Source: a virus
DNA: 19,042 nucleotides
Virus genome (UHGV): UHGV-1351768
Reading direction: 5' to 3' (one strand)
The position numbers were made by a program, and so were the translations under genes. Positions 1-19,042 of this stretch are shown piece by piece. Under the pieces are notes generated by a model. That model searched no databases. It worked only from the letters and a program-made list of their open reading frames with translations, and was not told where the DNA came from. How positions within the stretch are numbered: position 1 is the stretch's first letter; each line of letters opens with the position of its first letter.

Positions 1-294
1 AGGCACAGATACCGTCTCTGGAGGGGCGGCGTAAAGCGGAGTTACGGTAATTTCGTACTCGTTTATATCCTCGTCGCTGATATTTGCGAAATAGCGAAGG
101 ATGCCTTTCTCTCCACGACTACGAGCGTCAGAGTCCTGAATGATATACGCCACAGGCTCTGCTTCCAGCGATGCCAGCGCAATCCGTGCCAGTTCTTCCG
201 CTTCTTCTGCTGGCAGTACAACGTTGCTACCAGGTCCGTATGTTTCGCGCCACTGCTTGATTGTCAGTAGTCGCTCTTTGGTAATAGTGATCAT
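1..294 (-). CDS. hypothetical phage early protein, partial (3' end lies beyond window start; 98 N-terminal codons present)
   Basis: Minus-strand reading frame from ATG at 294..292 (MITITKERLLTIKQWRETYGPGSNVVLPAEE...) with no stop before coordinate 1. Its ATG overlaps the stop of the upstream gene (ATGA junction). Absent from the ORF track because it is incomplete. Confidence 0.45.
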   Translation of the reverse strand, partial: MITITKERLLTIKQWRETYGPGSNVVLPAEEAEELARIALASLEAEPVAYIIQDSDARSRGEKGILRYFANISDEDINEYEITVTPLYAAPPETVSVP

Positions 295-806
295 GCCGCG
301 TTTCCTTCTTTCTTATTAACAATTACACCGTCATATATTTCATTAAGGTGCCCTCTCAACTCCATGCGCCTTAATGCAGATAACATGTAATCGCATTCAA
401 CCTGCTTATTTCCAGTAAATGGCTTATCGTCAGGATTACCCCAACAGCAATTACCCTTGGGCCACCCATGTACTTTCCGTACTCTTCCGTTAACAACGTG
501 AAGTAATCCCCAGCCAGGTGGTAAATCCTCAATTGAAATAATTCCCGGCTCACTAATAAAGAATCGCCAGTCGCCCATTCCAAGAGACGGATTTTTACGA
601 AAACGCTTTTTTCTATCTGCTAACAAGTCAGCACGAGAACACTTCGCTTCTATCAGGCATGATGCTGAATTTCTGAATCCCATAGCATCTGGCTGTTCTC
701 CGGTACTGGTTACAGCTATAAAGCGGTCATGAAAACAAACCTTGAACCCGTTGCGCTTAAGGAACTTGTACGCAATCTGACAGAGTTCGCGGTGTGTTAA
801 CGCCAT
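291..806 (-). CDS. PD-(D/E)XK nuclease superfamily-like protein (possibly MmcB-like), 171 aa
   Basis: ORF 291..887 trimmed to internal ATG at 806..804, which has SD AAAGGAGAG 6 nt upstream and lies 1 nt after the stop of the preceding gene. Motif PD(AMGF)...LIEAKCS fits the PD-x(n)-E-x-K nuclease core. Family assignment is from memory. Confidence 0.55.
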   Translation of the reverse strand: MALTHRELCQIAYKFLKRNGFKVCFHDRFIAVTSTGEQPDAMGFRNSASCLIEAKCSRADLLADRKKRFRKNPSLGMGDWRFFISEPGIISIEDLPPGWGLLHVVNGRVRKVHGWPKGNCCWGNPDDKPFTGNKQVECDYMLSALRRMELRGHLNEIYDGVIVNKKEGNAA

Positions 807-807
807 A

Positions 808-1233
808 TCACTCTCCTTTAATGCGAATGCCAGCGACGCGTGGCACATTAACTTCCACAATGCGCACAGTTGGTTTGTACATCTCAATTGCTGTCAGCCA
901 GTCAGCTCCTGTCATGTGCTTTTCTGCATCGCCATTAGTCCACTGAACCGGTACACCAATAGCCTTCATCGCGATTTCTATTTCCCCGGCAATGGCGCTT
1001 TTTCCGCAACCAGTAAAACCAGAAACAACGACAAGAACTTCACCTTTGGCTGGTTTTATTTCCCGAGCTTCCAGTTCTGCAATGCGCTTTTTGTCTGCTT
1101 CCCGTTCATCCAGTAGTGCCAGCACAACCTGAGGTGTGACTTTCATACGAAATGCCAGCAATTTTTGAGGCGTTGCTACTGTTTCAATTGCTACTGCCGC
1201 CTCACGCAGTGCCTGATAGTTAATTTTGCTCAC
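808..1233 (-). CDS. hypothetical phage protein with Walker A-like motif (GFTGCGKS), 141 aa
   Basis: ORF 808..1254; preferred start is GTG at 1233..1231, preceded by SD AAGGAGG with 6-nt spacer, and overlapping the stop of the upstream 55-codon ORF (GTGA). Contains [16 protein letters not shown], but only about 60 aa follow, too short for a complete P-loop NTPase domain. Confidence 0.5.
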
Positions 1234-1397
1234 TGGTTGCCTCCTTTGCGCCACATCGCATTCAGATATTTGTTGTCATTAACAGAACCGAAACTATTTC
1301 TCTTAAGCAATTCCTCTCTCGATGGCATTGGCTTTACGCGCTGGCGAATAATCATTTCTGCCGGAAGAATGCCGGGATTGTATGCAAGTCCTCTCAT
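1230..1397 (-). CDS. small hypothetical protein, 55 aa ([55 protein letters not shown])
   Basis: Below the length cut-off of the ORF track. ATG at 1397..1395 overlaps the stop of the upstream gene (ATGA); SD GGAGAG 7 nt upstream; its stop overlaps the GTG start of the downstream gene. It fills an otherwise unexplained 140-bp gap. Confidence 0.35.
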
Positions 1398-1675
1398 GAT
1401 TTACTCTCCACGAACTGGTCAATAGCCATGCTAAGTGACACACCTAAAGTCTCGATATGCTGCTGAATATCCTGTAGCGTCTGCGCCTGAGATAACAGGA
1501 TTTCACGGTTGCATAACTCTTTAACCAGATGCTCAAACTTGCTGTAATAACCGATACGACTTAGTGTTTCTTTCCCTGCATTCTCGCCTTCTTTGATAAT
1601 TCCTCTTTCGCTAAGAATCAGATCTTGTTTGGTTCCGGTAATAACGTATTTGCCGAGGTCGATGTTTAGCTTCAT
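1394..1675 (-). CDS. hypothetical phage protein, 93 aa
   Basis: Complete ORF co-oriented with the early-left operon; ATG at 1675 with GGAG upstream; tightly packed with neighbours. Confidence 0.5.
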
Positions 1676-1691
1676 TGTTAATTACTCCATG

Positions 1692-2006
1692 TTAATTTAT
1701 TTGTATGCCTGCTCTTTCTTCATCGAGTTTTTTTAGCTTGTATCGCATAGCTCTTACTGAATAAATTGAGCGGCAGGTTGCAATTGCTATTTCTTCTGCG
1801 GAGAACTTACCGAAAAGTGATACTTCGGCTCTTGTCCAGCGTCTTCCACGAAGTCGGCTAACAATGTCAGCGCCAATCCTTGTTGCTTTCGCCATAACTG
1901 CTTTTTCAGTCCTTTCCAGTTTTTCAGCGATAACTTCAACTGGCATTGTCGCCGCTACTTCGCGCAAGAAATCGACTTCCCATTTCTCCCATGGAGTCTT
2001 TTTCAT
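1692..2006 (-). CDS. hypothetical phage protein, 104 aa, with two tandem W-x-E-(F/L) repeats (possible small DNA-binding protein)
   Basis: Complete ORF with ATG at 2006, 11 nt downstream of the preceding stop. Internal repeat WEKWEVDFLREVA... / RRWTRAEVSLFGKFSAEEIA... is suggestive of paired helix-turn-helix-like units (inference only). Confidence 0.45.
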   Translation of the reverse strand: MKKTPWEKWEVDFLREVAATMPVEVIAEKLERTEKAVMAKATRIGADIVSRLRGRRWTRAEVSLFGKFSAEEIAIATCRSIYSVRAMRYKLKKLDEERAGIQIN

Positions 2007-2017
2007 AGGCGATACCG

Positions 2018-2500
2018 TTATTTGATAAGAAGTGAAGGTTTCCCAACTTTGAGTTGAGCGCCTGGGATATTTATTCCTGCTTTTAGTTGGTGCTTGATTG
2101 CCAACTTGTCGGCTTTAATTGTCGTTTCGAACTCAACGTATTCAGGAGGAAGGGCGCTTGAGTCGATGATTTCTACAGTTTCTGACGGTTTGCGGATTGT
2201 TACCTGGTGAATACCTGCTCGAATATTTTTCTTGCCAACCATTTCAAGCGATGACGCTATATATGATTTGATGCTGTCAATCTTATTTTGAATTACTGCG
2301 GCTCGCTCATTTAGTGACTTTGCCTCTTCCTTGAGGCGCTCAGCATAACCAGATTCATTTTTGATGACGGAAAGAAGTTGCTCTATTTTATCGGTAAATT
2401 CTCCTTCCATGCCTTCTATTGTGTCAGCAATCATCTCTGGCTCTAAATCTGAATCCATCAATTTTGCGTATTCATTGGCTATTTCATACAGTTTGCTCAC
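2018..2500 (-). CDS. Siphovirus Gp157-family protein (recombination-module accessory protein), about 160 aa
   Basis: ORF 2018..2506; preferred start is GTG at 2500..2498 with SD GGAGG and 6-nt spacer. Sequence pattern LYEI..EY...EAI.GE...LKEEAK.L.ERA...IRKP.ETVEI.D...LPPEY...KLAIK..LKAG..IPGA matches my memory of the Gp157 family, which typically sits next to RecT/Sak genes. Confidence 0.6.
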   Translation of the reverse strand: MSKLYEIANEYAKLMDSDLEPEMIADTIEGMEGEFTDKIEQLLSVIKNESGYAERLKEEAKSLNERAAVIQNKIDSIKSYIASSLEMVGKKNIRAGIHQVTIRKPSETVEIIDSSALPPEYVEFETTIKADKLAIKHQLKAGINIPGAQLKVGKPSLLIK

Positions 2501-3387
2501 TGGCAACCTCCAGTTTCGCTTTGCATTCTATGTAAATGGCTTGTACGTTCTGCTGCAATTTCATTCCAGATGTCAGGCGATATGCTTCTGCAAAATATCG
2601 CTTCAAATCATCCATGTTTTCTGCCTGAGCCATTTCATCACAAAGAAGTTGTGCTTTTTCCATTATTTCCTGCTGGCGTTTCCGTTCATCTTCGCGGATA
2701 TCTTCCTCTGATTTGTGCGGCATAACTGGTTCCTGATGCATACCTTCATCTTCGTTAAGCAGGTGAATGGCATTATCCAGTCGCTGGGCTTTAGGCCAGT
2801 ATTTGCTGGCGCGTTTAACTATTGTTTTACGCGCCATCTCTTCCCAGAATGTTTTCCACGGTCCATTCTTTGCCTTGCTCGTTGCTTCCACAGCTTTAAT
2901 TTCTGCCAGACTCATTTCTTCAGTCAGGTAGTCACCATCTGCTGTTTTAACCGTGCAATAACCTCCAACAATAGAGCCTCGCTCACCAAATGCGTTGTAT
3001 TTGTGGGTTGGTGCTGAATCAAGGCCATTTGATTCATAGGTGTCGTTTGAGTACACCAGTTTGCATTGCCCCCACTTAATTGATCCTGTCGATTGTGCAA
3101 GATGAAGTAATCCCATGTAACTGATATCAAGGCACACCATGCCGTCGCGAGGAACCAGATAAGCCAGTTTGCTGGCCGGGTTTAAGGTGATGCCGATCGC
3201 CGCAACGTTGATGATAGCGTTCTGTGCGCGTGGTCGGATTTGCCAGTGCCGTTTTAGCCAGGTAATCATTTTTCTGGAAATACTGAATTGCAAACTGGCT
3301 TTCCTTAGCCCATGTCACCGTCTGTTCAGTCAATGCTCCGCAGAATAACTGCTCCTGCTGTTTAACGAATTCAACGATATTGCTCAT
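2484..3387 (-). pseudogene. recT: RecT-family single-strand annealing recombinase, interrupted by an apparent +1 frameshift (or sequencing indel) near 3225-3235
   Basis: C-terminal 247 codons in ORF 2484..3293 contain the RecT core (NGPWKTFWEEMARKTIVKRASKYWP, compare E. coli RecT NGPWVTHWEEMAKKTAIRRLFKYLP). The N-terminal 56 codons lie in a different frame (ORF 3127..3387, ATG at 3387 overlapping the upstream stop) and align with the RecT N-terminus (..KTALANPTT). The two frames can be joined by removing one base in ccgaccacgcgcacag (minus strand). Confidence 0.6.
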
Positions 3388-3695
3388 GCAGCTTCTCCAT
3401 AAATATGTCTGCGTTTGAATATTGCGAAGGCATATTCAGCCTTAACTCTTTCGGTTATTGCATCCCAGAACCATTCAGCGGATTTTTCCTGATAGTTACA
3501 GTCATCATCTTCCAGCCAGTCGATAGCGTCCTTAGTGTGTTCATCTGGTTTATATGAGCGAAGCATTTCGCTTATTGGGTCGCAACGTTTGCAGAGGCGA
3601 TCAACTTCACTGTTGATTCGCTCGTAATCTTCATCAGTAAAACTTGCGATTATTTGCGATATTTCACGCTTATCATTCAGAGTCAGAATCATCAT
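3384..3695 (-). CDS. hypothetical acidic early protein, 103 aa
   Basis: Complete ORF; ATG at 3695 with SD AGGAG inside the 3' end of the upstream micro-ORF; stop overlaps the recT ATG (ATGA). About 24 D/E versus 15 K/R by my count. Confidence 0.5.
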   Translation of the reverse strand: MMILTLNDKREISQIIASFTDEDYERINSEVDRLCKRCDPISEMLRSYKPDEHTKDAIDWLEDDDCNYQEKSAEWFWDAITERVKAEYAFAIFKRRHIYGEAA

Positions 3696-3780
3696 CTTTC
3701 TCCTGTTCTTTGTGCTGATTGAGCATTTCTTTCATCTGACGAATGAATTCTTCGTCTGACCAGTTATCTGTAAAACTCAT
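3673..3780 (-). CDS. micro-ORF, 35 aa (MSFTDNWSDEEFIRQMKEMLNQHKEQEKDDDSDSE), in the position where lambdoid phages carry kil-like small genes
   Basis: ATG at 3780..3778 overlaps the stop of the upstream 56-aa ORF (ATGA). Below the ORF-track cut-off; weak SD. Supported mainly by translational coupling. Confidence 0.25.
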   Translation of the reverse strand: MSFTDNWSDEEFIRQMKEMLNQHKEQEKDDDSDSE

Positions 3781-3947
3781 GGACGGCCTTGTTGTTTCAA
3801 AATATCCCAAAGCTTTTCGAGCAAGCTTTTCATTCTTGGTTGTTTAAAGTCTGCTCCGGTTAAAATATTTTTTCGTGAATGCTGTACCGATAAAATCGGG
3901 TTGAAAGGGCGAACCGATGCCGCCCCTGCAATAGCGAACTGTTGCAT
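3777..3947 (-). CDS. small protein, 56 aa, possibly cIII-like (FtsH inhibitor); begins MQQFAIAG and contains LWDILKQQG
   Basis: ATG at 3947..3945 with SD AAGGAG and 6-nt spacer. N-terminus and a central motif resemble lambda CIII (MQYAIAG...LIDILNQPG) as I remember it. Position in the early-left operon is appropriate. Confidence 0.4.
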   Translation of the reverse strand: MQQFAIAGAASVRPFNPILSVQHSRKNILTGADFKQPRMKSLLEKLWDILKQQGRP

Positions 3948-4022
3948 AGGATGCTCCTTCTGTTTGATTGCATAACGAAAACGCCTCGAGTGAAGCGTTA
4001 TTGGTATGCGGTAAAGCCGCGC

Positions 4023-4334
4023 TTAGGCGGCTGATGTTTCTTCTTTCAGGCTTTCGAGATATTTACGTGGGTCGTCGTAACATTGGCATTCGCTATACCA
4101 ATCCACCCAGCGATCAGTAAGCCCCATATCTGATAAATCTTCATCGGTAAGGCTCTCATCCCACATCTCAAGGCCGTTAGCATTGCAGTAATCAGGCTTG
4201 ATGTTGTTGTCATACTGAAAGGCGTCATAATCAGTCAGTGCGTCCATCAGGCGAACACCCTCTTCAACACTTGCCACTTCTACAATGAACGGCTTCATAG
4301 GTACTTGCGGGATATGCCAGACACGTAATTTCAT
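4023..4334 (-). CDS. hypothetical strongly acidic early protein, 103 aa (candidate DNA-mimic or anti-restriction-type protein)
   Basis: ORF 4023..4388 trimmed to ATG at 4334, preceded by SD GGAGG. About 23 D/E versus 9 K/R by my count; ends ...EETSAA. Confidence 0.5.
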   Translation of the reverse strand: MKLRVWHIPQVPMKPFIVEVASVEEGVRLMDALTDYDAFQYDNNIKPDYCNANGLEMWDESLTDEDLSDMGLTDRWVDWYSECQCYDDPRKYLESLKEETSAA

Positions 4335-4501
4335 ATATCCTCCGTCAAAAAAATTGCCCTCACACTGGAGGGCAAAGAAGATTTCCAATAATCAGAACAA
4401 GTCAGCTCCTGTTTAGTTACGAGCGACATTGCTCCGTGTATTCACTCGTTGGAATGAATACACAGTGCCGTGTTTATTCTGTTGTTATTTCCAAAGTGAA
4501 T

Positions 4502-4771
4502 TTAATCAGCAATAAAATCTTCTGGTAATTTATCAACCAGTTGATGGCTTATTATCAGCCATTTGCCATCCTTCGTTCCGTATGCGTATTTCTGGTCTTT
4601 TATCATCAGGTGTTCAGCTACTGCCTTAACTGCCTGTTCGGTGACATCTTCTTTCTTTCCTACCCACATTCCTTTTTCAGTGTTTAATGTTCCTTGAAAA
4701 ATACGACCGCTTAATGGGCTTGCGCCCATGGTTTTAATTTCATATAGCACCTTAAAAATAAAGGCCACCAT
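4502..4771 (-). CDS. hypothetical phage early protein, 89 aa
   Basis: Complete ORF; ATG at 4771..4769 overlaps the stop of the upstream IS1-interrupted gene (TGATG). Confidence 0.45.
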   Translation of the reverse strand: MVAFIFKVLYEIKTMGASPLSGRIFQGTLNTEKGMWVGKKEDVTEQAVKAVAEHLMIKDQKYAYGTKDGKWLIISHQLVDKLPEDFIAD

Positions 4772-5058
4772 CAGGCAGCCTTGTTGTAAATGTTGCAGGT
4801 ATCAAGTAAGTAATTAGATGGAGCGCCATAAATTATGAATTCATCGTTTGTCGGGTCCATCTCCATCTCTTGGCCTATTGCCATTCTTGCGTCAGTGTCG
4901 TCAGCGGCGAAGCATAAAACAGCCCACGCCCCCATTGTTTTAAAAAGAACTGCAATTGGCTGTGGTTTTACTGAATTTGCGTTAGCGCGAAAATCATAAA
5001 TCGGGTAATGCTGCCAACTTACTGATTTAGTGTATGATGGTGATTTTAAGGTGCTTGC

Positions 5059-5334
5059 GTGGCTTCCATTTCCATCAGATGTCCTTCCTGCTCCGCTACT
5101 GAAGGCGTGGTGCGTAACGGCAAAAGCACTGCCGGACATCAGCGCTATCTCTGCTCTCATTGCCGTAAAACATGGCAACTACAGTTCACTTACACCGCCT
5201 CTCAGCACGATAAGCACCAGAAAATCATTGATATGGCCATGAATGGCGTCGGATGTCGCGCCAGTGCACGCATTATGGGCGTTGGCCTCAACACGGTTTT
5301 ACGTCACTTAAAAAACTCAGGCCGCAGTCGGTAA
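5059..5334 (+). CDS. insA: IS1 InsA (transposition inhibitor / N-terminal part of the InsAB' transposase), 91 aa
   Basis: ORF-track protein [43 protein letters not shown]... matches IS1 InsA; correct size and position within the element. Confidence 0.9.
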
Positions 5335-5756
5335 CCTCGCGCATACAGCCGGGCAGTGACGTCATCGTCTGCGCGGAAATGGACGAACAGTGGGGCTACG
5401 TCGGTGCTAAATCACGTCAGCGCTGGCTGTTTTACGCGTATGACAGGATACGGAGGACAGTTGTGGCGCACGTTTTCGGTGAACGCACTCTGGCCACACT
5501 GGAGCGTCTTCTGAGCCTGCTGTCGGCCTTTGAGGTCGTGGTATGGATGACGGATGGCTGGCCGCTGTATGAATCACGCCTGAAGGGAAAGCTGCACGTT
5601 ATCAGCAAGCGTTACACTCAGCGCATTGAGCGACATAATCTGAATCTGAGACAACATCTGGCAAGGCTGGGACGGAAGTCGCTGTCGTTCTCAAAATCGG
5701 TGGAGCTGCATGACAAGGTCATCGGGCATTATCTGAACATAAAACACTATCAGTAA
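5253..5756 (+). CDS. insB: IS1 InsB reading frame, 167 aa (expressed as InsAB' by -1 frameshift at the A6C motif near 5310..5316)
   Basis: ORF-track protein ...[22 protein letters not shown]...[52 protein letters not shown]... matches IS1 InsB; slippery TTAAAAAACTC is present in the insA/insB overlap. Confidence 0.85.
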
Positions 5757-5801
5757 GTTGGAGTCATTACCATAAATCGCACTTTCATGAAATCCCATAT
5801 A

Positions 5802-6134
5802 TCACCCCTCATACAGTGGTTTGCTGCCTAATTTCATTTTCTGGCGACCAACACAAGTCACCCCCATTTCACTGCGTGGCTTGCTGTACCATGTGCGCTG
5901 ATTCTTGCGCTCAATACGCTGCAGGTTGCTTTCAATCTGTTCGTGGTATTCAGCCAGCACTGTAAGGTCTATCGGATTCAGTGCGCTTTCTACTCGTGAT
6001 TTCGGTTTGCGATTCAGCGAGAGAATAGGGCGGTTAACTGGTTTTGCGCTTACCCCAACCAACAGGGGATTTGCTGCTTTCCATTGAGCCTGTTTCTCTG
6101 CGCGACGTTCGCGGCGGCGTGTTTGTGCATCCAT
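5802..6134 (-). CDS. N: antitermination protein N (lambda-type), 110 aa
   Basis: ORF 5802..6185 trimmed to ATG at 6134 (SD AGGAG). Begins MDAQTRRRERRAEKQAQWKAANPLLVGVSAKPVNRPILSLNRKPKSRVESALNPIDLTVLAEYH, i.e. the lambda N arginine-rich motif and body. Confidence 0.85.
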   Translation of the reverse strand: MDAQTRRRERRAEKQAQWKAANPLLVGVSAKPVNRPILSLNRKPKSRVESALNPIDLTVLAEYHEQIESNLQRIERKNQRTWYSKPRSEMGVTCVGRQKMKLGSKPLYEG

Positions 6135-6306
6135 CTGGATTCTCCTGTCAGTTAGCTTTGGTGGTGTGGTAGGTGGGAGACCCATTTCGACCTGCTTCGG
6201 CCGACTTCAATTCGGCAATAGTTCCGCAGGCCTCGCCGCTTTACGTGCGACATATTCCCATCCATGAACCCTTCACCACACCCCAAAGCCTTCTGCTTTG
6301 AATGCT

Positions 6307-6337
6307 GCCCTTCTTCAGGGCTTAATTTTTAAGAGCA
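6307..6337 (-). promoter_or_regulatory. nutL (boxB GCCCTGAAGAAGGGC at 6307..6321, boxA-like TGCTCTTAA at 6329..6337, read on the minus strand)
   Basis: Reverse complement reads TGCTCTTAAAAATTAAGCCCTGAAGAAGGGC, matching the lambda nutL boxA/boxB arrangement in the N leader. Confidence 0.75.
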
Positions 6338-6381
6338 TCACCTTCATGGTGGTTAGTGCGTCCTGCTGATGGCTTAAAATT

Positions 6382-6449
6382 ACAATAAAGATTGTATGCT
6401 GTAAACAAGAAATATTGTAAAAAGGGGCGTGAAAAACAAACTCCATTGT
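6382..6449 (-). promoter_or_regulatory. OL operator region with pL: three 14-bp ACAA-N6-TTGT operators of 434 type
   Basis: ACAATAAAGATTGT at 6382..6395, ACAAGAAATATTGT at 6405..6418 and ACAAACTCCATTGT at 6436..6449; these share the ACAA...TTGT half-sites of the OR operators. A -35-like TTTACA is on the minus strand between them. The exact pL hexamers are not resolved. Confidence 0.65.
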
Positions 6450-6499
6450 TTTTAAACGGAAAATAGTTTGTTTTTTGGTTATCGAAATCGAGGTGAGGA

Positions 6500-7852
<1,353 letters not shown>

Positions 7853-7860
7853 GACATTCC

Positions 7861-7892
7861 CGCTCTTACACATCCCCGCCCTGAAAAAGGGC
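7861..7892 (+). promoter_or_regulatory. nutR (boxA CGCTCTTACA 7861..7870, boxB GCCCTGAAAAAGGGC 7878..7892)
   Basis: Canonical lambda-type boxA and boxB hairpin immediately downstream of cro. Confidence 0.8.
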
Positions 7893-7968
7893 ATTACCAG
7901 AAAAAAATCTCTATGGTTTTGCGTTTCTTTGCGAAGCCAACTCTATCTAATCATTAAGGAAATTATCT

Positions 7969-8250
7969 ATGGGTACTATTGCAACTAAAAGCAAGAAAGC
8001 GGCTCGCATCGAGTCAGCCTTGCTGAACAAACTGGCACTGATGGGGCAGAAGACATTCGCTCGAGCGATGGGGGTTCCTGAATATCAGGTAAGCCGATGG
8101 AAGAATGGTTTCTTCTCGCAGGTAAGCATGATGCTGGCTGTTCTGGAATACGGAATCGAAGACGATGAAATGGCTGAGCTGACTAAGCGGCTTGCCAATT
8201 ACCTGACAAAAGAAAAAGCCCCGAAGAACGGCGAATTCTTCGAGGCCTGA
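7969..8250 (+). CDS. cII: CII-like transcriptional activator, 93 aa
   Basis: SD AAGGAA before ATG at 7969. Motifs ARIESALLNKLALMG...SRWK...MLAVLEYG..DDEMAEL parallel lambda CII (ALRIESALLNKIAMLG...SRWK...MLLAVLEWG). Confidence 0.8.
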   Translation: MGTIATKSKKAARIESALLNKLALMGQKTFARAMGVPEYQVSRWKNGFFSQVSMMLAVLEYGIEDDEMAELTKRLANYLTKEKAPKNGEFFEA

Positions 8251-8284
8251 TGTAGAAAGACTGGATCAATCCACAGGAGTAATT

Positions 8285-8446
8285 ATGACAAAACGTCGTA
8301 AGAAATACCAGGAAAAAGAAGAGATTCGACACCCTGATTCACCTGAGGGATTAGTGGTAGCCGCAGCAAATAACAGGGCGTTCGCAGAGCGCCTTGTTGG
8401 TGTTTACAGACTAGCCAAAGCAGGAGTGAAACATGGGCGTCGTTAA
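8285..8446 (+). CDS. micro-ORF, 53 aa, basic (MTKRRKKYQEKEEIRHPDSPEGLVVAAANNRAFAERLVGVYRLAKAGVKHGRR)
   Basis: SD AGGAG 6 nt before ATG at 8285. Lies between cII and the replication initiator; its 3' end overlaps the 5' extension of the O-like ORF. Below the ORF-track cut-off. Confidence 0.3.
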   Translation: MTKRRKKYQEKEEIRHPDSPEGLVVAAANNRAFAERLVGVYRLAKAGVKHGRR

Positions 8447-8495
8447 GTTAGCTGATTACAGGCATAACCCTGTACAACATCAGGAGGCATCCAGT

Positions 8496-9323
8496 ATGGG
8501 GTATGTCTCTATACACCGCCAGTTTATGGACAGCAGGCTCTATAAGGACTCTCAGGCAGTACATCTTTGGCTTCACTTAATCCTCAAGGCTAATCACGAA
8601 TCTACTGTCGTCAATACGGATATTGGGCCGATAACTGTTGATCGCGGTCAGATGATAACTGGACGCCCGTCGCTGGTCAGAGAAACATTCATCCCCGACA
8701 ACAAAGTTCGGAGCTTATTACGGACTTTTGAGTCGAAAGGGATGCTTAATATTTGCTCGATGGGGAAGAAATTTAGCCTGTTTACAATCGTTAAATATGA
8801 CGATTTTCAGGCAAAAAATTGTCCAACGGTTGTCCAACAGTTGTCCAACGCAAACACCAGTAATGGTGCGGCTCTCAGCGGAGATTGTCCAACGGTTGTC
8901 CAACGGTTGTCCATAAACAATAATATAAATAATATCTCTAATACTGACGTATTAGAGAGTGCCACAGCAGACAAAAAGTCTGACAAGAAAAAACCTTCCG
9001 TCAGCTGTCAGGATGTTGTCGATGCTTACCACGAAATCCTTCCTGAAGCGCCAAGAATCCGCGCACTGAATGACAAGCGTAAAAACCAGATCCGAACGTT
9101 CTGGCGCAAAGCCGGAGTGATAACCCGCCAGCTTGACGGGCATGGGTTCACGATGCAGGACTGGAGAAATTATTTGAGCTACGTAGGCGAAAATTGCCGA
9201 TGGATGTTCGAAGAGCGCCCAAACCATCAGCGCGGAACCGTCTGGCACAAAAAGGGATTTGATTTCCTGCTTAACGATAATACCTACCTGAAAGTTCGTG
9301 AGGGTGAACACGATGACCGATAA
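8496..9323 (+). CDS. replication initiator / replisome organiser (O-like, non-lambda type) containing the iteron origin; 275 aa (alternative start at 8433)
   Basis: ORF 8433..9323; ATG at 8496 has the strongest SD (AGGAGG, 8-nt spacer) and begins MGYVSIHRQF..., resembling the N-terminus of phage replisome-organiser proteins. Iterons are embedded in the coding sequence; the next gene is a DnaB-type helicase. Confidence 0.7.
   Translation: MGYVSIHRQFMDSRLYKDSQAVHLWLHLILKANHESTVVNTDIGPITVDRGQMITGRPSLVRETFIPDNKVRSLLRTFESKGMLNICSMGKKFSLFTIVKYDDFQAKNCPTVVQQLSNANTSNGAALSGDCPTVVQRLSINNNINNISNTDVLESATADKKSDKKKPSVSCQDVVDAYHEILPEAPRIRALNDKRKNQIRTFWRKAGVITRQLDGHGFTMQDWRNYLSYVGENCRWMFEERPNHQRGTVWHKKGFDFLLNDNTYLKVREGEHDDR
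8818..8945. repeat. origin of replication: five and a half TTGTCCAAC(N)G iterons in two blocks (8818..8850 and 8884..8914) followed by an AT-rich tract (8915..8945)
   Basis: Direct repeats ttgtccaacgg/ttgtccaacag/ttgtccaacgc, then ttgtccaacgg x2 and ttgtccata, then aacaataatataaataatatctctaatactg. This is the classic lambdoid iteron-plus-AT-rich origin architecture inside the initiator gene. Confidence 0.75.
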
Positions 9324-10749
9324 TTTTTATGCGCCGCCCCATAGCATCGAGGCAGAGCAGGCGGTGATTGGTGGATTGCTTCTGGATGATGACAGCAGTG
9401 AGCGCGTCCGGAAAGTTCTGGCGATGCTGAAGCCTGATTCATTTTACAGCCGACCACACAAAATCCTTTTCGAAGAAATAACCAGAATGCACCGGGAGCA
9501 AAAGCCAGTAGATGGGCTGACGCTTTTCGATGAACTGGAGCGCAAATCGTTAACGGCGTCTGTTGGCGGTTTTGCTTATATCGCTGAGATCGCAAAGAAC
9601 ACGCCAAGCGCAGCAAACATCGTTGCCTATGCAATGCAGGTTCGTGAAACCGCAATGGAACGCTACGCCATCAACCGCATGACTGAAGCGACGGAATTGC
9701 TCTATTCCCGCAACGGAATGACTGCAACACAGAAGTACGAAGCTATTCAGTCGATTTTCACGCAACTGACAGACCATGCAAAAACCGGATCGCGTCGCGG
9801 CCTTCGCTCATTTGGTGAGGTCATGGAAGACTGGGTTAGCGACCTTGAGAAGCGATTTGACCCGTCAGGCGAACAACGAGGAATGAGCACAGGGATCCCA
9901 TCGCTGGACAGGATGCTGTCACCGAAAGGTCTGGTGAAAGGCTCTCTGTTTGTCATTGGCGCTCGCCCTAAGATGGGGAAAACGACGCTATACAGCCAGA
10001 TGGCAATCAACTGCGCAGTGCATGAGAAAAAGCCAGCTCTGATGTTCAGCCTTGAAATGCCCGGTGACCAGATACTGGAAAAACTGGTAGGACAGAAGTC
10101 AGGTGTTAACCCGAATATTTTTTACCTTCCGGCGACAAATGACGCTGATGACGGCTATCAGGGTGATTACGATGGTGACTTCAATAGGGCGATCGAAACA
10201 GCCAATCGCTTGAGTGAAATCGACCTGCTTTACATCGACGACACGCCGGGATTATCTCTGGCTCAAATCGTCAGCGAAAGCCGTCGAATCAAGCGGGAAA
10301 AAGGATGTGTTGGCATGATTCTGGTCGATTACCTGACACTAATGACCGCTGAAAAGGCCGATCGCAACGACCTTGCATACGGCATGATCACCAAAGGACT
10401 GAAGAACCTTGCCAAAGAGCTTGATTGCGTTGTTGTGCTTCTGACACAGCTTAATCGCGCATTGGAAAGCCGAACCAATAAACGCCCATTACCAAGTGAC
10501 TCGCGCGATACAGGGCAGATTGAACAGGATTGCGATTATTGGGTGGGGATCCATCGTGAAGGCGCTTTTGATGACAGTGTTCCACCTGGTGAAACCGAAC
10601 TAATCCTTCGCCTCAATCGTCATGGCAATACCGGCACGGTGTATTGCATTCAGGCAAATGGCGCTATTTATGACACAGACCAACAGTCTGCTGAAATGCG
10701 CCGACGTGAACGCGAGGAACCGCAGTCCAAGAAGAAAGGAGGATTCTGA
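9313..10749 (+). CDS. replicative DNA helicase, DnaB family (P22 gp12-like), 478 aa
   Basis: ORF 9298..10749; ATG at 9313 preceded by GAGGGTG. Contains Walker A GARPKMGKTT, Walker B-like ILVDYLTLM and N-terminal DnaB-like region (EAEQAVIGGLLLD). Confidence 0.85.
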   Translation: MTDNFYAPPHSIEAEQAVIGGLLLDDDSSERVRKVLAMLKPDSFYSRPHKILFEEITRMHREQKPVDGLTLFDELERKSLTASVGGFAYIAEIAKNTPSAANIVAYAMQVRETAMERYAINRMTEATELLYSRNGMTATQKYEAIQSIFTQLTDHAKTGSRRGLRSFGEVMEDWVSDLEKRFDPSGEQRGMSTGIPSLDRMLSPKGLVKGSLFVIGARPKMGKTTLYSQMAINCAVHEKKPALMFSLEMPGDQILEKLVGQKSGVNPNIFYLPATNDADDGYQGDYDGDFNRAIETANRLSEIDLLYIDDTPGLSLAQIVSESRRIKREKGCVGMILVDYLTLMTAEKADRNDLAYGMITKGLKNLAKELDCVVVLLTQLNRALESRTNKRPLPSDSRDTGQIEQDCDYWVGIHREGAFDDSVPPGETELILRLNRHGNTGTVYCIQANGAIYDTDQQSAEMRRREREEPQSKKKGGF

Positions 10750-10829
10750 TGACCATCTACATCACTGAGCTTGTAACAGGCCTGCTGGTAATCGCAGGCC
10801 TTTTTATTTGGGGGAGAGGGAAGTCATGA
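10749..10829 (+). CDS. possible 26-aa hydrophobic micro-protein ([26 protein letters not shown]), in the position occupied by ren in lambda
   Basis: ATG overlaps the helicase stop (TGATG) and its stop overlaps the ninB ATG (ATGA), but a terminator-like hairpin lies inside it. It may be non-coding. Confidence 0.2.
   Translation: MTIYITELVTGLLVIAGLFIWGRGKS
10779..10809 (+). terminator. Rho-independent terminator (tR2-like) between the helicase gene and ninB
   Basis: Stem GGCCTGC (10779..10785) / GCAGGCC (10794..10800), 8-nt loop, followed by TTTTTATTT (10801..10809). Confidence 0.6.
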
Positions 10830-11266
10830 AAAAACTAACCTTTGAAATTCGATCTCCAGCACATCAGCAAAACGCTATTCACGCAGTACAGCAAATCCTT
10901 CCAGACCCAACCAAACCAATCGTAGTAACCATTCAGGAGCGCAACCGCAGCTTAGACCAGAATCGAAAGCTTTGGGCTTGCCTTGGTGACGTTTCTCGTC
11001 AGGTTGAATGGCATGGTCGCTGGCTGGATGCAGAAAGCTGGAAGTGTGTGTTTACCGCAGCCTTAAAGCAGCAGGACGTTGTTCCCAACCTTGCCGGGAA
11101 TGGCTTTGTGGTAATAGGCCAGTCAACCAGCAGGATGCGTGTAAGCGAATTTGCGGAGCTATTAGAGCTTATACAGGCATTCGGTACAGAGCGTGGCGTT
11201 AAGTGGTCAGACGAAGCGCGACTGGCTCTCGAATGGAAAGCGCGATGGGGAGACAGGGCGGCATGA
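10826..11266 (+). CDS. ninB: NinB (Orf family recombination mediator), 146 aa
   Basis: ORF 10808..11266 trimmed to ATG at 10826 (SD GGGGGAGAGGG). Sequence [55 protein letters not shown]... matches lambda NinB as I remember it. Confidence 0.9.
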
Positions 11267-11445
11267 GACGACAGCGACGAAGTTTCACCGACATCATCTG
11301 CGAAAACTGCAAATACCTTCCAACGAAGCGCTCCAGAAATAAACGCAAGCCAATCCCAAAAGAATCTGACGTAAAAACCTTCAATTACACGGCTCACCTG
11401 TGGGATATCCGGTGGCTTAGAGAACGTGCGAGGAAAACAAGGTGA
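11263..11445 (+). CDS. ninE: NinE-like protein, 60 aa
   Basis: ATG at 11263 overlaps the ninB stop (ATGA). [60 protein letters not shown] resembles the lambda nin-region 60-aa protein. Confidence 0.8.
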
Positions 11446-11612
11446 TTGACCCAAATCGAAGTTACGAACAAGAAAGCGTCGAGCGGGCTTTAACGTGCGC
11501 TAACTGCGGTCAGAAACTGCATGTGCTGGAAGTTCACGTGTGCTCCGATTGCTGCGCAGAACTGATGAGCGATCCGAATAGCTCAATGTACGAGGAAGAA
11601 GACGATGAATGA
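11442..11612 (+). CDS. ninF: NinF-like Cys-rich protein, 56 aa
   Basis: GTG at 11442 overlaps the ninE stop (GTGA), with [63 protein letters not shown] matches lambda NinF with a few substitutions (from memory). Confidence 0.75.
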
Positions 11613-12327
11613 GTTAATAAATGGCAATGCCATCAAAATGACAAGCATTGAAATCGCTGAGTTGGTGGGTAAGCGTCATGACAATGTGAAACGTACCATC
11701 GAAACGCTGGCTAAAAATGGTGTTATCCGGCTTCCTCAAATTGAGGTTTCCGAAAGAATCAATAACTTAGGGTTCAATGTTCAGTACGAGCATTACGTCT
11801 TCGAGGGCGAACAAGGTAAGCGAGACAGTATTGTCGTTGTTGCCCAGTTGTCGCCAGAGTTCACCGCTCGCCTTGTTGACCGCTGGCGAGAGCTTGAAGA
11901 AGCTGCGGTTAATATCCCCAAAACGCTACCGGAAGCGTTGCGCCTTGCTGCCGATCTTGCTGAGCAGAAAATGCAACTGGAAAACCAGCTCGCAATTGTC
12001 GCACCTAAAGTTGAGTTTGCCGATCGCGTTGGCGAGGCCAGCGGAATTTTGATTGGAAACTTTGCAAAGGTTGTTGGTATTGGTCAAAACAAACTGTTTG
12101 CGTGGATGCGTGATCACAAAATCCTTATTGCTTCAGGTTCCCGGCGCAATGTGCCAATGCAGGAATATATGGATCGCGGCTATTTCACAGTGAAAGAAAC
12201 AGCGGTCAACACAAATCACGGAATACAGATATCGTTCACCACAAAAATCACCGGGCGCGGTCAACAGTGGCTGACCAGAAAGTTGCTCGATAACGGAATG
12301 CTGAAAGTAACAGGGGAGGCTGCTTAA
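11605..12327 (+). CDS. phage antirepressor-type protein: Rha-like N-terminal domain plus KilA-C (ANT) C-terminal domain, 240 aa
   Basis: N-terminus SIEIAELVGKRHDNVKRTIETL matches the Rha/antirepressor N-domain signature. C-terminal region (PKVEFADRV...GNFAKVVGIGQNKLFAWMRDHKIL...RGYFTVKE) matches the KilA-C pattern. Start overlaps the ninF stop. Confidence 0.75.
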   Translation: MNELINGNAIKMTSIEIAELVGKRHDNVKRTIETLAKNGVIRLPQIEVSERINNLGFNVQYEHYVFEGEQGKRDSIVVVAQLSPEFTARLVDRWRELEEAAVNIPKTLPEALRLAADLAEQKMQLENQLAIVAPKVEFADRVGEASGILIGNFAKVVGIGQNKLFAWMRDHKILIASGSRRNVPMQEYMDRGYFTVKETAVNTNHGIQISFTTKITGRGQQWLTRKLLDNGMLKVTGEAA

Positions 12328-12617
12328 TGGCTAACCTACGCAAAGAAGCACGCGGCAGAGAATGCCTGGTACGTATTTACGGCGTATGCAATGGCAATCC
12401 TGAAACTACAGTTCTGGCACATTACCGGATGGCTGGAATTTGCGGAACGGGAATGAAGCCTGACGACCTGATCGGTGCATGGGCTTGTAGTGCGTGTCAC
12501 GATGAAATCGACCGACGCACCCATAATCTCGACAACAAAGACGCCAGACTTTACCACCTCGAAGGCGTGATCAGAACGCAGGCGATACTGCTGAGGGAGG
12601 GGAAGATTAAGTCATGA
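12327..12617 (+). CDS. DUF1364 / YbcO-like small Cys-His protein (putative nuclease), 96 aa
   Basis: ATG at 12327 overlaps the preceding stop (TAATG). Cys/His-rich (CLVRIYGVCNG...CSACHDEIDRR). Lies immediately upstream of rusA, as ybcO does in DLP12-type nin regions. Confidence 0.65.
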   Translation: MANLRKEARGRECLVRIYGVCNGNPETTVLAHYRMAGICGTGMKPDDLIGAWACSACHDEIDRRTHNLDNKDARLYHLEGVIRTQAILLREGKIKS

Positions 12618-12976
12618 ACGAATATCAGTTTGTGCTTCCATACCCGCCGTCGGTGAATACCTACTGGCGAAGACGGGGAAGCCAATATTACATAAGCGAT
12701 AAAGGCCAGAAATACCGAAAAGACGTTCAGCAAATCATCCGCCAACTCAAGTTAGACATTTTCACCAAATCACGACTCCGTATCAAAGTCATCGCAGACG
12801 TTCCAGACTCCCGCCGCCGCGACCTCGACAACATCCTGAAAGGTTTACTCGACTCCCTTATCCACGCCGGATTTGCGGAAGACGACGAGCAATTCGATGA
12901 CATTCGCGTAATTCGTGGTGTGAAAGTACCAGGCGGACGGCTTGGAATAAAAATCACCGAACTGGAGAACGCATGA
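12614..12976 (+). CDS. rusA: RusA Holliday-junction resolvase, 120 aa
   Basis: MNEYQFVLPYPPSVNTYWRRRG...DVPDSRRRDLDNILKGLLDSLIHAGF..DDEQFDDIRVIRG...GGRLGIKITELEN parallels E. coli RusA (..PDRRRRDLDN..K...DAL..AGF..DD.Q......V......GGRLE..ITEM); same 120-aa length. Confidence 0.88.
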   Translation: MNEYQFVLPYPPSVNTYWRRRGSQYYISDKGQKYRKDVQQIIRQLKLDIFTKSRLRIKVIADVPDSRRRDLDNILKGLLDSLIHAGFAEDDEQFDDIRVIRGVKVPGGRLGIKITELENA

Positions 12977-13161
12977 ACGCCACAATTCAAACGATACCAG
13001 AGCTTCTTATCCAGACACGAGGCAATCAGACCGAAGTGGCAAGGATGCTTTCCTGCGCAAGAGGAACAGTGCTCAAGTACAACCGAGACAGCAAAGGCGA
13101 GCGTCACGTAATAGTTAACGGCGTCCTGATGGTCAAACAGGGCAAGAGGGGAAGACGATGA
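12973..13161 (+). CDS. ninH: NinH-like protein, 62 aa
   Basis: IPELLIQTRGNQTEVARMLSCARGTVLKYNRDSKGERHVIVNGVLMV parallels lambda NinH (IPDMLVEAYGNQTEVARRLKCSRGTVRKYVDDKDGKMHAIVNDVLMV). Start overlaps the rusA stop. Confidence 0.78.
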   Translation: MNATIQTIPELLIQTRGNQTEVARMLSCARGTVLKYNRDSKGERHVIVNGVLMVKQGKRGRR

Positions 13162-13780
13162 GACTCGAAAGCGTAGCTAAATTTCATTCGCCAAAAAGCC
13201 CGATGATGAGCGACTCACCACGGGCTACGGCTTCTGACTCTCTTTCCGGTACTGATGTGATGGCTGCTATGGGGATGGCGCAATCACAAGCCGGATTCGG
13301 CATGGCTGCATTCTGTGGTAAGCACGAACTCAGCCAGAACGACAAACAAAAGGCTATCAACTATCTGATGCAATTTGCACACAAGGTATCGGGGAAATAC
13401 CGTGGTGTGGCAAAGCTCGAAGGAAATACTAAGGCAAAGGTACTGCAAGTGCTCGCAACATTCGCTTATGCGGATTATTGCCGTAGTGCCGCGACGCCGG
13501 GCGCAAGATGCAGAGATTGCCACGGTACAGGCCGTGCGGTTGATATAGCAAAAACAGAGCAGTGGGGAGAGTTGTTGAGAAAGAGTGCGGAAGATGCAAA
13601 GGCGTCGGCTATTCAAGAATGCCTGCAAGCGCCGCATATCGCGCTGTAACGATGCTAATCCCAAACCTTACCCAACCCACCTGGTCACGCACTGTTAAGC
13701 CGCTGTATGACGCTCTGGTGGTGCAATGCCACAAAGAAGAGTCAATCGCAGACAACATTTTGAATGCGGTCACACGTTAG
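13158..13780 (+). pseudogene. Q: late antiterminator Q (lambda type) with a 1-bp indel in a G-run (GGGG at 13564..13567) that splits the gene into ORFs 13158..13649 and 13562..13780
   Basis: Frame 1 encodes MRLESVAKFHSPKSP...CRDCHGTGRAVDIAKTEQWG, then nonsense. Frame +1 continues VVEKECGRCKGVGYSRMPASAAYRAVTMLIPNLTQPTWSRTVKPLYDALVVQCHKEESIADNILNAVTR. Together they reconstitute a 207-aa Q with its CxxC...CxxC zinc finger; adding one G restores ...ELWGRVVEKEC. Confidence 0.75.
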
Positions 13781-13822
13781 CAGCATGATTGCCACGGATG
13801 GCAACATATTAACGGCATGATA

Positions 13823-13851
13823 TTGACTTTTTGAATAAACTTGGGTAAATT
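13823..13851 (+). promoter_or_regulatory. late promoter pR' (-35 TTGACT 13823..13828, 17-bp spacer, -10 TAAATT 13846..13851) with adjacent Q-utilisation (qut) region
   Basis: TTGACTTTTTGAATAAACTTGGGTAAATTTGACCCAAC closely matches my memory of lambda pR'. It lies directly downstream of Q. Confidence 0.75.
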
Positions 13852-13857
13852 TGACCC

Positions 13858-14050
13858 AACGATGGGTTAATTCGCTCGTTGTGGTAGTGAGATAAAAAGA
13901 GGCGGCGCTTACTACCGATTCCGCCTAGTTGGTCACTTCGACGTATCGTCTGGAACTCCAACCATCGCAGGCTGAGAGGTCTGCAAAATGCAATCCCGAA
14001 ACAGTTCGAAGGTAATAGTTAGAGCCTGCACAACGGTTTCGGGATTTTTT
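13858..14050 (+). ncRNA. 6S-type late leader transcript (pR' start to tR'), about 193 nt
   Basis: The predicted start about 7 nt after the -10 and the terminator end at 14050 give about 193 nt, consistent with the 194-nt lambda 6S RNA. Boundaries are inferred, not measured. Confidence 0.5.
13992..14050 (+). terminator. tR' Rho-independent terminator
   Basis: 11-bp stem AATCCCGAAAC (13992..14002) / GTTTCGGGATT (14036..14046) enclosing a 33-nt loop, followed by a T-run to 14050. Confidence 0.65.
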
Positions 14051-14601
14051 ATATCTGCACAACAGGTAAGAGCATTAAAGAACTGGCAAAGAGCTTAACG
14101 GTCTGCGAAAGCATTTCTTAGTGGCACAACTGGCCGGTACAACTGAGTGCTCTTTCCGGTGTGGTGAATGCGCAGGCTGATGCGCGCAGGAGAGCTTCGG
14201 AAGAACAAGGTGCCTGTATACAAGCCGGAGATCAGCGCCGGCCACCACAGCCAAATCCACCCAGAGCAAAACCGTTGTTCATCCTTACCATTCCCTCAGT
14301 ATTTTGGACTACAACCCTCAGCCCATTTTTTAAAGCGTACTTCCACCAAGAACTAGACCTAACCAACTCATTGCTGACACTCTGTGGATACGGTTGTCTA
14401 GTGCGCTTTAAAAAGAAAACCCAGCATCAATGGCTGGGCTTCGTGATATGAGCGGCATGTATTGTTGGCGCAATCCACGCCTGATTTGCTCATGAATGCG
14501 GTCACGAACAAACCCGTTACAAATCAACCGTAACCCGGATTTGTTCAAGCGACCATATCCATAATTCCTAATTTGAACAGATCCCCTTCTGGGGGTAAGA
14601 C

Positions 14602-14925
14602 ATGAAGATGCCAGAAAAACATGACCTGTTAGCTGCCATTCTCGCGGCAAAGGAACAAGGCATCGGGGCAATCCTTGCGTTTGCAATGGCGTACCTTCGC
14701 GGCAGATATAATGGCGGTGCGTTTACAAAAACAGTAATCGACGCAACGATGTGCGCCATTATCGCCTGGTTCATTCGTGACCTTCTCGACTTCGCCGGAC
14801 TAAGTAGCAATCTCGCTTATATAACGAGCGTGTTCATCGGCTATATCGGCACTGACTCGATTGGTTCGCTTATCAAACGCTTCGCTGCTAAAAAAGCCGG
14901 AGTAGAAGATGGTGGAAATCAATAA
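14602..14925 (+). CDS. S: holin S (class I; S107/S105 dual-start motif MKMPEK), 107 aa
   Basis: Protein [107 protein letters not shown] is essentially lambda S. Confidence 0.93.
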
Positions 14926-15385
14926 TCAACGTAAGGCATTCCTCGATATGCTGGCGTGGTCGGAGGGAACTGATAACGGACGTCAGAAAACCAGAAATCA
15001 TGGTTATGACGTCATTGTTGGCGGAGAGCTATTCACTGATTACTCCGATCACCCTCGCAAACTTGTCACGCTAAACCCCAAACTCAAATCAACAGCAGCC
15101 GGACGTTACCAGCTTCTTTCCCGTTGGTGGGATGCCTATCGTAAGCAGCTTGGCCTGAAAGACTTCTCTCCGAAAAGCCAGGACGCTGTGGCACTGCAAC
15201 AGATTAAGGAACGTGGCGCTTTACCGATGATTGATCGCGGTGATATCCGTCAGGCAATCGACCGTTGCAGCAATATCTGGGCTTCACTGCCGGGGGCTGG
15301 TTACGGTCAGTTCGAGCATAAGGTTGACAGCCTGATTGCAAAATTCAAAGAAGCTGGCGGAACGGTCAGAGAGATTGAGGTATGA
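14909..15385 (+). CDS. R: endolysin R (lytic transglycosylase), 158 aa
   Basis: [83 protein letters not shown]... matches lambda R; it overlaps the end of S as in lambda. Confidence 0.93.
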
Positions 15386-15849
15386 GCAGAGTCACCGCGA
15401 TTATCTCCGCTCTGGTTATCTGCATCATCGTCTGCCTGTCATGGGCTGTTAATCATTACCGTGATAACGCCATGACCTACAAAGAGCAGCGCGATAACAA
15501 GGCCAGTGAACTGGAGAAGGCGAACGCCACCATTACTGACATGCAGCAGCGCCAGCGTGATGCTGATGCACTCGATGCTAAATACACGAAGGAGTTAGCT
15601 GATGCGAAAGCTGAAAATGATGCTCTTCGGCGCAAGCTTGATAATGGTGGCAGGGTGCTCGTCAAAGGAAAATGCCCTGTGCCATCCTCAGACGAAACCT
15701 CCAGCGCCTCCGGCATGGGCAATGATGCCACCGTCGAACTCTCTCCAGTTGCTGGACGAAACGTTCTCGGTGTCCGGGACGGAATTATCCGCGACCAAAC
15801 AGCACTGAGAACGCTTCAGGAATACATCAGGACGCAATGCCTTCGATGA
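15382..15849 (+). CDS. Rz: spanin inner-membrane subunit Rz, 155 aa
   Basis: N-terminus [30 protein letters not shown] and coiled-coil region match lambda Rz; C-terminal half is diverged. Start overlaps the R stop. Confidence 0.82.
15602..15808 (+). CDS. Rz1: spanin outer-membrane lipoprotein subunit Rz1 (embedded in the +1 frame of Rz), 68 aa
   Basis: [19 protein letters not shown] (lipobox VAGC) followed by the Pro-rich PPAPPAW; SD AAGGAG before ATG at 15602. Same embedded arrangement as lambda Rz1. Confidence 0.72.
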
Positions 15850-16022
15850 TAGCGATAATTCTACTCATCATCCTTCACATCTGGCTCTGTAGACAGGGTG
15901 ATGATCACTTCTGGAGTGAATCCAGATTAAACATCTCATTGCTGATGCTTGATATTGAGCATCTGGCGCGCGGTAAGGGGCTGCGTTGAGATAAGAGCCA
16001 GTCATCACAAACACCAGGATTT

Positions 16023-16047
16023 AGCCCCGCATTCGCGGGGCTTTTTA
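16023..16047 (+). terminator. Rho-independent terminator downstream of the lysis cassette
   Basis: Stem AGCCCCGC (16023..16030) / GCGGGGCT (16035..16042), 4-nt loop ATTC, followed by TTTTT. Confidence 0.65.
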
Positions 16048-16190
16048 TATCTGAATTTCACAGCGCATCTCACGCGCATATTAACGAGAGCCTTTCAGTA
16101 AGCGAGCCTGAGAAATGCCGTTATAGGTGGCGACCTCTCTCGGGCGGCTTTTCTGTGAGACAGGCTCACTTTCTAAAAGGTAAAGACGCT

Positions 16191-16715
16191 ATGAATAATC
16201 ATTCAGTTATTCCAGCCTTCGACTTCCGAGAAATGGTGCAAGCCAAAAACGGAGAGGTCGTTACCACATCCAGAAAAATTGCCAAGTACTTCGGCAAGCG
16301 ACACGGTGATGTTCTCAGGAAAATCGAGCAGGTTAAGGCTGATTGCTCGCGTGAGTTTAGCCAACGCAATTTTGCGTCGGCTGATTATATCGATGAGCAG
16401 GGCAAGGTTCGCCCGATGTACAGCCTGACGAAAGATGGCTGGATCATGGTTGTGATGGGGTTCACCGGGAAAGCTGCTGCGGCAATCAAGGAGAGCTATA
16501 TCGCAGCATTCAACTGGATGGCAGAGCAACTGAGCCGCCGCATGGCAATTGGCGAAGAAATGCAGCACCGCTACGCCATCAAAGAAACACGCTCAAAGCT
16601 GAAAGGTACGATCGGCAGTCGGTTAATGAACGAACGGAAGAAAGAGAAGCGTGTCCTGGCTGTCGAGCATGAATACATCTTGCAGGTGACGCAGCCCGAA
16701 TTGCTGATTAATTGA
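16191..16715 (+). CDS. rha: Rha-family phage regulatory protein, 174 aa
   Basis: ORF 16155..16715 trimmed to ATG at 16191. Motifs TTSRKIAKYFGKRHGDVLRKIEQ...SREFSQRNF...YIDEQGKVRPMYSLTKDGWIMVVMGFTGKAAAAIKESYIAAFNWM match my memory of the Rha family signature. Confidence 0.68.
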   Translation: MNNHSVIPAFDFREMVQAKNGEVVTTSRKIAKYFGKRHGDVLRKIEQVKADCSREFSQRNFASADYIDEQGKVRPMYSLTKDGWIMVVMGFTGKAAAAIKESYIAAFNWMAEQLSRRMAIGEEMQHRYAIKETRSKLKGTIGSRLMNERKKEKRVLAVEHEYILQVTQPELLIN

Positions 16716-17015
16716 AGATGCCATCACAAAGCCCATCTACGGGTGGGCTTGATAATGAAACCGGAATTTATTCTGGGCAACCAATTAACGGCAGTACAGC
16801 GAAACAACCCAAGCCAGTAAGTGGGGAAATAACACTGGCAGCCACTGAAAGATGAACCTCCTGCCTTATGGCAAAAAAGATTCTTTGTGGTGGCGGACTG
16901 ATGGAAAGACATCGGTTATTGCAGAGACCATTCAATGAGTGGTCTCGACAATGGCTTATACCCTACACGGGATAACTTAACTGATATCCCTTTTAACGGA
17001 TAAACGGAGCCAACA

Positions 17016-17258
17016 ATGGCAGAGATTATTCCCATGACTGAAGAACAGAAATTCCAGTTAGAGATTTACAAACTGGTCATGAACCAGAACGCAGCCGCAG
17101 AGGAAGCATTTCAGTTCATTGGCACTGACGAACTGAAGCTTGAGCTATTCAAAATTCACTTCCAGTCAGGCGGCGCTAATTCGGATATCACGATCCGCAC
17201 ATTCGAAGCGGTGCGTAAATCTAAGGAAGCGTTAGACCTGTTCACTACCGGAGCATGA
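17016..17258 (+). CDS. hypothetical protein, 80 aa
   Basis: Complete ORF with GGAG 7 nt upstream of ATG at 17016; immediately precedes the terminase small subunit. Confidence 0.4.
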   Translation: MAEIIPMTEEQKFQLEIYKLVMNQNAAAEEAFQFIGTDELKLELFKIHFQSGGANSDITIRTFEAVRKSKEALDLFTTGA

Positions 17259-17287
17259 TGCTCAACCTGAAATAACAACTAAGTGAG

Positions 17288-17783
17288 ATGAATATGGCAG
17301 CACCAAAGGGCAACCGATTTTGGGAGGCCCGCAGTAGTCATGGGCGAAACCCTAAATTCGAATCGCCTGAGGCGCTGTGGGCTGCTTGTTGTGAATACTT
17401 CGAGTGGGCTGATGATAACCCGCTATGGGAGGGTAAGGTATTTTCATATCAGGGAGAAATAATTAAGGCTAATGTCCCTAAGATGCGAGCCATGACTATT
17501 TCAGGATTGTGTACCTTCCTTGATATCACCAGGCAAACATGGGGGAACCTTTCGGTCAATGGAAGGTTTTTCTGACGTCACATCACGAGCGGAAGACATC
17601 ATCTACGACCAGAAATTCTCTGGCGCAGCCGCTGACCTTCTCAACGCTAACATCATCGCCCGTGATTTGGGCCTCAAAGAGCAGTCGCAAGTTGAAGACG
17701 TGACACCTGATAAGGGAGATCGCGATAAGCGACGCTCTCGTATCAAGGAGCTATTCAACCGTGGAACTGGACGCGATTCTTGA
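17288..17783 (+). pseudogene. terminase small subunit with a 1-bp indel in a G5 run (17541..17545) that splits it into ORFs 17288..17575 and 17520..17783
   Basis: Frame 1: [49 protein letters not shown]...[17 protein letters not shown]. Frame 2: [45 protein letters not shown]... Removing one G gives a continuous ...[27 protein letters not shown], matching the TerS pattern (..TW....F.DVT.RAE.IIY.QKF.GAA..LLNANII.RDLGL). Confidence 0.65.
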
Positions 17784-19042
17784 TAACCTGAGCGACGAAG
17801 AGCAAATCGAATTGCTCGAGCTACTCGAAGAAGAAGAGAACTACCGAAACACACACCTGCTATATGAATTTACGCCATACAACAAACAGCGTGAGTTCAT
17901 CGACGCCGGACATGACTATCCAGAGCGATGTTTTATGGCTGGTAACCAGCTTGGTAAGTCATTTACTGGTGCTGCCGAAGTCGCGTTTCACCTTACCGGG
18001 CGTTATCCGGGAACAAAAGGATATCCGGCTGATGGTAAATATGGCGGAGAGTGGAAAGGTAAGCGTTTCTATGAGCCTGTTGTTTTCTGGATTGGCGGCG
18101 AGACAAACGAGACGGTAACCAAAACGACTCAACGCATCCTGTGCGGTCGTATCGAAGAGAATGATGAGCCTGGCTACGGTTCCATACCGAAAGAGGACAT
18201 CATTAGCTGGAAGAAGTCTCCTTTCTTTCCGAATCTTGTTGATCACCTTCTGGTTAAGCATCACACGGCTGATGGCGTTGAAGATGGCATTTCAATCTGC
18301 TACTTCAAACCATACTCGCAAGGCCGTGCTCGCTGGCAGGGTGACACAATCCACGGCGTGTGGTTTGACGAAGAGCCACCATACAGCATTTATGGCGAAG
18401 GTCTTACCCGTACCAACAAATACGGTCAATTCTCAATTCTGACGTTTACCCCGCTGATGGGGATGTCTGACGTTGTTACCAAGTTCCAGAAGAATCCCAG
18501 CAAGTCGCAGAAAGTGGTCAACATGACCATCTATGACGCTGAGCACTATACCGACGAGCAGAAAGAGCAAATCATCGCATCCTATCCAGAGCATGAGAGA
18601 GAGGCGCGTGCTCGCGGTATTCCTACGATGGGTAGTGGTCGAATCTTCCAGATACCGGAAGAGACGATTAAGTGTCAGCCGTTCGAGTGTCCTGATCACT
18701 TCTACGTAATTGGCGGGATGGATTTCGGATGGGATCACCCACAGGCGCAGGTTCAGCTTTGGTGGGATAAGGATGCAGACACAATCTACGTTTCACGCGT
18801 GTGGAAGGCGAAAGAAAAACAGCCGTTCAGGCGTGGGGAGCAGTTAAATCATGGGCGCATAAAGTGCCAACCGCATGGCCTCATGACGGAAACCAGCACG
18901 AGAAGGGCGGCGGTGAGCAGCTTAAAGGGCAGTACGCGGAAGCTGGTTTTATGATGTTGCAGGAGCATGCGACATGGCCTGATGGCGGTAATGCTGTTGA
19001 GCCTGGCATCACTGAATTGCGCGACATGATGCTTGATGGTCT
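17761..19042 (+). pseudogene. terminase large subunit (ATPase Walker A GNQLGKS), frameshifted at an A5 run (18815..18819) and continuing in the -1 frame beyond the window end
   Basis: ORF 17761..18954 (GTG start, SD AAGGAG) ends in nonsense after ...VWKAKEK. The alternative frame from about 18819 is open to 19042 and reads ...TAVQAWGAVKSWAHKVPTAWPHDGNQHEKGGGEQLKGQYAEAGFMMLQEHATWPDGGNAVEPGITELRDMMLDG. Adding one A joins the frames. The 397-aa as-read product is short for a large terminase. Confidence 0.65.

What the first reader, a model, noticed from the sequence alone, without database searches (positions are those of the whole stretch)
291..1233. Coupled pair: PD-(D/E)XK-type nuclease and a small protein with a Walker A motif
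The 141-aa protein (808..1233) carries a textbook Walker A ([16 protein letters not shown]) but has too little sequence after it for a full NTPase domain. It is translationally coupled to a 171-aa protein with a PD...EAK nuclease-like motif. NTP-binding plus nuclease gene pairs are the building blocks of many defence and anti-defence modules, but such pairs also occur in ordinary phage recombination and repair modules (RecT and Gp157 are nearby). Whether the Walker A is functional or incidental is unresolved.
Basis: partly seen in the sequence, partly recalled or inferred. Interest (0 to 1): 0.45.

Follow-up and report, generated by a model that had tools for sequence, protein, structure and literature searches.

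The report
Mosaic phage genes: mini P-loop, nuclease
Two tightly packed accessory genes of a lambda-like prophage are real and each is conserved (a small nuclease-fold protein and an Ea22-type protein ending in an unusually tiny ATP-binding-type domain), but they are neighbours by phage gene shuffling, not a fixed two-gene system.

Summary
Both ORFs exist as described, on the minus strand: B at 808-1233 (141 aa) and A at 291-806 (171 aa), separated by one base.

B is an Ead/Ea22-family mosaic protein: an N-terminal Ead/Ea22 segment, a short coiled coil, and a roughly 70-aa C-terminal module carrying the Walker A.

The Walker A is not incidental. The module is a portable domain with no Pfam model, found in 445 clusters at 50% identity. 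The motif is present in 264 of 267 members examined. The module also occurs as stand-alone 70-90-aa proteins in prophages of alpha-, beta- and gamma-proteobacteria.

The pairing is not conserved. Only 9 of 78 loci carrying the module have A next to it, and only 4 of 80 A loci have the module upstream. The 1-nt coupling sits in a conserved junction of about 23-35 nt that travels with A behind many unrelated upstream genes.

There is no PADLOC hit and no link to RecT/Gp157.

Verdict: ordinary mosaic adjacency in the early accessory region. The mini P-loop domain is the only unusual element, and its biochemistry is untested.

The parts
808..1233 (-). Gene B: a 141-aa Ead/Ea22-like mosaic protein (GTG start, TGA stop at 808-810).
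   Evidence: ORF and sequence. Pfam Ead_Ea22 scores 42.8 bits against a cutoff of 27. P0002 is a 141-aa NCBI protein annotated 'ead/Ea22-like family protein', 100% identical over the 87-residue query.
1063..1233 (-). N-terminal Ead/Ea22 segment plus a short coiled coil (B residues 1-57). The coiled coil is about 45-70 residues shorter than in homologues from JL22 and Lyz12581Vzw.
   Evidence: The Pfam match covers residues 2-57. AF2 predicts helices 6-18, 22-31 and 34-57 with pLDDT 79-90. Alignment A1 shows the length difference.
841..1050 (-). Portable mini P-loop module (B residues 62-131). The secondary-structure order beta-Ploop-alpha-beta-loop-alpha-beta is my own assignment from the sequence, not a model result.
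   Evidence: 445 representative clusters at E<=1e-3. Nearly invariant columns in A4 and A5. Stand-alone homologues of 70-90 aa exist. No Pfam, NCBIfam or PADLOC model reaches its cutoff.
997..1020 (-). Walker A motif GFTGCGKS (B residues 72-79).
   Evidence: Read directly from the sequence. GxxxxGK[ST] is present in 264 of 267 family members.
853..867 (-). Candidate Walker-B-like strand V-R-I-V-E (B residues 123-127). E127 is invariant in A5 and nearly invariant in A4.
   Evidence: Conservation. Calling it a Walker B is an inference; no confident fold model supports it.
807..840 (-). Conserved module junction: the last 10 codons of B ([10 protein letters not shown]), the Shine-Dalgarno AAGGAG, the TGA stop and the 1-nt spacer before the A start.
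   Evidence: Across 46 distinct upstream contexts, identity to the window is about 100% from -23 nt to the ATG and random beyond -35. Unrelated upstream proteins all end in ...AGIRIKGE or ...LRTKGE.
291..806 (-). Gene A: a 171-aa MmcB-like PD-(D/E)XK nuclease-fold protein, basic (pI 9.26).
642..689 (-). Catalytic-type motif of A: D40 (687-689) ... E53-A-K55 (642-650), followed by S57-R58-x-D60.
   Evidence: D40, E53, K55 and D60 are invariant and S57 and R58 nearly invariant in 49 homologues down to 59% identity. In the model D40 sits at the start of strand 41-45, E53 ends strand 48-54, and K55 follows it. The same D...ExKxSRxDFxAD block aligns to 3dnx.

Best explanation
A and B are two independent accessory genes in the hyper-mosaic early-left region of a lambdoid prophage, the equivalent of the lambda exo-xis / P22 'ea' region. 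They are adjacent here through modular recombination, not as a dedicated system.

B:
- It is an Ead/Ea22-family scaffold: an N-terminal Ead/Ea22 segment, a short coiled coil, and an interchangeable C-terminal cargo domain.
- In characterised relatives (lambda Ea22, P27 Ea22) the full-length protein is a tetramer and the C-terminal domain alone is a dimer.
- Here the cargo is an autonomous, acidic mini P-loop domain of about 70 aa, with a Walker A and a conserved terminal hhhhE strand.
- Inferred mechanism: the module is too small to be a complete NTPase on its own. It most likely binds a phosphate-bearing ligand (a nucleotide with Mg2+) as an oligomer. In B the coiled coil holds the copies together; in stand-alone forms the module would self-associate.
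- By analogy with Ea22 it would modulate early phage-host interactions, such as the lysis-lysogeny decision or counter-defence.

A:
- It is a separate, basic, Mg2+-dependent DNA endonuclease of the MmcB-like branch of PD-(D/E)XK enzymes.
- It probably acts on damaged or branched DNA.

Coupling: the 1-nt coupling is part of a conserved junction of about 23-35 nt that belongs to the 5' boundary of the A module. This junction lets A be translated behind whichever gene recombination places upstream.

Shown: the folds, motifs and conservation, the modular architecture, and the lack of co-occurrence.
Inferred: ligand binding, oligomer-dependent function, nuclease activity, and biological role.
For: B architecture:
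- Pfam Ead_Ea22 hit above the cutoff, and AF2 N-terminal helices.
- The same N-terminus and the same tail RVAGIRIKG flank an unrelated cargo domain in phage Lyz12581Vzw.
- The literature describes Ea22 as an N-terminal region, a tetrameric coiled coil and a variable C-terminal domain, with mosaic Stx-phage variants (PMC10834534, PMC8614690).

Mini P-loop is a real domain:
- 445 clusters at 50% identity, 351 of them at E<=1e-10.
- Walker A present in 145 of 147 and in 264 of 267 members.
- G72, T74, G75, G77, K78, S79, G83-E-I-E-I87, D111, W112, Y119, P121, E127 and N129 are nearly invariant, and E104, K105 and T108 are invariant.
- It sits at the C-terminus, the N-terminus or inside otherwise unrelated proteins.
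- It also occurs as stand-alone genes of 70-90 aa next to phage integrases in alpha- and beta-proteobacteria.
- The module is acidic, with mean pI 5.0-5.35.

A:
- Invariant D40, E53 and K55, and a shared extended motif with 3dnx.
- 3dnx is DUF1052/PF06319 (PMC3424549).
- MmcB is a PD-(D/E)XK endonuclease that confers mitomycin C and cisplatin resistance (PMC9578287).
- A relatives occur in 643 phage records, including virulent Ackermannviridae.

Independence of A and B:
- 9 of 78 and 4 of 80 adjacency.
- 19 different clusters of downstream partners after the P-loop gene.
- 0 of 22 distant P-loop loci contain an A-family ORF.
- The junction analysis.
- The A domain is itself fused to an Ead/Ea22 N-terminus in Salmonella prophages (P0211, P0213, P0224). 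This shows that both are interchangeable cargo of the same region.
Against: - No confident 3-D model of the mini P-loop was obtained. The AF2 monomer gives pLDDT of about 80 for residues 60-100 but 55-63 for residues 101-140, forms no beta-sheet, and finds no fold match.
- Profile matches to solved P-loop proteins cover only the P-loop itself, at E>=0.014. Nucleotide binding therefore rests on motif conservation alone.
- A does not reach the Pfam MmcB model (no hit at E<=0.1).
- Nuclease activity is untested.
- A and the P-loop gene are adjacent in about 5-12% of loci. This has not been compared with a formal random expectation, so a facultative interaction cannot be excluded.
- The IMG/VR loci sampled are the 80 best matches per scan, so they are mostly enterobacterial and closely related.
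Confidence: 0.7

Rival explanations
1. A and B form a functional two-gene cassette, such as a defence or anti-defence module, in which the Walker A protein senses or binds NTP and regulates the nuclease.
For: - The genes are tightly coupled, with a 1-nt spacer.
- The same B-A arrangement recurs in some phages, including P1-like JL22 and 9 IMG/VR contigs.
- Accessory hotspots next to recombination genes are proposed reservoirs of anti-immunity genes, and Ead/Ea22 is sometimes fused to an anti-OLD protein relative (bioRxiv 10.64898/2026.07.10.737580).
Against: - Only 9 of 78 P-loop loci have A adjacent, and only 4 of 80 A loci have the P-loop upstream.
- 0 of 22 distant loci contain an A-family ORF.
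- A occurs alone in 643 phage records, including lytic phages.
- In Lyz12581Vzw, A follows an Ea22 protein with an unrelated C-terminal domain.
- The coupling junction is shared by 46 different upstream contexts.
- There are no PADLOC hits.
Confidence: 0.07
2. The mini P-loop no longer binds nucleotides. It is a degenerate remnant of a kinase-type P-loop domain that is conserved for another reason, for example as a protein-binding or decoy surface against a host or defence protein.
For: - The domain has only about 70 aa and at most three strands by my sequence-based assignment. It lacks the rest of the P-loop NTPase core and any lid or substrate domain.
- It is acidic, like the other Ea22 C-terminal domains, for which a role binding an unknown host protein has been proposed (PMC10834534).
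- The AF2 monomer does not fold it.
- Conserved positions outside the P-loop (GEIEI, EKxMTxADW) could form an interaction surface.
Against: - Every canonical Walker A position (G, G, K, S/T) is kept in 264 of 267 members across three proteobacterial classes and jumbo phages. This is hard to explain without phosphate binding.
- A conserved Glu ends the last hydrophobic stretch, where a Walker B residue would sit.
- Designed beta-(P-loop)-alpha polypeptides of 40-55 residues do bind NTPs as oligomers (bioRxiv 10.1101/2020.07.30.228619).
Confidence: 0.2
3. A is the missing nuclease partner of the neighbouring RecT/Gp157 recombination module, making this an ordinary phage recombination function.
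For: - RecT and Gp157 lie 1.2-2.5 kb upstream in the same operon, and none of the seven ORFs scanned between 291 and 3293 matched an exonuclease family.
- Lambda Exo, RecE and YqaJ are also PD-(D/E)XK enzymes (own knowledge).
Against: - RecT or Gp157 homologues lie within 3 kb of A in only 5-7 of 80 loci.
- A coexists with a lambda-type exo in Lyz12581Vzw.
- A also occurs in P1/P7-like and Ackermannviridae phages.
- Its closest fold is MmcB-like, not Exo/RecE-like.
Confidence: 0.08
4. The Walker A in B is an incidental motif match with no significance.
For: A bare GxxxxGK[ST] is expected about 0.5 times per six-frame translation of a window this size. Pfam and NCBIfam P-loop hits are below their cutoffs.
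Against: The motif and its surroundings are nearly invariant over hundreds of clusters and several bacterial classes.
Confidence: 0.02

Closest known systems
Ead/Ea22 family (Pfam PF13935; lambda Ea22, P22 Ead, Stx-phage Ea22 variants V1-V3)
   Same: - The N-terminal Ead/Ea22 signature, a coiled-coil segment ending in ...RIAELEAR, and an interchangeable C-terminal domain.
- Location in the early-left operon downstream of the recombination genes.
- Mosaic gene structure (PMC10834534).
   Different: [quoted passage not shown] None of the three Ea22 papers I term-searched for Walker, ATP or P-loop describes a P-loop cargo for any variant.
- The coiled coil here is much shorter than in most relatives.
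- Pro-lysogenic activity is untested for this variant.
MmcB / DUF1052 (PF06319, COG5321; structure 3dnx; Caulobacter MmcB)
   Same: - Shared motif block D...ExKxSRxD(F/L)xAD.
- Similar small size, about 150-170 aa.
   Different: - A does not reach the Pfam model.
- A is phage-borne in gamma-proteobacteria, whereas MmcB is a chromosomal SOS gene found mostly in alpha-proteobacteria (PMC3424549).
- A has an additional conserved GDWRF / GWGLL region and a C-terminal helical extension.
Kinase-type P-loop NTPases (APS kinase, gluconate kinase and shikimate kinase N-termini) and UvrA P-loops
   Same: A GxxGxGKS Walker A after a hydrophobic stretch and followed by a helix. The best sub-threshold matches are APS_kinase, AAA_16, CysC, gluconate kinase and UvrA.
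   Different: Only the first 25-50 residues align. The module ends after about 70 residues and lacks the remaining core and the lid and substrate regions. All matches are below the curated cutoffs.
Designed minimal 'P-loop prototypes' (beta-(P-loop)-alpha polypeptides; PDB 6c2u 'phosphate-loop protein')
   Same: Very small P-loop units that need oligomerisation to function. There is a weak sequence match of the P-loop segment to 6c2u (E 0.4). The concept is described in bioRxiv 10.1101/2020.07.30.228619.
   Different: Those are laboratory constructs that are basic and bind nucleic acids. The module here is a natural, acidic, strongly conserved phage domain. No biochemical data exist for it.

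Membership tests
PD-(D/E)XK nuclease superfamily (protein A) | Core alpha-beta-beta-beta-alpha-beta restriction-endonuclease-like fold | tested here: met
   [not shown]
PD-(D/E)XK nuclease superfamily (protein A) | Catalytic D ... (D/E)-x-K residues on strands 2 and 3, conserved in homologues | tested here: met
   D40, E53 and K55 are invariant in 49 sequences down to 59% identity. In the model D40 sits at the start of strand 41-45, E53 ends strand 48-54 and K55 follows it.
PD-(D/E)XK nuclease superfamily (protein A) | Metal-dependent phosphodiesterase activity | not testable with these tools
   This needs a biochemical assay.
MmcB / DUF1052 (PF06319) (protein A) | Match to the family HMM above the gathering threshold | tested here: not met
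   No Pfam hit at E<=0.1 and no NCBIfam hit at E<=1. The only related hit is phrog_5429 'DNA repair protein' at E 0.003.
MmcB / DUF1052 (PF06319) (protein A) | Closest structural neighbour is a family member and the extended active-site motif is shared | tested here: met
   [not shown]
Ead/Ea22 family (PF13935) (protein B) | Match to the family HMM above the gathering threshold | tested here: met
   42.8 bits against a cutoff of 27, E 1e-10, residues 2-57.
Ead/Ea22 family (PF13935) (protein B) | Tripartite architecture: N-terminal region, coiled coil, variable C-terminal domain | tested here: met
   AF2 helices 6-57 followed by a separate C-terminal module. Alignment with JL22 and Lyz12581Vzw relatives shows shared ends and swapped cargo.
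Ead/Ea22 family (PF13935) (protein B) | Tetramerisation and pro-lysogenic effect, as for lambda Ea22 | not testable with these tools
   Known only for lambda, phi24B and P27 Ea22 (PMC7093339, PMC10834534). The coiled coil here is much shorter.
P-loop NTPase (C-terminal module of B) | Walker A GxxxxGK[ST], conserved in homologues | tested here: met
   GFTGCGKS at residues 72-79. The motif is present in 264 of 267 family members.
P-loop NTPase (C-terminal module of B) | Walker B (hhhh[D/E]) on a strand adjacent to the P-loop strand | tested here: inconclusive
   The conserved V-x-I-V-E127 at the end of the module fits the pattern. No confident 3-D model places it next to the P-loop.
P-loop NTPase (C-terminal module of B) | Complete alpha/beta core of at least five strands (typically 150 aa or more; own knowledge) | tested here: not met
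   The domain is about 70 aa. Stand-alone proteins of 70-90 aa end 2-4 residues after the ...IVE stretch.
P-loop NTPase (C-terminal module of B) | Significant profile match to a described P-loop family | tested here: not met
   APS_kinase scores 15.8 bits (cutoff 21.1) and AAA_16 scores 16.1 (cutoff 32.6). NCBIfam hits are far below their cutoffs. PDB profile hits have E>=0.014 and cover the P-loop only.
Two-gene defence / anti-defence system (A+B) | Conserved co-occurrence and order of the two genes across genomes | tested here: not met
   9 of 78, 4 of 80 and 0 of 22. There are 19 alternative downstream gene clusters.
Two-gene defence / anti-defence system (A+B) | Match to a known defence-system protein model | tested here: not met
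   PADLOC gives no hit for either protein at E<=1.

The most novel reading that the evidence does not exclude
The C-terminal module of B represents an undescribed family of natural, autonomous P-loop proteins of about 70 residues. The beta-Ploop-alpha-beta-alpha-beta order is my own assignment from the sequence. The module is found stand-alone or as portable cargo in temperate and jumbo phages of Proteobacteria. It would become a functional nucleotide-binding, possibly phosphotransfer, unit only by oligomerising. That would make it a living counterpart of the minimal 'P-loop prototypes' built in the laboratory, used by phages as an early-expressed effector, for example to sequester or modify a nucleotide signal or to counter a host defence.
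Probability: 0.3. Interest if true: 0.7.

Novelty: new variant of a known kind. Interest (0 to 1): 0.4.

Why it matters
As a gene pair, the finding is ordinary. It shows how the early accessory region of lambdoid phages shuffles cargo genes at short conserved junctions, and why tight coupling there should not be read as a functional link.

Two by-products are worth keeping:
- Protein A and its relatives in 643 phage records, all left without a nuclease or repair annotation in the rows shown, can now be annotated as MmcB-like PD-(D/E)XK nucleases.
- The Walker A segment belongs to a strongly conserved domain of about 70 aa that has no Pfam model and also exists as a stand-alone protein. If it binds nucleotides, it would be one of the smallest natural P-loop units. 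It would also offer a tractable system for asking how little protein a P-loop needs, and what small early phage proteins do with nucleotides.

Tried and rejected
1. Structure of B. The AF2 model of full-length B, built on a 148-sequence alignment, gave good N-terminal helices. The P-loop module stayed unpacked (pLDDT 55-63 for residues 101-140, no strands), and Foldseek against the PDB found nothing (best E 0.88). No fold assignment is therefore possible for the module.
2. Profile search of the module against PDB sequences. This gave only sub-threshold hits restricted to the P-loop.
3. Pfam, NCBIfam and PADLOC scans of both proteins. Nothing reached a cutoff except Ead_Ea22.
4. Foldseek of A against afdb50. 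The library was not available.
5. Defence-cassette reading. Rejected on co-occurrence.
6. Recombination-partner reading for A. Rejected on neighbourhood.
7. Incidental Walker A. Rejected on conservation.
8. Direct nucleic-acid binding by the mini P-loop, as in the designed prototypes. This is disfavoured because the module is acidic.
9. The first word-indexed homologue search for the module returned only relatives above 92% identity. The exhaustive representative search and a search seeded with a Methylobacterium stand-alone protein were needed to see the family.
10. The genome-contig scan returned only 13 loci because it relies on exact peptide patterns. The taxonomic spread is therefore a lower bound.
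Full report
**Observation**

The window carries a lambdoid prophage whose early-left operon runs on the minus strand. Searches confirm both ORFs.
- B is at 808-1233: 141 aa, GTG start preceded by AGGAGG, TGA stop.
- A is at 291-806: 171 aa, ATG start.
- They are separated by one base (GGAGAG-TGA-T-ATG), and the ribosome-binding site of A lies inside the last codons of B.
- B contains [16 protein letters not shown], with the Walker A at residues 72-79. A contains QPDAMGF...LIEAKCS.
- The whole operon is packed the same way. The B start overlaps the stop of the upstream DUF2737 gene (GTGA), and that gene overlaps the DUF5405 gene (ATGA). Upstream of these lie Gp157 (2018-2506) and RecT (2484-3293).
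- A bare Walker A pattern is expected about 0.5 times in a six-frame translation of this window; 2 were seen. The motif alone therefore proves nothing.

**What B is**

Pfam places residues 2-57 in the Ead/Ea22 family, at 42.8 bits against a cutoff of 27. NCBI annotates P0002, a 141-aa protein 100% identical over the 87-residue query, as 'ead/Ea22-like family protein'.

Published work describes Ea22 as an N-terminal region, a tetrameric coiled coil and a variable C-terminal domain. It reports a pro-lysogenic effect and highly mosaic Stx-phage variants whose C-terminal domains are unrelated to one another (PMC10834534, PMC8614690, PMC7093339). None of the three papers I term-searched (PMC10834534, PMC8614690 and the OLD preprint) describes a P-loop cargo for Ea22.

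AF2 gives confident helices for residues 6-57. Alignment with relatives shows the modular logic:
- P1-like phage JL22 has the same C-terminal module behind a longer coiled coil.
- Stx phage Lyz12581Vzw has the same N-terminus and the same last ten residues (RVAGIRIKG), but a completely different cargo domain in between.

**The Walker A module**

An exhaustive HMMER search with B residues 55-141 found 445 representative clusters (50% identity level) at E<=1e-3, and 351 at E<=1e-10. The matched region is always the same stretch of about 70 residues.
- It lies at the C-terminus of proteins of 110-623 aa, at the N-terminus of others, and inside ORF139 of jumbo phage RSF1.
- Only 29 of 148 carriers have the Ead/Ea22 signature.
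- The Walker A is present in 145 of 147, and in 264 of 267, members.
- The nearly invariant positions also include GEIEI just after the P-loop, an EKxMTxADW loop, YKP, and a terminal V-x-I-V-E-x-N.

A genome scan found the module in gamma-, beta- and alpha-proteobacteria. In several of those loci it is a stand-alone gene, for example [25 protein letters not shown]...VVIVE. A search seeded with the 84-aa Methylobacterium protein returned 120 clusters, of which 81 are 90 aa or shorter. These genes lie in runs of small unknown genes next to phage integrases.

The Walker A belongs to a genuine, autonomous, portable mini-domain.

No Pfam, NCBIfam or PADLOC model reaches its cutoff for the module. 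PHROGs holds it only as families of unknown function. The best sub-threshold similarities are to kinase-type P-loops and UvrA, and they cover only the P-loop.

From the sequence I read the module as beta-(P-loop)-alpha-beta-loop-alpha-beta, with a Glu ending the last hydrophobic stretch, where a Walker B residue would sit. This topology is my own assignment, not a model result. The AF2 monomer did not pack the module (pLDDT 55-63 for its second half, no sheet), and Foldseek found nothing.

The module is acidic, with mean pI 5.0-5.35. That argues against direct nucleic-acid binding of the kind shown by the designed basic 'P-loop prototypes'. It is compatible with binding of a nucleotide plus Mg2+, or of a protein.

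**What A is**

A has no Pfam, NCBIfam or PADLOC hit. It belongs to phrog_9263 and phrog_631, both of unknown function.

In an alignment of 49 homologues down to 59% identity, D40, E53, K55, D60, D64, GDWRF and GWGLL are invariant.

AF2 gives a confident model (pLDDT 86, pTM 0.80). D40 sits at the start of strand 2, E53 ends strand 3, and K55 follows it.

3dnx is the structural representative of DUF1052/PF06319/COG5321 (PMC3424549). This is the MmcB family. Caulobacter MmcB is an SOS-induced PD-(D/E)XK endonuclease needed for mitomycin C and cisplatin resistance (PMC9578287).

A is basic, with pI 9.26. Relatives occur in 643 phage records, including P7, Stx phages, Klebsiella and Vibrio phages, and virulent Ackermannviridae. 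None of the rows shown carries a nuclease or repair annotation.

I therefore call A an MmcB-like PD-(D/E)XK nuclease-fold protein. It is a distant relative, not an HMM-level member, of PF06319.

**Are A and B a pair?**

- Of 80 IMG/VR loci carrying the same P-loop module, 78 had enough downstream sequence. Only 9 have A immediately downstream, 5 have it 0.5-1.5 kb away, and 64 have no A homologue within 3 kb.
- The gene directly downstream of the P-loop gene falls into 19 different clusters.
- Of 80 loci carrying A at 99-100% identity, only 4 have the P-loop module upstream.
- None of 22 distant P-loop loci contains an A-family ORF.
- The upstream proteins of A are very diverse, yet almost all end in ...AGIRIKGE or ...LRTKGE.
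- At the DNA level, identity to the window across 46 distinct contexts is about 100% from position -23 to the ATG, and falls to random beyond -35.

The 'translational coupling' is therefore a built-in feature of the left boundary of the A module: a short conserved junction at which recombination joins A to whatever lies upstream.

In some Salmonella prophages the A domain is itself fused to an Ead/Ea22 N-terminus (P0211, P0213, P0224). The nuclease and the mini P-loop are thus alternative cargoes of the same shuffling region.

RecT or Gp157 homologues lie within 3 kb of A in only 5-7 of 80 loci. A is therefore not a fixed part of that recombination module either.

**Mechanism**

Shown: the architecture, conservation and independence of the two genes.

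Inferred:
- B is an oligomeric Ea22-type scaffold that displays several copies of a mini P-loop. The mini P-loop is too small to be a complete NTPase by itself, so it most likely binds a nucleotide or another phospho-ligand across a subunit interface. Stand-alone versions would do the same by self-association.
- A is a Mg2+-dependent endonuclease that acts on damaged or branched DNA.
- Both are early accessory functions. A recent preprint argues that such recombination-adjacent hotspots hold anti-immunity genes, and notes Ead/Ea22 fusions to an anti-OLD protein relative. This keeps a counter-defence role open for either protein, but nothing here tests it.

**Verdict**

The nuclease assignment and the significance of the Walker A are supported. 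The pair or system interpretation is not.

The adjacency is ordinary phage mosaicism. The one unusual element is the conserved mini P-loop domain of about 70 aa, which has no Pfam model. It is a new variant of a known kind whose biochemistry remains to be tested.

Noticed in passing
window 807-840 (minus strand): There is a short conserved junction: the [10 protein letters not shown] codons, the Shine-Dalgarno sequence, the TGA stop and a 1-nt spacer. It is shared by at least 46 different upstream genes placed in front of gene A. It looks like a recombination linker of the kind that drives mosaicism in lambdoid phages. A second such linker seems to be the ...KRIAELE(A/S)R end of the coiled coil, which precedes different cargo domains (B, P0220).
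   Followed up: partly
proteins P0211, P0213, P0217, P0222, P0224 (Salmonella prophages): The A-type nuclease domain occurs fused to an Ead/Ea22-like N-terminus with Q/R-rich repeats, giving proteins of 240-252 aa. In those phages the nuclease is itself an Ea22 'cargo' domain.
   Followed up: partly
L170, L171, L172, L178, L183 (alpha- and beta-proteobacterial prophages): Stand-alone mini P-loop genes of 72-87 aa sit in long runs of 60-110-aa genes of unknown function next to a phage integrase. In Mesorhizobium (L172) the neighbours include a Lar-like restriction-alleviation protein, and a protein with a tail that I read by eye as DUF551-like (Pfam gave only a weak DnaJ_CXXCXGXG hit).
   Followed up: partly
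L176 2012-3274 (Ralstonia jumbo phage RSF1 ORF139) and relatives RSL2 and FLC6/8: A diverged copy of the mini P-loop (GRTGVGKS ... TVRVCERN, 35-41% identity) lies in the middle of a 420-aa protein with no Pfam match. The EKxMTxADW loop is not kept there.
   Followed up: no
window 2018-3293 (minus strand): RecT and Gp157 (PHROGs: 'Mu Gam-like end protection') are present. None of the seven ORFs scanned between 291 and 3293 matched an exonuclease family, and the ORFs upstream of RecT were not scanned.
   Followed up: no
window 808-1233 compared with L001 4666-5298 and L002 4666-5367: The Ea22-like protein in this window lacks about 45-70 residues of coiled coil that its relatives in JL22 and Lyz12581Vzw have. 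This might change its oligomeric state.
   Followed up: no
window about 5104-5127 (plus strand, inside ORF 5059-5334): This is the only other GxxxxGK[ST] match in the six frames (GVVRNGKS). It lies in a short ORF that overlaps other ORFs, and is probably a chance match.
   Followed up: no
window 1-294 (minus strand) and L083-L162: The gene downstream of A runs off the window start. Homologues of its N-terminal segment lie within 3 kb of A in 57 of 80 A loci, and the gene at that position is annotated EaA or DUF551 in JL22 and Lyz12581Vzw. This makes it the most frequent neighbour of A, much more frequent than the P-loop gene. One database protein (P0153) is an A-EaA fusion.
   Followed up: partly

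What the first reader, a model, noticed from the sequence alone, without database searches (positions are those of the whole stretch)
3127..3293. recT split across two reading frames
The RecT N-terminal 56 codons (frame of ORF 3127..3387) and the RecT core (ORF 2484..3293) overlap out of frame. A single-base change in the segment complementary to 3222..3237 (ccgaccacgcgcacag on the minus strand) would fuse them into one recombinase of about 300 aa. Unlike the other frameshifts in this window, this one is not at a long homopolymer, so a genuine inactivating mutation is more plausible here.
Basis: partly seen in the sequence, partly recalled or inferred. Interest (0 to 1): 0.45.

Follow-up and report, generated by a model that had tools for sequence, protein, structure and literature searches.

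The report
One extra base splits prophage recT
A well-known phage recombination gene (recT) in an Sf6/HK620-like E. coli/Shigella prophage is cut in two by one extra base found in no other copy, which is either a sequencing error or a very recent knockout, and ordinary in both cases.

Summary
ORFs 3127..3387(-) and 2484..3293(-) are the two halves of one recT gene.

The cause is a single extra base: G at + strand 3230 (C on the coding strand, ACC-A[C]G-CGC). Deleting it restores a 903-nt, 300-aa RecT that is 100% identical to WP_000065849.1, with 6 synonymous and 0 non-synonymous differences.

The insertion is private to this window:
- It is absent from 39/39 aligned relatives, 146 E. coli genome records and 63 metagenome contigs.
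- It is absent from three assemblies of the same prophage lineage. One of them shares the window's IS1 insertion and has 0 substitutions over 11.7 kb.

Across 17.3 kb compared with that lineage, the window has no private substitution. It has four private 1-nt indels (recT, a T-run, the Q antiterminator, an A-run), and terS and terL are also frameshifted.

An indels-only pattern favours consensus (sequencing/assembly) error at about 55%. A genuine, very recent null mutation is about 40%. Only reads or resequencing can decide.

The data exclude a natural two-gene RecT, a natural internal start, and recoding. Interest is low.

The parts
2484..3387 (-). recT gene as written: 904 nt, which is 903 nt plus one extra base. 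ATG at 3387..3385 and TGA at 2486..2484.
   Evidence: The repaired translation is 300 aa and 100% identical to the RecT of E. coli SCZE5 (WP_000065849.1). Family matches: Pfam PF03837 at 115.7 bits, TIGR00616 at 76.8 bits against a cutoff of 52.65, PHROG 148 at E=1.5e-91.
3230..3230 (-). The inserted base: G on the + strand, C on the coding strand, inside codon 53 (wild-type AGC Ser reads A-C-G-C here).
   Evidence: absent in 39/39 relatives of at least 93% identity; absent in L081, L085 and L087 of the same lineage. The insertion allele has 0 hits in viral, metagenome and genome collections and in 146 E. coli genome records. The wild-type allele is found in 63 metagenome contigs.
3127..3387 (-). 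N-terminal fragment ORF of 86 aa: native residues 1-52, then 34 out-of-frame residues, then a stop.
   Evidence: It has no Pfam hit on its own. A product of exactly this sequence is not on record in the gene-position collection.
2484..3293 (-). Core fragment ORF of 269 aa from a TTG start: 22 out-of-frame residues, then native residues 54-300.
   Evidence: No Shine-Dalgarno-like sequence is visible before TTG 3293 or ATG 3269 (read).
3384..3695 (-). Upstream 103-aa gene (PHROG 3486, function unknown). Its stop overlaps the recT start (ATGA).
   Evidence: The same order, 102-aa gene then recT then Gp157, is seen in all relatives.
2018..2500 (-). Downstream Gp157 / 'Mu Gam-like end protection' gene of 160 aa. 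Its GTG start at 2500 overlaps the recT 3' end by 17 nt.
   Evidence: PHROG 253 at E=2.4e-54. PF05565 is recorded in the gene tables.

Best explanation
The locus is a canonical phage recT gene, a RecT/Red-beta single-strand annealing protein. It lies in the early-left (pL) operon of an Sf6/HK620-like lambdoid prophage, between a conserved 102-aa gene and a Gp157/Gam-like gene.

As written, one extra base at 3230 shifts the frame inside codon 53, which is within the RecT domain. The sequence therefore encodes a 52-residue N-terminal stub with a nonsense tail. It also leaves a 247-residue core with no evident translation start, so no functional RecT is encoded.

The most likely origin of the extra base is an indel error in the consensus sequence (sequencing or assembly), not biology. 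On that reading the real gene is the intact 300-aa recT seen in every other copy.

Shown: the insertion, its position, its uniqueness, and the identity of the repaired protein.
Inferred: loss of function as written, and the error origin.
For: - One-base insertion located at 3230.
- Repair gives 300 aa, 100% identical to WP_000065849.1, with 6 synonymous and 0 non-synonymous differences. There is no sign of relaxed selection.
- The insertion is absent from 39/39 relatives, from 146 E. coli genome records (best identity 98.6%, i.e. the one gap), and from the viral, metagenome and species-representative genome collections. The wild-type allele is in 63 metagenome contigs.
- GCA_001292545.1 (L085) carries the same prophage with the same IS1 insertion. 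It has 0 substitutions over 11,672 columns and an intact 300-aa recT.
- Over 17,341 bases covered by lineage assemblies, the window has 0 private substitutions. It has private 1-nt indels at 3230, 4740, 13563 and the A-run at 14409.
- Q, terS and terL are also each broken by a 1-nt indel. In lineage relatives they are intact: Q in both L123 and L124, terS and terL in L123.
- Own knowledge: in E. coli mutation accumulation, substitutions outnumber indels roughly 10:1. Four or more indels with no substitution is therefore improbable as real divergence. It is typical of residual long-read or flow-chemistry consensus errors.
Against: - The recT insertion is not in a homopolymer, unlike the window's other private indels. 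Platform errors concentrate in homopolymers.
- The prophage carries a genuine IS1 insertion with a target duplication, so real mutational damage does occur in this element.
- The Q G4 allele and the terL A5 allele each occur once in other, divergent phage sequences (L091; L116). At least some of the window's indels could therefore be real recurrent slippage.
- The comparator GCA_001292545.1 has two private homopolymer indels of its own.
- No reads, quality values or platform information are available.
Confidence: 0.55

Rival explanations
1. Genuine, very recent inactivating mutation. A +1 insertion arose in recT of this particular strain's prophage after it split from the lineage represented by GCA_001292545.1. 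The result is a recT pseudogene in a prophage that is decaying: hit by IS1, with Q, terS and terL also frameshifted.
For: - The site is not a homopolymer.
- A real IS1 insertion with a 9-bp target duplication sits upstream in the same operon.
- Three other genes needed for lytic growth are also frameshifted, as in cryptic prophages.
- The truncated Q product exists in an independent run, and the terL A5 allele in an IMG/VR contig.
Against: - The window has zero private substitutions against four private indels over 17.3 kb.
- There are zero non-synonymous changes in recT.
- The insertion is unique among all sequences searched.
- The IS1-bearing sister assembly has all these genes intact as far as its contig reaches.
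Confidence: 0.4
2. Natural architecture: the two ORFs are separate genes, or this RecT family normally starts at an internal codon of the second ORF.
For: None beyond the existence of the two ORFs.
Against: - Every annotated homologue is one CDS of 300-303 aa.
- 74 of 90 fetched loci have a single-frame full-length match, and none shares this lesion.
- Pfam RecT spans repaired residues 31-214, PHROG 148 spans residues 3-299, and TIGR00616 spans 30-198, so the break is inside the conserved domain.
- The first 22 residues of ORF 2 are out-of-frame sequence.
Confidence: 0.01
3. Programmed recoding: ribosomal +1 frameshifting or transcriptional slippage restores full-length RecT from the split gene.
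For: None.
Against: - There is no slippery or homopolymeric sequence at the site (ACC ACG CGC).
- No relative has the split, so nothing is conserved that could be a recoding signal.
Confidence: 0.01

Closest known systems
RecT family recombinase WP_000065849.1 of E. coli prophages (e.g. strain SCZE5; also phages EC.P3 and E212; 303-aa variants in HK140, mEpX1 and Kapi1)
   Same: After removal of base 3230 the protein is 100% identical over 300 aa. The gene order is the same: 102-aa gene, recT, Gp157. The overlapping start and stop signals are the same.
   Different: The window copy carries one extra base and is split into two ORFs. At the DNA level it has 6 synonymous differences from SCZE5.
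Rac prophage RecT (NF007351 equivalog) and Listeria innocua phage RecT (PDB 7ub2/7ubb)
   Same: It belongs to the same RecT/Red-beta single-strand annealing family: Pfam PF03837, TIGR00616, and E=7e-5 to 7ub2 over residues 34-204. In LiRecT the N-terminal three-helix bundle forms the upper inter-subunit core and clamps the annealed duplex (PMC9772228). The window's break removes the equivalent region from the core.
   Different: It is not an equivalog of Rac RecT (90.9 bits against a cutoff of 296). It is paired with a Gp157/Gam-like protein, and no RecE-type exonuclease is seen in the window.
Frameshifted 'pseudogenes' produced by indel errors in genome assemblies, and true pseudogenes of cryptic prophages
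   Same: A single-base indel breaks an otherwise perfectly conserved ORF. Several neighbouring genes (Q, terS, terL) are broken the same way. No substitutions accompany these breaks.
   Different: The recT lesion is outside a homopolymer, which is less typical of platform error. Unlike long-decayed cryptic prophages, there are no nonsense or missense changes and no deletions in the gene.

Membership tests
RecT/Red-beta single-strand annealing proteins (Pfam PF03837; TIGR00616 phage RecT family) | Significant match to the family profile above the curated cutoff | tested here: met
   For the repaired protein: PF03837 at 115.7 bits (cutoff 24), TIGR00616 at 76.8 bits (cutoff 52.65), PHROG 148 at E=1.5e-91 covering residues 3-299. 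The core ORF alone still scores 108 bits on PF03837.
RecT/Red-beta single-strand annealing proteins (Pfam PF03837; TIGR00616 phage RecT family) | One uninterrupted ORF encoding the whole DNA-binding domain, including the N-terminal lobe | tested here: not met
   As written the frame breaks at codon 53, inside the Pfam domain (residues 31-214). The feature is met only after deleting base 3230.
RecT/Red-beta single-strand annealing proteins (Pfam PF03837; TIGR00616 phage RecT family) | Sequence relationship to a solved RecT structure | tested here: met
   phmmer against the PDB: 7ub2_E (LiRecT), E=7.2e-5, query residues 34-204 aligned to chain residues 60-225.
RecT/Red-beta single-strand annealing proteins (Pfam PF03837; TIGR00616 phage RecT family) | ssDNA annealing or recombineering activity | not testable with these tools
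   This needs a recombineering or annealing assay of the native allele against the repaired allele.
Rac prophage RecT (NCBIfam NF007351 equivalog) | Score above the equivalog cutoff | tested here: not met
   90.9 bits against a cutoff of 296. It is the same superfamily but not the Rac orthologue.
Sequencing/assembly indel artefact | Indel private to one record and absent from independent assemblies of the same clone or lineage | tested here: met
   The insertion is absent in L081, L085 and L087 and in all collections searched.
Sequencing/assembly indel artefact | Excess of 1-nt indels over substitutions relative to near-identical sequences | tested here: met
   0 private substitutions against 4 private 1-nt indels over 17,341 bases, plus frameshifts in terS and terL.
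Sequencing/assembly indel artefact | Disagreement between the consensus and the underlying reads | not testable with these tools
   No reads or quality values are available for the window.
Sequencing/assembly indel artefact | Location in a homopolymer run | tested here: not met
   The context is ACC-A[C]G-CGC with no run. The window's other indels are in or next to runs of 4 to 6 identical bases.

The most novel reading that the evidence does not exclude
The insertion is real and was selected, not neutral. Loss of the prophage single-strand annealing protein could be favoured because several bacterial defence systems and satellites sense phage recombinases (theme of PMC11846896). Alternatively, an N-terminally truncated RecT core might be made from an internal start and act as a dominant-negative or altered annealase. 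Nothing in the data supports selection. The lesion is a singleton with no parallel events at this gene among about 250 copies examined.
Probability: 0.03. Interest if true: 0.45.

Novelty: already known. Interest (0 to 1): 0.08.

Why it matters
It matters little biologically. The gene, its family, its neighbours and its intact sequence are all already in public databases.

The practical value is for annotation and quality control:
- recT here should be annotated as a single frameshifted gene (or corrected), not as two proteins.
- The window shows an indel-only difference pattern that should make one distrust all of its frameshifts (recT, Q, terS, terL) until reads are checked.
- If the lesions are real, the prophage is a freshly crippled Sf6-like element, unable to recombine, antiterminate late genes or package DNA. 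That would be a small but clean example of the first steps of prophage decay.

Tried and rejected
1. I searched for the insertion allele, with degenerate positions allowing for known SNPs, in viral contigs, metagenome contigs and genome contigs, and among E. coli complete genomes. There were no hits. The 86-aa fragment is not on record. The source sequence itself is therefore in none of the collections, and independent confirmation of the allele was impossible.

2. I tried to fetch the right-hand part of the sister contigs through the Roi, P and O proteins. These proteins are too widespread, and only unrelated long contigs were returned. The rarer Rz protein worked.

3. I considered dN/dS as a test for relaxed selection. 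The count of 6 synonymous and 0 non-synonymous differences only shows that the lesion is recent. It cannot separate error from a new mutation.

4. I looked for a methylation motif (Dam, Dcm, EcoKI) or a slippery or quasi-palindromic context at 3230 that would explain either a platform error or a mutational hotspot. None was evident by eye in the sequence.

5. Natural split gene, internal start and programmed frameshift were considered and rejected.

6. Structure prediction was not run. The alignment to LiRecT plus the paper sufficed to place the break in the N-terminal lobe.

Full report
**Observation**

The ORF listing shows ORF 3127..3387(-) of 86 aa and ORF 2484..3293(-) of 269 aa, overlapping out of frame over 3127..3293. 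The first ORF begins MSNIVEFVKQQEQ. The second contains ...AQNAIINVAAIGITLNPASKLAYLVPRDG....

The window as a whole is the early-left operon through the terminase genes of a P22/Sf6/HK620-like lambdoid (pro)phage of E. coli/Shigella.

**Locating the lesion**

Megablast of 2400..3500 finds 16 phage records and 299 E. coli genome records. The full-length matches among the closest relatives (97.5-98.9% identity) span 1100 bases against the 1101-base query. In these relatives a single CDS of 903 nt (300 aa) is annotated as a RecT family recombinase. In HK140-type phages it is 912 nt (303 aa).

A four-way alignment shows one extra base in the window, GACCA[C]GCGCACAG against GACCA-GCGCACAG on the coding strand. 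This is G at + strand 3230. The context is not a homopolymer.

Deleting the base gives a 300-aa protein identical at every residue to the RecT of E. coli SCZE5 (WP_000065849.1). At the DNA level there are 6 synonymous and 0 non-synonymous differences. Against phage EC.P3 the counts are 18 synonymous and 2 non-synonymous.

ORF 1 is therefore 52 native codons plus 34 nonsense-frame codons. ORF 2 is 22 nonsense-frame codons plus native residues 54-300.

**Family and what the break does**

The repaired protein matches:
- Pfam RecT PF03837 at 115.7 bits over residues 31-214.
- TIGR00616 'phage RecT family' at 76.8 bits, cutoff 52.65.
- PHROG 148 'RecT-like ssDNA annealing protein' at E=1.5e-91 over residues 3-299.
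- The solved Listeria innocua phage RecT (7ub2) at E=7e-5, residues 34-204 aligned to 60-225.

It is not an equivalog of Rac RecT (90.9 bits against a cutoff of 296).

The break lies inside the conserved domain. In LiRecT the N-terminal three-helix bundle builds the upper inter-subunit hydrophobic core and is proposed to clamp the annealed duplex (PMC9772228, read). The window's core ORF lacks the equivalent first ~53 residues.

No Shine-Dalgarno-like sequence precedes TTG 3293 or ATG 3269 (read). The inference is that, as written, no functional RecT is made.

recT is translationally linked to its neighbours. The upstream 103-aa gene ends in ATGA on the recT start. The Gp157/'Mu Gam-like' gene (PHROG 253) starts 17 nt before the recT stop. 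Premature termination at 3127 could therefore also lower Gp157 translation; this too is inference.

**Is the split natural?**

No. Of 90 fetched loci with a recT match, 74 have a single-frame, stop-free, full-length match and 8 are cut by the locus end. The other 8 are mostly contigs of ~0.6-1.4x coverage or truncated copies. None shares the 3230 insertion.

**Is the insertion seen anywhere else?**

No.
- The insertion-bearing allele, written with degenerate positions for known SNPs, has 0 matches in IMG/VR, in the metagenome collection and in the species-representative genomes.
- A 71-nt probe centred on it finds 146 E. coli genome records, the best at 98.6% identity, which is the one gap.
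- The 86-aa product is not on record.
- As a positive control, the wild-type allele is in 63 metagenome contigs.
- All 39 relatives of at least 93% identity aligned at this position lack the base.

**Same-lineage comparison (the most informative result)**

Looking up the window's 93-aa protein (1394..1675) returned contigs of the very same prophage.

- GCA_001292545.1 contig CYGL01000428.1 (L085) aligns to window 5..11675 with 0 mismatches and only 2 one-base gaps. It includes the same IS1 element at the same site. The two gaps are the recT insertion at 3230 and a missing T in a T-run at 4740. Its recT is an intact 300-aa gene.
- GCA_026142765.1 (L081) is the same prophage without IS1. ERR6006212 (L087) is a short contig that stops just inside the IS1 left end. 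Both also lack the two window-specific indels.
- The right-hand parts of the two assemblies were obtained through the rare Rz protein (L123 and L124). They have an intact Q (207 aa), and L123 has intact terS (162 aa) and terL (499 aa).

Over 17,341 window bases covered by these assemblies at 99.5% identity or better (16,286 bases by two or more), the window has no private substitution. It has private 1-nt indels at 3230 (recT), 4740, 13563 (Q, G5 to G4) and the A-run at 14409.

Further right, terS has an extra base in a G/A run at 17541-17546 and terL has A5 instead of A6 at 18814. Their truncated products are not on record.

**Error or mutation?**

For error:
- The difference pattern is indels only: at least four indels and no substitution in 17 kb, with six single-base frameshift-type lesions in 19 kb.
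- Five of the six are in or next to homopolymer runs.
- Every repaired protein is identical or nearly identical to common intact proteins.
- Sister assemblies are intact.
- Own knowledge: in E. coli mutation-accumulation lines, substitutions outnumber indels about ten to one. If events were drawn at that ratio, four out of four being indels has a probability of about 1e-4. Even a 4:1 ratio gives about 2e-3.

For a genuine mutation:
- The recT site is not a homopolymer.
- The prophage has suffered a real IS1 transposition. The element is 768 bp at 5004-5771, with 23-bp inverted repeats and a 9-bp duplication CATAAATCG. It lies upstream of recT in the same leftward operon.
- The exact 163-aa truncated Q occurs in a different phage about 2.5% divergent at the DNA level, assembled from run ERR10497706. 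The terL A5 allele occurs in an IMG/VR contig that is 96.9% identical.
- The comparator GCA_001292545.1 has two private homopolymer indels of its own. This shows either that such differences are technical in several assemblies or that these runs really are unstable.

I put artefact at about 55%, genuine very recent null mutation at about 40%, and everything else at under 5%. The tools cannot go further without reads.

**Comparison with known systems, and novelty**

Under either reading the underlying object is an already catalogued RecT protein in a well-known gene module of Sf6/HK620/HK140-like phages. A single-base frameshift in it is ordinary. I found no evidence of recoding, a new architecture or selection.

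**Verdict**

Interest is low.

Noticed in passing
window 5004-5771 (target duplication at 4995-5003 and 5771-5779): There is a complete 768-bp IS1-type element with 23-bp terminal inverted repeats (GGTAATGCTGCCAACTTACTGAT) and a 9-bp direct duplication CATAAATCG. It carries insA- and insB-like ORFs (5059..5334 and 5253..5756) and the A6C frameshift motif at 5310. It is inserted about 6 codons into the 83-aa gene just downstream of N, so it lies upstream of recT in the pL operon and is possibly polar on it. The same insertion is present in GCA_001292545.1 (L085) and absent in GCA_026142765.1 (L081).
   Followed up: partly
window 13158-13780 (indel at 13563/13564): The late antiterminator Q is frameshifted by loss of one G (G5 to G4), giving a 163-aa product instead of 207 aa. 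Same-lineage assemblies have G5. The identical 163-aa product is encoded on a Logan contig from run ERR10497706 (L091), in a phage about 2.5% divergent at the DNA level.
   Followed up: partly
window 17288-17783 (indel at 17541-17546): The small terminase (GP3_package family, 162 aa in relatives) is split by one extra base in a GGGGGAA stretch. Relatives have GGGGAA or GGGGGA. The 95-aa fragment is not on record, and the allele has 0 hits in IMG/VR.
   Followed up: partly
window 17761-19042 (indel at 18814/18815): The large terminase is frameshifted by A6 to A5 (GAAAG-AAAAACAG). The same A5 allele occurs once in IMG/VR (UViG_2531839195_000016, L116), in a phage 96.9% identical across this region. 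This run may be a recurrent slippage or error site.
   Followed up: partly
window 4740 (gene 4502..4771, minus strand): There is a private one-base deletion in a T4 run (A4 on the coding strand) two codons after the annotated ATG of the 80-aa DUF7446-like gene. The start region is shifted, and an in-frame Met 5 codons downstream could still give a near-full-length product.
   Followed up: no
window 14405-14425 and 16902: Homopolymer lengths differ among otherwise identical lineage assemblies. At 14405-14425 the window has A5-G-A4, GCA_026142765.1 has A6-G-A4 and GCA_001292545.1 has A6-G-A3. At 16902 the window, L123 and L125 have GG, and GCA_001292545.1 has GGG. Indel-only noise is therefore not confined to the window.
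   Followed up: partly
window about 16913-16937: There is a mosaic breakpoint. GCA_026142765.1 (L123) is 99.95% identical up to 16913 and only 97% identical from 16937 onward, through terS and terL. This indicates a recombinational exchange of the packaging module between otherwise identical prophages.
   Followed up: no
L081 13570-20215 (flank of the sister prophage): The sister prophage is followed by genes whose Pfam families are a LysR-type regulator (PF00126/PF03466), a GntP permease (PF02447) and a PALP enzyme (PF00291), then an MFS transporter and a membrane-fusion protein. From my own knowledge of E. coli K-12 this order resembles dsdC-dsdX-dsdA followed by emrY/emrK, next to tRNA-argW, where Sf6-type phages integrate. 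No tool named these genes and no attachment site was checked. The window itself does not reach the attachment site.
   Followed up: no

What the first reader, a model, noticed from the sequence alone, without database searches (positions are those of the whole stretch)
3384..4334. Two strongly acidic small early proteins: candidate anti-restriction or DNA-mimic factors
The 103-aa proteins at 4023..4334 (about 23 D/E versus 9 K/R) and 3384..3695 (about 24 D/E versus 15 K/R) are highly acidic, small, and sit in the N-dependent early-left operon where lambda carries ral and other host-takeover genes. Small acidic early proteins are the typical signature of DNA mimics such as Ocr/ArdA-type anti-restriction proteins and some anti-CRISPR or anti-defence factors. 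Neither matches a family I can name.
Basis: inference. Interest (0 to 1): 0.5.

Follow-up and report, generated by a model that had tools for sequence, protein, structure and literature searches.

The report
P22 gp17 homolog plus Gam-like protein
The two small acidic proteins are real early genes of a lambda-like prophage, but they are different things: one belongs to the known phage P22 "gene 17" family that lets a phage grow on cells carrying a hostile resident prophage, and the other sits where lambda keeps its Gam gene and is predicted to fold like Gam, a DNA-mimicking blocker of the host RecBCD nuclease.

Summary
Observation confirmed. Both ORFs exist as described: 103 aa each, 23 D/E vs 9 K/R and 24 D/E vs 15 K/R. 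They lie on the minus strand in the N-dependent early-left operon of a lambdoid prophage.

ORF 4023..4334 is not an orphan. It matches Pfam PF17420 (GP17) at E=1e-55 and is 88% identical to P22 gp17. That protein is recorded as needed for P22 growth on Fels-2 lysogens, so it is a counter-exclusion factor of unknown mechanism. The label "superinfection exclusion protein" is misleading. The family also occurs in strictly virulent phages. Its confident model is a small alpha/beta sandwich unlike any solved DNA mimic.

Neither protein resembles Ocr or ArdA. Interest is moderate.

The parts
4023..4334 (-). Ortholog of phage P22 gene 17 (Pfam GP17, PF17420; phrog_1510). 103 aa, net charge -14.
   Evidence: The Pfam match is E=1.4e-55, 186 bits, full length. 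It is 88.3% identical to P22 gp17 over 103 aa. It occupies the same place as in P22, just upstream of cIII. The AF2 model has pLDDT 91.8.
4354..4375 (-). Intrinsic-terminator-like hairpin with a T7 run, immediately upstream of the gp17 start.
   Evidence: Consensus scan. It implies that gp17 and everything downstream need read-through, that is N antitermination (inference).
3980..3999 (-). Terminator-like hairpin immediately after the gp17 stop codon.
   Evidence: Consensus scan. P22 has an annotated terminator at the same place after gene 17.
3777..3947 (-). cIII homolog (FtsH-inhibiting lysogeny factor).
   Evidence: phrog_550, E=1e-22.
3673..3780 (-). 35-aa very acidic ORF (from the ATG; 45 aa from an upstream TTG), of Arf/HK75-Gp33 type.
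   Evidence: It matches phrog_17766 and phrog_2123. Its first 21 residues are 86% identical to HK75 Gp33. HK75 Gp33 is reported to trigger P2 OLD (bioRxiv 10.64898/2026.07.10.737580).
3384..3695 (-). ORF A: 102/103-aa acidic all-helical protein (phrog_3486) in the gam slot. Predicted Gam-like fold; candidate RecBCD inhibitor.
3384..3398 (-). Translational-coupling junction GGAGAAGCTGCATGA. The Shine-Dalgarno of recT lies inside the last codons of ORF A, with an ATGA stop/start overlap.
   Evidence: Read from the sequence. The same design recurs in 5 other phages. It explains the conserved C-terminal E-(A/V)-A of the family.
2484..3387 (-). recT (RecT-family strand-annealing protein), split here by a 1-nt insertion near 3230.
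   Evidence: Pfam RecT on 2484..3293, and phrog_148 on both pieces. The alignment to mEpX1 recT shows one extra C.
2018..2506 (-). Siphovirus Gp157-family protein. It is the only candidate for the gene scored as a 'MuGam'-type anti-RecBCD protein in phage HK140, which has the same module.
   Evidence: Pfam PF05565, E=1e-37. HK140 classification is from PMC12315714. The identification with MuGam is my inference.
5802..6185 (-). Antiterminator N.
   Evidence: Pfam N36, E=2e-26.
5004..5771 (+). IS1 insertion between N and the rest of the early-left operon.
   Evidence: InsA and IS1 transposase Pfam matches. 23-nt inverted repeats and a 9-bp target duplication CATAAATCG.

Best explanation
The two ORFs are genuine delayed-early genes of the pL operon of a lambdoid prophage. 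They have different roles.

(1) ORF 4023..4334 is the ortholog of P22 gene 17. By homology it is a lytic-cycle counter-defence protein that lets the phage grow in cells whose resident P2-like prophage (Fels-2 in Salmonella) would otherwise exclude it. The most likely mode is stoichiometric binding of a defence protein through the invariant patch Y36 D37 F39 Q40 K46 D48 Y49 N51 W76 W79 on a compact acidic alpha/beta domain. This mode is inferred. The likeliest target class, also inferred, is the AbiU/AIPR abortive-infection protein that Fels-2 carries in the P2 'old' hotspot.

(2) ORF 3384..3695 is the first, translationally coupled gene of the RecT recombination module. It sits in the position gam holds in lambda and gamL holds in phi80. 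It is most likely a highly diverged Gam-fold protein: an acidic helical protein, possibly dimeric like Gam, that occupies the DNA-end binding site of RecBCD by DNA mimicry. That would protect linear phage DNA and hand recombination to the phage's own RecT.

Shown here: gene identity, family membership of gp17, synteny, coupling, charge conservation, and the fold match. Inferred: RecBCD as the target of ORF A, AbiU as the target of gp17, and the binding modes.
For: gp17:
- Pfam PF17420 at E=1.4e-55, full length.
- 88% identity to P22 gp17.
- Same slot upstream of cIII, with a terminator after it, as in P22.
- The P22 RefSeq note reads 'allows growth on phage Fels2 lysogen', and two papers say the same.
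- The family occurs in virulent Kuttervirus, Gamaleyavirus and SPO1-like Bacillus phages. That fits a lytic function.
- The Fels-2 gene in the 'old' slot is AbiU (PADLOC E=2.7e-112; Pfam AIPR).

ORF A:
- The family has 54 representatives at E<1e-3, all about 100 aa.
- In every informative context the next gene starts at or overlaps the ORF A stop, and in all but one case it is the first Rec-module gene.
  - RecT follows in the window, mEpX1, ENT47670, Midgardsormr38, and the contigs of P0160, P0190, P0165 and P0173.
  - A RecE-like DUF3799 nuclease follows in SEN22, phiEt88, the contig of P0185 and L010.
  - An unassigned 281-aa protein plus Gp157 follows in the contigs of P0174.
  - In one case (P0189) a PF27050 gene lies between ORF A and RecT.
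  - cIII usually lies upstream.
- The Shine-Dalgarno of the downstream gene is embedded in the conserved E-(A/V)-A tail.
- GamS is 98 aa with net charge -10; ORF A is 102 aa with net charge -9.
- hhalign of the family against the Gam family gives score 21.1, P=0.0024, collinear (ORF A 52-79 against GamS 57-84, motif DDDxx[YF]QE). None of 300 column shuffles reached it. Unrelated proteins from the same genomic region score 7.8 (RacC) and 8.8 (HK75 Gp33).
- No lambda-type Gam, GamL or Abc2 was seen in any ORF-A locus. The RecT-YqaJ modules there have no other known anti-RecBCD gene.
Against: ORF A:
- The model is only moderately confident (pLDDT 76; 55-65 over residues 40-70) and was built from 6 close sequences.
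- Foldseek against BFVD did not return Gam at all (best E 0.12).
- None of 37 members hits Pfam Gam PF06064, even at E<=10.
- hhalign probability is only 12%.
- ORF A lacks the N-terminal MNAY..DR.E..W helix motif that lambda Gam and phi80 GamL share. In Gam that helix plugs the RecB channel (PMC5218532).
- In this window and in HK140 the module already holds a Gp157/'MuGam'-type gene, so a second anti-RecBCD protein is not obviously needed.

gp17:
- No mechanism is known.
- The link to AbiU rests only on AbiU being the one recognisable defence gene in Fels-2.
Confidence: 0.55

Rival explanations
1. ORF A is a recombination accessory factor, comparable to P22 Arf or Abc1. It would act on or with the phage RecT/RecE proteins, for example by loading, stabilising or regulating them, and would not inhibit a host nuclease.
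For: ORF A is translationally coupled to whichever Rec-module gene comes first, RecT or the RecE-like nuclease. It co-occurs with a Gp157/'MuGam'-type protein in several modules. It lacks the Gam/GamL N-terminal helix motif. Small acidic accessory proteins of unknown mechanism are known in this slot (Arf, Abc1; PMC12315714).
Against: The best structural match is GamS itself. Size, charge and position equal those of Gam. The partner gene changes between RecT and an unrelated nuclease, which argues against a specific protein partner within the module. In RecT-YqaJ modules ORF A completes a gam-bet-exo-like trio.
Confidence: 0.25
2. One reading: one or both proteins are Ocr/ArdA-type DNA mimics that block type I restriction-modification enzymes, or anti-CRISPR-like factors.
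For: Both proteins have strong, conserved negative charge. They are expressed early, in the operon region where lambda and P22 carry ral. DNA mimics share no common fold, so a negative fold search is not decisive.
Against: Neither protein matches Ocr, ArdA or any anti-restriction family by sequence or fold. The recorded gp17 phenotype concerns a prophage exclusion system, not restriction. The most conserved residues of gp17 are aromatic and polar, not the acidic array expected of a pure mimic. ORF A tracks the recombination module, not the ral region. Related prophages carry a separate Ral gene.
Confidence: 0.07
3. gp17 is what its database name says: a superinfection exclusion protein, made by the prophage to keep other phages out.
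For: Pfam, PHROGs and PGAP all label it 'superinfection exclusion'.
Against: The underlying P22 note says it allows growth on a Fels-2 lysogen, which is the opposite role. The gene lies in the repressed, N-dependent pL operon between two terminators. The family is common in obligately virulent phages that form no lysogens. The protein has no membrane or signal features and is a soluble acidic domain.
Confidence: 0.05

Closest known systems
Phage P22 gene 17 protein (Pfam PF17420 'GP17', phrog_1510)
   Same: ORF 4023..4334 has the same length (103 aa) and 88% identity. It has a full-length HMM match. It sits in the same position between the ral region and cIII in the pL operon, with a terminator directly after it.
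   Different: Nothing structural differs. The allele here is the E. coli/Stx-phage variant (98% identical to an Stx1a phage copy). Function has been recorded only for P22 against Fels-2. The mechanism and target are unknown for the whole family.
Lambda Gam (GamS; PDB 2UUZ; Pfam PF06064), DNA-mimic inhibitor of RecBCD
   Same: ORF A occupies the same slot, directly upstream of the strand-annealing gene and after cIII/kil. It has the same size and net charge. It is all-helical with the same helix order, and GamS is its best PDB fold match. The two share a D-D-D-x-x-[YF]-Q-E motif at the start of the last helix. In both, the Shine-Dalgarno of the next gene lies in the last codons.
   Different: There is no significant sequence similarity by HMMER. 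hhalign probability is only 12%. ORF A lacks Gam's N-terminal aromatic helix motif. ORF A overlaps the downstream start codon, whereas gam stops 5 nt before bet. RecBCD binding is untested.
Phage phi80/Lula GamL (gam-like host nuclease inhibitor)
   Same: GamL is a 93-aa acidic helical protein directly upstream of a RecT-type gene followed by exo. It is accepted as a second sequence type with a Gam-like predicted fold (PMC12315714). It sets the precedent that the gam slot holds diverged Gam-fold proteins.
   Different: GamL is still detectably related to lambda Gam over helix 1 (hhalign 85%). ORF A is related to neither at that level (3.7% against GamL). phi80 also needs a partner gene (agt/Mog) to tolerate GamL. 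No such gene is seen next to ORF A.
T7 Ocr / plasmid ArdA (DNA-mimic anti-restriction proteins)
   Same: They are small, very acidic, early-expressed proteins.
   Different: There is no sequence, profile or fold similarity. The genomic logic differs: ORF A tracks Rec modules. The gp17 phenotype concerns prophage exclusion.
HK75 Gp33 / P22 Arf (small acidic proteins upstream of the strand-annealing gene)
   Same: They lie in the same neighbourhood. The window has its own Gp33-like 35-aa ORF at 3673..3780, directly upstream of ORF A. HK75 Gp33 triggers P2 OLD and is proposed to be a RecBCD manipulator.
   Different: They are unrelated to ORF A (hhalign score 8.8). They are much shorter.

Membership tests
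Pfam PF17420 GP17 / P22 gene 17 (for ORF 4023..4334) | Full-length match to the family HMM above the gathering score | tested here: met
   186 bits against a cutoff of 25, E=1.4e-55, residues 1-98 on profile positions 1-98 of 98. phrog_1510 at E=2e-57.
Pfam PF17420 GP17 / P22 gene 17 (for ORF 4023..4334) | Orthology to the P22 prototype: high identity and the same place in the pL operon | tested here: met
   88.3% identity over 103 aa to P22 gene 17. In both phages the gene lies just upstream of cIII with a terminator after it.
Pfam PF17420 GP17 / P22 gene 17 (for ORF 4023..4334) | Phenotype: required for growth on a Fels-2 (P2-like) lysogen | not testable with these tools
   Known only from the P22 annotation and secondary citations. 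The primary papers were not in the library.
Lambda Gam family (Pfam PF06064) (for ORF 3384..3695) | Sequence match to the Gam HMM | tested here: not met
   None of the 37 family members hits PF06064, even at E<=10. phmmer and a profile search against the PDB do not find Gam.
Lambda Gam family (Pfam PF06064) (for ORF 3384..3695) | GamS fold (four-helix arrangement) | tested here: inconclusive
Lambda Gam family (Pfam PF06064) (for ORF 3384..3695) | Remote profile-profile homology | tested here: inconclusive
   hhalign score 21.1, probability 12%, P=0.0024, collinear. None of 300 column shuffles reaches it. Negative controls score 7.8 and 8.8.
Lambda Gam family (Pfam PF06064) (for ORF 3384..3695) | Gene position: immediately upstream of the Rec module (strand-annealing or exonuclease gene), downstream of cIII | tested here: met
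   This holds in the window, 5 cultured phages, IMG/VR locus L010 and the informative contigs found for 7 distant family members. One of them (P0189) has a single gene inserted in between. Lambda and phi80 serve as references.
Lambda Gam family (Pfam PF06064) (for ORF 3384..3695) | N-terminal helix-1 motif (MNAY..DR.E..W) shared by Gam and GamL, which enters the RecB ssDNA channel | tested here: not met
   Gam against GamL aligns at 85% probability over residues 1-38. ORF A starts MILTLNDKREISQII and has no such match.
Lambda Gam family (Pfam PF06064) (for ORF 3384..3695) | Binds and inhibits RecBCD | not testable with these tools
   Needs biochemistry or genetics.
Ocr / ArdA DNA-mimic anti-restriction proteins (both ORFs) | Sequence or fold relationship to Ocr or ArdA | tested here: not met
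Ocr / ArdA DNA-mimic anti-restriction proteins (both ORFs) | Strongly acidic surface conserved across homologs | tested here: met
   Net charge ranges from -10 to -19 in the gp17 family and from -4 to -14 in the ORF A family. Conserved D/E columns are present in both. Surface mapping was not possible.
Ocr / ArdA DNA-mimic anti-restriction proteins (both ORFs) | Relief of type I restriction | not testable with these tools
   Needs plating assays.

The most novel reading that the evidence does not exclude
The three adjacent acidic proteins would form a layered counter-defence block.

ORF A would found a third, so far unrecognised sequence type of Gam-fold RecBCD inhibitors. That would fill the 'no anti-RecBCD gene' gap in SEN22-type and RecT-YqaJ recombination modules.

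gp17 would be a dedicated inhibitor of AbiU/AIPR-type abortive-infection proteins carried in the hotspots of P2-like prophages. That would explain why the family has spread into virulent Kuttervirus, Gamaleyavirus and even Bacillus phages.
Probability: 0.2. Interest if true: 0.65.

Novelty: new variant of a known kind. Interest (0 to 1): 0.4.

Why it matters
ORF A: if it inhibits RecBCD, a family labelled 'hypothetical protein' in about 5% of complete E. coli genomes becomes a third Gam-like type. A thorough 2025 survey of lambdoid recombination modules did not score this family as anti-RecBCD. It rated SEN22 as lacking an anti-RecBCD gene and HK140 as MuGam only (PMC12315714). Recognising the family would change how such modules are classified. 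It would add a new natural trigger for RecBCD-guarding defences such as P2 Old and retron Ec48. It would also add another RecBCD-blocking scaffold of interest for recombineering and quinolone potentiation (PMC5218532).

gp17: the value lies in correcting a misleading name. The family is annotated 'superinfection exclusion protein' everywhere, but the genetic record describes the opposite role. This work also names a concrete, testable candidate target, the AbiU/AIPR gene in Fels-2, for a phenotype described as classical in the literature.

Tried and rejected
Searches that found nothing useful:
- Pfam, NCBIfam and PADLOC found nothing for ORF A. Scanning all 37 family members against Pfam at E<=10 gave only scattered noise.
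- Sequence and profile searches of the PDB found nothing for either family.
- Foldseek of the ORF A model against BFVD did not recover Gam. The best hits were uncharacterised ~105-aa phage proteins, including one from Edno5.
- An Rfam scan of the whole window gave no RNA family.
- Primary literature on P22 gene 17 was not held in the library.
- The search for related loci with the wide alignment failed because no stretch was conserved enough. Two of three single-protein scans found nothing.

Ideas tested and rejected:
- RacC, the small gene upstream of recE in the Rac prophage, might have been the known counterpart of ORF A. It is unrelated.
- HK75 Gp33, the recently reported OLD trigger, might have been ORF A. 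It is unrelated to ORF A, but it matches the neighbouring 35-aa ORF.
- I first recalled the gp17 phenotype as concerning Fels-1. The P22 record and two papers say Fels-2.

Uninformative:
- The window has no Chi sites, but only about 0.6 are expected by chance, so this carries little weight.
Full report
OBSERVATION. Both ORFs are present on the minus strand exactly as described. ORF 4023..4334 is 103 aa with 23 D/E and 9 K/R (pI 4.12). ORF 3384..3695 is 103 aa with 24 D/E and 15 K/R (pI 4.65). Both have good Shine-Dalgarno sequences. Homologs and PGAP start the second ORF at its second ATG, giving 102 aa at 3384..3692. Among 30 candidate genes in the window, the three most acidic per residue lie next to each other. 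They are a 35-aa ORF at 3673..3780, then 4023..4334, then 3384..3695. The acidity is a family property, not a quirk of this copy. Mean net charge is -14.5 over 62 homologs of the first ORF and -8.9 over 37 homologs of the second. The two families have 12 and 8 alignment columns respectively that are at least 80% D/E.

CONTEXT. The window is a lambdoid prophage. On the minus strand, in order of transcription, it carries:
- a LexA/S24-type repressor (6901..7533);
- N (5802..6185; Pfam N36);
- an IS1 insertion (5004..5771);
- a gene truncated by IS1, then a DUF7446 gene (4502..4771);
- ORF 4023..4334;
- cIII (3777..3947);
- the 35-aa ORF;
- ORF 3384..3695;
- recT (2484..3387);
- a Gp157-family gene (2018..2506);
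- Ea22-type genes.

Terminator-like hairpins lie just upstream (4375..4354, followed by seven T's) and just downstream (3999..3980) of ORF 4023..4334. The closest cultured relatives are mEpX1, HK140, Kapi1 and Stx phages.

ORF 4023..4334 IS P22 GENE 17. It matches Pfam PF17420 'GP17' over its full length (E=1.4e-55, 186 bits against a cutoff of 25) and phrog_1510. It is 88% identical to P22 gp17, which is also 103 aa. In P22 the gene sits in the same place, between the ral region and c3, with an annotated terminator after it.

All databases call the family 'superinfection exclusion'. The P22 RefSeq note, however, reads 'allows growth on phage Fels2 lysogen'. Two papers state that gp17 is needed to counteract the Fels-2 exclusion system (PMC6486243 and PMC9409062). 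So it is a counter-exclusion factor.

Consistent with a lytic-cycle role, the family (243 clusters) is common in strictly virulent phages. These include Kuttervirus (Det7, CBA120), Gamaleyavirus and relatives (St11Ph5, U1G), and an SPO1-like Bacillus phage at 41% identity.

I looked for the likely target in Fels-2 itself. The gene in the P2 'old' hotspot (STM2723.1, 565 aa) is a full-length AbiU (PADLOC E=2.7e-112; Pfam AIPR). It is the only recognisable defence gene in that prophage. Proposing it as gp17's target is my inference.

ORF 3384..3695 (ORF A) SITS IN THE GAM SLOT. It has no Pfam, NCBIfam, PADLOC or PDB sequence match. It belongs to phrog_3486, of unknown function. The word-indexed search found only 27 close clusters. 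A full HMMER scan of 1.84 billion representatives found 54 proteins at E<1e-3. Apart from fragments, chimeras and four long multi-stretch hits that I take to be spurious, these are about 100 aa long, down to about 25% identity.

Their genomic context is strikingly constant. In every informative case the next gene starts at or overlaps the ORF A stop codon, and in all but one case it is the first gene of a recombination module.
- It is RecT in the window, mEpX1, ENT47670, Midgardsormr38 and the contigs of P0160, P0190, P0165 and P0173.
- It is a RecE-like DUF3799 nuclease in SEN22, phiEt88, the contig of P0185 and L010.
- One case has an extra gene inserted (P0189). Another has an unassigned 281-aa protein followed by Gp157 (P0174).
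- cIII usually lies just upstream.

The junction reads GGAGAAGCTGCATGA in the window. The Shine-Dalgarno of the next gene is encoded in ORF A's last codons. This explains the family's conserved C-terminal E-(A/V)-A. The arrangement matches gam-bet-exo in lambda and gamL-rec-exo in phi80.

hhalign of the ORF A family against an alignment of 94 GamS sequences gives a weak but collinear match. It pairs ORF A 52-79, HTKDAIDWLEDDDCNYQEKSAEWFWDAI, with GamS 57-84, [28 protein letters not shown]. The score is 21.1, the probability 12% and P=0.0024. None of 300 column-shuffled Gam alignments reached that score (mean 11.0, maximum 19.3). Two unrelated small proteins from the same genomic region score 7.8 (RacC) and 8.8 (HK75 Gp33).

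EVIDENCE AGAINST THE GAM LINK.
- Foldseek against BFVD does not return Gam.
- No family member hits Pfam Gam.
- ORF A lacks the N-terminal motif that links lambda Gam to phi80 GamL (85% hhalign probability over helix 1). In Gam that helix enters the RecB channel (PMC5218532).

MECHANISM. I judge the following the most likely for ORF A, at about 50-55%. It is a diverged Gam-fold DNA mimic that blocks the DNA-end site of RecBCD, and possibly SbcCD. That would protect linear phage DNA and favour RecT-dependent recombination. The main rival, at about 25%, is an Arf/Abc1-like accessory of the phage recombinase. That would fit the coupling to the module and the presence of a Gp157/'MuGam'-type gene in the same module here and in HK140. 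Co-occurrence of two anti-RecBCD types does have a precedent, GamL plus MuGam in HK639 (PMC12315714).

For gp17, the recorded phenotype makes counter-defence the best reading. The mode (stoichiometric binding through the invariant patch) and the target (AbiU/AIPR) are inferences.

COMPARISON WITH WHAT IS KNOWN, AND NOVELTY. gp17 is an ordinary member of a known family. What is worth recording is that the family name is misleading and that its mechanism is still open.

The ORF A family is not in Pfam and has unknown function in PHROGs. A detailed 2025 survey of lambdoid recombination modules did not score it as an anti-RecBCD gene. That survey lists four anti-RecBCD types (Gam, GamL, Abc2, MuGam). 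It rates HK140, which carries ORF A at 99% identity, as MuGam only, and SEN22, which also carries it, as having no anti-RecBCD gene. A July 2026 preprint proposes that this locus is a reservoir of unrecognised RecBCD inhibitors and names HK75 Gp33 as one. The window has a Gp33-like ORF right next to ORF A. If confirmed, ORF A would be a new sequence variant of a known kind of inhibitor.

The ORF A allele occurs in 268 of 5,426 complete E. coli genomes, and the gp17 allele in 135.

STATE OF THIS COPY. In this window recT carries a 1-nt insertion near 3230 that splits it. An IS1 with a 9-bp target duplication sits between N and the genes discussed here. The prophage is probably decaying, and expression of both ORFs from pL may be impaired. 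The ORFs themselves are intact.

VERDICT. Interest is moderate (0.4).

Noticed in passing
window 3673..3780 (-): A 35-aa ORF (45 aa from an upstream TTG) is the most acidic ORF in the window. Its sequence is MSFTDNWSDEEFIRQMKEMLNQHKEQEKDDDSDSE. Its first 21 residues are 86% identical to HK75 Gp33. A 2026 preprint reports that Gp33 is sufficient to trigger P2 OLD and proposes it as a new RecBCD manipulator. The ORF also shares the SDEEFI motif with P22 Arf. It overlaps the start of ORF A by 23 nt.
   Followed up: partly
window 2484..3387 (-), near 3230: recT is split into two ORFs (3127..3387 and 2484..3293). The cause is a single extra C relative to mEpX1 recT. This is either a frameshifted pseudogene or a sequencing error.
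   Followed up: yes
window 5004..5771 (+), flanks 4995..5003 and 5771..5779: A complete IS1 (insA, insB, 23-nt inverted repeats) with a 9-bp target duplication CATAAATCG is inserted between N and the downstream early-left genes. It interrupts a phrog_2471 gene, whose remnant is read as the 135-aa ORF 4771..5178. It is probably polar on pL transcription.
   Followed up: partly
window 3384..3398 (-); L003-L006: The conserved C-terminal E-(A/V)-A of the ORF A family is explained at the DNA level. Those codons spell the Shine-Dalgarno (GGAG/GAGG) of the next gene, with a stop/start overlap (ATGA, TAATG or ATGATG). Lambda gam likewise ends in GAGGTATAA just before bet.
   Followed up: yes
L027 (Fels-2, NC_010463) 22639..24336 (-): The Fels-2 prophage carries a full-length AbiU/AIPR abortive-infection gene (STM2723.1, annotated hypothetical) in the hotspot where P2 carries old. 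It is a candidate for the exclusion system that P22 gp17 overcomes.
   Followed up: partly
window 2018..2506 (-): A Siphovirus Gp157-family gene lies directly after recT. It is the only candidate for what a 2025 survey scores as a 'MuGam'-type anti-RecBCD protein in HK140. If ORF A is Gam-like, the module would hold two putative anti-RecBCD functions and no exonuclease.
   Followed up: partly
window 4502..4771 (-): An 89-aa DUF7446 protein (phrog_1578, unknown function) lies upstream of gp17 and starts at the stop of the preceding gene. It gives only a weak, sub-threshold PADLOC DndE hit (E 0.009).
   Followed up: no
window 6500..6976 (-): A 158-aa ORF lies between the repressor and N, in the position of lambda rexA/rexB or of the genes after cI in other lambdoids. 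It has no Pfam or PADLOC match and overlaps the repressor ORF by 76 nt.
   Followed up: no
whole window: There is no Chi site (GCTGGTGG) on either strand in 19 kb, and no Rfam family at gathering threshold.
   Followed up: yes
P0022, P0025, P0009: Several database homologs of ORF A are chimeras. One has the N-terminal half fused to an unrelated C-terminus. One is a fusion of the Gp33-like N-terminus with the ORF A C-terminal half. One is a fusion with DUF551. This suggests frequent recombination or frameshifts within this gene block.
   Followed up: no

Follow-up and report, generated by a model that had tools for sequence, protein, structure and literature searches.

The window analysed here (the whole stretch of 19,042 nucleotides from the virus genome UHGV-1351768) carries a complete IS1 element inside the first gene after the antiterminator gene N, and this arrangement almost certainly results from a simple insertion of an IS1F-isoform element into a P22-like/lambdoid prophage with phage-434-type immunity and a lambda-type N. 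The element and the mechanism are already known; what is new is a previously unrecorded insertion site in a gene of the family phrog_2471. The features concerned, together with the frameshifts seen elsewhere in the window, are collected in Table 1.

Table 1. Positions in the window of the IS1 element, the gene it interrupts, the antitermination signals and the frameshifts
Feature	Position	Strand	Remarks
Complete IS1, IS1F isoform, 768 bp	5004..5771	+	insA on the + strand, antiparallel to pL transcription
Left target-site duplication copy, ATAAATCG	4996..5003		same as 5772..5779; single copy at the empty site of L001 and L002
Right target-site duplication copy, ATAAATCG	5772..5779		same 8 letters as 4996..5003
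IRL, GGTAATGCTGCCAACTTACTGAT	5004..5026	+	20/23 against the reverse complement of the right end
IRR, GGTAATGACTCCAACTTACTGAT (minus-strand letters)	5749..5771	-	identical to K-12 IS1F in the inverted repeat
insA, 91 aa, GTG start	5059..5334	+	Pfam Zn_ribbon_InsA 1.5e-19, HTH_Tnp_IS1 3.6e-23
A6C slippery motif, AAAAAAC	5310..5316	+	-1 programmed frameshift site
insAB' transposase frame, 232 aa after -1 shift at A6C	5059..5756	+	open throughout
5' remnant of the interrupted gene, codons 1-9	5772..5798	-	reads on into IS1 as a 35-aa ORF (5691..5798)
3' remnant, from codon 7, including the second duplication copy	4771..5003	-	stop at 4771..4773
Terminator-like hairpin, AAGGCUGCC-UGAU-GGUGGCCUU plus U-run, tL1-like	4751..4782	-	consensus scan; overlaps the gene's stop
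Antiterminator N, lambda-type, 110 aa	5802..6134	-	Pfam N36 2.2e-26; 98% identical to annotated N of MLI121
nutL: boxA-like TGCTCTTAA and boxB GCCCTGAAGAAGGGC	6307..6339	-	read from the sequence; boxB also in the hairpin scan
recT, +1 C	about 3229	-	non-homopolymer; overlapping frames 3127..3387 and 2484..3293
Q antiterminator (13158..13780), -1	about 13563		G4 vs G5 in MLI121
terS (17288..17783), +1	17541-17546		G/A run: GGGGGAA vs GGGGAA/GGGGGA in MLI121, LD67-1
terL (17761..19042), -1	about 18814-18819		A5 vs A6 in MLI121, LD67-1

Structure of the IS1 element and its target site

The sequence-only reading had described a complete 768-bp IS1 with insA, insB, the A6C motif and both inverted repeats, and all of its coordinates hold. 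The element starts with GGTAATGCTGCCAACTTACTGAT and ends with ATCAGTAAGTTGGAGTCATTACC, its two arms agreeing at 20 of the 23 outermost positions. The insA product consists of a zinc ribbon and an HTH domain, that is, the IS1 repressor and N-terminal part of the transposase. The insB' frame, offset by -1, stays open to position 5756, and a shift at the A6C motif, whose role in the -1 programmed frameshift of IS1 has been documented (PMC12428005), gives a conceptual InsAB' fusion of 232 aa, the same as in IS1A. This fusion covers the whole of the Pfam DDE_Tnp_IS1 profile (2.3e-74, positions 1-131 of 131), scores above the gathering cut-offs of PF03811, PF12759 and PF03400, and matches the NCBIfam equivalog NF033558 (transpos_IS1) with 243 bits against a cutoff of 100.

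Directly outside both ends lies the 8-bp direct repeat ATAAATCG, the two copies of which proved identical when the flanks were re-examined; for a fixed pair of 8-mers the chance of such agreement is 1.5e-5. The repeat seems to extend one base further on the left since C4995 is the same as the last base of the element, C5771. Target duplications of IS1 are documented in a range of 8 or 9 bp (PMC12428005, PMC12903888), and the one found here measures 8 bp, against the more usual 9 bp. The 20 bp around the target have a GC content of 30%, compared with 47% for the window and 52% for IS1.

The empty site was sought by joining the two flanks without IS1 and running the product against complete E. 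coli genomes, several prophages of which continue uninterrupted across the joined flanks. In the E. coli prophages TW14425 (L001) and GPEC874 (L002) an intact 252-nt coding sequence, annotated as hypothetical protein WP_000394305.1, directly follows N and contains a single ATAAATCG, its flanks agreeing with the window over 30 nt to the left and 14 nt to the right. When IS1 and one repeat copy are deleted from the window, an 83-codon ORF is obtained on the minus strand, with its ATG at 5798, 3 nt after the stop of N (5802), and an insertion point after codon 9. The product of this ORF is identical to WP_000394305.1 at 82 of 83 residues, the sole difference being Glu2Gly, and the substitution behind it is also the first difference in the right flank of both prophages. 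The earlier claim that removal of IS1 restores an 83-codon gene right after N is thereby confirmed. A single repeat and an intact gene in these relatives decide in favour of a simple transposition event and, together with full membership of the IS1 family, bear out the view that a real transposition rather than a rearrangement took place. Length, inverted repeats, the insA/A6C/insB' layout, transposase domains, duplication and empty site are all as in IS1-family insertions, and no evidence against the identification arose in any comparison made.

The course of events would be the usual one for this family. IS1 produces InsAB' through a -1 ribosomal frameshift at A6C that joins insA to insB'; the protein binds both inverted repeats of about 23 bp and links the element to the staggered ends of a cut, AT-rich target; and repair of the stagger will have left ATAAATCG in two copies. 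The direct consequence of the insertion is the loss of the 83-codon gene, the first after N.

Neither junction was present in complete E. coli genomes, phage records, GTDB representative genomes (queried with both junctions), IMG/VR and JGI metagenomes, and the junction-spanning ORFs of 135, 129, 122 and 35 aa had no exact-protein record. The insertion thus looks private to this genome as far as the searched collections show, and the evidence for it comes from this one sequence. That no second genome with this junction was found in these collections would also suit an assembly artefact, in which the assembler misplaced here an IS1 copy that belongs to another part of the genome, as would the multicopy nature of IS1 (E. 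coli genomes with at least one copy have it at a median of 11 places) and the signs of indel errors in the sequence. A misassembly, however, would not duplicate exactly 8 bp that are single at the empty site while leaving both ends of the element complete, and an artefact of this kind is considered extremely improbable.

Isoform and relation to other IS1 copies

Compared with IS1F of E. coli K-12 MG1655, the window copy shows 14 mismatches (98.2% identity), and compared with K-12 IS1A it shows 66 (91.4%), in both cases with no indels. The differences from IS1F spare both ends of the element, the first 155 positions and the last 65 (after IS position 703) being free of them. IS1A and IS1F themselves differ at 73 positions in our count, the same figure as given in PMC12428005. 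Among 5,426 complete E. coli genomes, the nearest copies reach 99.3% identity and carry the RefSeq name 'IS1-like element IS1F family transposase'. Judged by these comparisons, the element is an IS1F isoform. The earlier remark that it differs from the K-12 isoform therefore stands in relation to IS1A and IS1E (66 mismatches) and falls in relation to the IS1F copy that K-12 also carries (14 mismatches). Likewise, GGTAATG in place of GGTGATG is indeed present at the left end; since the first 155 positions match K-12 IS1F, however, it is the ordinary IS1F end and no peculiarity of this copy.

The K-12 MG1655 IS1F (NC_000913.3 4518472..4519239) shares with the window copy its 768 bp, its insA/A6C/insB' layout and both inverted repeats, which are identical in the two, with GGTAATG at both ends. 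It differs in having a stop at codon 163 of InsAB' and an insB annotated as a pseudogene, whereas the window frame is open for 232 aa, and in being without a flanking duplication, whereas the window copy has one. IS1A and IS1E, the 'consensus' IS1 of K-12, again agree with the window copy in length, gene layout and A6C site and in a target duplication of 8-9 bp, and are distinguished by the left end GGTGATG and by 17 amino-acid differences from the InsAB' of the window. A direct repeat was looked for around K-12 IS1A (L003 297..1064) and IS1F (L004 2473..3240) and is absent from both, which makes the intact duplication around the window copy a meaningful observation and not something to be expected automatically.

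Two changes in InsA, P50H and G51D (window 5206..5211; IS positions 204 and 207), are private to the window copy relative to other IS1F copies, and residue 34 is H, as in IS1A. In a large protein collection the exact InsA variant occurs on only one other contig (ENA ERZ27289111, L014 2946..3274), a metagenome contig that contains the first 329 nt of the element, identical at 329 of 329 positions, next to decarboxylase and amino-acid permease genes. The same IS1 sequence at an unrelated site argues that the variant is real and present at more than one place. The open frames and intact ends would suit an element capable of transposition, and we infer that this copy is still mobile and that the insertion was recent. 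It has been reported that the ends of K-12 IS1F can be mobilised if transposase is supplied (PMC12903888). As a long shot, the variant, its transposase frame open and its duplication intact, may belong to an IS1F lineage that is active today, in contrast to the defective copy of K-12.

It is well known that IS1 copies occur inside the genomes of temperate phages, as in P1, SfIV and phi458. Full-length IS1 is likewise found within the phage or prophage genomes of P1, Shigella phage SfIV, Escherichia phage phi458 and PPompW_EH2246. In SfIV it lies between Q and the lysis genes and in phi458 in the tail-fibre/invertase region, and the copies of P1 and SfIV are IS1A-like, about 91% identical to that of the window. 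None of these four has IS1 in the gene after N, unlike the window.

Prophage background and the interrupted gene

The window belongs to a P22-like/lambdoid prophage of mosaic make-up, and its best matches are E. coli MLI121 (73% of the window covered at 96.6% identity) and phage HK633 (48% at 97.7%). The repressor (6904..7533) matches the solved domain of the phage 434 repressor with 9e-38. The N allele is a common one, 710 blocks carrying an identical copy, and an N protein with an arginine-rich N-terminal motif (N36), together with a boxA/boxB between pL and N, identifies the N/nut system as lambda-type, with nutL upstream of both N and IS1. In the direction of pL transcription, N is followed by the interrupted gene, a hairpin with a U-run (4782..4761), a DUF7446 gene, a second hairpin (4375..4354), a gene of the gp17 superinfection-exclusion type, a third hairpin (3999..3980), small ORFs and the recT module.

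Several neighbouring features of the prophage may be recorded here. Between cI and N, where lambda has rexAB, lies a 103-aa gene of phrog_2651 (6503..6811, minus strand) with no Pfam or PADLOC match, and the ORF called mechanically there, 6500..6976, extends over the end of cI. A 56-aa ORF on the minus strand (3777..3947), previously labelled cIII-like, has no Pfam Lambda_CIII match despite a start, MQQFAIAG, like that of lambda CIII, and the label was dropped; an identical gene is called in L013. The cIII and kil proteins of relatives gave no tblastn match anywhere in the window. The closest relative, MLI121, has tRNA-Asn and tRNA-Thr between Q and the holin gene, and no tRNA genes were found in the corresponding interval of the window (13780..14600).

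The protein restored by removing IS1 belongs to phrog_2471 (8.6e-60, aligned over 83 of 83 positions), a family without an assigned function. Sequence searches of Pfam, NCBIfam, PADLOC and PDB for a function of the interrupted gene returned no match, and the 76-aa 3' fragment, modelled with AlphaFold from its single sequence, gave a structure of low confidence (pLDDT 57). An open reading frame of 135 codons begins inside IS1 and continues in frame into the 3' remnant; a fusion product from this frame would not be expected, the candidate starts showing no convincing ribosome-binding sequence. The insertion certainly constitutes a null allele of the 83-aa gene.

The gene is present in 403 of 5,426 complete E. 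coli genomes (about 7%) and is uninterrupted in 400 of them. An independent interruption was found in E. coli O157:H7 F1273 (NZ_CP038376.1; L020 2488..4052), where the orthologue is split by IS1203/IS629, an element of the IS3 family, and where RefSeq calls the two halves partial pseudogenes. The same small early-left gene is thus split by an IS in both cases; the F1273 insertion, unlike that of IS1 after codon 9, lies after roughly nt 150, and its prophage background differs, with Bet/Exo/Gam and annotated cIII and kil.

The hairpin that overlaps the stop of the gene was located by the consensus scan, and the 61-nt stretch that contains it (4740..4800) has a fold of -16.5 kcal/mol (z = -1.75). 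It is kept in all six relatives with the gene (L001, L002, L005, L008, L009 and L012), whatever gene follows, and the sequence beyond it differs among these six. A mosaic slot was seen at about 4337..5327 in each of the loci L006-L013, which carry the identical N allele: after the same 110-aa N, this slot is occupied by the 83-aa gene in L008, L009 and L012, by a 285-aa gene without a Pfam match in L006, L007, L010 and L011, and by a 104-aa gene in L013. A gene that varies after the same N, together with a conserved hairpin, indicates that gene and terminator behave as an exchangeable cargo module, the two appearing to travel together.

Transcription across the insertion

It had been stated that the insertion is polar within the pL operon, a description that is probably too strong. 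In its full form this explanation takes IS1 for a strong polar block, Rho-dependent termination in untranslated IS1 silencing the DUF7446 gene, gp17 and the recT module. IS1 is classically polar in both orientations, and about 947 nt separate the stop of the truncated ORF (5691) from the start of the next gene (4744), and no ORF between the two would probably be translated in the direction of pL; some 950 nt of RNA are thus probably untranslated, which would favour Rho action on unmodified polymerase. Against this, nutL (boxA/boxB) and an intact lambda-type N both lie upstream of the insertion, and N-modified transcription overrides IS-induced, Rho-dependent polarity. Moreover, the consensus scan predicts three terminator-like hairpins for the pL strand beyond IS1 (4782, 4375 and 3999) and none inside IS1 on either strand. 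Since unmodified transcripts would meet these hairpins anyway, the downstream genes need N-modified polymerase whether IS1 is there or not. Taken together, a strong polar block must be considered rather unlikely.

The expectation that follows from established knowledge of N antitermination is that, as soon as N is produced, the pL genes beyond the insertion are unlikely to suffer strong polarity, because IS1 lies downstream of nutL and the intact N gene. In the absence of N, the hairpin behind the interrupted gene would end transcription whether or not IS1 is present; with N, the nutL-modified polymerase is predicted to read through IS1, and the effect on the DUF7446 gene, the gp17-type superinfection exclusion gene and the recT module would be expected to be small. 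Adhya, Gottesman and de Crombrugghe reportedly found in 1974 that N releases IS-induced polarity in pL transcripts, and in those classical polar insertions the IS likewise lies downstream of nutL and N in the pL transcript. Their cases are said to have been IS elements inserted in gal and transcribed from a prophage next to it; unlike them, the IS1 described here sits within the phage operon itself. A strong outward or hybrid promoter created by the ends of IS1 was also considered and discarded, the promoter-like matches reaching only 9 of 12 positions and being no commoner than in shuffled sequence.

Frameshifts and the question of selection

Compared with intact annotated orthologues, four frameshifts are found in the 19 kb of the window, three of them in homopolymer runs (Table 1). 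The site in recT reads GACCACGCGCAC where E. coli MLI121, with an intact RecT of 300 aa, has GACCAGCGCAC, and residues 1-142 and 131-207 of the Q orthologue align in different frames of the window. These frameshifts reflect either a decaying prophage or indel errors of the assembly. Given possible homopolymer errors, single-base details are not fully trustworthy, including the distinction between a duplication of 8 and one of 9 bp at ACC|CAT: if the frameshifts are assembly errors, the true duplication could be the canonical 9-bp CATAAATCG, in which case the right junction (5765..5780), where two C are seen, would read ACC|CAT with three. Neither decay nor assembly error affects the identification of the insertion. 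Should the frameshifts be real, this is a defective prophage in which IS1 is just one of several lesions, and polarity becomes moot for phage production.

The further lesions in recT, Q, terS and terL, together with the independent IS1203/IS629 split of the orthologue in F1273, could also be taken to mean that the insertion was selected, either because the 83-aa gene is costly or toxic if leaky in lysogens or because the IS helps to lock the prophage in place (domestication). This explanation seems very unlikely. At most three of the 403 complete genomes with the gene are without an uninterrupted copy, the one examined being an IS insertion, and random IS hits in strains with many such elements could account for that rate. 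In addition, pL is repressed in a lysogen, so that the gene should be silent there, the other lesions may be sequencing errors, and the searches of Pfam, PHROGs, PDB, PADLOC and NCBIfam gave the gene no function on which selection could be argued. It is a long shot that the phrog_2471 gene is immediate-early cargo, cotranscribed with N and equipped with a conserved terminator of its own, and that its independent knockouts, by IS1 here and by IS1203/IS629 in F1273, go back to selection against the gene in lysogens; if that were true, the natural knockouts of the gene would provide a handle on a function in phage-host interaction.

Significance

The preferred reading, a simple IS1F-isoform insertion, describes a textbook-clean but ordinary case, and it matters little beyond annotation. 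For annotators, the ORF fragments at 4771..5003 and 5772..5798 are to be treated as one gene. The window also offers a clean example, dated by its structure, of transposition by an IS1F-type element, whose intact duplication sets it apart from K-12 IS1A and IS1F. The analysis also marks this copy of the prophage as the carrier of a null allele of a widespread and uncharacterised early gene, carried by about 7% of complete E. coli genomes.

What the first reader, a model, noticed from the sequence alone, without database searches (positions are those of the whole stretch)
13558..13570. Antiterminator Q disrupted by a 1-bp indel in a G-run
Q is essential for late gene expression. As read, the zinc finger is split: CRDCHGTG lies in frame 1 and CGRCKGVGY in frame +1, joined through GGGG at 13564..13567. 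If real, the prophage cannot activate lysis and morphogenesis genes from pR' and is defective; if it is a homopolymer sequencing error, the phage may be fully inducible. The promoter, qut region and terminator are intact.
Basis: seen in the sequence. Interest (0 to 1): 0.5.

Follow-up and report, generated by a model that had tools for sequence, protein, structure and literature searches.

The report
Lambda Q gene, probable one-base sequencing error
The prophage's late-gene switch (lambda-type antiterminator Q) is split by one missing G in this record, but an independent assembly of essentially the same prophage has the G and an intact gene, so the break is most likely a sequencing or assembly error and the locus is otherwise ordinary.

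Summary
Window 13158..13780 is a lambda-type Q gene; with one G restored it is 206/207 identical to lambda Q. The run at 13564-13567 has four G where lambda, phage Dewey, the 60 best of about 1,230 full-length matches among complete E. coli genomes, and 130 of 134 fetched Q loci have five (or are one base longer). As recorded, translation gives 137 native residues, 26 aberrant ones and a stop. This separates the zinc ligands Cys118/121 from Cys144/147 and removes the helix-turn-helix and C-terminus.

The break is private to this record. A 14.4-kb contig assembled from run ERR975216 matches window 5-14414 with zero substitutions and shares the IS1 insertion and a rare T-run variant. It differs by only three one-base indels, one being this G-run, where it has G5 and an intact 207-aa Q. 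Three Shigella sonnei assemblies that are 99.96% identical over 11 kb also have G5. All four other public G4 cases lie in indel-ridden assemblies. The window carries three more private one-base frameshifts (RecT, TerS, TerL). Each is repairable by one base; for Q, TerS and RecT the repaired protein is an exact match to a common intact protein.

Best reading: a homopolymer consensus error (about 0.7). Rival: a very recent private mutation (about 0.25). Nothing here is novel.

The parts
13158..13780 (+). Lambda-type antiterminator Q gene, full extent (207 codons if one G is restored)
   Evidence: 97% DNA identity to lambda Q. The repaired protein is 206/207 identical to PDB 7UBM chain Q. Pfam PF03589 Antiterm.
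13564..13567 (+). G4 run where relatives have G5; the site of the 1-bp deletion
   Evidence: Alignments. 130 of 134 fetched Q loci have G5.
13158..13649 (+). ORF as recorded: 137 native Q residues, then 26 out-of-frame residues, then a stop (163 aa)
13565..13780 (+). Q codons 137-207 in the -1 frame. This part holds Cys144, Cys147, the rest of the zinc ribbon, the helix-turn-helix and the C-terminal helix
   Evidence: Domain boundaries are from PMC9388147.
13823..13851 (+). pR' late promoter: -35 TTGACT, 17-nt spacer, -10 TAAATT
   Evidence: The hexamers are identical to lambda's in alignment A2.
13829..13849 (+). Q-binding element (qut) TTTTGAATAAACTTGGGTAAA. It has 2 mismatches to lambda and is identical to S. 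sonnei L129
   Evidence: The lambda reference string comes from the mEp235 annotation listed.
13992..14052 (+). tR' intrinsic terminator (end of the 6S RNA): hairpin plus U-run
   Evidence: RNA fold of -21.3 kcal/mol, z = -4.1. The stem arms and the U-run are identical to lambda's; two substitutions fall in the internal/loop part.
14602..15849 (+). Late lysis cassette S (14602..14925), R (14909..15385) and Rz (15382..15849): the first genes that depend on Q
   Evidence: The exact Rz protein is named only in S. sonnei records.

Best explanation
The locus is an ordinary lambda-type Q antiterminator gene in a lambdoid/P22-like mosaic prophage of the Shigella sonnei / E. coli group. It sits between ninH and pR'-qut-tR'-S-R-Rz. 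The missing G at 13564-13567 is most likely a homopolymer-length error in the consensus of this particular record. On that reading the true sequence has G5 and encodes an intact 207-aa Q.

Intact Q would work as lambda Q does. It binds the QBE at pR' through its helix-turn-helix and zinc-ribbon arm. It loads onto the sigma-dependent paused RNA polymerase. Together with NusA it forms a nozzle at the RNA-exit channel, which lets polymerase read through tR' into the lysis and morphogenesis genes. That mechanism is taken from PMC9388147 and was not tested here.

What is shown: the G4 is in the record; it is absent from every near-identical copy; and the record has other private one-base indels. 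What is inferred: that the cause is sequencing or assembly rather than biology.
For: (1) Logan contig ERR975216_26 (L154) matches window 5-14414 with 0 substitutions. It shares the IS1 insertion and the rare T3 variant at 4738. It differs only by three 1-bp indels: 3187, 3230 and the Q G-run, where it has G5 and a 207-aa Q. Differences that are all indels and no substitutions are not what biological divergence looks like.

(2) Three S. sonnei assemblies (L129, L130, L131) are 99.96% identical over 11.1-11.6 kb, one of them with the same IS1, and all have G5 and an intact Q. Most of the few differences from the window are homopolymer-length changes.

(3) About 1,230 complete E. coli genomes carry this Q at full length, and the 60 best hits are all one base longer than the window. 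An exact 48-nt G4 probe finds only 2 genomes.

(4) All four other public G4 cases sit in indel-ridden assemblies. ET479 has 14 'frameshifted' CDS in 28 kb. A28 has 9. VOFI01001699.1 has 40 gaps in 5.3 kb against lambda. ERR10497706 has 3 homopolymer deletions in 3.5 kb.

(5) The window has three further private 1-bp frameshifts, in RecT (3230), TerS (G4 to G5 at about 17541-17545) and TerL (A6 to A5 at about 18815).

(6) Repairing each lesion by one base gives a full-length ORF. The repaired Q, TerS and RecT are exact matches to proteins seen on at least 1,000, at least 1,000 and 356 contigs respectively. The truncated TerS, TerL and RecT products are on record nowhere.
Against: No raw reads of the source record were available, so an error is inferred rather than seen. 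I could not show that ERR975216 is the same isolate as the source. It could be a sister isolate, in which case G4 could be a genuine, very recent mutation. L154 itself has one private indel (3187), so it is not an error-free reference. Plus-or-minus-one indels in short homopolymers are also the commonest natural frameshifts. This prophage carries a real IS1 insertion, so some genuine decay is under way. I found no same-lineage comparator for the TerS and TerL lesions.
Confidence: 0.7

Rival explanations
1. The G4 is a genuine, very recent mutation private to the sequenced isolate: slipped-strand loss of one G. Q is then a null allele, made of 137 native residues plus a 26-residue nonsense tail. 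It lacks Cys144 and Cys147, the helix-turn-helix and the C-terminal RNAP contacts. Transcription from pR' stops at tR', and the lysis and morphogenesis genes stay off. The prophage is locked in as a defective element.
For: The frameshift is unambiguous in the record. Truncation at the arm tip removes elements that the lambda Q structures show to be needed for QBE and RNAP binding (PMC9388147). The prophage shows genuine decay: an IS1 insertion with a target-site duplication, shared by independent assemblies. Losing a lethal late-gene switch could be selectively favoured in a lysogen (general knowledge).
Against: The allele is absent from every near-identical copy (L129, L130, L131, L154). There are zero substitutions against three indels over 14.4 kb. 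Three more clean one-base frameshifts occur in the same 19 kb, with no amino-acid change beyond each shift in the three genes where this could be checked. All other G4 records are error-prone assemblies.
Confidence: 0.25
2. The G-run is functional. Either it is a programmed -1 ribosomal frameshift or transcriptional slippage site that yields some full-length Q from a G4 template, or it is a phase-variable contingency tract that switches prophage late genes ON and OFF.
For: Full-length Q needs a -1 shift exactly at UGG GGA. A Gly-tRNA on GGA could re-pair with GGG (inference). G4 recurs in several unrelated sequence backgrounds.
Against: There is no X XXY YYZ slippery heptamer in the zero frame (CAG UGG GGA GAG). 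G4/G5 is far shorter than known slippage or phase-variation tracts (general knowledge). 130 of 134 loci have G5, and every G4 lies in an assembly with many other indels. I did not look for a stimulatory structure downstream.
Confidence: 0.03

Closest known systems
Bacteriophage lambda Q antiterminator (Q-lambda; Pfam PF03589; PDB 4MO1, 7UBJ-7UBN) with its pR'-QBE-tR' cassette
   Same: The repaired protein is 206/207 identical to lambda Q, the only change being L135Q. It has the same four Cys (118, 121, 144, 147) and the same gene order ninH-Q-pR'-tR'-S-R-Rz. The pR' hexamers are identical and the tR' hairpin is conserved.
   Different: One G is missing in the record. The QBE has 2 mismatches to lambda, both shared with the S. 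sonnei copies and one with phage Dewey. The 0.4 kb between tR' and S is unrelated to lambda's. The neighbouring nin region (Roi/KilAC, YbcO, RusA) and the P22-type terminase genes are mosaic and not lambda-like.
The same prophage in Shigella sonnei assemblies GCA_026142765.1, GCA_026141485.1, GCA_001292545.1 and in run ERR975216
   Same: 99.96-99.98% DNA identity over 11-14 kb. GCA_001292545.1 and ERR975216 have the same IS1 insertion. The exact Rz protein is shared.
   Different: All of them have G5 and a 207-aa Q. ERR975216 lacks the window's extra G at 3230 and has its own 1-bp deletion at 3187. L129 and L130 lack the IS1, carry a gp49 gene that is absent from the window, and have different (mosaic) terminase alleles.
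Frameshifted genes in error-prone long-read or homopolymer-sensitive assemblies (for example E. coli ET479 and A28 in RefSeq)
   Same: The same G5-to-G4 change in Q, accompanied by several other one-base frameshifts in neighbouring prophage genes.
   Different: The density in the window is lower: 4 broken genes in 19 kb, against 9-14 in 28 kb. One of the window's lesions (3230) is not in a homopolymer.

Membership tests
Lambda-type Q antiterminator (PF03589, Q-lambda) | Full-length sequence homology to lambda Q | tested here: met
   With one G restored, 206/207 identical to 7UBM chain Q, E = 1.8e-138. As recorded, the homology is split over two frames.
Lambda-type Q antiterminator (PF03589, Q-lambda) | Pfam PF03589 match above the gathering score | tested here: met
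   Repaired Q scores 192.3 bits, the N-terminal fragment 104.7 and the C-terminal fragment 78.1, against a cut-off of 26.7.
Lambda-type Q antiterminator (PF03589, Q-lambda) | Contiguous zinc ribbon (residues 114-152) with four Cys ligands in one polypeptide | tested here: not met
   As recorded, Cys118/121 lie in ORF 13158..13649 and Cys144/147 in the -1 frame. The feature is met only after restoring one G, as in L129 and L154.
Lambda-type Q antiterminator (PF03589, Q-lambda) | Cognate cis elements directly downstream: pR' promoter, overlapping QBE, and tR' terminator ahead of the lysis genes | tested here: met
   -35 TTGACT and -10 TAAATT. The QBE matches lambda at 19 of 21 positions. The tR' hairpin folds at -21.3 kcal/mol. 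S, R and Rz follow.
Lambda-type Q antiterminator (PF03589, Q-lambda) | Antitermination activity at tR' | not testable with these tools
   Needs in vivo or in vitro transcription read-through assays.
Programmed -1 ribosomal frameshift site | Slippery heptamer X XXY YYZ in the zero frame | tested here: not met
   The zero-frame codons are CAG UGG GGA GAG; no heptamer fits.
Programmed -1 ribosomal frameshift site | The two-frame arrangement is conserved in relatives | tested here: not met
   130 of 134 Q loci are single-frame (G5), and the 4 G4 cases are in indel-ridden assemblies.
Phase-variable homopolymer (contingency locus) | A long tract (typically 7 or more) with length variation among close relatives in accurate assemblies | tested here: not met
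   The tract is 4-5 G. The near-identical copies L129, L130, L131 and L154 all have G5.

The most novel reading that the evidence does not exclude
The G5 run at the tip of the Q zinc-ribbon arm is a genuine mutational hot spot. It recurrently and reversibly switches lambdoid prophages between inducible and locked-in states, acting as a low-frequency ON/OFF switch for late genes. On this reading, the window captures a natural OFF variant.
Probability: 0.03. Interest if true: 0.45.

Novelty: already known. Interest (0 to 1): 0.08.

Why it matters
Biologically it matters little. This is lambda Q itself, one of the best-understood regulators, in a common mosaic prophage, and frameshifted prophage genes are routine.

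The practical value concerns annotation. Calling this prophage 'defective because Q is broken' from this record alone would probably be wrong, because near-identical copies have an intact Q. The case also shows that the G5 run in lambda-type Q is a recurrent site of homopolymer under-calling: every other public G4 found here is in an indel-ridden assembly. Q 'pseudogenes' at this position should therefore be checked against reads before they are used to score prophage viability.

Tried and rejected
(1) Finding the source record. No complete E. coli genome matches better than 96.6% over 73% of the window. The G4 pattern is absent from the GTDB representative genomes and from IMG/VR. The source was not identified; only near-identical S. 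sonnei copies were.

I replaced it with a window-derived pattern next to the run. This gave 120 viral loci, and all 94 that fit the strict flank pattern have G5.

(3) Looking for same-lineage comparators for the TerS and TerL lesions. DUF2560 and N are too widespread and returned only mosaic relatives. The best TerS/TerL relatives are 97.6% identical. Whether these two lesions are private therefore rests only on the absence of the truncated products from the gene index.

(4) The TerL query began with V (GTG start) and so was invalid. The corrected look-up with M also found nothing.

(5) A literature search for ERR975216 found nothing, so the sequencing platform and strain of that run are unknown.

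(6) Programmed frameshifting and phase variation were considered and rejected: no slippery heptamer, a short tract, and no conservation.

(7) A possible tRNA cluster between Q and S, as in E. coli MLI121: none is present.

Full report
**Observation**

The window carries GGGG at 13564-13567. ORF 13158..13649 (163 aa) begins MRLESVAKFHSP... and contains CRDCHGTG. ORF 13562..13780 (72 aa) contains CGRCKGVGYSR... and runs to ...NAVTR. Megablast to phage records gives 97-98% identity to the Q genes of lambda, HK630, Dewey, phiv205-1 and many others. A base-level alignment shows TGGGGGAGA in lambda and Dewey and TGGGGAGA in the window, with no other indel in the gene. tblastn with an intact Q places residues 1-142 in frame 3 and residues 131-207 in frame 2. 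The only correction is that the C-terminal part is in the -1 (equivalently +2) frame relative to the N-terminal part, not +1.

**What the gene is**

With one G restored, the product is 207 aa and 206/207 identical to lambda Q in PDB 7UBM/7UBN; the single difference is L135Q. It also matches 4MO1 and 7UBJ-L. It matches Pfam PF03589 at 192 bits.

Cysteines lie at 53, 108, 118, 121, 144, 147 and 191. As recorded, 137 native residues are followed by 26 aberrant residues and a stop. According to PMC9388147, the Q-lambda arm is a zinc ribbon spanning residues 114-152, and its tip (133-137) contacts sigma region 4. The body comprises residues 61-113 and 153-207 and holds the helix-turn-helix (H4/H5). 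C-terminal residues 195-207 refold and contact RNA polymerase.

The frameshift falls exactly at the arm tip. If it were real, it would remove two of the four presumed zinc ligands, the DNA-binding helix-turn-helix and the C-terminal polymerase contacts. That would be a null allele.

**Cis elements**

The pR' promoter is present at 13823-13851 (TTGACT, 17-nt spacer, TAAATT). Alignment with lambda, Dewey and an S. sonnei copy shows identical hexamers. The Q-binding element has 2 mismatches to lambda, is identical to the S. sonnei copy, and shares one of the two changes with the phage isolate Dewey. The initial transcribed region is conserved, and so is the tR' hairpin with its U-run. The hairpin folds at -21.3 kcal/mol, z = -4.1. 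S, R and Rz follow at 14602-15849.

**How common is G4?**

- About 1,230 of 5,426 complete E. coli genomes carry this Q at full length. The 60 best hits all span 627 bases against the window's 626.
- A 48-nt probe was designed so that only a G4 allele can seed a megablast hit. It finds just two genomes, ET479 and A28.
- In ET479, 14 of 51 CDS around Q are annotated 'frameshifted'. In A28, 9 of 45 are.
- The G4 pattern, with degenerate flanks, is absent from the GTDB representative genomes and from IMG/VR.
- It occurs once in the metagenome collection, in VOFI01001699.1. That contig is lambda DNA with 40 gaps in 5.3 kb.
- The exact 163-aa truncated product is on record in one further contig, Logan ERR10497706_996. 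That contig has three homopolymer deletions in 3.5 kb relative to all relatives.
- Among all the loci fetched, 130 have G5 and 4 have G4, and these 4 are the cases just listed.

Every other public G4 is therefore embedded in an indel-ridden assembly.

**Near-identical copies**

The window's exact Rz protein is named only in Shigella sonnei records. Fetching its contigs gave three S. sonnei assemblies with the same gene order, each with a 207-aa Q.

- Over 11,145 nt, L129 and L130 differ from the window by 2 substitutions and 2 one-base deletions in the window: the Q G-run and an A6-to-A5 change at 14410. They also differ at T4-to-T3 at 4738.
- L131 has the same IS1 insertion as the window. Over 11,645 nt it differs only at the Q G-run, at an A-run redistribution at 14410-14416, and at a G3/G2 site at 16903.
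- L132, a Logan contig from run ERR975216, is 100% identical to window 14417-17341.

The window's odd 89-aa DUF7446 variant, caused by T3 at 4738, exists on one public contig only. That contig is ERR975216_26 (L154, 14,409 nt). It aligns to window 5-14414 with zero substitutions and three one-base indels:

| Site | Window | L154 | Odd one out |
|---|---|---|---|
| 3187 | GG | G | L154 (every intact RecT agrees with the window) |
| 3230 | extra G | no extra G | window (every relative lacks it) |
| Q G-run | G4 | G5 | window (every relative has G5) |

L154 shares the IS1 and the T3 variant, so it is the same lineage and possibly the same strain. Its Q is intact.

**Other lesions in the window**

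Relative to all relatives, three more genes are frame-split:

- RecT (2484..3387, minus strand) has an extra base at 3230.
- The small terminase TerS (17294..17783) has G5 at about 17541-17545 where relatives have G4.
- The large terminase TerL (from 17761) has A5 at about 18815-18819 where relatives have A6, and it stops at 18954.

Removing or adding one base restores a full-length ORF in each case. The repaired Q, TerS and RecT are exact matches to public proteins seen on at least 1,000, at least 1,000 and 356 contigs respectively. The truncated TerS, TerL and RecT products are on record nowhere.

So the record contains four clean one-base frameshifts in 19 kb, three of them in homopolymers. 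In the three genes where it could be checked, there is no secondary damage.

**Interpretation**

The following points together fit consensus errors of a homopolymer-sensitive or indel-prone sequencing or assembly process much better than biological divergence:

- The differences from an otherwise identical independent assembly are indels only, with no substitutions.
- The window is the outlier at the Q site against every relative.
- The same G5-to-G4 change recurs exclusively in demonstrably noisy assemblies.
- Several other 'one base from perfect' genes lie in the same record.

In real divergence, substitutions normally outnumber indels several-fold (general knowledge). I therefore put about 0.7 on an artefact, meaning the true sequence is G5 and Q is intact.

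I cannot exclude a genuine, very recent isolate-private mutation, and give it about 0.25. No reads of the source were available. ERR975216 may be a sister isolate rather than the same strain. L154 has its own private indel. The prophage also does show real decay in the form of the IS1 insertion.

A programmed frameshift or a phase-variable tract is very unlikely (about 0.03). There is no X XXY YYZ heptamer in CAG UGG GGA GAG, the tract is short, and the two-frame arrangement is not conserved.

Even with an intact Q, 'fully inducible' does not follow from this record. IS1 (5004..5771) has terminal inverted repeats and an 8-9-bp target duplication, ATAAATCG. It interrupts the 83-aa ORF just downstream of N in the pL operon. 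It is confirmed by two independent assemblies. TerS and TerL are also broken in the record, and whether those breaks are real is unresolved.

**Novelty**

There is none. This is lambda Q in a common mosaic prophage with a probable consensus error. Its practical value is as a caution for prophage-viability calls based on Q 'pseudogenes' at this G-run.

Noticed in passing
window 5004..5771 (target duplication at 4996..5003 and 5772..5779): A complete 768-bp IS1F-like element with intact InsA (91 aa) and InsB (167 aa) ORFs. It is inserted about 23 nt into the 83-aa ORF immediately downstream of N in the pL operon. It is present in S. sonnei L131 and in ERR975216 (L154), and absent from L129 and L130. 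It is a rare IS1 variant: only 32 of 9,598 matching E. coli records reach 99% identity. It is probably polar on the early-left genes.
   Followed up: partly
window 2484..3387 (-), sites 3187 and 3230: RecT is frame-split by an extra G at 3230 that no relative has. The otherwise identical ERR975216 contig lacks that G but has its own 1-bp deletion 43 nt away, at 3187. The two assemblies therefore break RecT at different places. At least one of them must be wrong, or the true sequence carries neither change or both.
   Followed up: partly
window 17294..17783 (+), G-run about 17541..17545: The small terminase (P22 gp3-type) is split into 17294..17575 and 17544..17783 by one extra G (G5 against G4 in all relatives). 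The one-base repair gives a 162-aa protein that is an exact match to a protein seen on at least 1,000 public contigs.
   Followed up: partly
window 17761..19042 (+), A-run about 18815..18819: The large terminase is truncated at 18954 by loss of one A (A5 against A6 in relatives). With the A restored, the ORF stays open to the window end. The 397-aa truncated product is on record nowhere.
   Followed up: partly
window 4738 (T-run) in ORF 4502..4771 (-): T3 instead of T4 just after the start codon of the DUF7446 gene. This replaces its N-terminus, giving 89 aa from an upstream ATG instead of 80 aa. The variant is shared with the ERR975216 contig and is otherwise unique in the protein collection, so it appears to be a real lineage marker.
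   Followed up: yes
window 14410..14419, next to a minus-strand terminator-like hairpin at 14416..14442: The A-run lengths differ among near-identical copies: the window has A5-G-A4, L129 and L130 have A6-G-A4, and L131 has A6-G-A3. The two ERR975216 contigs break exactly here (L154 ends at 14414 and L132 starts at 14417).
   Followed up: no
window 16913..16937: About 0.4 kb carrying the gp49-family gene of L129 and L130 is absent from the window. ERR975216 contig L132 agrees with the window here, so this is a real deletion or a mosaic junction.
   Followed up: partly
window 14076..14485: The segment between tR' and the S holin gene is unrelated to lambda's. It lacks the tRNA-Asn/tRNA-Thr pair found at this position in E. 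coli MLI121, and ARAGORN finds no tRNA anywhere in the window.
   Followed up: partly
window 1..5 and contig L154: The ERR975216 contig ends 4 nt from the window's first base. This suggests that the window is itself a whole assembled contig, bounded by the same repeat edge, rather than a slice of a finished chromosome.
   Followed up: no
L004 (E. coli ET479), L005 (E. coli A28), L008 (VOFI01001699.1), L007 (Logan ERR10497706): These public records carry the same G5-to-G4 change in Q together with many other one-base indels. L008 is lambda DNA with 40 gaps in 5.3 kb. The Q G-run looks like a recurrent site of homopolymer under-calling.
   Followed up: yes
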